Assembly: GCA_951813565.1 (NCBI GenBank)
Contig: OX638351.1
Span: 3,424,001 to 3,488,000, forward strand
Direction of reading: 5' to 3'
Origin: an uncultured Poribacteria bacterium
GTDB taxonomy: Bacteria; Poribacteria; WGA-4E; WGA-3G
DNA length: 64,000 bases
The notes under the pieces were generated by a model. It searched no databases, was not told the DNA's origin, and worked only from the letters and a program-made list of their open reading frames with translations. This document shows positions 1-64,000 of this stretch, one piece after another (position 1 is the first letter of the stretch; every line of letters begins with the position of its first letter). The translations under genes and the position numbers were made by a program.

Positions 1-803
1 TCGATTTGTGTCCATCGTGCAACACGCCCGTTCAACGTTCTGAAACTGAAGTGGCAGTACGATGTGTGAATGCGGGATGTTCGGCGCAATTGAAACGCCG
101 AATTGCGCATTTTGCTTCGCGTAATGCCCTTGAAATTGAAGGGCTCGGTCCTGCCACAGTAAATCAATTAGTAGATAATGAACTCGTTCGCGATGTAGCA
201 GACCTCTACACTTTAAAAGCAGAAGAAGTGGGTAAATTAGATCGGATGGGACCGGGACTTACAGGCAACCTTATGCATCAAATTGCGCATAGCAAAGATG
301 CCCCCGCAGCGAAGGTCCTGGTCGGATTGAGTATATTTCATGTCGGGGATACCGTCGCGGAACTCTTAATTGACCACTTTTTATTTATAGAAGGTTTGAT
401 TCAAGCCGATGCCGATGCTATTGAAGCTATTCCGGGGATCGGTCCACAAATAGCAGAAAGCGTTTCCACCTTCTTCGCACAAAACCGTCCTTTAATTGAA
501 AAATTAAAAGCGGCAGGATTGCGATGCTTTACGGAAGAGGTCGTTAAAACACCAAAGATTTTAGAAGGGACTTTTTTTAGCGGTAAAACGTTTGTTGTTA
601 CGGGCAGTCTTGGGGATATGACGCGTACAGAGGCATCAACACAGATTAAGGCACGCGGTGGGAAAGTTACATCCAGCGTAACAGGAAAGACAGATTATCT
701 TATCGCAGGTGAAGGTGCGGGATCCAAATATGATAAGGCAGTTGAATTAGATGTGGAGATTCTGACAGCAGAGGCGTTTTCTGAACATCTGAAGGAAAAC
801 TGA
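1..803 (+). CDS. ligA: NAD-dependent DNA ligase, C-terminal part (5'-truncated by the window edge)
   Basis: Zn-finger CPSC...RCVNAGC, HFASRNALEIEGLG, HhH repeats (IPGIGPQIA) and a C-terminal BRCT domain (GKTFVVTGSL...SSVTGKTDYLIAGE..GSK). Confidence 0.96.
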   Translation, partial: DLCPSCNTPVQRSETEVAVRCVNAGCSAQLKRRIAHFASRNALEIEGLGPATVNQLVDNELVRDVADLYTLKAEEVGKLDRMGPGLTGNLMHQIAHSKDAPAAKVLVGLSIFHVGDTVAELLIDHFLFIEGLIQADADAIEAIPGIGPQIAESVSTFFAQNRPLIEKLKAAGLRCFTEEVVKTPKILEGTFFSGKTFVVTGSLGDMTRTEASTQIKARGGKVTSSVTGKTDYLIAGEGAGSKYDKAVELDVEILTAEAFSEHLKEN

Positions 804-819
804 TGGTTTGGTTATTTAT

Positions 820-971
820 ACCCAAGTTGCCACCTATTTCGCAAATGCTCTTGTAGGAGGGGTTTCTAACCCCGATTTAGAACAAAAAACATAAGAATCA
901 GCGAAAAAGCCTTGTTTTTTTAGTAAAAAGCAGTGTTTGCTAACTTGAAATCTTGTCCGAGCAACTTAGGT
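820..971. mobile_element. MITE family B (TIR ACCCAAGTTGC / GCAACTTAGGT) with an internal REP-like hairpin
   Basis: Inverted ends flanked by TATTTAT on both sides (813-819, 972-978). Related ends occur at 18957-19299 and, as a partial copy, at ~29936-30034. Confidence 0.75.
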
Positions 972-997
972 TATTTATGAACAAATATCTCAGATAA

Positions 998-1861
998 TCA
1001 GCAGAGAAGATGGAGAAAAGTTATCACCTGTTTCGTACGTGGAATTCGCCGTGAATGTTCAAAAATCTTGTAGCTTACACTCTCCGACTTGCTTCCATTC
1101 GTTCGAGATTCTTTCGGTTTGCACCAGTAATTTAACGGCACTTCACCCGTTAACTCACCAACGCTTGTCCCGTTAGTAAACTGGGACGCTAATGCCTGCG
1201 GATGAAGCGGTTGTCCGCTAACCAGATAGCAATCCTTGTTCTCGCGAAACCCATCGGAATACGCGAAGTACCGAATGACACCTGCCTCAGAAAACACAAT
1301 CGCACAAACAAATCTGGATAACCTTGTATAATGAATCCCTGTGCTTGTTAAAGACGTGCCGTACTGTGCAGCAAGCGCAGCAATCGCTGGTAATCCTACT
1401 TGTGAATGGGCAGATGAATCTGCCGAAAAGATAGGGGTAGGCATTAGCAATTCAGCAGCAAATTGATTTGCTCGCTGTTCACTCTTTAGATATGCTTGTT
1501 TCTTCGCCTGTGCTGTGTCTTCACCCTGTTCTGCAATCATGAAATTCAATCGTTCATCCATTGAACAAGAATCAACAGTATCGCGCTCTAACATGTAATG
1601 ACCGATTTCATGCGCAATAGTGAAATTTCGGCGAGACTCTGATCGGATACGCGCATTGACAAGAATACCCCACGCATTCTCGACTCGCATCAGGCAACCG
1701 TCACAAGTGTCGGGAAGTTCACGTTCCCAGATCACAATGCCGAGTTTTGTCGCGATTTGTCTTGGGTCTATCGGAAAATCTTGTATTTTAAAGTCGCGAA
1801 GGATGCCCCATGCCGCCGCAGCGGGACTGTCCTTCGCATATTGCAGCCGATTATTCAGCAT
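998..1861 (-). CDS. ImmA/IrrE family Zn metallopeptidase (DUF955), probably with a C-terminal GAF-like region
   Basis: RRNFTIAHEIGH (HExxH) and EQRANQFAAELLMP motifs. The ATG at 1861 overlaps the XRE stop, so it is preferred over the track start at 1924. Confidence 0.88.
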   Translation of the reverse strand: MLNNRLQYAKDSPAAAAWGILRDFKIQDFPIDPRQIATKLGIVIWERELPDTCDGCLMRVENAWGILVNARIRSESRRNFTIAHEIGHYMLERDTVDSCSMDERLNFMIAEQGEDTAQAKKQAYLKSEQRANQFAAELLMPTPIFSADSSAHSQVGLPAIAALAAQYGTSLTSTGIHYTRLSRFVCAIVFSEAGVIRYFAYSDGFRENKDCYLVSGQPLHPQALASQFTNGTSVGELTGEVPLNYWCKPKESRTNGSKSESVSYKIFEHSRRIPRTKQVITFLHLLC

Positions 1862-2219
1862 CAGCGGAACCTTCATTCGGTGTTTCTGTTTCCGCTTGTG
1901 TCTTGAGAAATTTATAGAATTCATAGAGCGTTTCTTTATCTTTCTCCGCGAATTCCATCATTCCCCTGAACATTACATTAACCCTCGGATCCGCCAATAA
2001 GTCTTCATAACCACGGTCCTTCTTACCAAGCAGGTAATCTGTTGTTACCTTCAAGGCATCAGACAAACTGGAAAGCGTATTAAAAGAGGGTTTTCGAGTT
2101 CCTGACTCAAATTGAGAAATAGCTGCAGGCGTCAAATTCGCTGCCTTTGCCAATTCAGTTTGCGTCATTTTAAGTTCACGTCGACGTTGTTTTATTCGTG
2201 AGATAACTTCTTCACTCAT
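1851..2219 (-). CDS. XRE/Cro-C1 HTH transcriptional regulator
   Basis: RIKQRRRELKMTQTELA...AISQFESGTRKPS...LKVTTDYLLG; AGGA RBS upstream. Confidence 0.93.
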   Translation of the reverse strand: MSEEVISRIKQRRRELKMTQTELAKAANLTPAAISQFESGTRKPSFNTLSSLSDALKVTTDYLLGKKDRGYEDLLADPRVNVMFRGMMEFAEKDKETLYEFYKFLKTQAETETPNEGSADAE

Positions 2220-2381
2220 GAGTAATTCCTTTCATTGTTAAAAAAAATAAAAAAGCATAATTTTAGGAGATTCCGATACAAAATTTCTTTACAAGAAACG
2301 AAATCCAATAAGAATGTGAAATATAGTTTAACATAAAATTTAATTAAATGCAAACTTTTTTGTCTTATTTTGAATAAAAAA

Positions 2382-2790
2382 ACGTGAGTTTGATAATTAG
2401 ACCTAAATGTAGATGTCCGTTGGGTAGAGCGAAGCGAAACCTATAGGCGTCAATTTAGTGCCTGATTTTCTTGTGGGAGGGCTTTCTAAGCCCGATATTG
2501 TGAGGCTCAAACCGTTATATCGGGGTTGAAAACCCGCAGCATGCCAAACGCGCATGCTGCGTTGATTCGCTCCCACAATAGGATATATCCTAAAATTGAC
2601 GCCTATGAGTAGAGCGAAGCGAAACCCAACAATTCAACCGTTTTGGAAGTAATTTAAAGTTGAGTTTCACTCATTTTCCTGTTATTTCGGCATCAAATGG
2701 AGAAAAAATCTCTCTTTTATGTCCGATTTTTTGTTTATTCCGTTCTACCCAACGGACAGTGGTTATTGAATTTTATTATCAAACTCACGT
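2382..2790. mobile_element. MITE family A (TIR ACGTGAGTTTGATAAT) carrying a nested family C element
   Basis: ACGTGAGTTTGATAAT ... ATTATCAAACTCACGT, with TAAAAAA on both flanks. Confidence 0.8.
2442..2607. mobile_element. MITE family C (TIR (C/T)ATAGGCGTCAATTT) with a 19-bp flanking duplication
   Basis: Inverted ends; direct repeat (G/A)GTAGAGCGAAGCGAAACC at 2423-2441 and 2608-2626. Confidence 0.8.
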
Positions 2791-2852
2791 TAAAAAAGAA
2801 TTTTATACAGAATTCTGTTCCAAACTTAAATTATAACGAGAAGTATCACGTA

Positions 2853-3011
2853 ACGTGAGTTTGATAAATAGTTAGGATTTCTACATTTCCTCTTAAAGTC
2901 CTCTGATAAGGGGGATTTAGGGGTTAAAAACACCAAAATAACGATTTTTTCAGCAAATATGCCCGTTCTCTGTTCAATTTTTGCCTGTCCAGTTAATTAT
3001 CAAACTCACGT
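2853..3011. mobile_element. MITE family A
   Basis: ACGTGAGTTTGATAA ... TTATCAAACTCACGT, flanked by a perfect 9-bp TATCACGTA (2844-2852, 3012-3020). Confidence 0.85.
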
Positions 3012-3068
3012 TATCACGTAGTAAATACGTTTTCTCTTTACTCCAAATTGAGGGTGATGTTATACATT

Positions 3069-3224
3069 GGGTGTGTAAATATTTGGTTACATAGATTCAA
3101 TTTGCAATGATTACGCGGCGTTTCCACTGTAGGGCGGGGTCCCGGGGAATGCCTTAAGGCATTCCCCGGAGACCCGCCCCTACAATAGGAGTTGTGCGGA
3201 TTTCTACAAAAACTTTACACACCC
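3069..3224. mobile_element. MITE family D (TIR GGGTGTGTAAA) with a 9-bp TSD; IS256-like ends by inference
   Basis: GGGTGTGTAAA ... TTTACACACCC, flanked by TTATACATT (3060-3068, 3225-3233). A longer copy lies at 22169-22635. Confidence 0.85.
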
Positions 3225-3240
3225 TTATACATTATTTATG

Positions 3241-3269
3241 TTGACAATAAATTCTAAATTTGGTACACT
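3241..3269 (+). promoter_or_regulatory. Sigma70-type promoter of the giant permease operon
   Basis: TTGACA-N17-TACACT with an extended TGn motif, 35 nt upstream of the ATG at 3305. Confidence 0.7.
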
Positions 3270-3304
3270 AACAAGAAGCGAAACATAGGAATCGGGGAAA
3301 TTAC

Positions 3305-6300
3305 ATGAGAATTAAATATTATATCGTAATAAATTTACTTGTCTTTCTATGCTGTGTTTCGTTCGGTTATGCAGCAGAAGGCAAAAAAACGTTAGGGTTG
3401 TCGGAAGCTGCAATCCAAATACGAGATCAACTTTCTATCCGTAACATTAGAAAAGACCTTGCACGCTTATCAAGTCTTGAAAGCCGCGTTACAGGTTATC
3501 CGCAAGCAGCAAATGGAAGTAAATATATTTTTGACCGTTTCGTTGAAATGGGATTGAAGAATGTTGAAAGTCGTGAATTTACTGTCACAGTTCCTATTGA
3601 TTATGGTAATAGTGCTATTGACATCCTTTCTGCTGATGGTACGGTGCAACACACGTTCCCACTCAAACCGTTGTGGCCGAACCTTGTCCGAACATCCCTT
3701 CTTGCCGATGGTGTCAAACATACTGTTGAAGCAGGAGAAACCCTCGAAAAAATCGCAGAAAACTACGCTGTCCCGCTAACAACTATTGCAGAAAACCCAC
3801 ACAACCAATATTTACCTACACCTGTTGTGGAGGGGAACACGGTTTTCATACCAACTGGCGGTCTTACCGGGCCCTTATTTTACGGAGACGATGCCCAACT
3901 TGCAGATTTCAACGGAAGTAAAGTCGGCGGCTTTTGGTACAGGCTCCAAGAAGGTGATACACTGGCTTCACTAGCGAGACGTTATCGCGTTACGAAAGCG
4001 AGTATAACCGATGATGTTCTCAATGGACATCTGCAGAAAGCTTCCGATGGCATTGATAACAATGAAGATGGTACTGTGGATGAATATGGCGAAATTCCGC
4101 TGTTATCAGAGATTCTTGGATGGGCGACAGATGGCATTGACAACGATGCTGATGGTTGGACAGACGAAATTCCCGGCGATGCCACAGATGGTGTTGATAA
4201 TAACAAAGACGGCCGGATTGACGAGACAGGCGAATTCATCGCCGCAAGCGAATCCGATATCTTTATCCCCAAAGGCGCGATCGTTCTTGCCGAGTTTAAT
4301 TCGGGTACCCGATGGATCAACGCTGCCATGCTTGGTGCCTCCGCTGTTATTTTTATCGAACCAGAAACAACAATCCGAGGCGAAGCAGAAAACAAATTCC
4401 TCACTGTACCAGCCAACATTCCCCGATTTTGGATTTCTAATACAGATGCTGTTCAATTAAAAGATTTTCTTGCCACAGGTGAAGAGGTCAATGTTCGCTT
4501 GCGCGGTAAAATGAAATGGGAACGACGCGTCGGTCAAAACATTCGTGGCTTTTTAGAAGGTGGCGATCCTGTCCTACGCGATGAACTAGTCGTCGTTACC
4601 GCATATTACGATTCTATGTCAGTCGTACCGGCAATTGCCCCTGGTGCTGACCCAACTTGTGGGATTGCTGTCCTAATGGAGCTTGCACGTCTGTTCGGAC
4701 AACCGCAATACCGCCCTGGTCGTTCAGTACTATTTGTTGCTGTTGACGCGCATTTCCAAGGTTTAGCTGGCATGCGCGCATTTATGGAAGGTATTGGACA
4801 AGATATTGTCGGGTCAGCAACTGATTCCCCTGGAACCCCTACTTTGCAAGGGTTAAGAAGGGGTTTGTCAAATGATATTATCGAGTTTGAAGAATTAGGA
4901 CGCAAACTATTACTTTCCATTGATCGGAGTATTTTGGTTGACTTGGACGCGGATTTTTACCACGGCGTGCACGGGATAAAAGAAGACCTTGAATCGCTCT
5001 CCACAACGTTGACAGGACTCTCTACAACCCGTTCTCAAATTGATTGGTTACACAGAGCGCAACGAGATTTCTCAGAACGCCAGAAAAAACAGGTGGATCG
5101 CAACCGAAAACGCGAAAAACAGGGATTCACAGAGGAAGAAAAATCAAGACTCGAAGCGAATCTCGTTCGGTTTGAAAAAGAAGCATTGCAAACGACACAC
5201 TTCCTTCGCGAGATTGTTAACCGACTGGGACAGATTCGGACATCCGCCTTGAAAACGAGTAAGGATGCTCAACGAGAACTCATTGAAACTATCGCATTGC
5301 CTATTGCACGATTAGACACATGGGCAGTGGATAGGCTGATGCGCGAACTTGAATCAGGCGAGATAGATGACCGATACGACACGCATCCAAACGCATCATA
5401 CCTGTTACCGATGAAGGATGGAACCGATTATGAAGTGCCAACACCTGACGATCTACCACCAGAATTATTATCCGAAATTGAACAATTGAACAAGACTCTT
5501 GCCAATTGGGAGATGAGTGATCAGCGTAAATTTGCTTTGATGTGGACACCTGACAAAATACTTGACCGCCACTTAGATTTGCCGACTCTCAGAAAAGCGA
5601 GAGATGCACGAAAGACCCTTGCAAACACAACTGAATCTAAGGAAGATGCCATACCACGAGAGCGAGTACTTCTGGAAAAAATAAAGGAAAATCTCAAGGA
5701 CACCGCTACCATTGAAAATCAAATTAAAGAAGCTATTACGAAATTGAGCAGTGATCGTGAGCACGATCTTCCACCTGAAGTATTAACGCAATATCTAACT
5801 GAAGCATCACAAGAACGGATTAATAGAATTGATGATCAACTCCAGCAACGTTTGACCGAAGCAACTTCAGCATCTGTGGTAGGTGAAGCTGGAGATGGTT
5901 CATCTGAAAATATTCTAATTGAGGATTTGGCACGCGATAAGCAAGGCATTTTTGAAATTGCACTGCGGAATGCCCGTTTAGAACGGACGCGTATCCAGTA
6001 TCTCCTTGATTCCCATGAAACCCTCACACGTGAGTTTCTTGATGAGGAGTTGCTAATTCTGAAAAGTTATCTTTCAGGTGAGGAGGTTGCACAAGCAAAA
6101 GAGGCACGCAAACATATTGCCGCCTATCTGGTTGAAGCCGAAATCCTACAAGCAGTCAAACAGAACGCAGCTTCAGATGTGATCGCTCTTGAAAATCTAA
6201 TCAAGCAGCTCCCATCGCTAACAAGGGATATAGATGCACAAACGAAGGTGCTTCTTCGCGATAATATGCTCACGCTAAGGAATGCGCGATTCCGAAACAT

Positions 6301-9300
6301 TCAGAGCAGAGTTGAGAAGATGTCGCGCATAAGCGAGATAGAATATAATCGCAAACTCGCTCAGATTGAAGCCGCAGTTGCACTACAAGACCTATTCAAC
6401 CGATACTATACCTCTCTTTTCTGTAGCATTGACCTTTCCTCTCAATCGAATCAGTTCGGTGTATTTAACAAAGGATGGTTTTATGACCAACAACCGGAAT
6501 TTGTGTTACGGCGAGAGTTCGCGAGTATTGGCAATAAACTCGCTGCTTATGCAGCTGATGCTGATTTCGGTGTCCGCGTGAGGAAATTATGGCGAGCAAC
6601 AGACGATCAGATTCGTCAAGCGGTTATGGCGCGACAGTGGTCAGTGGCAAGTCAGATTTCTGATAAGGCAGACCTTGAAGGGAAAACGCTTGAGACTCTG
6701 CTTAGCGCACACTATGGTAAACTCACAGGTTTAGGCGGTGTTAGCCGACTCATGAAGATGCAGTTTGAGCAGTGGCGAAACCGAGGTGAACCGTCTGAAG
6801 ATATGCTTAAGGATATGGACTATATCCGCAAAGAGGTAGAACGGTTTATCCGAAACGATGTGCGCAGCGCAAAGAAAAACCGAAAAAACAGTATCCGCAT
6901 GCGTGAACAGTTAGACGCTATGCTAAGACTCCGGCACGAAGACCCCGACACATTTACTGAAGATGAGATAGAGGACATTAAAACATTAATCTCAATTGTA
7001 GGATTGGGCGGCGGTAGTAACTTTGTCAATGCAATTTCCGCGAGTGGTGGAAAAACGTGGAAAACCTATATCCCAGGGAAAATCGCCTTTGATAGTGAGG
7101 TCGCAACACTTGTTGGTAAAACAGGCATCGCCTTTGCAACGATTGAAGACGCGCGCGTCCTTACCGATACACCGCTTGATACGATTGATCGCGTTGATCT
7201 ACGTGAAGATGGCAATCTACATCAACAAGCAAAAACATTGGCATCTCTACTGATACAAGCGCTACGCGATCCACAGATGCCCACTGCAGCACGCGTTGGA
7301 AACTTTTATTGTAACCTTTTCGGTGATGTAGTTGAATTCGATGCCCGTGAATCTGCGTTGCCAAATAAACCTGTACCATATCCGATTGTAACGCTTCGCC
7401 GAAAACACAAAACTATGATGGGGGTACGCGGTGACTTATTCGCCATGGGCGATAATAAAGGTAATTTTGAAGTCGCTGGGTTGGCAATGGAAGGCAGAGC
7501 GACTCGCAGACTTGGTGGTGCGCAAGAAGTAGAGGCATATATCCTTGACTCCGATTCTGGGGATATTGTCTACGCTCCCGATTTAGGGAATTACGGTGCT
7601 AAACTGCTACCGAATAAAGTGCCGATCAACACACGGCGACGGGGATGTCGGGTTGTCACTTTCCCGTGTGTATCCACAACTATCTATGATTTAGTTGACC
7701 AGCGCTATCTCCGTACCTTACGCGAATTAGAGGTGTATGATGCGTTATCCGATAGCCCACCCGAAAAATTCGGCGTGTCTAAACCGTGGCAGCAGGAAGG
7801 TGTTTCTGCAGCTGAACCGATCGCGCTTGTCTATAGCGAACCGCAAAGCCGTATAAAAATTGGGATGGCGTACGGACAAATCGGTAAACGTCTACTTCTT
7901 ATTAAAGCGACCAAAAGCGGTATGAAAAATCCAACGCTTTACACTGGCGAAGGGTTTGTAGTCCGTGAAAACGGCAGTATCCGTCTCACGCCTTATGTTG
8001 TTGTACGCGATATGTGGTGGCTTGATGAGAATCGGTCTCGCCTTTACAAACGGTTCGGTATATCCAGTGATCGGCTTGATAAGTTGCATCAATTTGCCAA
8101 TGAATATCTCTCACGAGCAGAAACTGCACTTTTCCAAAACGACTACCAGCAGGCGCTGAAGTTGGCACGTGCTGCATGGGGATACGAATCACGCGCCTAT
8201 CCGGATGTAAAAAGAACTGGGAACGATGTCGTTAACGGCATTATGTTCTACCTTGCGCTCTTGATGCCGTTTGCCTACTTTATGGAACGGCTTATATTCG
8301 GTTTCCCAAACATTCACAAACAGATTTTAGCCACTTTTGGCATTTTCCTCCTTGTCTTTTACTTCTTAAGTCAGGTGCATCCAGCGTTCCAGATAACAAC
8401 AACGCCCATAATTATCTTAATTGCCTTCATTGTTCTTGCGTTGACTGTGCTTGTCATCAGCATTATCGTTAGGAAATTTGAGGAACAACTTGAAAAGATA
8501 CGTCAGCAGGGCAATAAGGTGTATAAAGCCGATGTCGGTAGGTTGAGCGCAAGTGCTGCAGCATTTAGCCTCGGTATCTCCAATATGCGGAAACGCAAAG
8601 GACGAACTATTCTTACGTGCGCCACATTGGTTATTCTCACGTTTACTGTCATCTCGTTTACATCGGTGCGGACGTTTATGCGTCCTAACCGAACCAGTTT
8701 GCCACAAGTTACACCGCGTTATACAGGCTTACTCATTCGCGATCAGTATTGGCGTCCTCTTGAAGAACCTATCCTTAACTCAATTCTAAACGATATGCAG
8801 AAGACGCAAATTACTGTAAATGATTTAGAACGACTTCTGGAACAGAAAAATCTAATTCTTGCAAAGCAAGGGCAAACGCCACTGGATATACCTGCAGCAA
8901 TTGCAGGATTGCAGGAAAGTGGGTTTATCAAAAATGTTGACGAAGAACCGATTCTCGCTGTTCAAAATGTTGTCGCGCCACGCGCATGGTACCAGTCCTC
9001 TGGAACAGGGGATCAATCTTTTGTACAACTGACGCGAAGCCCGAACACACAAGACACTGCACCACCGACACGCCCGCTCACAGGTGAACCGTTGAGCTTC
9101 GCCGCAAACATGCTTGTTGGCATGAGTGAGTCGGAACCCGCAGTCACTGGTATTGATCGCTATCTCCAATATGGAAAATGGTTTAATCGTGATGATGCTG
9201 ACAATTGGCCAACCGAGTGGCCCTACGCAATCGTTCTTCCGAAAGGGATGGCAGATCTTTTGAAACTAACCGAAAGTGATATGGGGAAAGCGACAATCTC

Positions 9301-10588
9301 TGTTTATGGTGCTGATTTTACCGTTGTCGGTGTTTTGGGGATAGGATTCAAGGATTTGACTGATAACGATGGCGAAGAAATGACACCTGTAGATTACCAA
9401 TTGATGCAGCAGCAACAGAGTAGAGGTGGCACAGGCGATGAAACGCTTGAGGGGGAACTTCAAAAATATCTCCATCTCACCCCAGATAGCATTGCAGTTT
9501 TGCCTTATGAAGTTGTCATGAACCAAGGCGGAACACTTAGAAGCGTTGCAGTCAACATGGAACCTCAAGAGAACGATCCGAAACTATTAGGTGCAATTGA
9601 TAAACTTGATCTTATCATGGCACCGCTGATGAACCGCATTGCGCTTGACTTTTTTGTTGGACGCGACAAAGATACCTATCTTTATAGCAGTATTGGTATG
9701 ACCAGTTTTAGCGGCATGGGCAACCTATTTGTGCCAATTCTGATTGCTGCGTTGATTGTTCTAAATACCATGCTCGGTGCAGTTTATGAGCGCGTCCGCG
9801 AAATAAGCATTTACAGTTCTGTTGGACTCGCGCCTATCCATATCGCTTTCCTCTTCCTTGCCGAAGCGTGTGTATATGCGATTGTTGGCGCTGTTTTAGG
9901 GTATCTAATGGGACAGGTGATCGCAACAACATTGGTGCATTTCGGTTGGCTCGCGGGCTTAACGCTAAACTATTCTTCAATGTCTACAGTCGTGGCGACA
10001 GTTATTGTGATGATTGTGGTGCTGCTCAGTACGCTTTACCCTGCTATAAAAGCATCCCGCATGGCAGTGCCAGATATTGAACGAAAATGGAAGTTGCCTG
10101 AACCTGAAGGCGATATATGGCATTTCAATCTACCGTTTACCGTTTTAGCGGAAGAAGCACTTGGCTTGAACGTCTTTATGCGCGATTATTTTGATGCACA
10201 TGCCGATGAGTCTGCCAGCGATTTCTATACAGACAACGTTACTTTCAGTTCTGCTGAAGAGGATTCTTATGAGATTGGGATGATGGTCTGGTTAGCGCCT
10301 TACGATTTAGGTGTAAGTCAATCTATCCAATTTATCACTTCGCCTGTCGGTGGAGAAGAAGAAGACCTTTTCAAAATCACATTAGATGTGCACCGCGAAA
10401 GTGGTGAGATAGCGTCATGGAAACGTGTCAATCGTCGTTTCCTCAATTTGTTGCGAAAACAGTTGCTGATATGGCGAACCTTCAGCGTTGATATCCGCTC
10501 AGAATTCCATGAACGGGGTAGAACCGAAAGCACTGATACGCCAGAGGGTACCGGGCAATTGGATCCCGTCGTGGCACCGGCGGATTAG
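3305..10588 (+). CDS. 2427-aa multidomain envelope protein: signal peptide, 2x LysM, DGIDN acidic repeats, PA-like region, split degenerate M28-peptidase-like domain, TM bundle and MacB/FtsX-type ABC permease
   Basis: LysM-like HTVEAGETLEKIAENY and YRLQEGDTLASLARRY; DGIDNxxDG repeats; M28-like AYYDS..PGAD..GIAVLMELAR..VLFVAVDAH; SNMRKRKGRTILT (MacB-type TM1); NTMLGAVYERVREISIYSSVGLAP..IAFLFLAEA (FtsX). Confidence 0.85.
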   Translation: MRIKYYIVINLLVFLCCVSFGYAAEGKKTLGLSEAAIQIRDQLSIRNIRKDLARLSSLESRVTGYPQAANGSKYIFDRFVEMGLKNVESREFTVTVPIDYGNSAIDILSADGTVQHTFPLKPLWPNLVRTSLLADGVKHTVEAGETLEKIAENYAVPLTTIAENPHNQYLPTPVVEGNTVFIPTGGLTGPLFYGDDAQLADFNGSKVGGFWYRLQEGDTLASLARRYRVTKASITDDVLNGHLQKASDGIDNNEDGTVDEYGEIPLLSEILGWATDGIDNDADGWTDEIPGDATDGVDNNKDGRIDETGEFIAASESDIFIPKGAIVLAEFNSGTRWINAAMLGASAVIFIEPETTIRGEAENKFLTVPANIPRFWISNTDAVQLKDFLATGEEVNVRLRGKMKWERRVGQNIRGFLEGGDPVLRDELVVVTAYYDSMSVVPAIAPGADPTCGIAVLMELARLFGQPQYRPGRSVLFVAVDAHFQGLAGMRAFMEGIGQDIVGSATDSPGTPTLQGLRRGLSNDIIEFEELGRKLLLSIDRSILVDLDADFYHGVHGIKEDLESLSTTLTGLSTTRSQIDWLHRAQRDFSERQKKQVDRNRKREKQGFTEEEKSRLEANLVRFEKEALQTTHFLREIVNRLGQIRTSALKTSKDAQRELIETIALPIARLDTWAVDRLMRELESGEIDDRYDTHPNASYLLPMKDGTDYEVPTPDDLPPELLSEIEQLNKTLANWEMSDQRKFALMWTPDKILDRHLDLPTLRKARDARKTLANTTESKEDAIPRERVLLEKIKENLKDTATIENQIKEAITKLSSDREHDLPPEVLTQYLTEASQERINRIDDQLQQRLTEATSASVVGEAGDGSSENILIEDLARDKQGIFEIALRNARLERTRIQYLLDSHETLTREFLDEELLILKSYLSGEEVAQAKEARKHIAAYLVEAEILQAVKQNAASDVIALENLIKQLPSLTRDIDAQTKVLLRDNMLTLRNARFRNIQSRVEKMSRISEIEYNRKLAQIEAAVALQDLFNRYYTSLFCSIDLSSQSNQFGVFNKGWFYDQQPEFVLRREFASIGNKLAAYAADADFGVRVRKLWRATDDQIRQAVMARQWSVASQISDKADLEGKTLETLLSAHYGKLTGLGGVSRLMKMQFEQWRNRGEPSEDMLKDMDYIRKEVERFIRNDVRSAKKNRKNSIRMREQLDAMLRLRHEDPDTFTEDEIEDIKTLISIVGLGGGSNFVNAISASGGKTWKTYIPGKIAFDSEVATLVGKTGIAFATIEDARVLTDTPLDTIDRVDLREDGNLHQQAKTLASLLIQALRDPQMPTAARVGNFYCNLFGDVVEFDARESALPNKPVPYPIVTLRRKHKTMMGVRGDLFAMGDNKGNFEVAGLAMEGRATRRLGGAQEVEAYILDSDSGDIVYAPDLGNYGAKLLPNKVPINTRRRGCRVVTFPCVSTTIYDLVDQRYLRTLRELEVYDALSDSPPEKFGVSKPWQQEGVSAAEPIALVYSEPQSRIKIGMAYGQIGKRLLLIKATKSGMKNPTLYTGEGFVVRENGSIRLTPYVVVRDMWWLDENRSRLYKRFGISSDRLDKLHQFANEYLSRAETALFQNDYQQALKLARAAWGYESRAYPDVKRTGNDVVNGIMFYLALLMPFAYFMERLIFGFPNIHKQILATFGIFLLVFYFLSQVHPAFQITTTPIIILIAFIVLALTVLVISIIVRKFEEQLEKIRQQGNKVYKADVGRLSASAAAFSLGISNMRKRKGRTILTCATLVILTFTVISFTSVRTFMRPNRTSLPQVTPRYTGLLIRDQYWRPLEEPILNSILNDMQKTQITVNDLERLLEQKNLILAKQGQTPLDIPAAIAGLQESGFIKNVDEEPILAVQNVVAPRAWYQSSGTGDQSFVQLTRSPNTQDTAPPTRPLTGEPLSFAANMLVGMSESEPAVTGIDRYLQYGKWFNRDDADNWPTEWPYAIVLPKGMADLLKLTESDMGKATISVYGADFTVVGVLGIGFKDLTDNDGEEMTPVDYQLMQQQQSRGGTGDETLEGELQKYLHLTPDSIAVLPYEVVMNQGGTLRSVAVNMEPQENDPKLLGAIDKLDLIMAPLMNRIALDFFVGRDKDTYLYSSIGMTSFSGMGNLFVPILIAALIVLNTMLGAVYERVREISIYSSVGLAPIHIAFLFLAEACVYAIVGAVLGYLMGQVIATTLVHFGWLAGLTLNYSSMSTVVATVIVMIVVLLSTLYPAIKASRMAVPDIERKWKLPEPEGDIWHFNLPFTVLAEEALGLNVFMRDYFDAHADESASDFYTDNVTFSSAEEDSYEIGMMVWLAPYDLGVSQSIQFITSPVGGEEEDLFKITLDVHRESGEIASWKRVNRRFLNLLRKQLLIWRTFSVDIRSEFHERGRTESTDTPEGTGQLDPVVAPAD

Positions 10589-10617
10589 ATAAATCAGAAT
10601 CTGACTGAACAAGGAAA

Positions 10618-10815
10618 ATGTATATGGAAAAATTAGCAAGCGTTATTATTATCATTGGGACTGTTCTATGGTTTATTAGCGTTCTGTTTTTGGGAGGGCG
10701 TTGGCAGTGGCAAATGTTGGCAGCACTTATATTAACTATCGGCATCTTCCTCGCTCATTTTTGGGAAGAACTCAGCGAAGAAAAGAATAAGAATACACCG
10801 AAAGATGATAATTGA
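10618..10815 (+). CDS. Small two-TM membrane protein
   Basis: Two hydrophobic segments, an AAGGA RBS, and a position within the operon. Confidence 0.6.
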   Translation: MYMEKLASVIIIIGTVLWFISVLFLGGRWQWQMLAALILTIGIFLAHFWEELSEEKNKNTPKDDN

Positions 10816-10903
10816 AGACTCTTGGAGTATAAAGCAGCACGTTAGAAATCGGGGTTAGAAACCCCTCCTACAAGAGCGTTTGGAAAAAAAGGAGAATATT
10901 TAA

Positions 10904-12892
10904 TTGGCGCGAGAGAGAATCTCACAAGCAGATGAATGGCAAACGTGGGCACAACGCTACGACATAGAAGGCGGCATCCGAACCTTTGAATCTGGATTGA
11001 CGGGCAAAGTGTTCTTCGGTGCACTTTTTGTCGGTTTGCTCATGATGCCCGGCTCCATCTATCTGAGTTATGTATCTGGTCAATCAGGTGCAGCGGCTGC
11101 CCCTTGGGTAGCAGTTATCTTGTTCACCGAATTAGCCAGACGTTCCTTCACCACGGCACGTCGTCAAGAACTCTATATGCTGCTAAGCCTCACTGGTGCA
11201 GCAGTCGGCAGCGGTATGCAATATCGGAGTTTTATTTGGTATGCATATTTTATAAACACACCGCAAGCCATTTCTTATGAAATTGCCGACAAAATACCCG
11301 CATGGGTTGTGCCAGCAGGTGATTCCTTAGCCATTGCGAGCCGAAGTCTGCTACATCCTGACTGGTTGTTGCCTATAGGTATCTACCTCGCGGGGAAGTT
11401 TCTTGGGACTCTGCGGGTTGTCAGTGGTCAGTATATTCTCTTTAGACTTACTGCTGACCTTGAACGGCTTCCCTATCCGATGGCACCGATTACAGCACAA
11501 GGTGCAACTGCGTTAGCTGAAACAACTGGTAAACAAGAAACATGGCGATGGCAAGTCTTTTCTATCGGGTCTATGGCAGGCTTAATATGGGGATTCATCT
11601 ACATCGGCGTTCCTGCTCTCACTGGCGTGATGATGAGCCAACCGATACAAATTTTGAAGATACCGTGGATAGATTTTACGCAAAGTATTGAAGGATTCGC
11701 GCCGACAGGGGTCTTTGCGCTTCGAACCGACTTCGGACAGATGCTCTTCGGATTCGTCTTGCCGTTTCCAGTGGTGATGTCGGAGTTTGTTACCGCGATG
11801 CTTTCGCAATTTGTTGTCAATCCACAAATTCTCTACAGAAACGAGATATTACATCAATGGGAACCTGGACTTGATGTGCGCGCGACTGGGCTCTTCAACG
11901 ATCTCGATTTCTGGAGGAGTTACGGCATAGGTAAAACGTTTAGCCTCGGTCTTGTTGGCATGGCTGCCTCTGTCCCAATGCTTTTCAAACTTCGCAGTAC
12001 CCAGAAAAAGGCGGGAGAACGTGGGTCACTTGCCACACCACCGAACCGTGGTGATTTTCCATTATGGCTTATGGGAACACTATGGTTGATCGGTATGGGT
12101 GGATTTGTCTGGCTCATCCATTGGATGGTACCGAATTTCCCACTGAGTTTCCTACTTGGATTCGCGTTCTTATATACGCCAATTAATTCATATATCACCG
12201 CAAGGACGTTCGGCGTGCTCGGCCGTGATCTATTTGAAATACCTTATTTGCATGAGATCACTTTTATTCTCAGCCGGTACGAGGAGATTGATATCTGGTT
12301 TGCCCCGCTACCTGACGAAGATTACGGAGCAGGCACACAAGGATGGCGCGTGCTTGAACTTACCGGAACAACTTTTACATCAAACCTTGCTGCCACGCTT
12401 CTGATTATGCCTATCCTGATTGTTAGTGGAATTGTGGTACAGCACTTTATCTGGCAAATAGCACCAATACCGAGCGCACAATATCCATTTGTTCAGATGA
12501 TGTGGCCGATTAACGCAACAAACGAATGTCTCATGAAAACATCACTGCGCGATGGGAATAGTGAGATAATACAAGCCATTCGAGGTGATTATGTTGCGGC
12601 AGGATTTACCTCCAGTCTCGCGATCTATGGACTGCTTTGGGTGTTAAAATATCCGTCAATGTGGTTTTACGGTATTATTGGTGGAATTGGTGCTGATCCG
12701 GGCAGTATGGTTGCGCGGTTACTCGGGGCCATCATCGGTAGATTCTATATGATTAAGCGGTTCGGTTTGAAGCGGTGGTTTATGTTCAATCCGGTACTGG
12801 CAGCAGGCTTTGCTTGTGGTGTGGGACTGATCGGGATGGGTACCGTTGCCATTGCCCTTGTCTCTAAAGCGGTCATTGTTAAGCCGTTTTAG
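10904..12892 (+). CDS. Polytopic membrane protein, OPT/YSL-like putative peptide transporter
   Basis: Many TM segments, an ERLPYPMAPI motif resembling the OPT 'LxFP' motif, and an AAAGGAG RBS before a TTG start. Confidence 0.65.
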   Translation: MARERISQADEWQTWAQRYDIEGGIRTFESGLTGKVFFGALFVGLLMMPGSIYLSYVSGQSGAAAAPWVAVILFTELARRSFTTARRQELYMLLSLTGAAVGSGMQYRSFIWYAYFINTPQAISYEIADKIPAWVVPAGDSLAIASRSLLHPDWLLPIGIYLAGKFLGTLRVVSGQYILFRLTADLERLPYPMAPITAQGATALAETTGKQETWRWQVFSIGSMAGLIWGFIYIGVPALTGVMMSQPIQILKIPWIDFTQSIEGFAPTGVFALRTDFGQMLFGFVLPFPVVMSEFVTAMLSQFVVNPQILYRNEILHQWEPGLDVRATGLFNDLDFWRSYGIGKTFSLGLVGMAASVPMLFKLRSTQKKAGERGSLATPPNRGDFPLWLMGTLWLIGMGGFVWLIHWMVPNFPLSFLLGFAFLYTPINSYITARTFGVLGRDLFEIPYLHEITFILSRYEEIDIWFAPLPDEDYGAGTQGWRVLELTGTTFTSNLAATLLIMPILIVSGIVVQHFIWQIAPIPSAQYPFVQMMWPINATNECLMKTSLRDGNSEIIQAIRGDYVAAGFTSSLAIYGLLWVLKYPSMWFYGIIGGIGADPGSMVARLLGAIIGRFYMIKRFGLKRWFMFNPVLAAGFACGVGLIGMGTVAIALVSKAVIVKPF

Positions 12893-12921
12893 CCAAAATT
12901 CTCTCGTGGTGGAAAATCGGT

Positions 12922-13869
12922 ATGGACTGGACTCTTTTTGGTTGGGCAGGCATTCAGTTAGAGATACCGACAACTTGGGAAATCAGTGGTATCAGCGGCG
13001 ATGAGAAGAACGGTTACCTTCGGTTAGATGACGCTGAGATGCCTCGGTTAGAACTCAAATGGGCAAAGACACGGAAAAAGAAACCTGACCTACACAAAAC
13101 ACTCGACGAATACTTCAAGTTAGTCCGTAAAAACTACAAACGCGGTGGTAATGTCTCATTTCGTAGGAACGTTGACCTTATTAAAGACGAGGATTTTTTA
13201 AAAGGTCACACTGTCCTTGGTTTTAGTTGGAAGGGAGGTATCCGCGCAAATGGATTGATCATCCATAGTCCCGATACTAAACGGATCACCATTGTCCAAG
13301 TCATGGGACGGCTCAAAGAAAACTGGCGTCCTACGGTACTACGCATCTTTCAATCTATTTCGGACCAAGGAGACCCGAAAAACACCGTCTGGAGTGCGTA
13401 TGGACTGAGGCTTGCTGTTCCGAAAAACTATAAGTTAGAAAGCCAGAAACTTCTCAGCGGATATCTATTGTTTGCATTTACAAGAGGTAAAAGTCGTAAA
13501 CTTAGTATTGAACGCTACGGTCCTGCGGAGGTGTTATTAAACGAATTTAGTTCAGAACCGAATCCTTTAGAGACTTGGTTTCGGGCGCGCTACGCTAAAG
13601 CGATTCGTGGTTATGGGTTTGAAGTGACACCACATGAAGAGCACGGAGACGAACGCATCACGTTTGTCGGACAGCAGACACGACTTTACGATAGTATGCC
13701 ATTTTCACCCTTACTAGTACTTGATAAACTCCGAAAACGGGTAAGACTTACGTTTTTTATTTGGCATTGTTATCATACCAACCGTATCTATGTGGTGCAA
13801 TCAATTGGACGCCATGAGACCTCTGAGAAACTTGCACAAGAGGTCGCAAAAAGTATTCACTGCCACTAA
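12922..13869 (+). CDS. Hypothetical soluble protein with an apparent two-fold internal repeat
   Basis: Long ORF in the operon; FGWAGIQLEIPTTWEI resembles WSAYGLRLAVPKNYKL. Confidence 0.7.
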   Translation: MDWTLFGWAGIQLEIPTTWEISGISGDEKNGYLRLDDAEMPRLELKWAKTRKKKPDLHKTLDEYFKLVRKNYKRGGNVSFRRNVDLIKDEDFLKGHTVLGFSWKGGIRANGLIIHSPDTKRITIVQVMGRLKENWRPTVLRIFQSISDQGDPKNTVWSAYGLRLAVPKNYKLESQKLLSGYLLFAFTRGKSRKLSIERYGPAEVLLNEFSSEPNPLETWFRARYAKAIRGYGFEVTPHEEHGDERITFVGQQTRLYDSMPFSPLLVLDKLRKRVRLTFFIWHCYHTNRIYVVQSIGRHETSEKLAQEVAKSIHCH

Positions 13870-14041
13870 GATTGAGATAGTGAATATTCAATAATAGTCA
13901 GAACAACATCAATTGACCCTTAAGGGTATATGAAAAAAGAAACAGAGATACTCAATTTTTTTGACATTCCGGTTGAACACTTTCCCGATAGAAGTGTCAG
14001 ATGGTTGTTCCAAGACAAGGAGAATGTCCGAGGGTTGTTAG

Positions 14042-15403
14042 CACTCCCCGTCAAACCCCCTGCCTTTAGGTAGGGGATGTCCACGGCGAAAGTTTTGATT
14101 TAAAATATACTTTTCAATCTAATCACAATGTGGTATAATATATCATACTATAGTGTAACTCTTGAAGTGATAAAAGACTATATTGAAGGTCAAAGTGGTC
14201 AATGAGAAAATCTCACAAGTTCAAACTTCAACACCAATCTAACACAATCAAACTTGGTAATATGCTTGATGATATGTGGGAAATCCATCTACATATCATG
14301 CGTTTGGCACGTAGGTATTATCGCATGTTCGGCAAAAATTTGTCTGCGTATCGTCTGAAGGCACACGTCACAAAACTTAAAAAGACAACTAAACCGCATT
14401 GGGCAGCCTTGCCGAGCCAAGTTGTGCAAGACATTGTGCTGCATGGTAAATCTCAAGACGCTTTCTTTGAGAATATCGAAGACCGAAAAGCGGGCAAAAC
14501 AACGCGTAAAGTGGATAGACCGAAAATCAAACCGCGCCACAAATACAACGCCATGACCTTCACACAAGCAGGCTACAAACTTGAAGGGAACCGTATCAAA
14601 ATCAACTGTATAGATACATGGTTTTCCTTTCACAAACACCGTGAAATCAAAGGTGTCATCAAGACGATAACGATCAAACGTGACAGGTGCGGTGACTATT
14701 GGATATGCTTTTCGTGTGAGAATGTTGACGATTCCGAACCCAAACCCAAGAGGGGTAAGAGCGCAGGATTTGATTATGGAAACAAAACATTCCTCACAAG
14801 CGACGAAGGGGACACAATAGAATCCCCGCAGTTTTTCAAACAATCACTCAACACGTTGCGATCTCTCAACAAAGCACTCAGTCGTAAAGTCAAAGGTTCT
14901 AACAACTATTATCGTGCGTGCCGTGCTTTGGCAAGGCAACACAGAAAGGTTGCCCGACAAAGAGAAGATTGGCAATGGAAACTTGCCTCAAAACTTTGTG
15001 TAGAGTTTGACACACTCATTTTTGAAACGCTGAACCTTGACGGTATGAAACGATTATGGGGACGTAAAGTTTCTGACCATTCTTTCTACCAGTTTCTTCA
15101 GATATTGGAACAGAAGTGTGCCAAACACGGCAAAAAACTTGTGCAAATCTCTCAATGGATAGCAACAACAAAACCTTGTAGTGATTGTGGATACCCTAAC
15201 AAAGAACTCTCTCTTTCTGATAGGCAGTGGACATGCCCCAAATGTGGCTCACACCACGACAGAGACATCAATGCTGCTATCAATATCAAACAGGCAGGCT
15301 TGGCTGCCTAAAGTGGAGCGACAATAAGACGGTGGACGCTAAGCGAAAACCGCAGTCGCAAGGAAGCACAAGCCCCTACCTTTAGGTAGTGGGTACCTAT
15401 GAC
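14042..15403 (+). mobile_element. IS200/IS605-family element, tnpB-only (IS1341-like), inserted 3' of TTAG
   Basis: Subterminal hairpins CCCCTGCCTTTAGGTAGGGG and CCCCTACCTTTAGGTAGTGGG, right end TGAC, no TSD. The ends are defined by comparison with the second copy at 45843-47207. Confidence 0.92.
14202..15311 (+). CDS. tnpB: RNA-guided endonuclease TnpB
   Basis: RuvC motifs GFDYG, FETLN and DRDINAA; Zn ribbon CSDC...CPKC. Confidence 0.95.
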   Translation: MRKSHKFKLQHQSNTIKLGNMLDDMWEIHLHIMRLARRYYRMFGKNLSAYRLKAHVTKLKKTTKPHWAALPSQVVQDIVLHGKSQDAFFENIEDRKAGKTTRKVDRPKIKPRHKYNAMTFTQAGYKLEGNRIKINCIDTWFSFHKHREIKGVIKTITIKRDRCGDYWICFSCENVDDSEPKPKRGKSAGFDYGNKTFLTSDEGDTIESPQFFKQSLNTLRSLNKALSRKVKGSNNYYRACRALARQHRKVARQREDWQWKLASKLCVEFDTLIFETLNLDGMKRLWGRKVSDHSFYQFLQILEQKCAKHGKKLVQISQWIATTKPCSDCGYPNKELSLSDRQWTCPKCGSHHDRDINAAINIKQAGLAA

Positions 15404-16104
15404 AAATTCTCTCAAGTGAGTTGGTGGAATTGATTGATTTTAGCCAACTTACACAAATTAACAGGAGTTTTATTCCAAACACGCTTCGCGAACAAGAGTC
15501 TGACATCGTTTTTAGCGTCCCTTTTCAACACGAATCGAAAACTAACGAGATACTTATCTATATTCTCATTGAACACCAATCAACAGTTGATGTTACAATG
15601 GGATTTCGATTGTTGTTTTACATGACGCAGATATGGGATTTTCAACGTAGGGAGTGGGAATCGAACAATGTTTCCAAAAGTGAGCGGCGTTTTCGCCCAA
15701 TCCTTCCGATTGTGTATTACACTGGCGCGCAGCAGTGGAAAACACCGTTGACTCTTGAGGCGATAATGGACATTCCTGATGTGCTTGCTCGCTTTGTCCC
15801 AAAATTTGATTCTTTGTTTCTAAGCGTAAAAGAAACAGATGAAGTGGATCTAACGAAAACTGGTCATCCATTGGGATGGTTGTTAACTGTACTTCAAAAG
15901 GAACATGCAGACAAGGAAGCGATAAGTAGTGCGTTGCTTGAAGCTATATCTCACATTAACGCTCTTGATGAAGAACAAGCACAGCAGCGACGGAGAGCAA
16001 TTATCTATTTCTTGTTGTTGATATTGCATCGTCGTCCGGCTAAAGAACACGAAGATTTGATAGCACTTATTGACCAACATACACACGAGTTGGAGGTAGA
16101 AACC

Positions 16105-16338
16105 ATGGCAAAATCAATGGCAGACGTTCTCAGAGAACAAGGTATTGAACAAGGCCAAACACGGGCAAAACAGGAGGCAGTACTTAAGCTCCTACAAATT
16201 CAATTTGGTGATGTGCCTGAGGATGTTTCTAAAAGAATTACTTCTATCCGTAGTATCTCAAGTCTTGATTCGCTCTTTGAGAAAACGGCTACCGTTCAAA
16301 CACTTGATGAAATTGATTGGCAAAACTATAATGACTAA
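16105..16338 (+). CDS. Putative intragenic small Rpn product (RpnS-like, 77 aa)
   Basis: GGAGG at 16092-16096, 8 nt before an in-frame ATG that starts MAKSMADVLREQGIEQG. Confidence 0.55.
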   Translation: MAKSMADVLREQGIEQGQTRAKQEAVLKLLQIQFGDVPEDVSKRITSIRSISSLDSLFEKTATVQTLDEIDWQNYND

Positions 16339-16382
16339 TACCATATTAACCTAAAACTTGTTCATACGCTACAAAAAAAGAC

Positions 16383-16847
16383 ATGCTTAACAAAGTTCTA
16401 TATACCCTTAAACTAAAAAAACGACCTGATGTAGATAGAGGCAAAGTCCTCAAAGCATTTCCGCTACGCAATCAGTTGATAACGTGGGAATTAGACGAAA
16501 AAGGTGAAGCCTCGCTCATCATTCCGCAGAAAGATAAATTCTGGGTTAGACTTACAAGTAAACTTTTTATGCTCCCCAATAAACGGGTTGTTGTGCTGGA
16601 TAGCATCGGTACATACGTATGGGAAATGTGTGATGGGAAGCATACTATTTCACAGATTATCAAGGCACTCCAGAAAAAACATCAACTGACCCGAAAAGAA
16701 GCCGAAACTTCACTTTTTACCTTTGTCCAACAGCTCGGAAAACGAAATTTTATCCAATTTGCTATTCCGAGTGAAGAAAAACCGAATGAGGCAGCAGCAC
16801 AAAAACCCGCGCAACAGAAGCGTTTCGGATTTTTGGCAAAGCGATAA
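16383..16847 (+). CDS. PqqD-family / RiPP-recognition-element-like protein
   Basis: VLDSIGTYVWEMCDGKHTISQIIKALQ...FVQQLGKRNFI is a typical PqqD winged-helix pattern. Confidence 0.8.
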   Translation: MLNKVLYTLKLKKRPDVDRGKVLKAFPLRNQLITWELDEKGEASLIIPQKDKFWVRLTSKLFMLPNKRVVVLDSIGTYVWEMCDGKHTISQIIKALQKKHQLTRKEAETSLFTFVQQLGKRNFIQFAIPSEEKPNEAAAQKPAQQKRFGFLAKR

Positions 16848-16993
16848 ACGATCTATTTATAACCTATTTATAACTTGTTTAACAAGTTCAGGATTTTTTA
16901 GTCAAGAAATCGCGACCAAGAGGTCGCTCCTACAGCGGAGACGCGATAGCCGATAACTGACTGCCGATAGCCAATAAAAAGGAGAAAAAAGAT

Positions 16994-17800
16994 ATGCAAG
17001 CAGAAATAGAGGGTGTACAACCAAATCTCGCTGAAACCCCAGAACGATTCCAGCGCCTTATTCCTAAAGAGAATACTGTTAGAGTCAGAAACCTCATAAA
17101 ACGTTATGAGATGGGAACAACGACTGTGGATGCGCTACGCGGTGTCAATTTCCAAATTCAACGCGGTGAATACATCTCTATTATGGGACCTTCTGGTTCT
17201 GGCAAATCTACGCTTTTTAATATGATTGGTGGATTAGACAAACCTACCGAAGGCAGAGTCTATATTGACGAAGTAGATATTGCACAGCTTGACGCTTACG
17301 AGTTGGCGTGGCTGCGTTGTCGGAAAATCGGTTATATTTTCCAATCGTTCAATCTAATTCCTGTTATGACAGCACTTGAGAATGTCTCGCTCCCCATGAT
17401 TTTTGCTGGTATGAGTGCCGATGAAAGCAGAGAAAAAGGCGTAGACCTGCTTTCTCTTGTTGGGTTGGGCGACCGCGTTCAACATAAACCGCTTGAACTC
17501 TCTGGTGGACAGCAGCAACGTGTCGCAATTGCCCGTTCCCTTGCTAACGACCCCGCTATTGTGTTAGCAGATGAACCGACAGGTAACTTAGATACCAAAA
17601 CAGGTCTTGAAATCATAGATTTGCTCCGCCGCCTCAATGATGAAAACGGCGTAACCATTATTACTGCAACACACGACCATAAGATGCTTGATGTCTCTGA
17701 CAGGATTTTCCATATGGTAGACGGCAAAGTTGACAAAATTGAGGCGCGCGATGAAATTGACCTTCACGTCGGAAAATTGGACGGTCAGGAAGTCGGATAA
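16994..17800 (+). CDS. ABC transporter ATP-binding protein (LolD/MacB/FtsE type)
   Basis: Walker A GPSGSGKST, LSGGQQQRVAIAR, LADEPTGNLD and H-loop ATHD. Confidence 0.95.
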   Translation: MQAEIEGVQPNLAETPERFQRLIPKENTVRVRNLIKRYEMGTTTVDALRGVNFQIQRGEYISIMGPSGSGKSTLFNMIGGLDKPTEGRVYIDEVDIAQLDAYELAWLRCRKIGYIFQSFNLIPVMTALENVSLPMIFAGMSADESREKGVDLLSLVGLGDRVQHKPLELSGGQQQRVAIARSLANDPAIVLADEPTGNLDTKTGLEIIDLLRRLNDENGVTIITATHDHKMLDVSDRIFHMVDGKVDKIEARDEIDLHVGKLDGQEVG

Positions 17801-17808
17801 ACTCCTCA

Positions 17809-18927
17809 ATGTCAATCTACAAACGTTTAGGTATCCGGACGGTTATTAACGGCAATGCAACTCTGACACGTCTTGGTGGTTCCATTATGCCGCCTGAAGT
17901 TATTGCAGCGATGGCTGATGCATCAAAACATTTTGTAGACATCATTGAACTTCAAAAACGTGTCGGCGAAGAAATAGCGAAACTTACCCATAACGAAGCA
18001 GCCTATGTCTCCAATGGTGCTGCAGCTGCCCTGACGCTTAGCACTGCCGCCTGTATCACTGGACTTGATGCTGCTAAACGTGCCAAATTACCCCATCTTG
18101 ACAACTCAATGAAAAGTGAAGTCATCGTGCATCGTCATGGACGTGTCGGTTACGATTTTGCCGTGCGGCAGGTCGGTGTCACATTAGTGGAAATAGGAGA
18201 CGAAAACGGCACAACACCTGACGAACTTGAAAACGCCATCACCGACAAGACCGCTGCAATCTTCTACTTTGCAAACCCCGGTAGAGAACATCTTTGGGTG
18301 TCATACCAAAAAGGCATTGAAATTGCCAAAAAGCACGGTATCCCTTTGATTGTTGACGCTGCTGCACAGTTGCCTCCGCCAGAAAACTTGTGGCGTTTTA
18401 CAGAGATGGGAGCAGATTTAGCGATGTTTAGCGGTGGAAAAGGGTTATGTGGTCCGCAAAGTAGTGGACTAATCGTTGGCAAAAAATCGCTGATTGAGGC
18501 TATCGCATTCAATGGTCCGCCCCATCCTTTCATCGGCAGAGGTATGAAGGTCGGCAAAGAAGAGATGGTCGGATTATTGGCAGCAGTTGAGTGGTACCTG
18601 AATCAAAACCACGACCAATTAATGCAGTCCTATGAAGAACAAGTCGCTTACTATACTGAGGTGTTTAAGGATATCCAAGGCGTTAGTGTGTATCGCAGTT
18701 TCCCTTCTGAAGCAGGGCAACCGATGCCCCGCACCGAAATCCGATTTGACGCAGAACAACTCGGTATCACGCGCAATGAAATTCTTCATCAACTACAGAT
18801 AGGTGAACCTGCGATAGATATTGCTGGTGCAGGTGCGAACGGCGTACTTATCAATGGGCAAACCTTGATGCCGGGAGAAGTAGAAATTATTGCTAAAAGA
18901 TTAAAGGAAATTCTACTTGAGTTGTAG
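17809..18927 (+). CDS. SelA-like / DgaE-family PLP-dependent enzyme
   Basis: VINGNATLTRLGGS, VDAAA, FSGGKGLCGPQSSG (PLP lysine) and IGRGMKVGKE. Confidence 0.85.
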   Translation: MSIYKRLGIRTVINGNATLTRLGGSIMPPEVIAAMADASKHFVDIIELQKRVGEEIAKLTHNEAAYVSNGAAAALTLSTAACITGLDAAKRAKLPHLDNSMKSEVIVHRHGRVGYDFAVRQVGVTLVEIGDENGTTPDELENAITDKTAAIFYFANPGREHLWVSYQKGIEIAKKHGIPLIVDAAAQLPPPENLWRFTEMGADLAMFSGGKGLCGPQSSGLIVGKKSLIEAIAFNGPPHPFIGRGMKVGKEEMVGLLAAVEWYLNQNHDQLMQSYEEQVAYYTEVFKDIQGVSVYRSFPSEAGQPMPRTEIRFDAEQLGITRNEILHQLQIGEPAIDIAGAGANGVLINGQTLMPGEVEIIAKRLKEILLEL

Positions 18928-18956
18928 CGCGAGGTCTCTATGACTCTCCATATGTA

Positions 18957-19299
18957 ACCTAAGTTGCTACGGACAAGATTTTAGACATGCAGACGCCATT
19001 TTTAATCAAGAACAGTTCATTATTCGTGAAATATCGTAGCGCAAACTTTTAGTTTGCGTCTAATAGTGCACAAACTAAATGAAGATTAAGAAAATATTTC
19101 GGTATTTTCCTTAGTCCCGTAGGGACGATATGTTTATAGAAAACGTTGCGGACACGCTCTTTAGTCCCGACAAATGCGCGTGTGGCATTTGTCGGGACTT
19201 GAAGAGCGTTTGACATATTCAGAATATACCTAACAAGAAATTACCGAATTAAAAAATTAATGTTCATAAAGTTTGTGCTACATAGGTGGCAACTTAGGT
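18957..19299. mobile_element. MITE family B with nested palindromic inserts
   Basis: ACCTAAGTTGCTAC ... GTGGCAACTTAGGT, with internal inverted pairs GTAGCGCAAACTTT/AAAGTTTGTGCTAC and AGTCCCGACAAATGC/GCATTTGTCGGGACT. Confidence 0.7.
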
Positions 19300-19335
19300 T
19301 ACAATAGTACATTATAAATAATTTAGGAAACATAC

Positions 19336-20046
19336 ATGAAACTTAACAACGGTATACGTCTAACGTGGCTCGGACATGCCACATTTAAAATTGAAGTAGA
19401 TGAAAAAACCTTCTTAATTGATCCATGGGTTGATAGTAACCCTGTTTGTCCCGATGAACTCAAAACTTTTGATAGTCTTGACGTTATGATGATAACGCAT
19501 GGGCATTGGGATCACATGGAAGATGCAGTTCCAATTGCTAAAAAACATGCTCCCACAGTGATCGCTATGATTGAAATAGCAAAATGGTTGGATAACCAGG
19601 GAGTTGATAATACAATAGGCATGAATAAAGGTGGTACGGTTCCAGTCGGCGGCGTGAAAGCAACGATGGTTACAGCGAATCATAGCAGTAGTTTCGTAAA
19701 GGAAGATGGAACGATAGTCTACTTAGGTGAACCTGCGGGTTTCGTGCTTGAATTTGCCAATGGCTATAAAATATATCACGCTGGTGATACAAATGTGTTT
19801 GGAGATATGCAAATAATCGGTGAGATATATCAACCTGACTTGGCACTGCTTCCTATCGGTGACCATTTCACGATGGGACCGCGCGAAGCTGCTTATGCGG
19901 TGCAGTTGCTCAATGTGCCAGCAATTTTACCCATGCATTACGGCACCTTTCCACTTTTGACAGGGACATTGGAAGAATTTCGTCAATTGACGGCCTCTCA
20001 GGATGTAGAAATTGTTGAATTAGAAATAGGAGAAATGTTAGATTAA
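19336..20046 (+). CDS. Metallo-beta-lactamase-fold metal-dependent hydrolase (UPF0173-like)
   Basis: TWLGHA, THGHWDH, YHAGDT, PIGDHFTMGP and PMHYGTFP. Confidence 0.92.
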   Translation: MKLNNGIRLTWLGHATFKIEVDEKTFLIDPWVDSNPVCPDELKTFDSLDVMMITHGHWDHMEDAVPIAKKHAPTVIAMIEIAKWLDNQGVDNTIGMNKGGTVPVGGVKATMVTANHSSSFVKEDGTIVYLGEPAGFVLEFANGYKIYHAGDTNVFGDMQIIGEIYQPDLALLPIGDHFTMGPREAAYAVQLLNVPAILPMHYGTFPLLTGTLEEFRQLTASQDVEIVELEIGEMLD

Positions 20047-20353
20047 CGTGAGTTGATGTAAAAAATAGGTTCACATGCAGGTTGGATTGAACGAAAGTGA
20101 ACTCCAACACCACACCCAAAATACATACTTTGCTCCGTAGGAGCAATATGTTTATAGCATCTAACGGTTTACGCTCCCGCTCCGTAGGTGCGGTATAGGG
20201 TTTTACCACATATAGCACTCCTTGGAGTGCAAGAACTTGAGAATCCCACCTTCTATAAACATAGCACTCCTCTGGAGTGCGGAAACTATCCATCATAATT
20301 TATGATAGGTGTGATATGTGTGGGTTCATCTAACCTTTAAGTCGGACTCATGT
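20046..20353. mobile_element. MITE family A inserted between convergent genes
   Basis: ACGTGAGTTGA ... TCGGACTCATGT, flanked by TAGATTA (20039-20045, 20354-20360); internal repeat ACATA(TA)GCACTCCT. Confidence 0.7.
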
Positions 20354-21267
20354 TAGATTAAGGTATTTCGGTAGGGACCATGCAGGCCAAAGGCGTAAGC
20401 GGTTTTTAACAACTCTTGTGGGTTACCAGTATCGTAACGTGTACCTGCGACGTGGTAACCGTACATACCTTCTTGTCGGACCATTTCCGCCATTGCGTCG
20501 CGCAGTTGAATCTCACCGTGCGTTAAAATCTTGTTGCGGTAGTTGTCCTCCAATATGTCAAACAGAAGTGGTGTAAGCAGATCAATCCCAAAGTGGCATA
20601 GATATCTATACGTTTCTTGTGCATCCCATATTCCTTCAACGCGCATGTGTTCTCGTGCATAGTCTACTGCAGGTTTTTCAGCAATTCGTGCTAATTTGAA
20701 AAGGTCTGGATTTTCAGGAGTGGGACTCCCTTGCACAATGCCGTTCACAGAGAGTTCGTTTTCATCACATACATCAAGGCTTGTCACAGATTTTCCAACT
20801 TGTGCATAGACATCTATCAACTGTTTTGCACAAGAAACATCTGTCTCTGAAATATACAAGTGGTCGCCAAGCAGAATCATAACAGGTTCACCTGCCGCGA
20901 AATCTTTTGCACAATAGATGGCGTGTCCGAATCCTTGTGGTTCAGCTTGAATTGCAAATTGCAAACGTTCCCCGATTTCAGTCAATCTGTCCGCTTGCAC
21001 TGCCAGTTCCGGCTTCTCGCGAATTGCGTCTGGAACGTCGCCAGAAAAATAGTCGGTAATCGGTTCAACTTGGTGCGGCTGTGCAACGAGACACACCTCT
21101 TCCACGCCAGCCGTTAGTGCTTCCTCAATAATCAATTGAATGACCGGTTTTGCGAGACCATCCTGATCAATAATTGGGAAAAGCGCTTTTGGTAAGGCTT
21201 TTGTTGCGGGGAAGAGGCGTGTTCCATATCCAGCGATTGGAATAATAGCCTTTTGAATTGGTTGCAT
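20353..21267 (-). CDS. Sugar-phosphate nucleotidyltransferase, GalU-like (UTP-glucose-1-phosphate uridylyltransferase)
   Basis: KAIIPIAGYGTRLFPATKALPK, QAEPQGFGHA, LLGD, EKP, GEIQLRDA and RYDTG. Confidence 0.85.
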   Translation of the reverse strand: MQPIQKAIIPIAGYGTRLFPATKALPKALFPIIDQDGLAKPVIQLIIEEALTAGVEEVCLVAQPHQVEPITDYFSGDVPDAIREKPELAVQADRLTEIGERLQFAIQAEPQGFGHAIYCAKDFAAGEPVMILLGDHLYISETDVSCAKQLIDVYAQVGKSVTSLDVCDENELSVNGIVQGSPTPENPDLFKLARIAEKPAVDYAREHMRVEGIWDAQETYRYLCHFGIDLLTPLLFDILEDNYRNKILTHGEIQLRDAMAEMVRQEGMYGYHVAGTRYDTGNPQELLKTAYAFGLHGPYRNTLI

Positions 21268-21275
21268 TAGACCTT

Positions 21276-22043
21276 TTAGTTTCTATTACGCTTGAGTGCT
21301 CCCCAAGTTGTAGAGAGTTTATCTGCAGGTTCAACAGGTAAATTATCGGATTTCGCCTCAAAGTTCTGCATAACCTCGTCTTCAGTCAAAACCCGGTCAT
21401 AGATGCGGACGTTATCAACCATCCCGTTCAGGAATCTACCGTCGTGTTCACTGCCAATACGGCGTTCATCCATGTTTTCAGGTTGGGCACCGGCTGCGCC
21501 TTCTGCCTGCAATTCTCCGTCTACGTAGAGCTTAAGTTCGTTTTTTTCAGGATTAGTCGTGTAAATGATGTGATACCATGTCTCTGCCTGAGCGTTGAAG
21601 CGAATCTTAGAACCACCGTTTTTATCAACCTGAATTTGGTTCTCCTGAAACTTGAAATGGACCTTGCCTGCTACCCACTGCCAGGTAGAAACAATGCCCT
21701 GAATGCCGCCAAACTGAGTTTGAAGAGCGTAGCATTCAACTGATGCGAAATCAAACATACCCAGGGCAGGAATTTCAACGTAATTGTTCGCTGCGGCTTT
21801 AAATTCGTATGCATCCCCTACGGGACCTTCAACAAAGTCAAGTTTACCAATAAGCTTCGCATGGTTATCGTTGCCGGAGGTATCCATGACAACTTCACCT
21901 TTGACATCAGACTTATTGAGCGTATACATCGCGACAAGTCCATCTGTTACGAATTCTTTTGCTGCATCAGCTGTGTTTACATACCACATAGCAGTAAGTA
22001 ATAGGCTGAGGATACAAATCACTTTTATAGCTTTCAAAACCAT
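21276..22043 (-). CDS. Secreted LamG/ConA-like jelly-roll protein
   Basis: Signal peptide; DTSGNDNHA, WYHI, LYVDG, IGS and FLNGMVDNVRIYDRVLT motifs; C-terminal VEPADKLSTTWGALK. Confidence 0.88.
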   Translation of the reverse strand: MVLKAIKVICILSLLLTAMWYVNTADAAKEFVTDGLVAMYTLNKSDVKGEVVMDTSGNDNHAKLIGKLDFVEGPVGDAYEFKAAANNYVEIPALGMFDFASVECYALQTQFGGIQGIVSTWQWVAGKVHFKFQENQIQVDKNGGSKIRFNAQAETWYHIIYTTNPEKNELKLYVDGELQAEGAAGAQPENMDERRIGSEHDGRFLNGMVDNVRIYDRVLTEDEVMQNFEAKSDNLPVEPADKLSTTWGALKRNRN

Positions 22044-22168
22044 TTGAATTCTCCTTAGTTTCGCGGCACCCGAAGTAGCATATCTGTTTGTCTGTCGGAT
22101 GCCATTCTATTATAATTAGATGTAGTTTAGCATATACGATTAAATTCGTCAAGTGATTTACGTTTGCT

Positions 22169-22635
22169 GGGTATGTAAATATTTGGTTACATAGGTTCAA
22201 TTTGCAATGATTACGCGGCGTTTTCCACTGTAGAGCGGGGTCCCTGTGCCCCATAGCCGTCAATTTAAGGATATACCCTCTTGTGGGAGCGAATCAACGC
22301 AGCATGCGCGTTTGGCATGCTGCCAAATCAACGCCAAATGCGCTTTTTGGCATTTGTCCAAATCAACGCAGCATGCGCGTTTGGCATGCTGCGGGTTTTC
22401 AATCCCGATAAATACATATAAATCGGGCTTATAAAGCCCTCCCACAAGAGGCAATCTGGTAATTGTGTGCTTAAATTGACGCCTATGGGCGGGGTCCCTG
22501 TGCCCCGCCACTGCGCAGGACGTGCCATGCAACGGGCAGGCACCAAATCAACGGTCCGAATGCCTTTTGGCATTCCCCGGAGACCCGCCCCTACAATAGG
22601 AGTTGTGCGGATTTCTACAAAAACTTTACACACCC
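22169..22635. mobile_element. MITE family D copy containing a nested family C element (22252-22487) and micro-hairpin units
   Basis: Ends nearly identical to 3069-3224; the inner CATAGCCGTCAATTTAAG...CTTAAATTGACGCCTATG is flanked by 18-bp (A/G)GCGGGGTCCCTGTGCCC. Confidence 0.82.
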
Positions 22636-22763
22636 CCGAACACATCCGAAGCCATTCAATTCTTCAGCAGTTCCTATGATTATGTCAACGTAGAGGGTTT
22701 GATAAAGAAAAGGCAGATACCCAAAGCGGATACCTGCCTGTAAAGGTTTTGTTCGCGATGCTG

Positions 22764-24189
22764 CTACTGTGCCCAACACCCCAAACCATTCCTCTGACGC
22801 CACGGTTTCTGGCAGGAGGGGCGGGTTCCACACGCATACCACGTTTGACCGCATTCAGTAAATCGACACGTCTTCAAACGATGATTGTCAGCAGCGCCTG
22901 ATATACACGTCCAGTAATGCCCATTACACGGACCGCAATCTATACGATGCGCTAACCTGTCACTTACCGTCTGTCCGCAAGCGCTTCGCGCACAGGTCGC
23001 AGATGGAGTAGGCGGCGGCGCAGGATACACATGCGTATGATATTAACACGCATAGAAACTTGTTACCGTGCAATAATCACCATTCGCATTCGTATCACTA
23101 CAACTCGCTTGCAATGAATGGTCTGAACCATCACACACATAGTGACCAGAGTAGCCACAACCCGCAGCAGAATGATCCCCCGATTGCCACGTCTCATGAG
23201 AACCGCACATGTGGTAGGACGGCGCAGGCGTTGGTTCGGACGTTGGTTCTTGGAATTCATTTTGTGTCGTCTCTTCCGTGCTGTCATCATCGTCATCAGA
23301 ATGCTTCGTTTCCCAGTTTATCCAGTCAGACCAATTATGATCTTTCTTGGGTCCAACACACCGCCTAAAACCATCTCCGCAAGTGTTGGTCACACCCGAT
23401 CCGTTTGTAAAGTCTCTGGTGCAGCTGCGCACTCTATGCCTATCATTTGCCGCTGTATCACAGGTGTAGTAGGCAATCCCATCCCCCGAAATAAGCGTTC
23501 TTATAGCCGTAAGCGTCGACTTCTTCGCCACAGACCTCGCGATGCGTATAGAAAGCCTCACGCGGTGTACCATAAGACACGTTACACAAAGTCTTACCCG
23601 CAGTGTGGTTACCCCGACATGAAAATGACGGCAAATTATCACGACACGTCTTCTCCTCCCAATCTGGCACAAAATGATTGATGTTAGATGGGGACGCAGC
23701 ATCGTGGTGACTCGCTTGATGCTTATTAACAGTCTTTTCAGCATACGCATGTGCACTATTATATACAGGGACCATAAGATTAAACAGATCTATCTCAGAC
23801 TTAACATTTTCAAGTTCATCACTATACAAATCCATCAGGCTCTTGTTCGCATAGTAGGATCTCATTTCTGATTCAAGTCTACCGTCTAATCCACCCGTTA
23901 AAGCCCAAAAACCTGTACCCATCGCTTCTATAAGAAAGTTGGAAGCCGTTTTTCGACGGTTCTCATCTAACATCGTTGCCCATTTGGTACTACTCTCGTC
24001 TACAAGGACCCACGCCTTATCTACCTCTTTTTCTTGATCATCCACTTGCTTTTCAGTCCTGCTCAAGTCCAGCACAGCGTTGATTGGAACTATATCATCA
24101 TTAGGGGTTGCCCAAGATGAAACGTTACAGAAGGTGAAAACCCATAGGCAGATAAAGAAAAGTCCAATCGTTAAAACAGTTTTTCTCAT
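22764..24189 (-). pseudogene. Secreted Cys/His-rich protein, disrupted by a frameshift (~23480) and an in-frame TAA (23043-23045)
   Basis: Signal peptide and a helical region, then Cys/His-rich segments continuing across three ORF pieces (...AYFGG / DGIAYYTCD...SFYAC * YHTHVYPAPPP...CWAQ). Confidence 0.6.
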
Positions 24190-24198
24190 GATATTCTC

Positions 24199-24936
24199 CT
24201 ATTTGGTGAAAGTTGAGGATTCTCTTTCGGGAAATATGATGAGCCCTTCCGTGACTCGTGACCATGTTAACTTCCCTAAATCATTTTGGCGGGCACTTTC
24301 CCACTCATTACGTTTGTATGCCTCCATATCGATAAAATCTAAACCTGCAGATAAAATTACCTTAAGTTGCTTCGACAACTCCTTGCGTCTTTCTCTGTCT
24401 GCCTTAATCCACGCCTCCAGATTCCTGAGTGCTTTTTGGCAGATAGGGTTGGTCGTGTCGTCAATGCTGTCATAGTATGTTATCAGATATATGAAGCGTG
24501 CAATTGCTGCTGCCTCTGTGTCGTCCGTTGGGAATGGCGGTATCCATTTCGCGCTCCAGTGTCCACGTTCTTTGGCTTGCAAACGGAGTGCTTCCACAGG
24601 ATGTTTCTCTAAAAGTTCCTTGTGGTAGGTTAACGGACCAGTATATGTTTGCGGCACTAGCGCAGGTTGCGTTATAGGCGCCTCTTGCCACTCATCAGGT
24701 GCGTCAATCGGCACTTCATGGAAATGGTCATCATGCGGCACCCACTTTTTGCCCGGTTCGGCAGGTGGGAGTTCATTCGCTGCGACCGGTTTATCCTTTT
24801 CTTCAAGCATTTTCTGGTCTTGTGCAAGTTCTTCTTTGAGCTGCTGCACTGTTGACAGCTGCCAATACATAAAGCCACCAGCAGCAATCAGGACAACAAT
24901 GAGGGCTGCGATGCCCCAATACATTTTGCGATTCAT
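24199..24936 (-). CDS. Membrane-anchored hypothetical protein with an HxxHxH motif
   Basis: N-terminal TM helix, a coiled segment and KKWVPHDDHFHEVP; AGGAGG RBS. Confidence 0.8.
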   Translation of the reverse strand: MNRKMYWGIAALIVVLIAAGGFMYWQLSTVQQLKEELAQDQKMLEEKDKPVAANELPPAEPGKKWVPHDDHFHEVPIDAPDEWQEAPITQPALVPQTYTGPLTYHKELLEKHPVEALRLQAKERGHWSAKWIPPFPTDDTEAAAIARFIYLITYYDSIDDTTNPICQKALRNLEAWIKADRERRKELSKQLKVILSAGLDFIDMEAYKRNEWESARQNDLGKLTWSRVTEGLIIFPERESSTFTK

Positions 24937-25194
24937 CTAATGGTCCTCCTGTATAGGCTTGTTGTTATTCCTGCTATGCGTTGTGTCCAGTGTACAGGGC
25001 TGTCTTGGACTTGGACAAATCAAGCCCGGTTTCTGTACCTCTTTTCTCGATGTACATTCGCGTTTGAATTGTTGTTCGCAAGCGGGCGTATCTACTTGTG
25101 TGGCATCTATTGTGCCAAACAGTAAGAAACCGCTTCCGATGATGAATGCGAAAGTAAGAATGGAGAGAAGAAGTACTTTGTAGTCTCGTCTCAT
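24937..25194 (-). CDS. Small exported Cys-containing protein
   Basis: GAGGAGG RBS, hydrophobic N-terminus, four Cys; it abuts the next gene. Confidence 0.6.
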   Translation of the reverse strand: MRRDYKVLLLSILTFAFIIGSGFLLFGTIDATQVDTPACEQQFKRECTSRKEVQKPGLICPSPRQPCTLDTTHSRNNNKPIQEDH

Positions 25195-25401
25195 CTTGTG
25201 CCTCCTCTTTATATAGAGTAGGTTAATTGTTTTGACAGACTACAGAAATAGGTGGGGAATGCCTAAAGGCGAATGCGCCAAATCAACGGTCCGAATGCCC
25301 TTTGGCATTCCCCGTCCAGCATTCGCCATGATTCATACCGTTGGTTAGGTATTTGTACAGTTTTAACTATCCCTGTAGAGGTCGCTGGTCTCTAAAGTGC
25401 A

Positions 25402-25430
25402 TTGACACTTCAGAAGGTCTATGCTAAAAT
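25402..25430 (+). promoter_or_regulatory. Sigma70 promoter of a candidate sRNA
   Basis: TTGACA-N17-TAAAAT with an extended TGn motif. Confidence 0.7.
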
Positions 25431-25435
25431 AGACA

Positions 25436-25545
25436 CCAGCGCTGTCAGACTATTCCTGGCAGTGCTTCGCATCGGCAGTGATCGGTTCACTGTCGGTGCA
25501 TCTAAAAAGCACCTCCGACGTAATCCACGCAAGGCGGATTTTTTT
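25436..25545 (+). ncRNA. Candidate ~110-nt structured small RNA
   Basis: Follows the promoter; hairpins GCGCTGTCAG/CTGGCAGTGC and GCATCGGCAGTGA/TCACTGTCGGTGC; ends in a hairpin plus T7 tract. Confidence 0.45.
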
Positions 25546-25556
25546 AACGTCTATTA

Positions 25557-26464
25557 TAGTAGATATTGAAAATAAGTTTACATTTTCTGGGATTTATGCT
25601 AGCCTTTATAATTATGGCATATTCAACAGATTTACGCAAACGCGTGCTTGATTTCATCAATAATGGTGGCAGTAAAGCCGCCGCAGAACGCACTTTTCGT
25701 GTCTCAAGAAGAACGATCTATAACTGGTTGGAAGCAGAAGACCCCTTCGCCTGTGAAAAACCGGGACCCAAAGGGCCCCGAGATATTGATTATGACGCAC
25801 TTCAGCAACATGTTGCCGATTTCCCAGATTCCACACTCGCCGAACGTGCTAAACACTTCGGTGTTTCAACAAATGGCATCTTTTATGCCTTCTCAAAACT
25901 CAATATCACGCGAAAAAAAAGACCACGACCTACAAAGAACAGTGTCCGATAAAACGCCAAGAGTATCTTTCGGCACTTCAACAAGAGACACAGGCGCATG
26001 GCAAAACACCGGTTTATCTTGACGAAAGTGGTTTCACTGAAACCACTTTCCGTCGGTATGCTTATGCCCCGAAAGGTGTCCGTGTTGAAGATAAAGTGCC
26101 AAGCCATCGGTATACCACCACGACGCTGATTGCTGCAAGGCTTGATGGATGTTTCACAGCACCTGTGCTTTTCGAGGGCAGTTGCGACGCGGTCGCCTTC
26201 AACAGTTGGCTTTCGGAAATGTTGTGTCCATTGCTTGACGATAGCCATGTTGTGATTATGGATAATGCGTCTTTCCACAAAGGTTCACAGACGGCGGCAT
26301 TGATCCGGGATTGCGGTGCGAGTTTGTTGTTTTTACCGCCGTATTCACCGGAGTTGAACCCGATTGAGAAGGATTTCGCCAACATCAAGCGGATACGTCA
26401 ATACAACGCTGAGACCTCTATTGATGATATTATAAAAGTGTATAAGTAATTACGGGATTTACTA
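25557..26464 (+). mobile_element. IS630-family insertion sequence
   Basis: Imperfect TIRs (TAGTAGATATTG / revcomp TAGTAAATCCCG) with TA on both flanks, enclosing a two-frame transposase. Confidence 0.88.
25614..26449 (+). CDS. IS630 transposase, orfA/orfB joined by a probable -1 frameshift at the A8 run (~25913-25920)
   Basis: HTH MAYSTDLRKRV; the -1 frame gives KTTTYKEQ...YLDESGF...MDNASFH...LPPYSPELNPIE (DDE triad). Confidence 0.88.
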
Positions 26465-26818
26465 TAAGGTATTGTAAAACTTTTTGCATTTTTTGTCAAC
26501 AACTTTTTTGAATTTTATCAAAAAATATAATTTATTATCAATAACCGAATGGACTTTAAGCAGAACCATTCAGTTTTCCAATAATTTCTACCTTTTACTT
26601 AAACCTCTTCCTGTTGGCATTCCCCGTCCGGCATTCGCCATGATTTGTAGCGTTGATTTCTTGATTTGGCGTTGATTCACTGGTCGCGACCCTGTCTTTA
26701 ATATTCAGAAAAACGCGAAAACTGAATGGCTCCGGAACACATCTCAAATTTGCGTTGATATTCACAAATAAATCTGTTATTATATTTGAAAATAGCCATT
26801 TGTAAAGGCATTTCACCT

Positions 26819-27520
26819 ATGAACGCTGAACCAACCGCTATAAACGAACTACTCACTCAAATTCGTCAGCATCTTCTTCCACAAGTTGCGAGTCTCACTG
26901 AATTCCAATCGGTAACTGGGTTGCAACAATTCCGGAACCGTTTGCATAGTATCCACAATTTTTGTCTGCGTGCTGAACTGTCAGGTGAGGTTAGCAATCA
27001 AGTGGAGGTGCTGCTTTCAACGAGCGCGAGTTTTTGGCACCTTATTGCTGAAAACGAGATGCTGTTGACAAACTTGAAAGACTTTACGCGTGTTCGCACT
27101 TTCTCAGCAGAAGCAGAAGGCATAACCAACTTAGAGGAACTACTTTCTGGAGAGGACACGCTGCGCGATGTGATTATCAACAGTATCGCCTTTATGCTAA
27201 ATTGGAAGGCGAATACTATCTGGGTTGATTCTGCTAAGAAAGCACGCACTGCGATGACAAAAAACTATATGCTTGAGATTCAGGACAGGATTTGGCAATT
27301 TATCAAAGAGAGTCAAAACCAATCAGAACCGATTGATGTAGCACAATCTGAACAGGTGCGAGAACGAGCAGAAAAATTCATGCAGCTTATTCAAGTGGGT
27401 GAATTGACAACTGAAGCACAAGTGACTTTGTTGATGCAAATTTATAACATGTTACTCCGATTCCAACTTGGACAATTGATTATCCAGTTAGAAAACTTGC
27501 AGGAAAATGAAGACAATTAG
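26819..27520 (+). CDS. Hypothetical helical protein
   Basis: Long ORF directly upstream of mazG; no motif recognised. Confidence 0.7.
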   Translation: MNAEPTAINELLTQIRQHLLPQVASLTEFQSVTGLQQFRNRLHSIHNFCLRAELSGEVSNQVEVLLSTSASFWHLIAENEMLLTNLKDFTRVRTFSAEAEGITNLEELLSGEDTLRDVIINSIAFMLNWKANTIWVDSAKKARTAMTKNYMLEIQDRIWQFIKESQNQSEPIDVAQSEQVRERAEKFMQLIQVGELTTEAQVTLLMQIYNMLLRFQLGQLIIQLENLQENEDN

Positions 27521-27553
27521 GTGCTGCTGCCTTTTAGATAGAAGGTTTATTGT

Positions 27554-28336
27554 ATGAAGAAAGAACTCTTTGAATCACTCGTTGGAGTTATAGCGACGTT
27601 AAGAGGCGAAAACGGGTGTCCGTGGGATCGGGAGCAGACACATACATCTTTAAAATCCACACTCATTGAAGAAACTTACGAGACGGTTGAAGCGATTGAT
27701 TCTGGCGATCCGAAAAAATTGAAAGAAGAACTTGGCGACCTTCTATTGAACATCATGCTCCAAGCGCAAATTGCTGCAGAGAACCAAGATTTTGACATTT
27801 ACGATGTGATTGATACGTTGACAGAGAAATTAATTCGAAGACACCCACATGTGTTTGGTGATGTTCATGTTGATAACGCTGAAGAAGTTGTAAAAAACTG
27901 GGAAGCTATTAAAAGTCAAGAGGCTGGTTACGAGGATAGAAAATCAGTGCTTGACGGTGTTCCAAATGCGCTTCCTGCTTTGCTTCGTGGACAGAAAATA
28001 CAGAAACGAGCAGCGCGGGTCGGTTTTGATTGGGATAACATCGCTGATGTGGTTGCAAAGGTGGACGAAGAGTTAGCAGAAGTTAAAGAGAGCCTGCACA
28101 ATAATGATTCTGACGCTGCCGAAATGGAAATCGGAGACCTTTTGTTTGCTGTTGTGAATTTGTGCCGTTTTGTTGACCTTCAAGCCGAGGAGACGTTGCG
28201 AAAATCAAATCGTAAGTTTATAGCTCGATTTAAACGGATGGAAACAGAATTGGAAAAACAGGGAAAAACTTTTACCGAGCAAACACTGGCGGAACTAGAC
28301 GAAATTTGGGAAAAAGTCAAGAAAGATGAATCATGA
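27554..28336 (+). CDS. mazG: Nucleoside triphosphate pyrophosphohydrolase MazG
   Basis: GCPWDREQT, EETYE, EELGDLL, KLIRRHPHVFG, VGFDW and EIGDLLFAVVN. Confidence 0.96.
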   Translation: MKKELFESLVGVIATLRGENGCPWDREQTHTSLKSTLIEETYETVEAIDSGDPKKLKEELGDLLLNIMLQAQIAAENQDFDIYDVIDTLTEKLIRRHPHVFGDVHVDNAEEVVKNWEAIKSQEAGYEDRKSVLDGVPNALPALLRGQKIQKRAARVGFDWDNIADVVAKVDEELAEVKESLHNNDSDAAEMEIGDLLFAVVNLCRFVDLQAEETLRKSNRKFIARFKRMETELEKQGKTFTEQTLAELDEIWEKVKKDES

Positions 28337-29064
28337 AGTCCCTCGATAAGTTTCAAGCGTACCCAGAATATGAGAAGTATTCCCAACTCATCAATCAATT
28401 GGATCCAAACGCTCCGCCACAGGTCGTAATTGTACATCGGACAACTAACCCTATTCGTGCATCAGGTAAAAAACTCGGCATATTTTCCGGTTCTTTTAAT
28501 CCGCTTACTGTAGCACACATCAAGATGGTTGAAGAAGCACAGGAGCGTTTCCAACTGGATGAATTGCTGCTACTTCTCGCTAAGGCAAATGTTGATAAAG
28601 ATGTATTCGGGTGGTCGTTAGCTGGGAGGATTTTGACACTCAAACGTTATGCGGAAAATGGTACTGATGTTTCAGTCGGTATATCCAGCCATGGTCGATA
28701 TATTGACAAAGTAGAAGCTTTGAGAGCGGTTTATCCTGTCGATACGGAGTTTCACTTCATTGTTGGCTACGATACACTGGTCCGGATTTTTGATCCGAAA
28801 TACTATACGGATATTCAGACAGAATTACAGCATCTTTTTTCACAGTGCCATTTCATTGCTGCAAACCGTGATCACGTGGACATAGAAACGCTAAAAGAAT
28901 TCCTTGCGCAGCCAGCACTTCAATCGTATAGATCATCTATTGCATACCTGATACTTCCAGAATGCTATGCAGAGGTTTCCTCCACAGAAGTGCGTCAGCG
29001 AATAGCACAAGGTGATACTATTTCCCATTTAGTCCCACCTGTTATTGCTGAATTTTTGGAATAA
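28333..29064 (+). CDS. Nicotinate/nicotinamide-nucleotide adenylyltransferase-like (cytidylyltransferase superfamily)
   Basis: GSFNPLTVAH, ANVDK, FIVGYDTLVRIFDPKYY and VSSTEVR. Confidence 0.8.
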   Translation: MKSLDKFQAYPEYEKYSQLINQLDPNAPPQVVIVHRTTNPIRASGKKLGIFSGSFNPLTVAHIKMVEEAQERFQLDELLLLLAKANVDKDVFGWSLAGRILTLKRYAENGTDVSVGISSHGRYIDKVEALRAVYPVDTEFHFIVGYDTLVRIFDPKYYTDIQTELQHLFSQCHFIAANRDHVDIETLKEFLAQPALQSYRSSIAYLILPECYAEVSSTEVRQRIAQGDTISHLVPPVIAEFLE

Positions 29065-29654
29065 CCATTCCCATTATACCATCTATAGCAAATAACTGGT
29101 TTTCCTAATTTTTTACAGGCGTAAATGCGTGCATCTAAATGTTCACAAAATAAACAAGAATGAAAAAGACGAATTTCTGGTATAGGTTGAAAGTGAGCAC
29201 ATCTGTTCGCAGTTTCAGCCATCTCACTTAGATGCGTTCGGAAAACGATATTATTTAATTCGGATTTAGCGGCACGGTCTATTGCTCGTTTCTTTTCTCC
29301 GAGTTGTTCCCAGATTTTGTTAATCACTTCTGTTAAAATCGCGCGATATGTTCGTTCACCGGCAGGCTCAGGGGAGTAAAGCGTAACCTCGTTTTTGACA
29401 CAATAATTTGCAAGCCTTTTGAGTAGACTGATATCACCTTTTCGGTATTCTTCTCGCAATTCAGCTTTGAACCTTTGTTGAAACTTGTCCCACCCAATAA
29501 AGCGCGACTCCCATTTTTTTAACAAAGGCACAGAAGGTGTGAGTTCAGGAATTCCCCGGATACCTTCTATTTTCTGGTGGCAGATAACGAACTTATCATG
29601 CGTATTACTTTCTGTTTGGTTTTGGAGTGCGTCTAAATACAGCACGTTCTTCAT
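28995..29654 (-). CDS. DUF488/YeaO-like protein with a C-terminal Cys cluster
   Basis: ELTPSVPLLKKW...WDKFQQRFKAEL; CAHF..CLFCEH..C; the 3' end overlaps the nadD-like gene. Confidence 0.55.
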   Translation of the reverse strand: MKNVLYLDALQNQTESNTHDKFVICHQKIEGIRGIPELTPSVPLLKKWESRFIGWDKFQQRFKAELREEYRKGDISLLKRLANYCVKNEVTLYSPEPAGERTYRAILTEVINKIWEQLGEKKRAIDRAAKSELNNIVFRTHLSEMAETANRCAHFQPIPEIRLFHSCLFCEHLDARIYACKKLGKPVICYRWYNGNGYSKNSAITGGTKWEIVSPCAIR

Positions 29655-29800
29655 CCTCTTCAGAAACACTATTCACAATATTAATTTTAACGTTAAAACA
29701 AAAATAGGGTTTATTTCATTTTAACATTTAAATAAATATTGCGCAACAATATTTATAATTTGGCGCAAAGATAGGAAAAGGTGAACCCAAGAAGTGTTAT

Positions 29801-29930
29801 AGCGGATTCTACAATTAACTGGACATCTGAGCTGTCCGAGGGAACTCCGATTCCCCACTACCAGTGGTTTCGTCGCAATTCGGAGATCGCTCCTACAGAA
29901 TATATGTGAACTTATTTACATAATTTACTA
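29801..29930. mobile_element. Small TA-flanked MITE with IS630-like ends and a REP hairpin
   Basis: TA-TAGCGGATTCTA ... TAATTTACTA-TA with an internal TCGCTCCTACA. Similar elements lie at ~33862-33950, ~40246-40374 and from ~63848. Confidence 0.5.
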
Positions 29931-30034
29931 TAATAACCCAAGTTGCTACCTATTTCGTAAATTCTCTTGTAGGAGGGGTTTCTAACCCCGATTTAGAACA
30001 AAAGACATCCAGAATCAACGAAAACCCTTGTTTT

Positions 30035-30961
30035 TTACTGTAAATTATTGGAATCTGAGTCTACAGATTTTACGAAGTGTCGATTATTATGCTGTATAGC
30101 CATATTAATAGTTATTCTCCACACCCATGTATGGAAAGGACATACAGATTGAAAAGAGTTTAACCCATTGACCACCTGTTCCAGCGTAAGAATATCCAGT
30201 GCTTTTATCTCTTCGTCATAACGCCCGAAGAATTTCTCAAGAGCATTACGGATCCAAGGTTTTACCGTATCTTTTATCAACTCAGTTGCATCACAATCAC
30301 CGTTCACTGCGGCGGCTATTATTTTTTTATCTGTCTTCTTATCGTTTTGATTTTGGGATTGAACAAATTCTGACGACATAATTCCTCCTTTTTTATATTC
30401 TACACCAAACTCCTTTCGTAGGAGTGATCTTATTTCTCTAAGTCTTGTCTTGACCGTGCCTATCGGTAAATCAAGTTCTCTGGCAATCTCTTTCATGCTC
30501 CACGATTCTAAATAATACAATACTGCAACGGAACGCACCCGTTGTGGAAGATGATGAACTGCTTCTCTTGCCTCAGCACGGAGCTCATATTCCCAGAAGC
30601 GTGGTGCCGCCTCTTGGTCAATTTGCTCAAACAACTCCGCATCGGTGTACGGGATTTCACGTCTTGAGCGTTTAGGGGAAGCGTAGTACCTGTTGCAAGC
30701 GTTATAAGTAATTTTCTGCAGCCACGGTCCAAAACTTTCCACTTTCTTTAGCCCGCTAATGTTGTCCCATACTGCTATCCAGCTATCCGTGAGAATTTCT
30801 TCTGCATCAAGACGTTGCCGTGAATTTGCCATAATCACACGCCAGATTCGTGGTGTATAACGGGACATGAGTTCAGAAAACGCTGCTTCATTCTGGTTTT
30901 GTACTAATCGTATGAGGTCTTCATCTTTCAGGCTTTTGATAAATTCCAAATCGTAGTACAT
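30035..30961 (-). CDS. ECF sigma factor with a C-terminal second sigma2-like region
   Basis: Sigma2 (DAEEILTDSWIAVW...FGPWLQKITYN), sigma4 (EIARELDLPIGTVKTRL), then ...SFQSVCPFHTWVWRITINMAI. Confidence 0.85.
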   Translation of the reverse strand: MYYDLEFIKSLKDEDLIRLVQNQNEAAFSELMSRYTPRIWRVIMANSRQRLDAEEILTDSWIAVWDNISGLKKVESFGPWLQKITYNACNRYYASPKRSRREIPYTDAELFEQIDQEAAPRFWEYELRAEAREAVHHLPQRVRSVAVLYYLESWSMKEIARELDLPIGTVKTRLREIRSLLRKEFGVEYKKGGIMSSEFVQSQNQNDKKTDKKIIAAAVNGDCDATELIKDTVKPWIRNALEKFFGRYDEEIKALDILTLEQVVNGLNSFQSVCPFHTWVWRITINMAIQHNNRHFVKSVDSDSNNLQ

Positions 30962-31190
30962 AAACAAATCCCTGATTAGTGTTTAATATATAGAGGAAGG
31001 TTTTTAAGAAAAAGGTTTAAAAAGATGAAATAATTCTATTTTTATGTGAGTTCAACAAAAGGATTTAAGGATTACAGCAGTGAATCGCCTTAAATTACTT
31101 TAGCAACTTTGGCAGTTGAGCAGTCAGTACAATACGCCAAAGTGCAAAAGCAAGTAATTCTTTGAGAGTTTACCACGAGGTAACAGGAAT

Positions 31191-33737
31191 TTAGGGATTT
31201 ACATTCCAGATGAGGACAGTACCATCGTCACTTCTACTGCCGAGGGATTTCCCATCTGGACTGAACGCGATACTTCTAACCCAAGCTGTATGACCGGTCA
31301 GTGTTTTCTTGTGCTTACCGGTATGTGGGTCCCATAAGTTGATGTTACTCTCAAAACCACCGCTTGCAAGTGTTTTGCCATCTGAACTAAACGCTAAATC
31401 AAACACACGATGCGTCGGTTTGGTGATCTTCATCTTGGTTTGCGCAGTATCAATATCCCACAAGAGGATGATTTCGCCACCCCCGATTGCGAGGGTCTTA
31501 CCATCTGGACTGAACGCGAGTCCGCACCAAGCACTATCTATCCGCCAATCTACAATATCATTTCGCAACGCATTATCCAAATCAAGTATATTCTTTATCT
31601 CACCAGTATCTGTATCCCATACGGGAATAGTATTATCTTCACTACTTGTGGTAGCGACAAATCTACTATCCGGACTAAATGCTATAGCAAAAATATCTTT
31701 TTGATGACTGGATAGGACAAACTTCTCTTCACCTGTGAACATATCGCATAATCTGAGCAGATTGTCATCTAATGCAATTGCGAGTGTATTTCCGACGGGA
31801 CTGAGTTTCAAACTATGGTTATGCCATTCATATTTCGTCGGTAACATTTTGCGCTCACCTGTGTTTGCATCCCATAAGTGCATACAATACTCACCCGATT
31901 CACCACCATCTCCCCATGCAAGTATTTTTCCATCAGGGATACACTTAAGATTTTGTATTTCACCGTTTAACATCGGATCCCTAAACTCATTGTCCGTTTT
32001 GATGAGTTCTCCTGTGTGTGCATCCCATACACGGATAGTACCATAGCCATAAGCAACTGTAACAGTCTGTCCATTAGAAGTGAAAGCAAAAGATTCCGTA
32101 GATCCGTTATGTCCATTGATAGCATAGTCTTTCGGGTTACCTGTATGTGCATCCCAGAAGCGGATGAGACCATCGCCTCTTCCACTCGCAAGTGTTTTTC
32201 CATCCGGACTAAATGCTAAACTGTAAAAGTCTGATTTGTGTTCTGTAAGTGTTAGTTTACCTTCACCTGTATGTGCGTCCCAAAGACGAATTTTATTTTC
32301 TCCGTGTGAAGAACTCGCAAGGGTATTACCGTCAGGATTAAACGCTAAGCGTTTAACAGCCCCTGAATGTCCAGAGAGCTTAATCTTCAATTCGCCTGTA
32401 TTTAAGTCGTTAATGTAAATACTATTGTCTTCCTCTGTTAAAGCATTGCTGACAGCAAATGTATTCCCAACAAGATTGCATGCAATTCTATGTTCATAAT
32501 TAGTTGGCTCTGAAATTGTTTGCTTGTGTTTTCCTGTGATCACATTCCAGAGTGAGATTTCTGCGTCCATACTGCCACAATAAATAGTCTCTCCATCCAG
32601 ACCGAATGCCAAGTCTTTGATTATTCCAGAATAATCTTTAGTGAGTGTATTCTTAAGTTCACCAGTGACTGCATCACAAATATGGATAGTATTTCGATAT
32701 CCGCACGCAAGGGTTTTTCCATCTGGACTGAATGCCAGACCTGGTGCCCTAATTGTAAAAGAACTTAAGGTCTTATCCGTTGGCTCAATAACTTTTTTAT
32801 AGGAACTTGTTCTTCTATCCCATAATAGAATTGTACCATCCATACTTCCACTGGCTATGGTGCATCCATCCGGACTGAATGCAACGCTGGAAACTTCACT
32901 CTGATGCTCAGTTAGCAGAGAGATTTCTTTATGGGTTTTCACATCGTAGAGCCAAATACCGATACTACTTGCAACTGCCAGAATTGTACCATCGGGAGAA
33001 TACTGTAGCTCCTGTATCGTACCTTTTCCGAGACGTGCTTTAGCATCTTTAGGCAGGTTCCATTGCATAGAATCTTGTGTTAAGTTGTTTTCCATTGTTT
33101 TGATTCCTTTTGGTAAACCAAGGTCTTTGTTCCTATCAGAGATAGTACTACTTCTAATTTGATATAACAAATCAGGTATTGTTTCTATGTCAACAATAAT
33201 TCGTAGACGATTTCGAGCACGTTGAAGTCTACTTTTGACAGTGTTCGGAGACACACTCAAAAACTTTCCAATCGCTTCACAACTCATTTCTCCGAGGTAG
33301 TGGAGGATTATCACCGTGCGTTCGCTCTCCGATAGCATTTCCAGAAGATAATCTACTATTTCACGACGAAACTCAGCAGATGCTTCTTCACGCTGTTCTG
33401 CAATATAATTGGCAAAAGCGGTTTTTTCGAGTGCCTCTTCACTAATGGTTTCCAGTGATTGCATCGCCAGTTTCTTCTTTCGAAACCATGCTGTGCAACG
33501 TCGGTCAGCGATAACATAGAGCCATCCTATAAACTGACTTGGATTTTCCAGCGAAGCAAGTTTTTTGTGCGCTTGAACGAAAGTGTCTTGTGTAATTTCT
33601 TCAGCGATGTGGAAATCACCGATTTTCCGCCATGCAAAAGCATGGATACGTTTTTGGTGTTTTCTGAACAAATCGCTGAAAGCATCTTCGTCACCAGACA
33701 GTATATTTTGAATTAGTTCAATGTCGTCTCTTTCCAT
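31191..33737 (-). CDS. ECF sigma factor-WD40 repeat fusion (no TM linker)
   Basis: AEEITQDTFVQA...GWLYVIA...VSPNTVKSRLQRAR followed by many xxFSPDGxxLASG...IxLWD repeats. Confidence 0.92.
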   Translation of the reverse strand: MERDDIELIQNILSGDEDAFSDLFRKHQKRIHAFAWRKIGDFHIAEEITQDTFVQAHKKLASLENPSQFIGWLYVIADRRCTAWFRKKKLAMQSLETISEEALEKTAFANYIAEQREEASAEFRREIVDYLLEMLSESERTVIILHYLGEMSCEAIGKFLSVSPNTVKSRLQRARNRLRIIVDIETIPDLLYQIRSSTISDRNKDLGLPKGIKTMENNLTQDSMQWNLPKDAKARLGKGTIQELQYSPDGTILAVASSIGIWLYDVKTHKEISLLTEHQSEVSSVAFSPDGCTIASGSMDGTILLWDRRTSSYKKVIEPTDKTLSSFTIRAPGLAFSPDGKTLACGYRNTIHICDAVTGELKNTLTKDYSGIIKDLAFGLDGETIYCGSMDAEISLWNVITGKHKQTISEPTNYEHRIACNLVGNTFAVSNALTEEDNSIYINDLNTGELKIKLSGHSGAVKRLAFNPDGNTLASSSHGENKIRLWDAHTGEGKLTLTEHKSDFYSLAFSPDGKTLASGRGDGLIRFWDAHTGNPKDYAINGHNGSTESFAFTSNGQTVTVAYGYGTIRVWDAHTGELIKTDNEFRDPMLNGEIQNLKCIPDGKILAWGDGGESGEYCMHLWDANTGERKMLPTKYEWHNHSLKLSPVGNTLAIALDDNLLRLCDMFTGEEKFVLSSHQKDIFAIAFSPDSRFVATTSSEDNTIPVWDTDTGEIKNILDLDNALRNDIVDWRIDSAWCGLAFSPDGKTLAIGGGEIILLWDIDTAQTKMKITKPTHRVFDLAFSSDGKTLASGGFESNINLWDPHTGKHKKTLTGHTAWVRSIAFSPDGKSLGSRSDDGTVLIWNVNP

Positions 33738-33776
33738 CAGAAACCTCCATAATCAATTTATGCTTACAATAATAGG

Positions 33777-33805
33777 TGACGCGATTTTACTGTGGATGGG
33801 TTGCA
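33777..33805 (-). promoter_or_regulatory. Putative ECF promoter TGCAAC-N18-CGTCA
   Basis: The same boxes and spacing recur at 36752-36780 and 37941-37969 and match the general ECF AAC/CGT pattern. Confidence 0.6.
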
Positions 33806-33999
33806 AAAATGCAATAATTCAAAATATTGAATTCTTACACAAAATCATAAGAAAAGTTTTTTAGTAAAATCTATAATTACTTTTATACTTTGGTAGGTGC
33901 GGTTTCCCAACCGCACTTACCAGTGATGCGACATATTTTAGATTTTACTATAAGTTCTATGGATTGAAACAAACAGTGTTAACTGTGAGGTAAGTGATG

Positions 34000-36711
34000 T
34001 TAGGGATATATTTCCCAGATAAGCACAGAACCGTTATCACAACCGCTAACGAGGGTTTTTCCATCTGGACTAAAAGCGATACTATCGACCCGACCTATAT
34101 GACCCGTCAGTGTTTTCTTGTGTTCGTAGGTGTGAGCATCCCATAATTGAATCGTGCCGTCACCACAGCCACTTGCGAGGATTTTTCCATCCGGACTGAA
34201 CGCTAAGCACATCAAAAATGTATGCCCGTTAATTGTAATTTTGGTTTTCCACGTGTCTATATCCCATAGATGGATTATCCCGTCATTGCCTCCACTTGCG
34301 AGAGTTTTTCCATCAGGACTGAACGCTAAACCTTCCACCCAATCATTATGTTCGGTAAGTACCATTTTATTTCTACCAGTTGCAACATCCCAGAGACGAA
34401 TAGTTTCATCATTACTTCCGCTTGCGAGGATTTTTCCATCCGGACTGAAACCGATACTATTGATCAACTTTTTATGTCCAATAAGTGTCTTTTTATGTTC
34501 GCCAGTGTGTGCATCCCAGAGGTGGATAGTATCGCCATCTTCACTCGCAAGTATATTTCCGTCCGAACTGAGTGTTATATGCTTAACAAAACCGGTATGT
34601 CCAGTAAACATCAATTTGTGTTCGCCAGTGTGTGCATCCCAGAGGTGGATGTCATCATCAGTCCCACAAAAAAGAGTTTTTCCATTAGGACTGAACACTA
34701 TACTGTAAGCCGATTCTATCTGCCCATTTTTAGGCTCGTTAAATGTTCTTACGGGTTGCCTTGTATCCGCATCCCATAGACGAATAATTCCACTGGCGTC
34801 TCCACTTGCGATATAGTCCCCATTCGGATTGAACGCAACACTGCGGACCTCCTGCGAATGTCCAGTGAATATGTTTTTCGCGTCGCCGGTGTGGGTATCC
34901 CAAAAGCGGATAGTGCCATCGCCACCGCCACTCGCAATTGTTTTTCCATCCGGACTGAACACTAAGCCCCCGCGCCCGGCACTTCGCGGGTGTTCGGTGC
35001 GTATTCTCCTGTGTGTGCCAGTGTGTACATCCCATAGACAGATTGTTTCATCTTCATAAGACGTAGTAGCAAGTATTTTTCCATCCGGACTAAACGCTAA
35101 GTGGATAACGTGATCCTTATGCTCGGAGAGGATCATCTTGAGTTCGCCTGTGTTTAAGTCGTAGAGGTAGACAGTGCCATTTACACTACCAACAGCGACT
35201 GTTATTCCATTTGGACTGAACGCTGCACCTACAGCAGCGCAATCAGGGTGCATAGCGAAAGTTTTCTTGTGTTCACCTGTGTCTGAATTCCACAGACTGA
35301 TTTTGTTGTCCACAACCACAATGGTATCGTTGTCTGGCGTGAATGAAAAATTATGACCCGTAACATGCATGAGTGTATACTTCGCCTCTCCGGTGATGGC
35401 ATCCCATAATCGGATAGTGCCTTCCCGATTACTACTTATAAGTATTTTGCCATCCGGACTGAATGCTATGCATGTGATATATTCTCCATTATGCCCAATG
35501 AGCGTTTTTTGCTCACCTGTGATTCTATCATGCAGGGTAATAGTGCCATCGAGATTTCCACTCGCTAAGATGCGTCCATCTGGGCTGAAGGCAAGATAGT
35601 AGACGTCGCTCGTATCCGCATCCGCTGTGATTAGACTTGCTTCTTGATGTACTGTTACATCGTAAAGCCAAATACCGATGCCGCTCGCGACAGCCAGAAA
35701 CTTACCGTCAGGAGAATATTTTATATCGGCTATATACCCTTTACTAAGACGCGCTTTGGCATCTTCAGGCAGGTTCCATTGCATAGCATCTTGTGTTAGG
35801 TTGTTTTTCACTGTTTTTGTTCCTTTTGTTAGACCGTTGTTACTGTTTTTGCTGCGGTTAGTACCACCAACCCGGTTTTGCAATTCAGGTTTTGATTGGA
35901 GATTAAGGACAATAGGCGCGTCAACAATTTCAATTGTGGGTTCTGATTTCGCATTAAGGCTATATGGCTGCTGAAAATTAGTAATGATTTGATTGCTTGC
36001 ACCCATCAACAGAATGACTAAAATAGTAGATGAAACTAATGCAACCCACGGTAGCGGCTTGCCGCCTTGAGGAGATATATGTTTCACCTTATCAATCTGC
36101 TGCATGATGTTTTCAGTTAGATTTGGAGATAATGGAACACTGCCGAGAGTCTCCTGAATTATGGACTCTTCATTCTGTAAACGTTCTCGAGCGCGTTTAA
36201 GTCGGCTTTTAACAGTGTTCGGAGATACGCCTAAAAACTTGCTAATCGCTTCGCAGCTCATTTCTCCAAGGTAGTGAAGGACCATCACTGTGCGTTCACT
36301 TTCCGGTAGTTTTTCCAGCAGCTTTTGCACGATTTGACGACGGTGTTCAAGGGCTGCGTCCTCACGCTGTTCACAGATATAGTCTGAATATGCAGTTTTT
36401 TCGAGTGTTTCTTCAGCGGTGGCTTCAAGCGATTGTGTCCACAGTTTCTTTTTTCGGAACCATGCTTTGCAACGTCGATCAGCGATTACATAAAGCCAAC
36501 CTGCAAACTGACTCGGATTTTTCAACGAGGCAAGTTTTTTGTGTGCTTGGAGGAAAGTGTCTTGTGTAATTTCTTCAGCGATATGGAAATCACCGATTTT
36601 CCGCCACGCAAGCGCGTGAACGCTTTTTTGGTATTTTTTAACCAAAATGCTGAAAGCAACTTCGTCACCTGACAAAACACTATGGATTAGTTTAACGTCA
36701 TCTCTTTCCAT
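34000..36711 (-). CDS. ECF sigma factor-TM helix-WD40 repeat fusion
   Basis: Sigma2 and sigma4, a hydrophobic segment LPWVALVSSTILVILLMGA, then WD40 repeats. Confidence 0.93.
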   Translation of the reverse strand: MERDDVKLIHSVLSGDEVAFSILVKKYQKSVHALAWRKIGDFHIAEEITQDTFLQAHKKLASLKNPSQFAGWLYVIADRRCKAWFRKKKLWTQSLEATAEETLEKTAYSDYICEQREDAALEHRRQIVQKLLEKLPESERTVMVLHYLGEMSCEAISKFLGVSPNTVKSRLKRARERLQNEESIIQETLGSVPLSPNLTENIMQQIDKVKHISPQGGKPLPWVALVSSTILVILLMGASNQIITNFQQPYSLNAKSEPTIEIVDAPIVLNLQSKPELQNRVGGTNRSKNSNNGLTKGTKTVKNNLTQDAMQWNLPEDAKARLSKGYIADIKYSPDGKFLAVASGIGIWLYDVTVHQEASLITADADTSDVYYLAFSPDGRILASGNLDGTITLHDRITGEQKTLIGHNGEYITCIAFSPDGKILISSNREGTIRLWDAITGEAKYTLMHVTGHNFSFTPDNDTIVVVDNKISLWNSDTGEHKKTFAMHPDCAAVGAAFSPNGITVAVGSVNGTVYLYDLNTGELKMILSEHKDHVIHLAFSPDGKILATTSYEDETICLWDVHTGTHRRIRTEHPRSAGRGGLVFSPDGKTIASGGGDGTIRFWDTHTGDAKNIFTGHSQEVRSVAFNPNGDYIASGDASGIIRLWDADTRQPVRTFNEPKNGQIESAYSIVFSPNGKTLFCGTDDDIHLWDAHTGEHKLMFTGHTGFVKHITLSSDGNILASEDGDTIHLWDAHTGEHKKTLIGHKKLINSIGFSPDGKILASGSNDETIRLWDVATGRNKMVLTEHNDWVEGLAFSPDGKTLASGGNDGIIHLWDIDTWKTKITINGHTFLMCLAFSPDGKILASGCGDGTIQLWDAHTYEHKKTLTGHIGRVDSIAFSPDGKTLVSGCDNGSVLIWEIYP

Positions 36712-36751
36712 CAGAGAACTCCCATAATCAATTTAGACTTGCAATAATAGG

Positions 36752-36780
36752 TGACGCGACTTTACAATGGATGGGTTGCA
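36752..36780 (-). promoter_or_regulatory. Putative ECF promoter TGCAAC-N18-CGTCA
   Basis: Conserved motif ~40 nt upstream of the start codon. Confidence 0.6.
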
Positions 36781-36884
36781 AAAATGTCATAATTCAAAAA
36801 ATACTGAATTCTTACACTAAATCATAAGTAAAGTTATAAGTTCTATGGATTGAAAAAATAACGTTTACTGTGGAGTAAGTATTG

Positions 36885-37901
36885 TTAGGGATTTATCTCC
36901 CAAACAAGCACAGAACTATCAAGACTACCACTCACGAGTATTCTTCCATCGGGGCTAAAAGCGATACTTCTGACTATATCTGTATGACCCGATAATGTTT
37001 TCTTTTCCTTTCCGGTATGTGCATCCCAGAGATAGATAATCTTGTTCCTGTCTCCACTTGCAAGGGTTTTACCATCTGGACTGAACGCTAACGCATAACT
37101 ATGCATCCAATTCGTTCTTTTGAGCATCATCTGGTTCTTGCCAGTATCAACATCCCAAAAGCGGATGGTAGTGTCGTCACTCCCACTTGTTAGGGTTTTA
37201 CCATCTGGACTGAACGCTAATGAGCTAACCCAATCTGTATGTCCTATAAGTATCTTGTTGTTACCAGTGTTGATATCCCAAAGGCGGACGGTACCCTTGT
37301 AACTTGCACTCGCAAGCGTTTTGCCATCTGGACCGAACGCTAAACAGCTCAAGTGATTTGTATGTCCTCTAAGAGTTTTCTTGCGTTCATCTGTGTGTAC
37401 ATCCCATAGGGATATAGTCTTCTCGTCATCAACGCCACTGGCTAATGTATTTCCATCTGGACTGAATGCTCTGAGTACTGGGTTATAGGGATCATTCATA
37501 TAAAATATTTTCTTGTGTTCACCTGTCTGTACATCCCATAGGCGAATGCCAGCGTCAGTCCCACAAGCAAGGATTTTATCATCGGGCGAGAATTGTATAC
37601 TGTGGACCATATCGTTAAACTTTTTAAACGTTTTGATGAGTTGCCCAGTGTCTGCATTCCACAAGCGAACAATTCCACCGCTACACCCACTTGCAATAAT
37701 GTCCCCATTCCGACTGAACGCTACACTCAAGACAGATTCCGAATGTCCAGTCAATGTATGTTTTACGGTACCTGTGTAGTCATTTTGGGAACGGATAGTA
37801 CCATCGCCACTTCCACTCGCCAGGGTTATTCCGTCAGGACTGAATGCCACCTCGTGAGTGGACAATATTTTGTGATTCAATTCAGTATCACTCTTCTTCA
37901 T
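36885..37901 (-). CDS. WD40 protein, an internal-deletion derivative of a sigma-WD40 gene
   Basis: N-terminus MKKSDTELNHKILS resembles MERDDIELIQNILS and is joined directly to WD40 repeats; same upstream motif as the sigma fusions. Confidence 0.8.
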   Translation of the reverse strand: MKKSDTELNHKILSTHEVAFSPDGITLASGSGDGTIRSQNDYTGTVKHTLTGHSESVLSVAFSRNGDIIASGCSGGIVRLWNADTGQLIKTFKKFNDMVHSIQFSPDDKILACGTDAGIRLWDVQTGEHKKIFYMNDPYNPVLRAFSPDGNTLASGVDDEKTISLWDVHTDERKKTLRGHTNHLSCLAFGPDGKTLASASYKGTVRLWDINTGNNKILIGHTDWVSSLAFSPDGKTLTSGSDDTTIRFWDVDTGKNQMMLKRTNWMHSYALAFSPDGKTLASGDRNKIIYLWDAHTGKEKKTLSGHTDIVRSIAFSPDGRILVSGSLDSSVLVWEINP

Positions 37902-37940
37902 AAGAGACCTCCATCGTCAATTCATGCTTACAATAACAGA

Positions 37941-37969
37941 TGACGCGATTTTACACGCAACAGGTTGCA
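37941..37969 (-). promoter_or_regulatory. Putative ECF promoter TGCAAC-N18-CGTCA
   Basis: The boxes are conserved while part of the spacer has diverged. Confidence 0.55.
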
Positions 37970-38012
37970 AAAATGTCATAATTCGGAAAGAATAGGATTC
38001 TTACATTAATAC

Positions 38013-38203
38013 TACAGTCTATCTCATAAATCGTTAAATACGTTTCCTTACACAGGTTCTACATTCATCGTAGGGGCGGGTCCCTGTGCCCGCCCATTGT
38101 TTCCACTTATGAGAGAGATGGCGAGGCACCAAATCAACGGTCCGAATGCCTTATGGCATTCCCCGGGACCTCGCCCTACAAATGATTTATGAGATACGCT
38201 CTA
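38013..38203. mobile_element. MITE (TIR core TATCTCATAAATC) with a REP hairpin and a micro-unit
   Basis: TACAGTCTATCTCATAAATC ... GATTTATGAGATACGCTCTA. Confidence 0.65.
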
Positions 38204-38328
38204 TTAGGATTTACGCACAAATTTGGAGCACACGGTAAATAAACGGACATCGCTAAAAAGCGTACAATAAATTGTGTTACTACAATAGCCGCTAAGACTG
38301 TATAAGTCTATAAAGTTTGTTCAATTGT

Positions 38329-40224
38329 TTAGCGATCAGAAACCAATTTTGTTAGATCCCATAAAAGGATAGTACCATCAGTACTACCACTTGCAACTGT
38401 TTCTCCATCAGGTGAATACACAACAGAATTGATCATAGTAGTGTGGCCCGTAAACGTGTTGATGTGGTCGCCAGTGCTCAAGTCCCAGAAGTATATCGCA
38501 TCACCACTACTACTGGTAAGCACATTACCATCTGGAGAAAAATCAACAGAAATACTATTCCGCGTATGACCTCTGAAGGTATTGAGGAGTTCATGTGTAT
38601 TGAAGTCCCATAAACAGACCTTTCCATCCCTGCTGGCACTTGCAAACGTATTACCATCCGGGGAAAAAACAACGGTATGTACAGCCCTCGTATGCTCCAC
38701 AAGTGTGTTAATGAGATTTCCAGTTTCAACATCCCACAACCGGATTGTATTGTCATCACTTGCACTCACAATTGTGTTACTATCTGGTGAAAACGTTACA
38801 TAATGCACATCATCTGTATGCCCTACAATTGTATCTAACCGTTCCCCTATGACATTTCGCTCACCGGATCGTATTTCCCACAAACCGATAGTATTGTCCT
38901 GACTTCCACTTGCAAGCATGCTACCGTCAGGTGAAAAAGCAACACTTCTGACAAGATTAGTATGCCCTTTGAATGAACCGAGAAATCGACCAGTTTCAAC
39001 ATCCCACAATCGAGCTAAGTTAAAATCGGCACTTGCGAGAATTTTACCATCCGCTGAGAAGGTAACGGAGCTGACACTTCCGATAGGTCCAACGAGTGTT
39101 TTTTGTAGTTCACCTGTCTTCGGATTCCAGAAACTTATTTTGGACATATTTCCTGTTACAAGGGAGCTGCCATCAGGTGCATAAGCGAGAGAAAAAACTT
39201 GAAAGGTAAAATCATCTATTGTTTTCTTAACTTTGTAAGTTTCTACATCCCAAAAATTAATCGTCCCTTCCTTGCCAACACTTATGAGTGTATTGCCATC
39301 TGGAGAATAGGTCAAAGAAGTGATCGGTTCTTCAGTATGGATAGTTTTCAACAAAAGTCCTGTGGAGACATCATTTATCAAGATAGCGTTGTTTTCAATC
39401 CCAGTTGCGAGGGTTTTTCCGTCTGGTGAAAACACAACTGCCCAGATTTCTCCTATACTTTCTTCTGCTTCACAGGTTATAAGGAGTTTACCGGTGCGTC
39501 CTTCCCATAAACAGATCTTTCCCCAACTACCTGTTGCGAAAATGCTGCCGTTGGGTAAACTTGCTACTGAATGTATATGCGCTATATCATCTTGATCACT
39601 GGTTATAGTGTTGATGCGTTCTCTCGTTCTCGGCTCCCAAAAACATAAGGTGTTCCCAACCCGATACGAGCCGCTTGCTATCACTGTTCCATCTGACGAA
39701 AACGATACCGAGTGAACGTTATTTGAATGTCCTTGAAGAGATGCTACCCATTCTCCTGTGTTGACATCCCATAGTCCAACCGTATTATCATCGCTTGCGG
39801 TAGCAAGTATCTTACCATCCCGACTGAATGATACCTCATTAATATCGTCCCGGTGTCCAATAAAACTTAATATGTGCTCACCTGTGTTTGCATCCCACAA
39901 CCAAGCAGTATTATCATCACATGCAGTGGCAAATGTTGTCCCATCCGGACTAAAAGCCAGAGACTTAATTGGACGTGTATGTCCTGTGAGTAAATCCAAT
40001 AATTCATCTGTCCGCAAATCGTATATCCAGACACCGATTGTCGTAGTAATAGCAAGACGATTTCCATCTGGAAAATATTTTACTTTATATGCTTTACCTT
40101 TTCCAATCCGTGCTTTGGCTGCCTCAGGTAAATCCCATAATTCTTTTCCTTGACTATAGCTATTTGGTAAACATAGAATAAAGATTAACGGTAAAGTTGT
40201 TAGTAACAATTTTAGCATTTTCAT
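38329..40224 (-). CDS. Secreted WD40 repeat protein
   Basis: Signal peptide, LPEAAKARIGKG cap and about 14 WD40 repeats. Confidence 0.92.
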   Translation of the reverse strand: MKMLKLLLTTLPLIFILCLPNSYSQGKELWDLPEAAKARIGKGKAYKVKYFPDGNRLAITTTIGVWIYDLRTDELLDLLTGHTRPIKSLAFSPDGTTFATACDDNTAWLWDANTGEHILSFIGHRDDINEVSFSRDGKILATASDDNTVGLWDVNTGEWVASLQGHSNNVHSVSFSSDGTVIASGSYRVGNTLCFWEPRTRERINTITSDQDDIAHIHSVASLPNGSIFATGSWGKICLWEGRTGKLLITCEAEESIGEIWAVVFSPDGKTLATGIENNAILINDVSTGLLLKTIHTEEPITSLTYSPDGNTLISVGKEGTINFWDVETYKVKKTIDDFTFQVFSLAYAPDGSSLVTGNMSKISFWNPKTGELQKTLVGPIGSVSSVTFSADGKILASADFNLARLWDVETGRFLGSFKGHTNLVRSVAFSPDGSMLASGSQDNTIGLWEIRSGERNVIGERLDTIVGHTDDVHYVTFSPDSNTIVSASDDNTIRLWDVETGNLINTLVEHTRAVHTVVFSPDGNTFASASRDGKVCLWDFNTHELLNTFRGHTRNSISVDFSPDGNVLTSSSGDAIYFWDLSTGDHINTFTGHTTMINSVVYSPDGETVASGSTDGTILLWDLTKLVSDR

Positions 40225-40432
40225 TACATCTCTCCTTTGCTTTTATAGTAAATTCGAAAATATGTGAATACTTTACGATAAATGTGGTTTTACAATGTTC
40301 AATTTTAGGTCTGGTAGGAGCGGTTTCCTAACCGTTTCCACCGGGGAGTGTCCACATTTTTTTAGATTTCACTATAATTAATTTGAATTTATAAGATGGA
40401 ATCCATCTCCTCTAATGTCTTTAGAGATTGGT

Positions 40433-41131
40433 TTATTTTGACGGAGGTAAGACATTTACCCAATGTCCGTCCATTCTGTCATCTTCAATAAATCCGACTT
40501 TTGACCACCAAGTATTTGCACCTGTTCTGGCGTGTCCGCGGTCAAAGTTAATCCCAATGTCAATCCGTTGAGTTGTCTCAGGATAATCCAACATGCCCCA
40601 TGGAATCTCCATCTCTACAATCCATCCATCCTCAACGATGTTGGCAGCCACGTTCCATAGTTCAGGCACATCCTCTATAGGAACATTGAGTGGCGGATGG
40701 CTGACAAACTTTACGCCTAAAGGGTTTGACATAAAAAATCTTCTGTCTCTGAATTGATGTGTATGAAAAAGATCAATTGTAAAGGATATCCAATCATCGC
40801 GCCATGGTCGAACCTGATCCTCGGTCTCAAAGGCAACCAATTGGTCCGGTTTTTCGTCGTACAGATACCACGCGACATAAATGGCTTTATCAGTATAAAT
40901 CAACCTGATAACGGATTGATCTTTAGCTGGGGCACCATCAGCATTTCTGTCAGTGAAATCAGTACCACGCGGCGCTTTTTTCCATGCAGCGTCGTCTAAC
41001 TTCCCATCAATTATAGGTGGCGAGGCAACCTTTACTCCGCGCAATTCCTTAGGGGGTTTATTAACGACAATTTTACAACCTGTGAGTATTAACATCACTG
41101 AGATTAATTTTATGAGAAATATGGTTTTCAT
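40433..41131 (-). CDS. Probable lipoprotein with a CBM9/DOMON-like sugar-binding domain
   Basis: LTGC lipobox, PPIIDGKLDDAAW, GWIVEMEIPW and GINF. Confidence 0.75.
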   Translation of the reverse strand: MKTIFLIKLISVMLILTGCKIVVNKPPKELRGVKVASPPIIDGKLDDAAWKKAPRGTDFTDRNADGAPAKDQSVIRLIYTDKAIYVAWYLYDEKPDQLVAFETEDQVRPWRDDWISFTIDLFHTHQFRDRRFFMSNPLGVKFVSHPPLNVPIEDVPELWNVAANIVEDGWIVEMEIPWGMLDYPETTQRIDIGINFDRGHARTGANTWWSKVGFIEDDRMDGHWVNVLPPSK

Positions 41132-41312
41132 ATCTTCATTCTCCTTAGAATTGGAACGAACAGAGTATTAGTTCTTATCTTTGTAGATGTTAAGACATCA
41201 TTATCGCATTAATTCAATTTATTTTCGTATTCTTAAATTCGCTGTGTCCACCATATAAATACATCCATGGATGCACTTTTAGCGAGTTTTGCATGAAAAC
41301 AGATACCATGCT

Positions 41313-43208
41313 CTATTGATTAAAAACCACGGCTGTTAAATCCCATAACAGCACTGTGCCATCGTAGCTACTGCTTGCAAGCGTCTTACCATCAGGAGAA
41401 AACATAACGTCCGTGATCCTTGAAATATGCCCAACAAAGGTGTGTATTTTCTCTCCCGTTTTTGCATCCCATAGATAAACTACATCGTAGTAGCTTCCAC
41501 TTGCAAAAATACTTCCATCAGGGGAAAATGTGAGAGAAGTGACATCACCATGATGCGGAATTAGGGGTAAACGTAATTTGCCAGTTTCCACATCCCACAC
41601 ATGTATAATGTCATCTTCTCCGCCGCTTATAAGACTTGTGCCATCTGGCGAAAACACAATGTCATAAACATAGTCTGTGTGTCCAGTAAGTGTTTTTATG
41701 TGTTCGCCACTCTTGGAATCCCACAACATAACCGTGTTGTCCGAACTTCCGCTTGCGAGTTTGCTTCCATCCGGAGAAAACACAATGGAATTCACAGACC
41801 TTGCATGTGCCTCAAGCGTATTTAGCAGATCCCCGATAAGTGGTTGTTCACCAGTGCGAACCTCCCATAACCGGATGTTACCGTCGTGGTAGCCTGTAGC
41901 AAGTGTGTCACCATTTGGAGAATAGGCGATAGATTTCGCATTGGATCTACCATCACTGAAACTTCCCATGAACCTACCAGTTTGCACATCCCACAAGCGA
42001 ATTTTACTCACAGATGTGAGATTACGTCCGCTTACGATTGTATTCCCATCCGGAGAGAAAGCCGCAGCATAGAAAAAAGTGCGATAACCAGTAATGATTT
42101 TGAGAAGATCTCCTGTATGTAAATCCCACAATTGAAGTTTTACGCCGCCACCACTGGCAAGCATATTGCTATCTGGAGCATACGCAATTGAATGTAACTG
42201 ATACGTATGTCCAGTGATGGTTTTTGAAAGCGTCCAATCGTTACTGTTCCAGAACCGTACCGTGCCATCGTAACTTCCACTCGCAAGTATTGTGCCATCT
42301 GGTGAATATGTTAATGTTGAAACGAGTCTTTGGTGATATAGTGTTTTAAGTAGGTTGCCAGTGTTGATATCCCAAAGTCGAATTGTCTCATCACGGCTTG
42401 CCCCCGCGACCGTACGCCCATTGGGTGCAAAAACAACAGAATTGATAAATCCACCGTGCCCAGTGAGGGTTTTCAAGCGTTCTCTTGTAGCAACATGATA
42501 AATATATACCTTATTTGCTGCACATGCAACTATTTTGCCATCTGGGGAAAACGCCAAAGTTTTCACCGTAGTATCTGGGACATAGATAATATTCTGTTGT
42601 TCACCGGTATTTGCATCCCAAAATCGTAATGTCTGGTCTGCTGCCCCACTTGCAAGCATTTTGCCATCTGGAGAATATGCCACACAATACACTCCTCCTC
42701 CATGTCCCCAGAGCGTTTTTAGGAGTTCGCCAGTGTGTATCTCCCATAGCTGAATAGAATTGTCGTCACTACCACTCGCGAGAATCTGTGCTTTAGGACT
42801 AAATGCAACTGAACTCACGCCGCCGCCATGTCCTACAAGTGTCGCTTTATTCTGACCAGTGTGTGTATCCCATAACTCGATTCTGCCATCATTATTTCCC
42901 GTGGCAAATAGTTTGCCATCCGGACTAAAATCTACAGACCTGACGTATGTAGCATGTGCTGGTAGCAGATCAATTTCTTCTCCTGTCCGCACATCATATA
43001 TCCAAGTGCCAGCGGATGTTGCGACAGCGATTTTATTCCCATCTGGAAAATACTTAATGTTATATATTTTCCCTTTCCCGAAACGTGCTATAGCATCTGT
43101 CGGCAAACCCCAGCGTGTATATTCACCGGAGAAAGCGTTTTGCATAAAAATTGGATACATAACAGAAATTACAAGGAACACCGATCGAAACAGATTCATT
43201 TTACGCAT
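41313..43208 (-). CDS. Secreted WD40 repeat protein
   Basis: Signal peptide, LPTDAIARFGKG cap, WD40 repeats and an AGGAG RBS. Confidence 0.92.
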   Translation of the reverse strand: MRKMNLFRSVFLVISVMYPIFMQNAFSGEYTRWGLPTDAIARFGKGKIYNIKYFPDGNKIAVATSAGTWIYDVRTGEEIDLLPAHATYVRSVDFSPDGKLFATGNNDGRIELWDTHTGQNKATLVGHGGGVSSVAFSPKAQILASGSDDNSIQLWEIHTGELLKTLWGHGGGVYCVAYSPDGKMLASGAADQTLRFWDANTGEQQNIIYVPDTTVKTLAFSPDGKIVACAANKVYIYHVATRERLKTLTGHGGFINSVVFAPNGRTVAGASRDETIRLWDINTGNLLKTLYHQRLVSTLTYSPDGTILASGSYDGTVRFWNSNDWTLSKTITGHTYQLHSIAYAPDSNMLASGGGVKLQLWDLHTGDLLKIITGYRTFFYAAAFSPDGNTIVSGRNLTSVSKIRLWDVQTGRFMGSFSDGRSNAKSIAYSPNGDTLATGYHDGNIRLWEVRTGEQPLIGDLLNTLEAHARSVNSIVFSPDGSKLASGSSDNTVMLWDSKSGEHIKTLTGHTDYVYDIVFSPDGTSLISGGEDDIIHVWDVETGKLRLPLIPHHGDVTSLTFSPDGSIFASGSYYDVVYLWDAKTGEKIHTFVGHISRITDVMFSPDGKTLASSSYDGTVLLWDLTAVVFNQ

Positions 43209-43260
43209 GAAGGTCAACTCCTTTGAAACAAATCAATATCATCAATGTCTTAGAAAGCTA

Positions 43261-45162
43261 CTATGGATTAATTTCCCAAAAAATCATAGTGCTATCAGAA
43301 CTACCACTCATTAGCGTCTTACCATCAGGAGAAAAGACAACTGTGTTTATATAACCAGTATGTCCAGTAAATGTCTTCTTCAGTTTTCCTGTATTTATAT
43401 CCCATAGGTTGATCTCTCCTTGATCCCAAGGATTCGTCTCCCCGCGATGTGAACTGGCTAATGTCCGTCCATCAGGTGAAAACGCTACAGAAATAGTTGG
43501 CTTCTTTGGTCCGATAGATTTTATATGCTCACCGGTCTTTGTATCCCAGAAACGAATTATGTTATCATCGCTTGAACTTACAATCATATCTCCGGAAGGC
43601 GAGTATGCAACCTTGTTAATCCTATCGGCAAAATCTTCAATAGTCTTTAGGGTTTTACCGGTATTAACATCCCATATTCGGATTGTTCCATCACTCCCTG
43701 CACTCATAAGCGTATTTCCAGATGGAGAAAATGCCAGATCATGAATGTTTTGTTCATGACCTATGAACGAATTTATAAAATTCCCACTGTGGACACTCCA
43801 CAAACGAACTACTTTGTCATAACCGCAACTGGCGAGTATGCTTCCGTCAGAACTGAAAGCAACAGATGTAATTCTATCATCGTGTGCATTCATAATAATG
43901 TGATTTTGTTCTCCAGAGTCTACATCAAATATTGCCAAAGCACCTTCAGAATTTCCACAGGCGTATGTCATATTATCTGGTGAATAGGCAGTGCAAGTAA
44001 TTCTATTTAGCTCAGTGTCAACAGTTTTTTGTAGCGTAATTGTGTTTGTATCCCACAGTTGAAAATCACCTGGATATAATAAACATGCAAGAGTTCGCCC
44101 ATGCGATGCATACATTGCAAACCTGACTGATCCTACGGTGTGTCTATTAACAGTTTGTAGAAGATCCCCCGTAGCAATATCCCAAATACCTATAGTATTA
44201 TCAGAACCGTAGCTTACAAGCGTCCTGTCTTTAGGGTTGAATGTCACCGAATAGACTCTACGTCCATTTCCACTATGGGTGATTTTTATCTGCTTTTTGT
44301 TGACATCCCATACTCGAATCGTTCCATCATTACTTCCAGAAATTAGCATATTACTGTCCGGAAAAAATGCCATTGAATTGATACGTTCTTGATCGAGTTT
44401 GACACTTGGGTAGTTCGGTACAAGAGACATTAGGAATTCCCCCGTCTTTGTGTTCCACACATGTATTTTTTCATCGTAACCATAACTGGCAAGTTTTTCT
44501 CCATCAGGAGAAATCGTAACGCCAGAAACTCTGTCTACATGTCCAGCAATAGTTCGAATAGGTTCACCAGTCTGGACATCCCAAAACCGAATAAATTCAT
44601 CTCTGCTGCCACTTACCAGTGTGTTTCCATCAGGACTAAACGCTACAGAATAAACTCTATCGGTGTGGCCAGTTAACGTTGCCTTGATTTCACCTGTGTG
44701 TGAATTCCACAACCGAACAGTCTTGTCGTAACTACCGCTCGCAATTATGCTACCATCAGGACTGAATGCAATAGAATAAACACTTCCTGTATGACCGCTT
44801 AGTGTTGCCTTTGTTTCACCTGTATTGGAATCCCACAACCGAATAGTCTTGTCGTTACTACCGCTTGCAAGTTCACTTCCATCAGGGTTGAAACACAGTG
44901 AATAAACAGGACGCGTGTGGCCTGTGAGCAAATCAAGTTCTTTTCCTGTTTGTTTATCATAGATCCAAACACCTATTGAGCTCGCTACAGCAAGTTTAGT
45001 GTTGTCTGGAAAGAATGCGATATCATACACAAATCCCTTTCCAATACGGGCTTTTGCCCCTTCGGGTAAGTAATCTTTCATATATTCTTGCGCGAAAGCG
45101 TTTAGCAAACATGATACAGAAAAACTAAGAAACACAACAAGAAAAGTAAGCCTTGTTTTCAT
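43261..45162 (-). CDS. Secreted WD40 repeat protein
   Basis: GGAGG RBS before the MKTRL... signal peptide (AFA), LPEGAKARIGKG cap and WD40 repeats. Confidence 0.92.
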   Translation of the reverse strand: MKTRLTFLVVFLSFSVSCLLNAFAQEYMKDYLPEGAKARIGKGFVYDIAFFPDNTKLAVASSIGVWIYDKQTGKELDLLTGHTRPVYSLCFNPDGSELASGSNDKTIRLWDSNTGETKATLSGHTGSVYSIAFSPDGSIIASGSYDKTVRLWNSHTGEIKATLTGHTDRVYSVAFSPDGNTLVSGSRDEFIRFWDVQTGEPIRTIAGHVDRVSGVTISPDGEKLASYGYDEKIHVWNTKTGEFLMSLVPNYPSVKLDQERINSMAFFPDSNMLISGSNDGTIRVWDVNKKQIKITHSGNGRRVYSVTFNPKDRTLVSYGSDNTIGIWDIATGDLLQTVNRHTVGSVRFAMYASHGRTLACLLYPGDFQLWDTNTITLQKTVDTELNRITCTAYSPDNMTYACGNSEGALAIFDVDSGEQNHIIMNAHDDRITSVAFSSDGSILASCGYDKVVRLWSVHSGNFINSFIGHEQNIHDLAFSPSGNTLMSAGSDGTIRIWDVNTGKTLKTIEDFADRINKVAYSPSGDMIVSSSDDNIIRFWDTKTGEHIKSIGPKKPTISVAFSPDGRTLASSHRGETNPWDQGEINLWDINTGKLKKTFTGHTGYINTVVFSPDGKTLMSGSSDSTMIFWEINP

Positions 45163-45842
45163 CAAACAAACCTCCATTTTTATACAAAAAGTTGCTATGT
45201 AAGCAGTGAATAACAACCCATACAGAATCATAGTACGACTGTATATTTCAAACGTCGTAGCGTCGAGATATTAGGTACTCAACCTATACGTTGACTTTGT
45301 TTTTTATAATATTGGTTCACTTGTGACTTAGCCAAGCCTCTATTGTAAACCGTTATACAGAATTTGTATGAATTACCGAATTTTGGTCTTGAAATTTCAA
45401 ATTTTAGATGGGATAGCTAAGAACAGATCTCAGCAAGATTATGAGGTAAACCCTTATCAAATACTATTTCAGTCTGTAGGTAGAACGAATTAAGTGGCAA
45501 CAATTATGATAGACACGAAGTAGACGCGCAAATACCTTAGCAAAAACACAACAAGAAATTGTAAATAGTGTGTAAGCTATTAAGAAATGTGAATGAATTT
45601 AGGATTTAAAGAAAATTGATAAAATCTGGCAGGCGCATTGGGAATTGACCTACCACAGTAAAAGAGTGGTTCATGATTTCTAAATGTATAACACAATTTA
45701 ATGTGTATAGAAGTAGGGTGGGATCAAATCAACACCGAACGTACGCATGACATTCGGCGAGAAATCAATCGTGATGCACAGACCTAATACAGCATCAGAT
45801 CCATGAATGTATTAAATGAACCACACCGGTTAATTTGAATAT

Positions 45843-47207
45843 GTCATAGGTACCCACTACCTAAAGGTAGGGGCTTGTGCTTCCTTGCGACTGCGGTTTT
45901 CTCAGAGAGTTGACCGTCTTATTGTCGCTCCACTTTAGGCAGCCAAGCCTGCCCGTTTGATATTGATAGCAGCATTGGTGTCTCTGTCGTGGTGTGAACC
46001 ACATTCGGGACATGTCCACTGTCTATCTGCGAGAGAGAGTTCTTTGTTATGGTATCCACAATCACTACAAGGTTTTGTTGTTGCTGTCCATTGAGAGATT
46101 TGGACAAGTTTTTTGCCGTGCTTCGCACACTTCTGTTCCAATATCTGAAGAAACTGGTAGAAAGAATGGTCAGAAACTTTACGCCCCCAAAGCCGTTTCA
46201 TACCGTCAAGGTTCAGCGTTTCAAAAATGAGTGTGTCAAACTCTACACAAAGTTTTGAGGCAAGTTTCCATTGCCAATCTTCTCTTTGTCGTGCCACCTT
46301 TCTGTGTTGCCTTGCCAAAGCACGACACGCACGATAATAGTTGTTAGAACCTTTGACTTTACGGCTCAGCGCTTTGCTCAAGGCTCGCAACTTTTTCAGT
46401 GATTGTTTGAAAAACTGCGGAGATTGTCCCTTGTTGCCTTCGTCGCTTGTGAGGAACGTTTTATTTCCATAATCAAATCCTGCGCTCTTACCCGTCTTGG
46501 GTTTGGGTTCGGAATCCTCAACATTCTCGCACGAAAAGCATATCCAATAGTCACCGCACCTGTCACATTTGATGGTGATCGTCTTGATTAGCCCTTTGAT
46601 CTCACGGTGTTTGTGAAAGGAAAACCATGTATCTATACAGTTGATCTTGATACGATTATCTTCAAGTTTGTAACCCGCTTGTGTAAACGTCATAGAGTTG
46701 TATTTGTGTCTCGGTTTGATTTTCGGTCTACCCACTTTACGGGTTGTCACCCCTGCTTTTCGGTCTTTTATATTCTGAAAAAAAGCGTCTCGAGATTTGC
46801 CGTAACGCAGGACAACGTCTTGAACAACTTGACTCGGCAAGTCCGCCCAATGCGGTTTAGTTGTCTTTTTAAGTTTTGTGACGTGTGCCTTCAAACGATA
46901 TATAGATATGTTTTTACCGAACATGCGATAATACCTACGTGCCAAACGCATGATATGCACATGGATTTCCCACATATCATCAAGCATATTACCAAGTTTG
47001 ATTCTGTTAGATTGGTGTTGAAGTTTGAACTTGTGAGATTTTCTCATTGACCACTTTGACCTTCAATATAGTCTTTTATCACTTCAAGAGCTACAATATA
47101 GTATGATATATTATACCACATTGTGATTAGATTGAAAAGTATATTTTAAATCAAAACTTTCGCCGTCTACATCCCCTACCTAAAGGCAGGGGGTTTGACG
47201 GGGAGTG
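45843..47207 (-). mobile_element. IS200/IS605-family tnpB-only element, second copy
   Basis: Same hairpin ends as 14042-15403, preceded by TTAG (CTAA at 47208-47211) and ending in TGAC. Confidence 0.92.
45935..47047 (-). CDS. tnpB: RNA-guided endonuclease TnpB
   Basis: Close paralog of 14202-15311, with GFDYG, FETLN and DRDTNAA intact. Confidence 0.95.
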   Translation of the reverse strand: MRKSHKFKLQHQSNRIKLGNMLDDMWEIHVHIMRLARRYYRMFGKNISIYRLKAHVTKLKKTTKPHWADLPSQVVQDVVLRYGKSRDAFFQNIKDRKAGVTTRKVGRPKIKPRHKYNSMTFTQAGYKLEDNRIKINCIDTWFSFHKHREIKGLIKTITIKCDRCGDYWICFSCENVEDSEPKPKTGKSAGFDYGNKTFLTSDEGNKGQSPQFFKQSLKKLRALSKALSRKVKGSNNYYRACRALARQHRKVARQREDWQWKLASKLCVEFDTLIFETLNLDGMKRLWGRKVSDHSFYQFLQILEQKCAKHGKKLVQISQWTATTKPCSDCGYHNKELSLADRQWTCPECGSHHDRDTNAAINIKRAGLAA

Positions 47208-47277
47208 CTAAATTTCCAACTGTTAATTATACTACATTTTTTATCTGATGGCAAATTTTTCCGAATATTTTTAACGC

Positions 47278-49218
47278 TCACTTATTTAGAACAGACGCTG
47301 ATAGGTCCCACAAAAGAATAGTACCATCATCACTCACACTCGCGAGTGTTTTTCCATCTGGTGAGAACACGACATGATTGACGCGCTGTATATGTCCGGT
47401 AAAGGTTTGCAGGTGTTGTCCTGTCTTTGCATCCCAGATATGGACAGCGTTGTTTTCCTCACTTCCGCTCGCGAGTTTGCTGCCATCACGGGAATATACC
47501 AGAGAAGTTACTTGTCCAGCTTCTTCTATTGCAGGAAGTAGTAGATCGCCAGTATGTGTGTTCCACAATCGGATTGTCCCATCCCCGCTTCCACTGGCAA
47601 GTGTGGTGCCATCTGGAGAATAAACAACAGCGGTAACGCCCTCTTCGTGTCCAGTGAGAGCTCTCAAATGTGCGCGCTTGTTTACGTTCCAAAATTGAAT
47701 CGTCTTGTCTTGACTTCCACCCGCAAGCACCTTTCCATCAGGAGAAAATACAACTGAAGTAACACTTTCCGGATGTTCAGTAAAAGCTGCCAACCGTTCG
47801 CCAATCAGGTACAGTTCACCCGTGCGAATTTCCCACAAATAGACCTGATTGTCAGTTCCACCTGTTGCAAGCATATTCCCATCGGGTGAAAAGGCAACTG
47901 AAGAAATTCTAACTTCATCAGACGCATGACGAAATTGGTGTTGATGTGCCCTAAAACTACCGAGAAACCGTCCTGTTTGCACATCCCATATACGTGCCTT
48001 CCTTGAAGTCCCTGCAGTAGAAAGTAATTTCCCATCTGGAGAATATGTTATAGAATAAACTTTTCGGTCCGGCACAGTAGAAGTTTTCAGCAATTCACTG
48101 GTCTGTGCATTCCATGTGTAAATTTTGTCTTCGCTGCCACAAGCAAGTGTATGACCATCAGGTGAATATGCTGCAGCGTAGATTTCAGAAGACATGTGTC
48201 CGGTGATGGTTTTTATGAGTTCCCCTGTGGCGGCATCCCAAAACTTAACCGTACCATCGTCACTTCCACTTGCGATTGTCTTTTCGTCCGGTGAATACAT
48301 CACAGAAGTCACTTCATCTTGATGTGTCATGCTTCTCAGGAGTTTTGCAGTGCTTACGTCCCAAACATCAACCTTATCCCAACGCCCCCCTGTGATCAGA
48401 GTGCGTCCATCACTTGAAAACTCCATTGATTTGAACTCTCCTACCCACTTTGTGTGGCTTCTTAAAAGTTTACCTGTCTGGACATCCCAAAATTGAAGTG
48501 GATCTTCCTTGCCACCAGCCAGTATCTTACAATCCGGTGAGAACACCGCAGCACTGAAATTTGTATTAATGAGAACATATTTTAAAAAATCACCTGTCTG
48601 TGCGTCCCAGAACTCAATATAGTCTTCGTGCCTATCGTCAAACCTAATTGTAAGGAGCATCTCACCGTCAGGAGAATATGCCATTGCATACATGTAATCG
48701 GCACCACATTCCGTAATAGTTTTTAAAGATTTACCTGTTTGCGCGTTCCAGAACCGAATCTTCCCGTCTTCGCTCGTACTTGCAAGCATCTTTCCAGTAG
48801 GACTAAACGTAATTAAATTTACATCATCTTCATGTCCAACACAGGTGGCTTTAAGTTTACTTGTGCTTGTGTCCCATAATTGGATTGTGTTGTCTTTGCT
48901 CTTGGATGCTAAAGTTTCGCCGTCTGGACTGAATGCTATTGACTTAACCGGTGATGTATGTCCCGTGAGCAGATCAAGTGCTTCTCCTGTTTGAACATCA
49001 TAAATCCAGATACCGATGGAGGTCGCGATAGCCAGGCGTTTTCCATCTGGAAAATACTTTACTTGATGTATTTTACCCTTTCCAAGACGCGCTTTGGCAC
49101 CGGCGGGTAACCCTAAACGAGTGTGATTTTGGGCGAAGCCAGTTGAAGACAAAAAAGCAAAGAGAAATAGCGTAGAAATCACTGGTAAAGCGGGTAATAA
49201 GAGGCAAATTATTTTCAT
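47278..49218 (-). CDS. Secreted WD40 repeat protein
   Basis: AAGGAG RBS before the MKIICLL... signal peptide, LPAGAKARLGKG cap and WD40 repeats. Confidence 0.92.
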   Translation of the reverse strand: MKIICLLLPALPVISTLFLFAFLSSTGFAQNHTRLGLPAGAKARLGKGKIHQVKYFPDGKRLAIATSIGIWIYDVQTGEALDLLTGHTSPVKSIAFSPDGETLASKSKDNTIQLWDTSTSKLKATCVGHEDDVNLITFSPTGKMLASTSEDGKIRFWNAQTGKSLKTITECGADYMYAMAYSPDGEMLLTIRFDDRHEDYIEFWDAQTGDFLKYVLINTNFSAAVFSPDCKILAGGKEDPLQFWDVQTGKLLRSHTKWVGEFKSMEFSSDGRTLITGGRWDKVDVWDVSTAKLLRSMTHQDEVTSVMYSPDEKTIASGSDDGTVKFWDAATGELIKTITGHMSSEIYAAAYSPDGHTLACGSEDKIYTWNAQTSELLKTSTVPDRKVYSITYSPDGKLLSTAGTSRKARIWDVQTGRFLGSFRAHQHQFRHASDEVRISSVAFSPDGNMLATGGTDNQVYLWEIRTGELYLIGERLAAFTEHPESVTSVVFSPDGKVLAGGSQDKTIQFWNVNKRAHLRALTGHEEGVTAVVYSPDGTTLASGSGDGTIRLWNTHTGDLLLPAIEEAGQVTSLVYSRDGSKLASGSEENNAVHIWDAKTGQHLQTFTGHIQRVNHVVFSPDGKTLASVSDDGTILLWDLSASVLNK

Positions 49219-49285
49219 TTGAATATGAACTCCTTTAAAGATTATGCAGCAGATGAAACTGTAGGCTATGCTAAAAAAATTATCA

Positions 49286-51079
49286 TTATTGCACATCCCA
49301 CAGCAGAATCGTACTATCCCATCCTGCTGTGGCAAGTGTCCGACCATCTGGGGAATATGACATTAACCAAACGTCCTGTATATGCCCACCGAAAGTTTGC
49401 CGTAATTCACCTGTGCGCGTATCCCAAATTCGAATTTTATCGTCCCTATGAATGCTGGCAAAGGTAAGACCATTTGGTGAGTAAGACAAATTTCTCGCCT
49501 TTGTCTCTGGTGTAATAATCTTATACGGTTCATCAGCATCCATATTCCAGAATTGAATTTTCCCATCCATATCTATATTTACAAAGGTTTCCAAACCATG
49601 TGAAAAAGAAACTGCGTGTCCAGAAATTGTTTTGACAGCCTCTCCAGTGTTAACATTCCAAAATTGGATTTCCGCATCGTTTGTGCTCACAAGTGTTTGT
49701 CCGTCCGGTAAAAATGCCAAAGTTCTGACATAATCCTCTTTCCATGTAAGTTCTTTTAGGTTTTCGCCAGTAGCGGCATCCCATATACGGATGGTCCCGC
49801 GCTTGTCTCCACTTGCCAGTGTTTTCCCATCAGGACTAAACGCAACTGATGAAATGCCGTCCTTATGTCCCACGAAAATCTGTCCGTGTTTATCTGTCTT
49901 TATATCCAGAAACCATATCGTATTATTTCTGCCATCTCCACAAGCGAGCGTCTTACCGTCCGGTGAATACGCAAAGCAATCCATCCTCTTTGGGACTGAA
50001 CAGACAGTTTTCATCAATTTTCTCGTTTGCGTATCCCATAAATGTAATCTATTGTCAGAACTTAGGATTGCAAGAATTTCACCGTTTGGGGAATACGCCA
50101 TTGAGCTTGTAAACATCTCGGAGTATCCTGTCCGAATTCGCTGTGGGGAACCAGTGGTAACATCCCAAAATCGAATTGTCCCGTCCCTATGTGCGTTTGC
50201 CAATGTGCTTCCATCTGGAGAGAAAACTATATGATCGGTAGTATTTGGCGAGCTTTCAATGGATTTGAGACGTTCACCTGAAGTAACATCCCAAAACTGT
50301 ATCACATCGTCTTCATAATTATTACTAACCAGTGTCTTTCCATTTGGATTGAAGACGACTGCATTAACACCCTCGGAATCAGTAGTTGCTGTGAACGTAG
50401 CCTTTAGCTGACCAGTATGAGTATTCCATAACCGGATTGTTCCATCATCACATCCACTTGCCAGTATGTCGCTGTCTGGAGAGAAAGTTATGGACGATAC
50501 ACCCCCAGTATATCCAATGAGAGAACATAGGAATTCTCCAGTGTGCGAATTCCACAGATGAATCATGTTATCTCTGCCATAACTTGCAAGCATTTCACCA
50601 TCTGGAGCATATTCTACTTCCAATACCCCGCCTGCATGTCCAGCAAAGGTGAAACGTAGTTCTCCAGTAGACACATCCCATAACCGAATTGTTTCATCGT
50701 CCCCACCGCTCACAAGAGTTTTTCCATCGGGGCTAAATGTAACCGATCTTACACCTTCAGAATGTCCTGTAAGAGTCGTTTTAAGTTTTTCGGTATGCGG
50801 ATCCCATAATAAAATTGTACCATTGTTACCATCATTTGCCAGAAGCTTATTATCAGGACTGAAAGCAACAGTTCCAGCTCCATCTATCCTTTCTGTGAGT
50901 AGTTTGAGTTCTTCACCAGTCTGCGCATCATATATCCAAATACCGATGGTGCCTCCTGCAGCAAATAAAGTGCCATCTGGGGAATACGTCATATCAAATA
51001 CGTAGCCTTTTCCCAAGCGCGCCTTGGCACCTTCCGGTAATTTCCACTTTGTAGAATCTTGAACAAGGTTATTTTGCAT
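49286..51079 (-). CDS. WD40 repeat protein without a signal peptide (propeller module of the sigma-WD40 type)
   Basis: AAAGGA then ATG MQNNLVQDSTKWKLPEGAKARLGKG; upstream codons resemble the sigma-WD40 linker. Confidence 0.85.
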   Translation of the reverse strand: MQNNLVQDSTKWKLPEGAKARLGKGYVFDMTYSPDGTLFAAGGTIGIWIYDAQTGEELKLLTERIDGAGTVAFSPDNKLLANDGNNGTILLWDPHTEKLKTTLTGHSEGVRSVTFSPDGKTLVSGGDDETIRLWDVSTGELRFTFAGHAGGVLEVEYAPDGEMLASYGRDNMIHLWNSHTGEFLCSLIGYTGGVSSITFSPDSDILASGCDDGTIRLWNTHTGQLKATFTATTDSEGVNAVVFNPNGKTLVSNNYEDDVIQFWDVTSGERLKSIESSPNTTDHIVFSPDGSTLANAHRDGTIRFWDVTTGSPQRIRTGYSEMFTSSMAYSPNGEILAILSSDNRLHLWDTQTRKLMKTVCSVPKRMDCFAYSPDGKTLACGDGRNNTIWFLDIKTDKHGQIFVGHKDGISSVAFSPDGKTLASGDKRGTIRIWDAATGENLKELTWKEDYVRTLAFLPDGQTLVSTNDAEIQFWNVNTGEAVKTISGHAVSFSHGLETFVNIDMDGKIQFWNMDADEPYKIITPETKARNLSYSPNGLTFASIHRDDKIRIWDTRTGELRQTFGGHIQDVWLMSYSPDGRTLATAGWDSTILLWDVQ

Positions 51080-51199
51080 AGATGTTTTTCCTTTTGTTGA
51101 ACCATCGTTGCTGCTTTCTTGGTATAGTGTTGCTTCTAATCCCAATTTTATCAGAACAACCGACTTACAATTGGAGGGCAACTTGCGTCAAAGTAGCAT

Positions 51200-53155
51200 T
51201 TACTGCGGAACATCCCATAGTAGGACTGTGCTATCCCATCCTGCTGTGGCGAAAGTGTGTCCGTCAGGGGAATATTCAAAAAAATAGATGTTATCGAACC
51301 TATAACTTGACCAGTTACTATTTTTATGTCCAATGGCAGAAGTCCGAATAACCTCACAAGTATCTGCATCCCAAAACGATAATAATTCACCGTCCGAATC
51401 AATGCCCGCAATTGTGCGTCCATCTGGTGAATACGCCAGAAAATGTGTTTTTACTTCTGATGTGATGGTCTTGAACGGTTCATTACTGTCCATATTCCAA
51501 AACTGGATAATGCCATTTTTTTCCTTGATTACAAACTTCTCCCAATCAGGAGAATGAACAATAAGGTAGCCAGCGATGGTCTTGAACGGTTCATTACTGT
51601 CCATATTCCAAAACTGGGTAATGCCATTTTTTTCCTTGATTACAAACTTCTCCCAATCAGGAGAAAAAGCAATAGCGTAACCAGCGAAGGTTTTAATGGT
51701 ATCCCCAGTGGCAATGTCCCAAAAACGGATTCCCGCATCGTGTCCCGGATCGTGTGTACTCACAAGTGTTTGTCCGTCTGGTAAAAATGCCAAAGTTCTA
51801 ACATTCTCTTTCCATGTAAGTTCTTTTAGGCATTCGCCAGTAGCGACATCCCATATATTAATGCTACCGCTCTCGTCCCCACTTGCGAACGTTAATCCAT
51901 CAGGACTAAACGCCACTGTTGTAATAATATCCTTGTGCCCACTAAAAAAGCGTCCGTGCTCACCCGTTTCAGTATTCATAAGTCCAACTGCATAGTTTGC
52001 GTTTGTAACACCCCCATAGGCAAGAGTTATACCATCTGGCGAATAAGCAATATGATCGATGCTTCTTAGGGAATCTACAAAGAATGTCTTTTTCAACTTG
52101 CTGGTGTGAGTTTCCCATATCTGAATGATGGGACCAGCACTTACTGCCACAATTTTGTTTCCATCTGGGGAATACACAATATCACGAATCAGATCTGGGT
52201 ATCCTGTGAGGGTGCGTATCGGTGTAGTGGTCGCAACATCCCAAAAACGCATTGTACCACCTCCACCAGCACATACCATTGTACTTCCGTCTGGTGAAAA
52301 AACTATTTGATTGGGTGTATCTGGAGGATTTTTGATGGTTTTGAGACGTTCACCGGTAGCCACGTCCCAAAACCGAATCAAATCGTCTGCGTAATCGGTA
52401 CTGATCAAAGTTTTTCCATTCGGACTGAATACGACTGACCAGACACCTTTGGAATCTGTTGTATGTGTTAAGGTTGTCTTAGGGTTTCCGGTGTCGGTAT
52501 CCCATAATTGAATTGTCCCATCATCAATGCCACTTGCTAAAGTTGCACCATCAGGAGAATATGCAATGGAATTAATATCGGTTGTGTGTTCAGTGAGAGT
52601 CCGCAAGAATTCTCCGGTATGTGCATCCCACAAATAAATCATATCATCTCCGTCATGACTAACGAGAATTTTACCATCGGGTGAATACATCACATCGGAA
52701 ACGCCATCGGCATGTCCAGCAAAGGTAAGGCGAAGTTCACCTGTTGCTACATCCCACAACCGAATAGTTTCATCGTCGCTTCCGCTTGCAAGTGTTTTTC
52801 CATCGGGACCAAACGTTACAGAATTAACTTTGTCCTGATGTCCCGTAAGTGTCTTTCTATGTTCTCCGGTACGTGTATCCCATAATAGTATTGTGTTATT
52901 TTTTCCATTACTTGCCAGAAGTTTGCTATCTGGACTGAAAGCGACCGCCGAAACACTTTCCATGTGCTCTGTAAGCAAGTTGAGTTCTTCACCGGTGCGT
53001 CCATCATAAATCCAAATACCGATGGTGCCTCCTGCAGCAAATAAAGTGCCATCTGGGGAATATGCCATATCAAATATATGGCCTTTTCCCAAGCGCGCCT
53101 TAGCACCTTCAGGCAATTTCCACTTTGTAGAATCTTGAACAAGGTTATTTTGCAT
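51200..53155 (-). CDS. WD40 repeat protein without a signal peptide (C-terminal module of a decayed sigma-WD40 gene)
   Basis: Same start context as 51079; preceded by the linker KNRVG...GKTS and a sigma fragment. Confidence 0.85.
   Translation of the reverse strand: MQNNLVQDSTKWKLPEGAKARLGKGHIFDMAYSPDGTLFAAGGTIGIWIYDGRTGEELNLLTEHMESVSAVAFSPDSKLLASNGKNNTILLWDTRTGEHRKTLTGHQDKVNSVTFGPDGKTLASGSDDETIRLWDVATGELRLTFAGHADGVSDVMYSPDGKILVSHDGDDMIYLWDAHTGEFLRTLTEHTTDINSIAYSPDGATLASGIDDGTIQLWDTDTGNPKTTLTHTTDSKGVWSVVFSPNGKTLISTDYADDLIRFWDVATGERLKTIKNPPDTPNQIVFSPDGSTMVCAGGGGTMRFWDVATTTPIRTLTGYPDLIRDIVYSPDGNKIVAVSAGPIIQIWETHTSKLKKTFFVDSLRSIDHIAYSPDGITLAYGGVTNANYAVGLMNTETGEHGRFFSGHKDIITTVAFSPDGLTFASGDESGSINIWDVATGECLKELTWKENVRTLAFLPDGQTLVSTHDPGHDAGIRFWDIATGDTIKTFAGYAIAFSPDWEKFVIKEKNGITQFWNMDSNEPFKTIAGYLIVHSPDWEKFVIKEKNGIIQFWNMDSNEPFKTITSEVKTHFLAYSPDGRTIAGIDSDGELLSFWDADTCEVIRTSAIGHKNSNWSSYRFDNIYFFEYSPDGHTFATAGWDSTVLLWDVPQ
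51464..51665. repeat. Near-identical tandem duplication with a 111-bp period (one WD blade)
   Basis: 51464-51554 matches 51575-51665; SPDWEKFVIKEKNGIxQFWNMDSNEPFKTI occurs twice. Confidence 0.9.
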
Positions 53156-53226
53156 AGATGTTTTTCCTTTTGCTAATCCTTCGTTGCTACTTTTACCGTG
53201 GGCAGCATCCTGTCCAACACGATTTT

Positions 53227-53445
53227 TCACGTCAGATTTTGAACAATTTCGCGGCGGCGCTCAACTTCCGCCTCTTCACGTTGTTCTGAAATATAACACG
53301 TATAAGCGGTTTCTTCTAATGTTTCCTGGCTTGTGGCTTCAAGCGATTGCGCTGCCTGTTTTTTCTTTCGCAGCAATGCAATGCATCGTCTATCAGCGAT
53401 CACATACAGCCACCCGGCAAATTGATTCGGTTTTTTTGGGTTTGC
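53227..53445 (-). pseudogene. ECF sigma fragment (end of sigma2 plus linker)
   Basis: PNQFAGWLYVIADRRC...SLEAT..ETLE.TAY..YISEQRE matches the 36711 gene; the N-terminus, sigma4 and TM are missing. Confidence 0.85.
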
Positions 53446-53572
53446 AGTTTTTTGTATACATGTAGGAAGGTTGCATGATTGCCACAATTGAAACAAATTT
53501 GAGTTTTTTCAGAAAAATCCGTTTTATTTTCTTATGTGTATCCCTACAACTTTTTTCATGAACCTTAATCGC

Positions 53573-55582
53573 CTATATATAAGGTGTGAGATCCCAAAGG
53601 AGGATAGTACCATCATAACTTGTACTGGCTAAAAGTTTGTTGTCTGGAGAGAAGGCGAGTGCATGTACATCTGTTGGGTGTCCCCAAAAGGTAACAATGT
53701 GCTTTCCTGTCTCAACTTCCCACAAACAGATTCGCATCTTCTGCATGCCTTCTTTCCACCATGCCCCTGCGGCAAAATAGTTCTCACACGAAGAAAATGT
53801 CTTAGCATGCATACCTTCGTATTTTCGTGGAAGCGACAACCTTGCTCCAATTTCATCCACTGTTAAGTCATAGAAGATTTTTTTATCCTTGCAGAGTTTA
53901 CGGTGGGTGATGTCCCAAATTAGAATTTCTTCTATTCCAAAGCAAACAAGGTACTGTCCACACGGTGAAAATCTGAATCCTGTGACACTATCACTTGGAA
54001 ACGTATCTATTTCTTCACCAAGTTCCATGTCCCACAGTCGGACATTTCGATATTTTGATTCACTTGCGAGTAATTTTCCATTATAACTGAATTCCAACTC
54101 TCTAATTGAGTCACCATCATCTTCATCATCGTCGTCATCACTTAGCTCAAGGGGATGTGTCAATTCATAAAGTTTCTTTCCATTCTGTACATCCCACACT
54201 TGTATGTTGCCATCTGCACCAGCATAAGCAAATAGTGTGCCTGTCGGTGTCAAGGTAGGAAAAGCACTCCAGTATTCACGTCCAGTCCCTTCAATAAGAG
54301 GGATACCATTCCCATCAGCTTCCCAAAGTGCGACGTTGTTTTCTTTGATACTGGCAACATAGAGTTTTCCGCTCTCGGTTTTATATACGAACTGATTTTT
54401 GCCTGCCGATGCCTCTTTAATTGCTGGACGCGAATGTTTACTTTCAATATCCCACAACACAACACCCTCATGATGATGCTGAACAGCTAACGTTTTTCCA
54501 TCCTGCGAGAATACAGCCGATGTCGGAAATGAGATAGGCGAATGTGTGAACTGACGTTTGATAGGATTATCAGCAGTCCATACGTTGATGAATTCATGTC
54601 TGCATTCATAAGCAAGTTGCGAACCGTTTGAAAATACGACGGTGTTGCCCCAATCACCTACACCAGAGAATTGGACAGTATTGCCCCAAAATTGATCGTT
54701 ATAAAGTTGCTCCCCACTTTCAAGGTCACGGACAGAGATTGTGGCGGGACCGGTATCGTCATAATGGACTATCGCTGCGCGTAGAATTCCATCTGGTGTC
54801 CAAGAAGGCATAATGCGATATACATCACCATAATCTGTATATGTCTGAGTTTTTTGCCACGTATTAACATCCCAGACGTATACGGTGCCATCTTCGTCGC
54901 CGGAGACAAGGAACTTCCCACACGGTGAAAAGCAAAGAGTAGTTACCCAACGGGTATGTGCTGATAGACACGAAATTTGTTCACCACTTTGCATATCCCA
55001 TACGACCACCGACTTCGCATCGTTAGCATCAGTGGGAATACCTGTAGACGCTATCAGTTGAGTATCAGGTGAAAAACTGATAGGGCGGTAGAAACCTGCT
55101 TTTTCAATGTCTGAAGTGAATTTTGACAACGGTTCGCAGGTTTCCGCATACCAGATTTCAACGGTAGAAGAATTTGCATAGGCAGCTGCAATATATTGAT
55201 TATCAGGTGAAAAAGTCAACCCTAAAATATAATCATCTATTTCTACTTGTGTTAAGCACGCGCCATTTTGGATGTCCAATACCTTTAGAATTTTGTCTGA
55301 ATTGCTGGCTGCAATGCATTTTCCGTTAGGTGAAATGGCAACGTGAAATACCATACCGCGTTCCGTCTCCCATAGCGCGATAGGAGATAGCGTCTCCAAG
55401 TCATATACCCAAAGACCTAATGAGTTCCCTATTGAGATATATTGCCCATCTGGTGAGAAAGCAATATCCGGTTCACGTCCGCGCCCTAATCTTGCGATAG
55501 CACCTTCGGGGAGTGTCCAAGTCGCAACGTCGCTGCTATCTACAGCATCGCGCCCAGAAATCAAATGAGTTCTGTTTTCCAT
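53573..55582 (-). CDS. Divergent WD40 repeat protein without a signal peptide
   Basis: WTLPEGAIARLGRG cap, WD40 repeats and an acidic insert SDDDDDEDDGD. Confidence 0.88.
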   Translation of the reverse strand: MENRTHLISGRDAVDSSDVATWTLPEGAIARLGRGREPDIAFSPDGQYISIGNSLGLWVYDLETLSPIALWETERGMVFHVAISPNGKCIAASNSDKILKVLDIQNGACLTQVEIDDYILGLTFSPDNQYIAAAYANSSTVEIWYAETCEPLSKFTSDIEKAGFYRPISFSPDTQLIASTGIPTDANDAKSVVVWDMQSGEQISCLSAHTRWVTTLCFSPCGKFLVSGDEDGTVYVWDVNTWQKTQTYTDYGDVYRIMPSWTPDGILRAAIVHYDDTGPATISVRDLESGEQLYNDQFWGNTVQFSGVGDWGNTVVFSNGSQLAYECRHEFINVWTADNPIKRQFTHSPISFPTSAVFSQDGKTLAVQHHHEGVVLWDIESKHSRPAIKEASAGKNQFVYKTESGKLYVASIKENNVALWEADGNGIPLIEGTGREYWSAFPTLTPTGTLFAYAGADGNIQVWDVQNGKKLYELTHPLELSDDDDDEDDGDSIRELEFSYNGKLLASESKYRNVRLWDMELGEEIDTFPSDSVTGFRFSPCGQYLVCFGIEEILIWDITHRKLCKDKKIFYDLTVDEIGARLSLPRKYEGMHAKTFSSCENYFAAGAWWKEGMQKMRICLWEVETGKHIVTFWGHPTDVHALAFSPDNKLLASTSYDGTILLWDLTPYI

Positions 55583-55723
55583 TATAAATTCTCGCTTGTA
55601 ATGAGTAGCGTCTGAGAGCATATTTTAGGAAGTACGCGCTAACACAGCTTTGTATATGAAGTTATACCATCTCTAATAGATTATATTGCATTATTTCGTA
55701 GGTTGGGTTTCGCACGCTCTATC

Positions 55724-55941
55724 CATAGGTGTCAATTTAAGCACATAATTACCAGATTGTCTCTTGTGGGAGTGAATCAACGCCAAATGCGCTTTTTGGC
55801 AGCATGCCATACGGGGAATGCCAAAGGGCATTCATACCCGGTTAATGACTAAATGTCATTCATACCGTTGATTTCTTGATTTGGCGCATGCTGCGTTGAT
55901 TCACTCCTACAAGAAAATCTATCCTTAAGTTGACGCCTATG
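55724..55941. mobile_element. MITE family C inserted in a GTAG REP-like hairpin, with an imperfect 18-bp duplication
   Basis: CATAGGTGTCAATTTAAG ... CTTAAGTTGACGCCTATG; flanks GGTTTCGCACGCTCTATC and GGTGTAGCACGCTCTACC (3 mismatches). Confidence 0.8.
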
Positions 55942-56121
55942 GGTGTAGCACGCTCTACCCGACCTACAAGTTATTATGATACTTTGTCAATTAGATATGG
56001 TATTAGTTCGCGCGCATATAAGGGAATATGCGCGCTTATATAAAACAATGAAAGTTTAGGAAATACAAGCGCCTGCTGGTAAATAGGCGCACATAGTAAG
56101 AATCAAAATTGAATCAGGCAC

Positions 56122-57135
56122 TCAGGCATGTGCCGGAATCTGCTTATTGGATGAAGAAACAGGTTCGTCTAAGCGCTGCTCACCACCGATTAACTCGCGA
56201 CAAACATCAGCAATATGACGCGCAGCACAACCGTTTTGCACAGGTGTCAATTGCCTAAGTTCATCCATATCCAGCACAGAATAGACCTCTTTGCCAAGTG
56301 CTAATCCGACGTAGATTGTTGATGAATAACTCGTAATCAACGCCTCAGAATTCGCTATCATTTCTTCAGCACTGCCGGAGGTGTAGACGAGGGCATCAGG
56401 CGCCAATTTTTTGATTTCGGCGGTGCGCCGTTCAAACTTTTCGTTAGGATGTAGTTTGAAAATCAATTGCCGTCTGTTGGCAATTTCAAGCGCTTTTTTG
56501 ATGAACTTTTTCCGATTTTCGTAACGGAATTTTTCGCGAAGATCAGAGGTACAAACCAGAACATACCCTTTATGTGGAAAATCGTTATCGCAGTATTTTT
56601 GACAATTGTCAAAATTTGGTATACCGGTTACACGAATTTTTTCGGGTTTAACACCTTTACGGATGAACAACTCGCGATAACCTTCGCCAGCAACGCAGTA
56701 ATAGTCAAAGTTGTTGCTTATACCATTGGCTGAAGTACCAGCAAACCATTTTGGAAGGAATTTGAATGTTTTTACAAGATGGAAGGCAAATTTTTCTGGA
56801 TCTGTGATGCCTTCTTGCACAACAATACGTTTTTTGTCTTTTATATTTTTTTGCACTACGAGATCGCTACAGGTAACAATCAAATCATAATCACGCTGCG
56901 TGCCGCCGTAGTCAATAGGAAGTTTTTGTGCCTCAAGGTAACGGTGGCATTCCCCAGCACGTTTTTCACCGATAATTGTAAATTCTACAAGTTTTAGCTT
57001 ATTAAGAAATTTGATGAATCCGTCTGCATAAAACGGCGTGAAAAACTTTTCATATTCAGGTAACTCTTGAGCGATTTGTTGCATCTGCGTTGTAATATTC
57101 ATAGAACCGCATATAAACAGAATCTTCTTTTTCAT
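56122..57135 (-). CDS. Hypothetical GT-B-fold-like protein (possible glycosyl- or nonulosonate transferase)
   Basis: VTGIPNFD, LIFKLHPNE and LITSYSSTIYVGLALGKEV resemble CDP-glycerol-phosphotransferase/sialyltransferase-type C-terminal motifs; it lies downstream of the neu genes. Confidence 0.55.
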   Translation of the reverse strand: MKKKILFICGSMNITTQMQQIAQELPEYEKFFTPFYADGFIKFLNKLKLVEFTIIGEKRAGECHRYLEAQKLPIDYGGTQRDYDLIVTCSDLVVQKNIKDKKRIVVQEGITDPEKFAFHLVKTFKFLPKWFAGTSANGISNNFDYYCVAGEGYRELFIRKGVKPEKIRVTGIPNFDNCQKYCDNDFPHKGYVLVCTSDLREKFRYENRKKFIKKALEIANRRQLIFKLHPNEKFERRTAEIKKLAPDALVYTSGSAEEMIANSEALITSYSSTIYVGLALGKEVYSVLDMDELRQLTPVQNGCAARHIADVCRELIGGEQRLDEPVSSSNKQIPAHA

Positions 57136-57482
57136 CAGAAATCACCTTTTCATGTTATTGCAGTAGAATTAATTTCATTATTAAGGAAAACCTGCAGAAT
57201 CAAGACATCAATTACAAATTGATATTATCAAGAAATGTTTGCAGGCATATTCTAAAAATGCGCGCTCGTTTTAAGACACATTATACCAAATTAACAAAAA
57301 ATTGCTATAGGTTTTTCTTATATTTTTTGTTTCAATTTATCTGCACAGAGATGTGCGAGGAATTCAATGACCGTATGTATTTACGAATAGATAATATGAT
57401 ATAAAGTTCCAATATATTTAGTATTGGAACGCAAAAATGGGGAGAAAGTTAACGCGAAATTCTTTACAAATAAATTATTACA

Positions 57483-58025
57483 CTACATAGCGACGAACCA
57501 AATTCCTATCTCAGCTGTGCAAATTCCAAGCAATGCACCTGCAAGAACATCAGTAGGATAGTGTACTCCAAGATATACACGTGCTACACCGACCATCGCC
57601 GCCCACACAAACGTTCCAATTTGTAATGCGGGAATATGAAAGAAACTTGATAGCAGTGTCATCACAAGAAACGCTGAGGCCGTGTGTCCAGATGGAAAAC
57701 TAAACTTATCCGGGGGTCGAACACGAAAGTGAACATCATCAATTTTCTCAAAGGGGCGGTCCCGTTTCATTGACTGTTTAAGAAAATGATAAAGTATCCT
57801 TTCTATTGGGAATGCAACAGCCGCTGACAAAAAAAAAGGGTTGCTAAATGTCCCATCAAAGGCACGAAAAACGTAAATCGCAATAAATGGATAAAGATAC
57901 CCGTTAGCACTCCAAGAAATAAAACGGAAGGAACGGTTGAGAAACCGCCTATCGCCCCAGCCAAAGATGCGGTGGAATAATAAAGTATCCCATCGGGTTA
58001 CATTATTGGTAATTTCTCTTAGCAT
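57483..58025 (-). CDS. PAP2-family membrane phosphatase
   Basis: KxxxxRxRP, SFPSGH and ARVYLGVHYPTDV. Confidence 0.93.
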   Translation of the reverse strand: MLREITNNVTRWDTLLFHRIFGWGDRRFLNRSFRFISWSANGYLYPFIAIYVFRAFDGTFSNPFFLSAAVAFPIERILYHFLKQSMKRDRPFEKIDDVHFRVRPPDKFSFPSGHTASAFLVMTLLSSFFHIPALQIGTFVWAAMVGVARVYLGVHYPTDVLAGALLGICTAEIGIWFVAM

Positions 58026-58097
58026 AAGTAAATTAATTGGTATATGCGCAGATAAGAACGCATATTACATTTCAATCCTTTCAACCGACAAATATCG

Positions 58098-58982
58098 TTA
58101 GGACGTTAATGTATCTTTCCTTCTTAATCTTTCCATTGCGGTTTTTTCACCCGGATAAACCCGTTTGACACCGTCACCAAGAGAGGATTCAACGGTACGG
58201 ATGTATTTGACTAATCTATCAAAGCCTTGGGGTTCAACTGATGCAGCTTGATCACTACCCCACATTGCCCGATCCAATGTGATGTGGCGTTCAACAAAAC
58301 ACGCGTTTAGTGTTACCGCTGCAATAGTAGTTGGCAGACCTACTTCATGCCCTGAATAACCTATTGGACAGTCGAACATATTAGAAAGGGTGGTAATTGT
58401 ACGTAAATTTAATTGGTCTGGGGGGCATGGGTATGTGCCGTTGCAATGCAAGAGAATTAGGTCAGCCTCTCCAATAAGTTCAACTGCTGCTTTGATTTGG
58501 TCAAGCGTAGACATCCCTGTAGACAAAATCAGTAGACGGTCCGTTGCGCGATGATATTTCAACAATTCAGCATCTGTCAACGCCGCCGATGGTATTTTAT
58601 AGCAAGGTGGGTTGAATTGCTCAATAAAATCAACAGAAGGTTCGTCCCAACAAGAAGCGAACCACGTTATGCCTTTGGAACGGCAATAGTCATCAATCTC
58701 AGTAAATTCATCAATACCAAATTCTACTTTGTAGCGGTACTCCATATAACTGATATATCCCCACGGAGTCCTACGCATTTGATCCCGTTGTTCTGCAGGC
58801 ACACATATCTCTGGTGTCCGTTTTTGAAACTTGACCGCATCACACCCCGACTTGATAGCAGCATCTATTAAGGACTTTGCAATATCAATGTCCCCATTGT
58901 GATTGATTCCAATTTCGGCTACAATATAAACAGGTTGTCTTGTTCCGGCAAGTTTTTCTCCGATCTGAACAACTTTTGGCAT
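58098..58982 (-). CDS. neuB: N-acetylneuraminate/nonulosonate(-9-P) synthase, short form lacking the SAF/antifreeze domain
   Basis: AEIGINHNGD, AVKFQKR, LSTGMS, GYSGHE and ERHITLDRAMWGSD. Confidence 0.88.
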   Translation of the reverse strand: MPKVVQIGEKLAGTRQPVYIVAEIGINHNGDIDIAKSLIDAAIKSGCDAVKFQKRTPEICVPAEQRDQMRRTPWGYISYMEYRYKVEFGIDEFTEIDDYCRSKGITWFASCWDEPSVDFIEQFNPPCYKIPSAALTDAELLKYHRATDRLLILSTGMSTLDQIKAAVELIGEADLILLHCNGTYPCPPDQLNLRTITTLSNMFDCPIGYSGHEVGLPTTIAAVTLNACFVERHITLDRAMWGSDQAASVEPQGFDRLVKYIRTVESSLGDGVKRVYPGEKTAMERLRRKDTLTS

Positions 58983-59038
58983 TTTTCTCCTTTTCCTGTT
59001 TCTCTTATTTCTGGTGCGTTTCAAGAAACCGTGGACAG

Positions 59039-60313
59039 TTACACAGCTTTTAACACGTGATCACAAAATTCTCGAACCGCTCCATGACCACCGCGATGGG
59101 TAAGAACGATATCTGCTGCATCAAGCACAGACGGATGTGCATCGGCAACTGCGATACCACACCCAACCATACAGATACATTCCAAGTCATTCACATCGTT
59201 GCCGATGTAAACAACATCACCCATATCTGCACCATATTGTTTTGTCAGCCTCAATAGTGCAGAACGTTTATCGTCAATACCTTGATCACACGGAAGATTA
59301 AGTTTTTTACAACGTGCAGCAACAACAGGGTTTCGTTCAGTGGAAAGGACAATAACCTGTACACCGGACTTTCGTAGCATAGATAATCCCATTCCATCAC
59401 TTCTATTACAAGCAACAGATTCTTCACCTGATTCTGATACCCAAACTCGATTGTCGGTTAACACACCGTCAAAATCCAGCACAACTAAGGCTGGTTTAGA
59501 CGGAATTGTGTTTTTTAGATTGTTTGTTATATGTTTGTTTCGGACATCTTTTTTTGGGATGTCTATATCAAGATTGTCGCGCGATAATTTCCACTCTGCG
59601 TGTTCCCAGTCTTCAAGGGTATCAATATCGGTGCAGTATTTCGGTTCAATTATTAACGGTAGCACGCGTTCACCTGTGAGCGAGTTTTTTTGAATAATAG
59701 TTTCGTGGCGAATCACGTCAAGATGTCCAGTCTGCCAAAAGGTTTTTGGTAATTTCTGGCGCGGCATGTTGTATGGTTCGGGAAATTCATCGCCTAATAG
59801 TGGAATGAGATATTTTTCACCTGTCCGCCACATTTTGTAGGGATTCTGCTGAGACGGTATTACAGTCCGAACACAATCAGCTTGATTGTCCTCCGAAAGC
59901 AATTTAACCGCCGCATCAATCGAACCTTTCGGGCGCAGCGGGGATGTAGGACGCAGTTGAACAATCATTTGTGGCACATAGTTTTCATTACTTTTAAGCC
60001 ATGTGAGCGCATGTTCAAAGAGCGGAAAATCTTGCGCGTCGTCAGTTGCCAACTCATCAGGACGCATAAACGGGACTTCTGCTCCATAGACTCGCGCAAC
60101 TTCAGCGATTTCCTCGTCATCAGTAGAAATAATAAGCCGTGTGACTGATGCAGAGGCAAGTGCAGAAGCGATGCTATAAGCGATCAACGGGTGTCCGCCA
60201 AGGTTTCGTATGTTTTTGCCCGGAATACCTTTTGAACCACCTCGCGCTTGAACAACCGCTAAGGCCTCCAACTTTTTAGAATTCGCAGATGGGTTTGGCT
60301 TTTGATCTACCAT
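59039..60313 (-). CDS. neuA: Acylneuraminate cytidylyltransferase fused to a KdsC/YrbI-type HAD phosphatase
   Basis: ARGGSKGIPGKN, LRPTSPLR and DIDT, followed by DFDGVLTD, IGNDVND and GGHGAVRE. Confidence 0.88.
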   Translation of the reverse strand: MVDQKPNPSANSKKLEALAVVQARGGSKGIPGKNIRNLGGHPLIAYSIASALASASVTRLIISTDDEEIAEVARVYGAEVPFMRPDELATDDAQDFPLFEHALTWLKSNENYVPQMIVQLRPTSPLRPKGSIDAAVKLLSEDNQADCVRTVIPSQQNPYKMWRTGEKYLIPLLGDEFPEPYNMPRQKLPKTFWQTGHLDVIRHETIIQKNSLTGERVLPLIIEPKYCTDIDTLEDWEHAEWKLSRDNLDIDIPKKDVRNKHITNNLKNTIPSKPALVVLDFDGVLTDNRVWVSESGEESVACNRSDGMGLSMLRKSGVQVIVLSTERNPVVAARCKKLNLPCDQGIDDKRSALLRLTKQYGADMGDVVYIGNDVNDLECICMVGCGIAVADAHPSVLDAADIVLTHRGGHGAVREFCDHVLKAV

Positions 60314-61131
60314 GCTGTCCAACCCCCATCAACCACGAGATTTGCGCCTGTCATATACGACGCTGCGTCAGAAGCAACAAATAAGAGCGCACCGCAGTAT
60401 TCCGATTTTTCTGCCATACGTCCCAACGGCGTGCGGTAACTATACCGTCTTACAAATTCGTCATCGTGTTCATTAAATACACCGCCAAGTGTCAAGGCGT
60501 TGACTCGTATGTTTTTGCCTGCCCAGTACGTTGCGAGATAGCGTGTTAAACCGAGCACAGCACTCTTTGTAACCGAGTAAGTTATAGGTTTATAAGTCCG
60601 CTGTTGTGTCGGATCATCTTTCTCATAGAGCCTCTGATCGGGCCCAACCACTCCATAAGTTGAGCAGATATTGATAATAACACCGCTTTTCTGTTCAAGC
60701 ATCGGTCGAGCAACAGCCTGCGAGCAGAGGAACATACCTGTCAAATCAACTGCTACGCTTTCATTCCAGAGTTCTAATGGATAATCTTCAAACGTATTTG
60801 TATGTTCAGACGCATGTTCGGTATCAAATTTTGGATCAAGCGCAGCATTGTTAACAAGGATATCAATTCTGCCAAATTCGTCAAGGGTTCGAGTAACCAT
60901 TGCTTGAACAGACATCTTATCGGTGACATCAGTTTCAACGCCGATTGCCTTTGGGTGTTTTTTACTACTGATTTGGTGTGCGTAATCCTTCGCAGCACCG
61001 CCCCGCAAATCTGCAACCACTACATGGACAGAGGCTTCAGCAAAGGCACGGCAATATTCTTTCCCCAGCATACCAGCACCACCTGTTACGATAGCCACCT
61101 TTCCAGCTAAATCAAACAAATCTTCCTTCAT
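60307..61131 (-). CDS. SDR oxidoreductase (PtmA-like context)
   Basis: TGGAGMLG, NNAA, YSVTK and TGANLVVDGG. Confidence 0.92.
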   Translation of the reverse strand: MKEDLFDLAGKVAIVTGGAGMLGKEYCRAFAEASVHVVVADLRGGAAKDYAHQISSKKHPKAIGVETDVTDKMSVQAMVTRTLDEFGRIDILVNNAALDPKFDTEHASEHTNTFEDYPLELWNESVAVDLTGMFLCSQAVARPMLEQKSGVIINICSTYGVVGPDQRLYEKDDPTQQRTYKPITYSVTKSAVLGLTRYLATYWAGKNIRVNALTLGGVFNEHDDEFVRRYSYRTPLGRMAEKSEYCGALLFVASDAASYMTGANLVVDGGWTAW

Positions 61132-61162
61132 CCGAAAACCCTTGTATAGTCGAATACCATCA

Positions 61163-62155
61163 CTATGAAATTATTATCTCTTTTCCTTCTCTATTCGACT
61201 CTTTGGCTGCGAGCACAATCTTTTGAGCAGCAATTCCATCGTCAAGGTTAACACACGGTTCTGTCCCATTTTCAATACAACTGAGGAGGTGTTTTACCTC
61301 CTCAATAAAAAGTGTATTTCGCTCAAAGTCTGAATCCATTTCTACTGTTTCCGATGTTGCCGTATCGGTCCGATAATACTGGACCGCGCCATGAGCATTA
61401 TCCCAAAGAATATGTCCGCGCTGCCCTGTAATTTGTAATACATGTGAAGGTAGTCGCTGAACATAATCAAGATGAACAGTTCCGAGGGCACCATTAGCAA
61501 ATCGTAGCATCACATTTGCCGTGTCTTCAACCTCAATATCTAATCCACCCGCTTGTGCCGTCATCGCTGATACTGTGTCAACCTCTCCAATAAGCCATCG
61601 TAAGTAATCAAAAGGGTGACACAGCGTAAGCAAAACACCACCACCAAGGTCGCTGCGTGCTGCATATCCAATACGGTAGTCTTCCCAAGGATGCCACGCA
61701 GGAAGATATTCTCCCCAATGTACGTGAACAGATGTAACAGGACCGATCACATCACTGTCAAGTAACTCTTTAATGTGCTGCAAACCAGGGTGAAACCGAA
61801 ATTGAAACCCTACAAGCACTTTCACATCTTGCTGCTTCACAATGTCTGCTAAGGTTGATACCCTATCCATTGTATGAGAAATAGGTTTTTCTAATAAAAG
61901 ATGGCAGCCTGCTTCGGCAGCAGGGATTGCAATATCAAGATGTAATGAAGTCGGATTTGAAACAACAACAATATCGGGAGAATGATTTTTTAGTGCCTCC
62001 ATTATATTTTGTTCTGTTGGCAAATCGCCCAATTCATCGTCCGGAAGAGTCGCGCGACGTGAGCGTAACAGCACAAATTCACGAGCATTCAACGTTTGAA
62101 AATTCCGCAAGTGTCGCCTACCAATGGAGCCTAAGCCTGCAATCAGAATTTTCAT
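61163..62155 (-). CDS. Gfo/Idh/MocA oxidoreductase (PtmF-like context)
   Basis: GLGSIGRRH, LLEKP, GFQFRFHP and GGGVLLTLCH. Confidence 0.9.
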   Translation of the reverse strand: MKILIAGLGSIGRRHLRNFQTLNAREFVLLRSRRATLPDDELGDLPTEQNIMEALKNHSPDIVVVSNPTSLHLDIAIPAAEAGCHLLLEKPISHTMDRVSTLADIVKQQDVKVLVGFQFRFHPGLQHIKELLDSDVIGPVTSVHVHWGEYLPAWHPWEDYRIGYAARSDLGGGVLLTLCHPFDYLRWLIGEVDTVSAMTAQAGGLDIEVEDTANVMLRFANGALGTVHLDYVQRLPSHVLQITGQRGHILWDNAHGAVQYYRTDTATSETVEMDSDFERNTLFIEEVKHLLSCIENGTEPCVNLDDGIAAQKIVLAAKESNREGKEIIIS

Positions 62156-62497
62156 TGTAATACAATCATCTCCTATTATCCGACAAAATCCAATTTATTT
62201 TTTATAAGACAAAAAATGCTTAATAAGTATACAATATAAATTGACATATTTGCAAGCGTATTTCACGACCAAGTCAGTGGTATTTAGCTTCAAGTTTTTA
62301 GCGGTTTCAGCAAGAAAATCGCGAACAAAAATTCACTTCTGCTGAAAATTGTGAATATCAGTCATCTAATTGCCATCAAATTAAAACGTATATTCTTTAT
62401 GTCTGTTTACAGCATAAAACTTTTGACACGGTTATCTGTGTTTAATATAAATTCACATTAGCACAATATCCTGCCGTTTAAGTCCGTTAAATTAAAT

Positions 62498-62758
62498 GAG
62501 GGGTGTGCATAAATATTTGGCGCATCAACACAGACAGGGACAGACGCCAGGTGCCGCTTTATTTATAGAAATGCGTTTGTAGTCGCGCAATTCATTGCCA
62601 AATCAACGCAGCATGCGCCAAATCAACGGTCCGAATGCCTTATGGCATTCCCCGTGTGGCATGCTGCGCCTCTTTGAACTTGTGGACGGAAACCCACGGC
62701 GTGTGCCTATTACCTTTAAGCGCATATTTAACATCGGAATTATTTATGCACACCACTC
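62498..62758. mobile_element. MITE with an 18-bp TIR and an 8-bp TSD (IS256-like ends by inference)
   Basis: GAGGGGTGTGCATAAATA ... TATTTATGCACACCACTC, flanked by AATTAAAT (62490-62497, 62759-62766). Confidence 0.82.
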
Positions 62759-62883
62759 AATTAAATGGAGTACAATTTCAATCTAATTATAGTTGAAAAA
62801 TGTTGCATAAATATAACTTTAATTTGAAAAAAACGGATAAAACGCGATAACGTGTGTTGGGAGTGCGCTATTCAAATTCCCAC

Positions 62884-63615
62884 TTATTTTGGGTAAATAT
62901 ATTTGGGGAGGTCTCGGAGTGCGATGACGGTATAGCGATTTTCAGCAAGATACACCATATAGGATTCAAAAACTTTTGGATCTGTGTGAACCCACGGATG
63001 TTCCAGATCAGGTGCACCGTGAAACGTTAGAACAGCTATATTTTCATCTGTTGCTTGTTCAAGTGCCCACGTAAAATCGTCAAAGTTCCAATTCGGTCCA
63101 GATGCACCTGTGGTTGGAATAAGGAGAGGATGGTGAACTGTCGGGTTATACGCGGGACCTCTACCGCCTTCTGAGTCGTAAGGAAACTCCGGTGCAACAC
63201 CCCGTCGCGCAAAATGGAAACCGTGTTCTGCTACGGTTTTAACTGCCGCCTCGTTATGACTGTAACCCGGATAGCAGAAGGTTGTTGGACGTGAGATGCC
63301 GTATGTCTCACAACGCGCATCAATATGCTGCAAATCGCTCTTCAACTCTTGATCGGATTGTTGCGTAACATTTCGGTGATGACGCGTATGGTTGCCGATT
63401 TCAAAACCTGTTTCATGCAAACTACGCACCTCTTCCCATGTCATATAGGCTTCTTTATTCTTCAGAAAACCGAGTCCTTCAGTAATATAAAATGTTGCCC
63501 CGAAGCCGTATTGTGTGAGAATCGGCGCCACAAAAGTCGCCTGTGATTTACATCCATCATCAAATGTAAGAACAACAAGTTTTTCAGGAATAGATTTGGA
63601 TATAGTCTTTTTCAT
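62884..63615 (-). CDS. Polysaccharide deacetylase (CE4/NodB family)
   Basis: LTFDDG, ATFYI, EIGNHTRHH, FCYPG and LTFH. Confidence 0.9.
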   Translation of the reverse strand: MKKTISKSIPEKLVVLTFDDGCKSQATFVAPILTQYGFGATFYITEGLGFLKNKEAYMTWEEVRSLHETGFEIGNHTRHHRNVTQQSDQELKSDLQHIDARCETYGISRPTTFCYPGYSHNEAAVKTVAEHGFHFARRGVAPEFPYDSEGGRGPAYNPTVHHPLLIPTTGASGPNWNFDDFTWALEQATDENIAVLTFHGAPDLEHPWVHTDPKVFESYMVYLAENRYTVIALRDLPKYIYPK

Positions 63616-64000
63616 GTTTGTAATATTATTTATTTTTTAACTTGAGGATGTTGATGTTATGTCAAATAGGAAACCTAACCCACTGAATATCATAGGTCTA
63701 TTCGGCGTTGATTCACAGTGTATCAATAATTATTGTTTTCACCATAGATCGAAAATATCGCGCTTACAAAGCGCTCCCACAAGAGAACCAATTAAACCCA
63801 ACAAAGCGATATCTTTTCTTGTGGGAGGGGTTTGTAACCCCGATTTATAGTAAAACCTAAAAATATTGGAACATTTCCCGGTAGATGCGGTTTCCCAATC
63901 GCATCGGAGACTCAATAAGCACGGTTCGGTTAGGAAACCTAACCCGCTGAATATCATAGGTGTATTCAGCATTGATTTGGACGAATGCCAAAAAGCGCAT

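Follow-up and report, generated by a model that had tools for sequence, protein, structure and literature searches.

A conserved Poribacteria locus linking a giant type VII ABC permease to OPT-fold membrane proteins: a candidate core of a modular transport system

Introduction

Six co-oriented genes of an uncultured Poribacteria bacterium, lying in a stretch of 64,000 nucleotides (the window), bring together a giant ABC permease, a small membrane protein, an OPT-like membrane protein, a soluble protein, a PqqD-like protein and an ABC ATPase, and they raise the question of what such different proteins do together. A sequence-only reading had taken them for an undescribed, wall-tethered machine that handles peptides. 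We found no description of this system in the literature (subscription papers being mostly outside our coverage), no paper on DUF6785/DUF6784, a family that proved to be linked to the locus, and nothing on DUF6785 or the core families in the available sections of a Thermofilum paper (PMC6965361).

Results

Layout of the locus

An ORF check of the window recovered all of the genes on the forward strand (Table 1); all six are real, and they are conserved. The single sigma70 promoter that had been placed upstream of them does exist as a site, but it does not stand out: although it is among the top scores, the region holds 33 promoter-like sites against 32.0 expected, and equal matches (10/12) occur at 14111 and 16304. 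The only DNA said to intervene between system genes, rpn and an insertion sequence, was confirmed as one rpn gene split by a TnpB-only element; the genome contains 27 matches to this element over 900 bp, its own copy counted.

Table 1 Features of the locus and of the giant permease (nt, window position; aa, residue of the giant).
Feature	Position	Strand	Remark
sigma70-like promoter match, TTGACA-17-TG-TACACT	nt 3241..3269	+	consensus match only, 10/12
Giant permease, 2427 aa	nt 3305..10588	+	
Giant: hydrophobic segment	N-terminal		
Giant: PA/M28 pseudo-peptidase head	aa about 40-500 and 1030-1320		
Giant: LysM insert	aa 137-183		Poribacteria only
Giant: insert with LysM and acidic repeats	aa 208-322		Poribacteria only
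Giant: helical inserts	aa 505-1030 and 1088-1232		Poribacteria only
Giant: further extracytoplasmic domains			
Giant: additional 3-helix membrane unit	aa 1642-1720		
Giant: FtsX/MacB unit	aa 1768-1786 (TM1), periplasmic core, 2142-2244 (TM2-4)		
Giant: conserved domain	C-terminus		
Small membrane protein, 65 aa	nt 10618..10815	+	seen in Poribacteria-type loci only
Core OPT/Yellow-Stripe-fold membrane protein, 662 aa	nt 10904..12892	+	single copy
Soluble protein, tandem Mog1p/PsbP fold, 315 aa	nt 12922..13869	+	no hydrophobic segment
rpn (YhgA-like), interrupted	nt 13930..16338	+	outside the system; missing at most related loci
IS200/IS605-family TnpB-only element, 1362 bp	nt 14042..15403	+	insertion site after TTAG
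tnpB within TnpB-only element	nt 14202..15311	+	
PqqD-like (RRE-fold) protein, 154 aa	nt 16383..16847	+	single copy by own profile
LolD/MacB-type ABC ATPase, 268 aa	nt 16994..17800	+	the genome has two system-linked ATPases, this one included

Two public runs, one of them possibly the source sample, yield DNA contigs that span the giant gene, and no indel is listed in it. Matches from the RNA runs X1 and X9 were confined to repeats and to the IS/rpn stretch of the locus. Two candidate members, a DgaE-like gene at 17809 and an MBL gene, adjoin the locus in close Poribacteria relatives only and were set aside.

The giant permease

The giant had been described as a LysM/M28-like/FtsX fusion, and Pfam finds each of these domains: LysM in two stretches (best 139-163, E 9e-8), M28 at 412-495 (E 1e-8) and FtsX at 2143-2253 (E 1e-11), with a weak PA match (E 0.011) and MacB_PCD at 1935-2038 (E 1e-3, under cut-off). 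Pfam and hydropathy, with matches to MacB, LolC and YtrF, define a four-helix FtsX unit whose periplasmic core lies between TM1 and TM2. The head has a PA/M28 fold, with profile matches to 2ek8 at E 4e-21 and E 2e-22, and the giant profile also matches the pseudo-peptidases transferrin receptor (E 5e-9), nicalin (E 4e-8) and, weakly, nicastrin (E 0.12).

Two functions attached to these domains find no support at the level of the family. Both LysM inserts are absent from 15/15 aligned non-Poribacteria giants, so that "wall-tethered" is unsupported; judged from the alignment, LysM is a Poribacteria-only insert and no conserved part of the giant. "Peptide processing" is likewise unsupported, because the two canonical zinc His, one zinc Glu and the general-base Glu are replaced in all 24 aligned giants, leaving the head without three of the five M28 zinc ligands and without the catalytic Glu. 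Here Tyr434 stands at the first His, His483-Phe484 at the Glu-Glu pair and Asp1288 at the last His (where the alignment is weak), and the zinc-ligand positions Asp449 and Asp1043 are retained. His483 and Asp1043 are invariant and could bind a ligand.

The core OPT-fold protein and DUF6785

Pfam gives no hit to the 662-aa protein at E<=0.1, the OPT model (PF03169) included, and a sequence search of the PDB gave no match; PF03169 is found in a minority of its homologues (6/120 among the matches listed; 15-33% of Atlas cluster members). Although the Pfam match is missing, "OPT-like" proved valid by fold, since the predicted model matches barley YS1 (Foldseek E 1e-8; Z 20.6, rmsd 4.6, 552 aligned) and includes the YS core as well as the scaffold fold. 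The core OPT protein is homologous to DUF6785 over its full length (552 columns; HHalign 85.8%, E 5e-6, in the 23-row version); a local hhalign run against 17 DUF6785 proteins was not significant (E 0.98 global, E 0.17 local). A weak search found no longer (fused) forms of the core OPT protein or of one DUF6785. Complex prediction pairing core OPT residues 28-662 with residues 2138-2410 and 1640-1728 of the giant scored 0.00 in two runs, with controls not folded, and weighs neither way.

ATPases, mini-FtsX and soluble proteins

The assignment of the 268-aa ATPase to the LolD/MacB type held, with LolD, YbbA and MacB as the closest models (under their cut-offs) and with Walker A, Q-loop, LSGGQ and H-switch intact. 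Three more components lie outside the window and go beyond the earlier reading: a mini-FtsX permease, a second ATPase and the DUF6785 family. All three are encoded elsewhere in the genome. A single clade (98/97) unites the two system ATPases with ATPases from giant-linked loci, four of which have two ATPases each in the tree, and the mini-FtsX family, usually without a periplasmic domain, is linked to the giant and co-occurs with it.

The 154-aa protein is PqqD-like, as had been read (Pfam E 1e-11, above cut-off), and lies under all RiPP-specific NCBIfam cut-offs. A family scan of 41 proteins of the window (outside the locus, ORFs of 110 aa and above) turned up no RiPP maturase or radical SAM family, in agreement with the same reading; there was no CxxxCxxC motif either. 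The protein has the PqqD Pfam match in common with the RRE domains of RiPP pathways; unlike them, it is without a maturase in the window and travels with a transport module.

The 315-aa protein has PsbP as its top fold match (2xb3: Z 14.9, rmsd 2.8, 138 aligned; second half with 5zxa: Z 11.4, rmsd 3.7, 133 aligned), and its fold is common to SciW (Z 9.8) and EagT6. SciW and EagT6 chaperone membrane helices.

Conservation and co-occurrence

The undescribed combination that had been singled out, in which a type VII ABC permease and an ATPase accompany an OPT-fold and a PqqD-like protein, is conserved. The core OPT gene is present in 119/121 Poribacteria genomes and, among 29 more distant loci, stands beside the giant gene in 20 and apart from it in 8; between phyla the gene order is shuffled and the membership retained. 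In four other phyla, with 463 genomes in all, 182 genomes have both core OPT and DUF6785, 279 have neither and 2 have one without the other. By phylum, both families occur in 32/32 genomes (phylum of G124), in the same 98/121 (phylum of G122), in the same 20/109 (phylum of G125) and in 33/201 each with 32 in common (phylum of G121). In the phylum of G125 the giant and mini-FtsX mark the same 20 genomes, mini-FtsX often on another contig; the 315-aa family was detected in only 9 of the 20. Since genomes within one phylum are kin, these counts overstate independence.

There are exceptions. G219 has DUF6785, and four giants of which three adjoin it, with no core OPT found, and no DUF6785 was found in G131. 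In the Poribacteria genomes G072 and G093 (95% and 96% complete; 9 and 26 DUF6785 matches) we found no giant, core OPT or 315-aa gene; mini-FtsX is kept, so the exception could reflect one locus missing from the assembly.

The core gene has DUF6785 no more than 13 kb away in 19/33 genomes of the phylum of G121 and in 6/7 genomes with a single DUF6785 match in the phylum of G125, and at three hand-picked loci (L092, L096, L101) the giant, core OPT, DUF6785, mini-FtsX, 315-aa homologue, PqqD and ATPase genes all stand together. Most lineages have roughly a single core copy in each genome, and DUF6785 ranges from a single in-operon copy to dozens scattered alone: G122 has 1 core and 46 DUF6785 matches, and the genome studied here has 1 giant, 1 core OPT and 17 DUF6785, none of them clustered with the core genes. 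On this genomic evidence, inheritance of the giant, mini-FtsX, core OPT and DUF6785 is that of a single unit, next to which lie system-linked ATPases.

DUF1559 pilin-like genes flank core OPT or DUF6785 at several other loci; they were rejected as an obligate part, with 0 prepilin-like N-termini found by motif in this genome. A supposed 966-aa ATPase fusion (L103) turned out to be an over-long ORF in another frame.

Genomic context of DUF6785

Peptide as the cargo had been read from family names alone, and the informative neighbours of DUF6785 are more often glycan enzymes than peptidases. Examples are LacI-DUF1559-DUF6785-GH66 (L136), LacI-DUF1559-DUF6785-GH32-GH32 (L137), DUF6785-GH43-GH43 (L139), DUF6785-GH29 (L154), PL11-GH106-DUF6785 (L178), GH76-GH2-DUF6785-GH125 (L185) and DUF6785-GH43-AraA (L193). 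GH/PL genes lie within two genes of 11/40 DUF6785 loci and 8/39 controls (p 0.6), and are adjacent and co-oriented at 11/46 and 4/53 (p 0.028), a criterion picked after the first loci had been inspected; fixed in advance and applied to new loci, it gave 1/6 and 1/14 (p 0.52). One control (L208) was left out because it contains a DUF6785 gene. In the genome studied here, a GH gene lies within two genes of 0/17 DUF6785 and a sulfatase gene adjoins 3/17. One DUF6785 paralogue (L233) comes after an M60 peptidase gene and another (L222) after an S41 peptidase gene. Some DUF6785 genes sit in operons for glycan use, but the link to glycans is weak. The cargo is probably sugars rather than peptides, and we put forward glycan cargo for some DUF6785 paralogues tentatively, at rather less than even chances.

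Discussion

Our data make it very probable that these proteins form one functional unit, and likely that a common core works with exchangeable DUF6785 proteins. The near-constant co-occurrence of the core with many scattered DUF6785 suggests one motor serving many exchangeable uptake proteins. We lean, at a little under even odds, towards reading the locus as the fixed single-copy core of a modular transport system in which a shared type VII ABC motor serves exchangeable OPT-fold subunits; that the transport is ATP-powered import is a proposition of about the same, not quite even, standing.

In such a system, the giant and mini-FtsX would form a LolC/LolE-like heterodimer powered by the two ATPases, a pairing suggested by genomics, and the core OPT-fold protein would be the motor's constant membrane partner, pairing with one DUF6785 subunit at a time as YS1 subunits pair with each other. 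Specificity would be set by the DUF6785 subunit, whose elevator movement the ATP stroke would drive or gate. The dead peptidase head may be a domain for binding or docking outside the cytoplasm, the PqqD-like protein and the Mog1p/PsbP protein may be cytoplasmic adaptors, and the cargo, at least for some paralogues, would most likely be imported oligosaccharides. Physical coupling and cargo are both inferred here from genomic patterns. Co-inheritance is equally compatible with an assembly or regulatory role, and the OPT proteins characterised so far work as self-sufficient proton symporters and need no motor, YS1 being a homodimeric one (PMC9691689, available sections).

The same one-to-many dependence is predicted if the core is a dedicated assembly or quality-control machine that inserts, folds, activates or recycles DUF6785 proteins, themselves ordinary proton symporters, with a pseudo-peptidase head that acts as nicalin or nicastrin do and a Mog1p/PsbP protein that chaperones membrane helices. 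The nicalin, transferrin receptor and nicastrin matches and the fold in common with SciW and EagT6 fit this account. However, active PA-M28 aminopeptidases outscore nicalin (2ek8, E 2e-22), so the likeness of the head is one of fold; the best fold match of the 315-aa protein is PsbP itself; and a second, strongly conserved OPT-fold protein adjoining the giant is left unexplained. We regard this account as unlikely, if the strongest of the alternatives.

The earlier proposal, in which a wall-tethered machine captures or processes peptides for delivery to a peptide importer and an RRE protein of the cytoplasm, is improbable. Its M28/PA fold, LysM, OPT fold and PqqD domain were all found, and the invariant His483 and Asp1043 could bind its ligand; in the excerpts available, classical prokaryotic OPT genes often adjoin peptidases (PMC3061005) and the Fervidibacter authors interpret an OPT-annotated protein as peptide uptake (PMC11535203). 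Against it stand the Poribacteria-only LysM, the lost canonical zinc site, the missing Pfam OPT match and the many glycosidase operons among DUF6785 neighbours. We give equally little credence to sensing or export, in which the ATP motor would read the occupancy of DUF6785 proteins acting as membrane receptors, or the complex would extract or export an envelope component like other type VII systems. The type VII systems described to date work at the envelope side, in cell division, lipoprotein trafficking, efflux and lipid extraction (PMC12646458, available portion), and the near-universal core in Poribacteria is as expected for housekeeping; yet no kinase, regulator or outer-membrane partner recurs in the annotated operon maps, and at L136 and L137, where DUF6785 sits between LacI and glycosidases, the scanned neighbours include no further transporter family. 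That an ABC system and secondary transporters are merely co-inherited neighbours is very improbable: kin share genes and the core OPT gene can stand apart from the giant, but four families mark the same 20/109 genomes, mini-FtsX often from another contig, and membership is stable under shuffled order.

The modular-transport reading has a stronger form, which we consider doubtful: a new class of primary-active importer in which a MacB/FtsX motor physically drives OPT-fold elevator subunits swapped in ECF style, each DUF6785 paralogue marking a different glycan, and which would give Poribacteria, Armatimonadota, parts of Planctomycetota and further phyla of glycan degraders, most of them uncultured, a main route for taking up oligosaccharides. 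For a cultured Armatimonadota species, transcriptome and proteome data covering several polysaccharides are publicly available. If true, a type VII ABC system serving a large OPT-fold family would be a new architecture for transport, and the ECF-like sharing of a module would have been invented a second time, independently; if the assembly account were true, a bacterial machine dedicated to assembling a single family of transporters would likewise be new. Our data also provide a lead to the function of DUF6785/DUF6784, of which sponge symbionts and other degraders of glycans carry tens of copies.

Comparison with known systems

With the type VII ABC systems LolCDE, MacB, FtsEX, YbbAP-TesA and YtrEF, this system has in common the FtsX unit, the MacB-like periplasmic core and the LolD/MacB-type ATPase and, as in LolC/LolE, there are two unlike permeases. 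It differs from them in the giant's pseudo-peptidase head of ~750 residues, three extra membrane helices and C-terminal domain, in a mini-FtsX partner that usually lacks a periplasmic domain, in its two ATPase paralogues and in its link to two OPT-fold families. The M28 pseudo-peptidases (transferrin receptor, nicalin, nicastrin) likewise present a PA/M28 fold with the canonical zinc site gone on the outer face of a membrane protein; unlike them, the giant's head is fused to an ABC permease and has its own invariant His and Asp residues. The 662-aa protein shares its whole-protein fold with the OPT/YSL family, at 12-16% identity to YS1 and with no Pfam OPT match and, unlike the YS1 homodimer, two distant OPT-fold families here appear to depend on one another and on an ABC module.

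Group II ECF transporters, as described in the available part of PMC7755397, use a single ATP-hydrolysing module with different substrate-specific membrane subunits, whereas group I has a dedicated subunit. One core with many scattered dependent subunits resembles group II, with its two ATPases, as a genomic pattern. The present system has no S-component or EcfT fold, pairing OPT-fold subunits of 630-700 aa with a MacB/FtsX motor instead, and the resemblance would thus be one of logic, with the exchange of subunits inferred.

Organization and conservation of the locus

The six co-oriented genes of the sequence-only reading lie exactly where it placed them, and Pfam and NCBIfam searches recovered LysM, M28 and FtsX in the 2427-aa permease (the giant; PA match weak, MacB core match below cut-off); they also matched the 154-aa protein to PqqD and identified the 268-aa protein as a LolD/MacB-type ATPase. 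The closest homologues carry a Poribacteria label. The rpn gene and insertion element noted between the 315-aa and 154-aa genes are also present, the former split by the latter, a TnpB-only element of 1362 bp (27 long matches in the genome), and both are missing from most relatives' loci. The proposed promoter fits the consensus well, though such sites show no excess over the region's chance count. The DgaE/SelA-like and metallo-beta-lactamase-fold genes are kept beside the locus only in close relatives. A motif similar to the LamG-like protein's ending closes 73 of 4571 called genes, and is possibly a lineage-specific sorting signal.

Features of the window and, in the last row, of the same genome (G000) outside it
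Position	Strand	Feature
998-2219	-	HTH_3 regulator and IrrE/ImmA-like M78 peptidase pair, divergent from locus
2840-3240		Intergenic repeat, REP- or MITE-like; 298 BLAST matches in genome
3305-10588	+	Giant permease, 2427 aa
about 4040-4235	+	Giant residues 246-310: several acidic repeats of DGIDN type, restricted to Poribacteria and perhaps binding calcium
10618-10815	+	65-aa membrane protein
10816-10903		Intergenic repeat, REP- or MITE-like; 145 matches
10904-12892	+	Core OPT, 662 aa
12922-13869	+	315-aa protein
16383-16847	+	PqqD-like protein, 154 aa
16848-16993		Intergenic repeat, REP- or MITE-like; 39 matches
16994-17800	+	ATPase, 268 aa
17809-18927		DgaE/SelA-like PLP enzyme, 8 bp downstream of ATPase
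19336-20046		Metallo-beta-lactamase-fold hydrolase, after DgaE/SelA-like gene
21276-22043		Secreted LamG-like protein; C-terminal end a short KL..TWG-type motif
30038-30967		ECF-type sigma factor
31194-55621	-	WD40-repeat protein genes, nine or more in an array that follows sigma factor gene
45938-47047		Second TnpB element, inside WD40-repeat array
58101-62155	-	NeuB, cytidylyltransferase/HAD, SDR and Gfo/Idh/MocA genes: nonulosonic-acid-type sugar cluster
G000:C1:242907-244498		Mini-FtsX permease (225 aa, without periplasmic domain) and second ATPase

The core OPT gene was detected in 119 of 121 genomes of the Poribacteria phylum, and a GTDB scan confirmed at least 595 stretches and gave 77 listed loci. 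In 20 of the 29 most distant of the loci listed (L050-L078) the giant is the immediate upstream neighbour, eight having no giant and one locus being cut. One Poribacteria genus (g9; L035, L037-L040) carries the core OPT gene as a tandem duplication.

The giant's core, once aligned with 23 homologues, comprises about 1500 residues; in this 24-sequence alignment only the Poribacteria members carry the two LysM inserts and the bulk of the helical inserts. A PA/M28 domain, matching 2ek8 with E 4e-21, forms the head of the giant. In all 24 sequences other residues stand in for the two zinc-binding histidines, one zinc-binding glutamate and the glutamate serving as general base; His483 and Asp1043 never vary. 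The giant family is therefore defined neither by the wall tethering initially envisaged nor by canonical proteolysis.

The OPT-like identity suggested for the 662-aa protein is supported by its predicted model (pLDDT 82.5), for which barley YS1 was the sole clear match (Foldseek E 1e-8; Z 20.6, next row 5.9). The predicted model of the 315-aa protein (pLDDT 86.7) contains two Mog1p/PsbP domains.

Partners outside the window and their co-inheritance

The second ATPase is 62% identical to the window's, and both form one clade with ATPases of giant-linked loci in a tree with several long outgroup branches; each of four Planctomycetota loci carries two such ATPases. Mini-FtsX was detected in all five distant Poribacteria-phylum genomes tested, and its orthologues adjoin the giant or ATPase in loci L053, L054, L067, L071 and L076. 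The genome also holds 17 DUF6785 genes, mutually 26-49% identical and dispersed away from the core genes; DUF6785 and core OPT are homologous over their full length, yet the two profiles pick different genes.

Co-inheritance, linkage, copy ratio and folds of the core-DUF6785 system are direct observations. Of 463 genomes (at least 85% completeness) from four other phyla, 182 gave matches to both core OPT and DUF6785, 279 to neither and 2 to a single one of them, counts that are not a test statistic because kin genomes are not independent. In the phylum sampled by 109 genomes, giant and mini-FtsX pick out the same 20 genomes as core OPT and DUF6785 do, and the 315-aa family was detected in nine of these and one other. 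Exceptions were genome G219, with giants and DUF6785 and no core OPT found; G131, where DUF6785 was not found; and G072 and G093 (Poribacteria phylum), with DUF6785 and mini-FtsX present and the three window genes searched not found. Single-copy DUF6785 genes mostly lie within the operon (6/7 genomes), and 19 of 33 Planctomycetota-phylum genomes have a DUF6785 no more than 13 kb from the core gene; 20 example loci, hand-picked for linkage, are illustrative only. The large scans give minimum copy numbers, as some of them scored 7 to 11 candidates per genome.

Additional domains (100-400 residues, one of them FGE-sulfatase-like) are inserted into the mini permease, core OPT or DUF6785 at some Planctomycetota-phylum loci (L092, L093, L100-L104). 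Prepilin-type genes (N-methyl, often DUF1559) stand directly after core OPT or directly before DUF6785 genes in other loci (L052, L054, L057, L067, L071, L076; L136, L137, L147, L182, L208), and may encode binding partners in those lineages.

Cargo

Several DUF6785 genes lie in glycan-use operons, with different glycans per operon; neighbours include GH66; GH32; GH43 with arabinose isomerase; GH106 with PL11; GH76 with GH2 and GH125; GH29; and GH127. Loci L136 and L137 run LacI, DUF1559 pilin-like gene, DUF6785, glycosidase, with other transporter families absent among the scanned neighbours. The statistical link is modest: a GH/PL gene lay within two genes in 11/40 DUF6785 loci versus 8/39 controls (p 0.6), an adjacent co-oriented one in 11/46 versus 4/53 (p 0.028; post hoc criterion), and a pre-set test of the latter gave 1/6 versus 1/14 (p 0.52). 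One control locus was left out because it contained a DUF6785, and the first 29 Armatimonadota-phylum loci were those with the highest match scores rather than a random sample. Since no glycosidase lies within two genes of any of this genome's 17 DUF6785 genes, and three adjoin a sulfatase, most paralogues give no cargo hint.

Mechanism and comparison with known systems

ECF transporters, as described in PMC7755397, use one ATP module with different substrate subunits in group II and with one in group I. The genomes here show an analogous split, as a genomic pattern only: a single core goes with either one linked DUF6785 gene or many scattered ones. We therefore favour, if tentatively and at somewhat under even chances, a shared type VII ABC (MacB/FtsX-type) motor, of which the core OPT-fold protein would be the constant partner, pairing with exchangeable DUF6785 subunits; its contacts, transport direction, energy coupling and cargo are what we infer. 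A machine dedicated to assembly or activation of DUF6785 proteins predicts the same core-DUF6785 dependence, and is the main rival to the shared motor, if a rather unlikely one. YS1 itself, as described in PMC9691689, is a homodimer formed via scaffold domains that moves cargo by a proton-coupled elevator.

The membrane system is real, widespread and apparently undescribed: we found no description in the literature searched, subscription papers being mostly outside its scope. In the Fervidibacter sacchari data of PMC11535203, three proteins were expressed on all eight polysaccharides: an OPT-annotated hypothetical protein (flat in protein abundance, p 0.79), a PqqD protein and a permease of FtsX-only type; matched by annotation only, they may be the core of this system, and DUF6785 paralogues carry no label in those data. 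Classical prokaryotic OPTs are linked to peptidases (PMC3061005), and envelope roles are listed for the type VII systems of E. coli (PMC12646458). Apart from its motor, which belongs with the type VII ABC proteins, the present system fits fully into no known kind.
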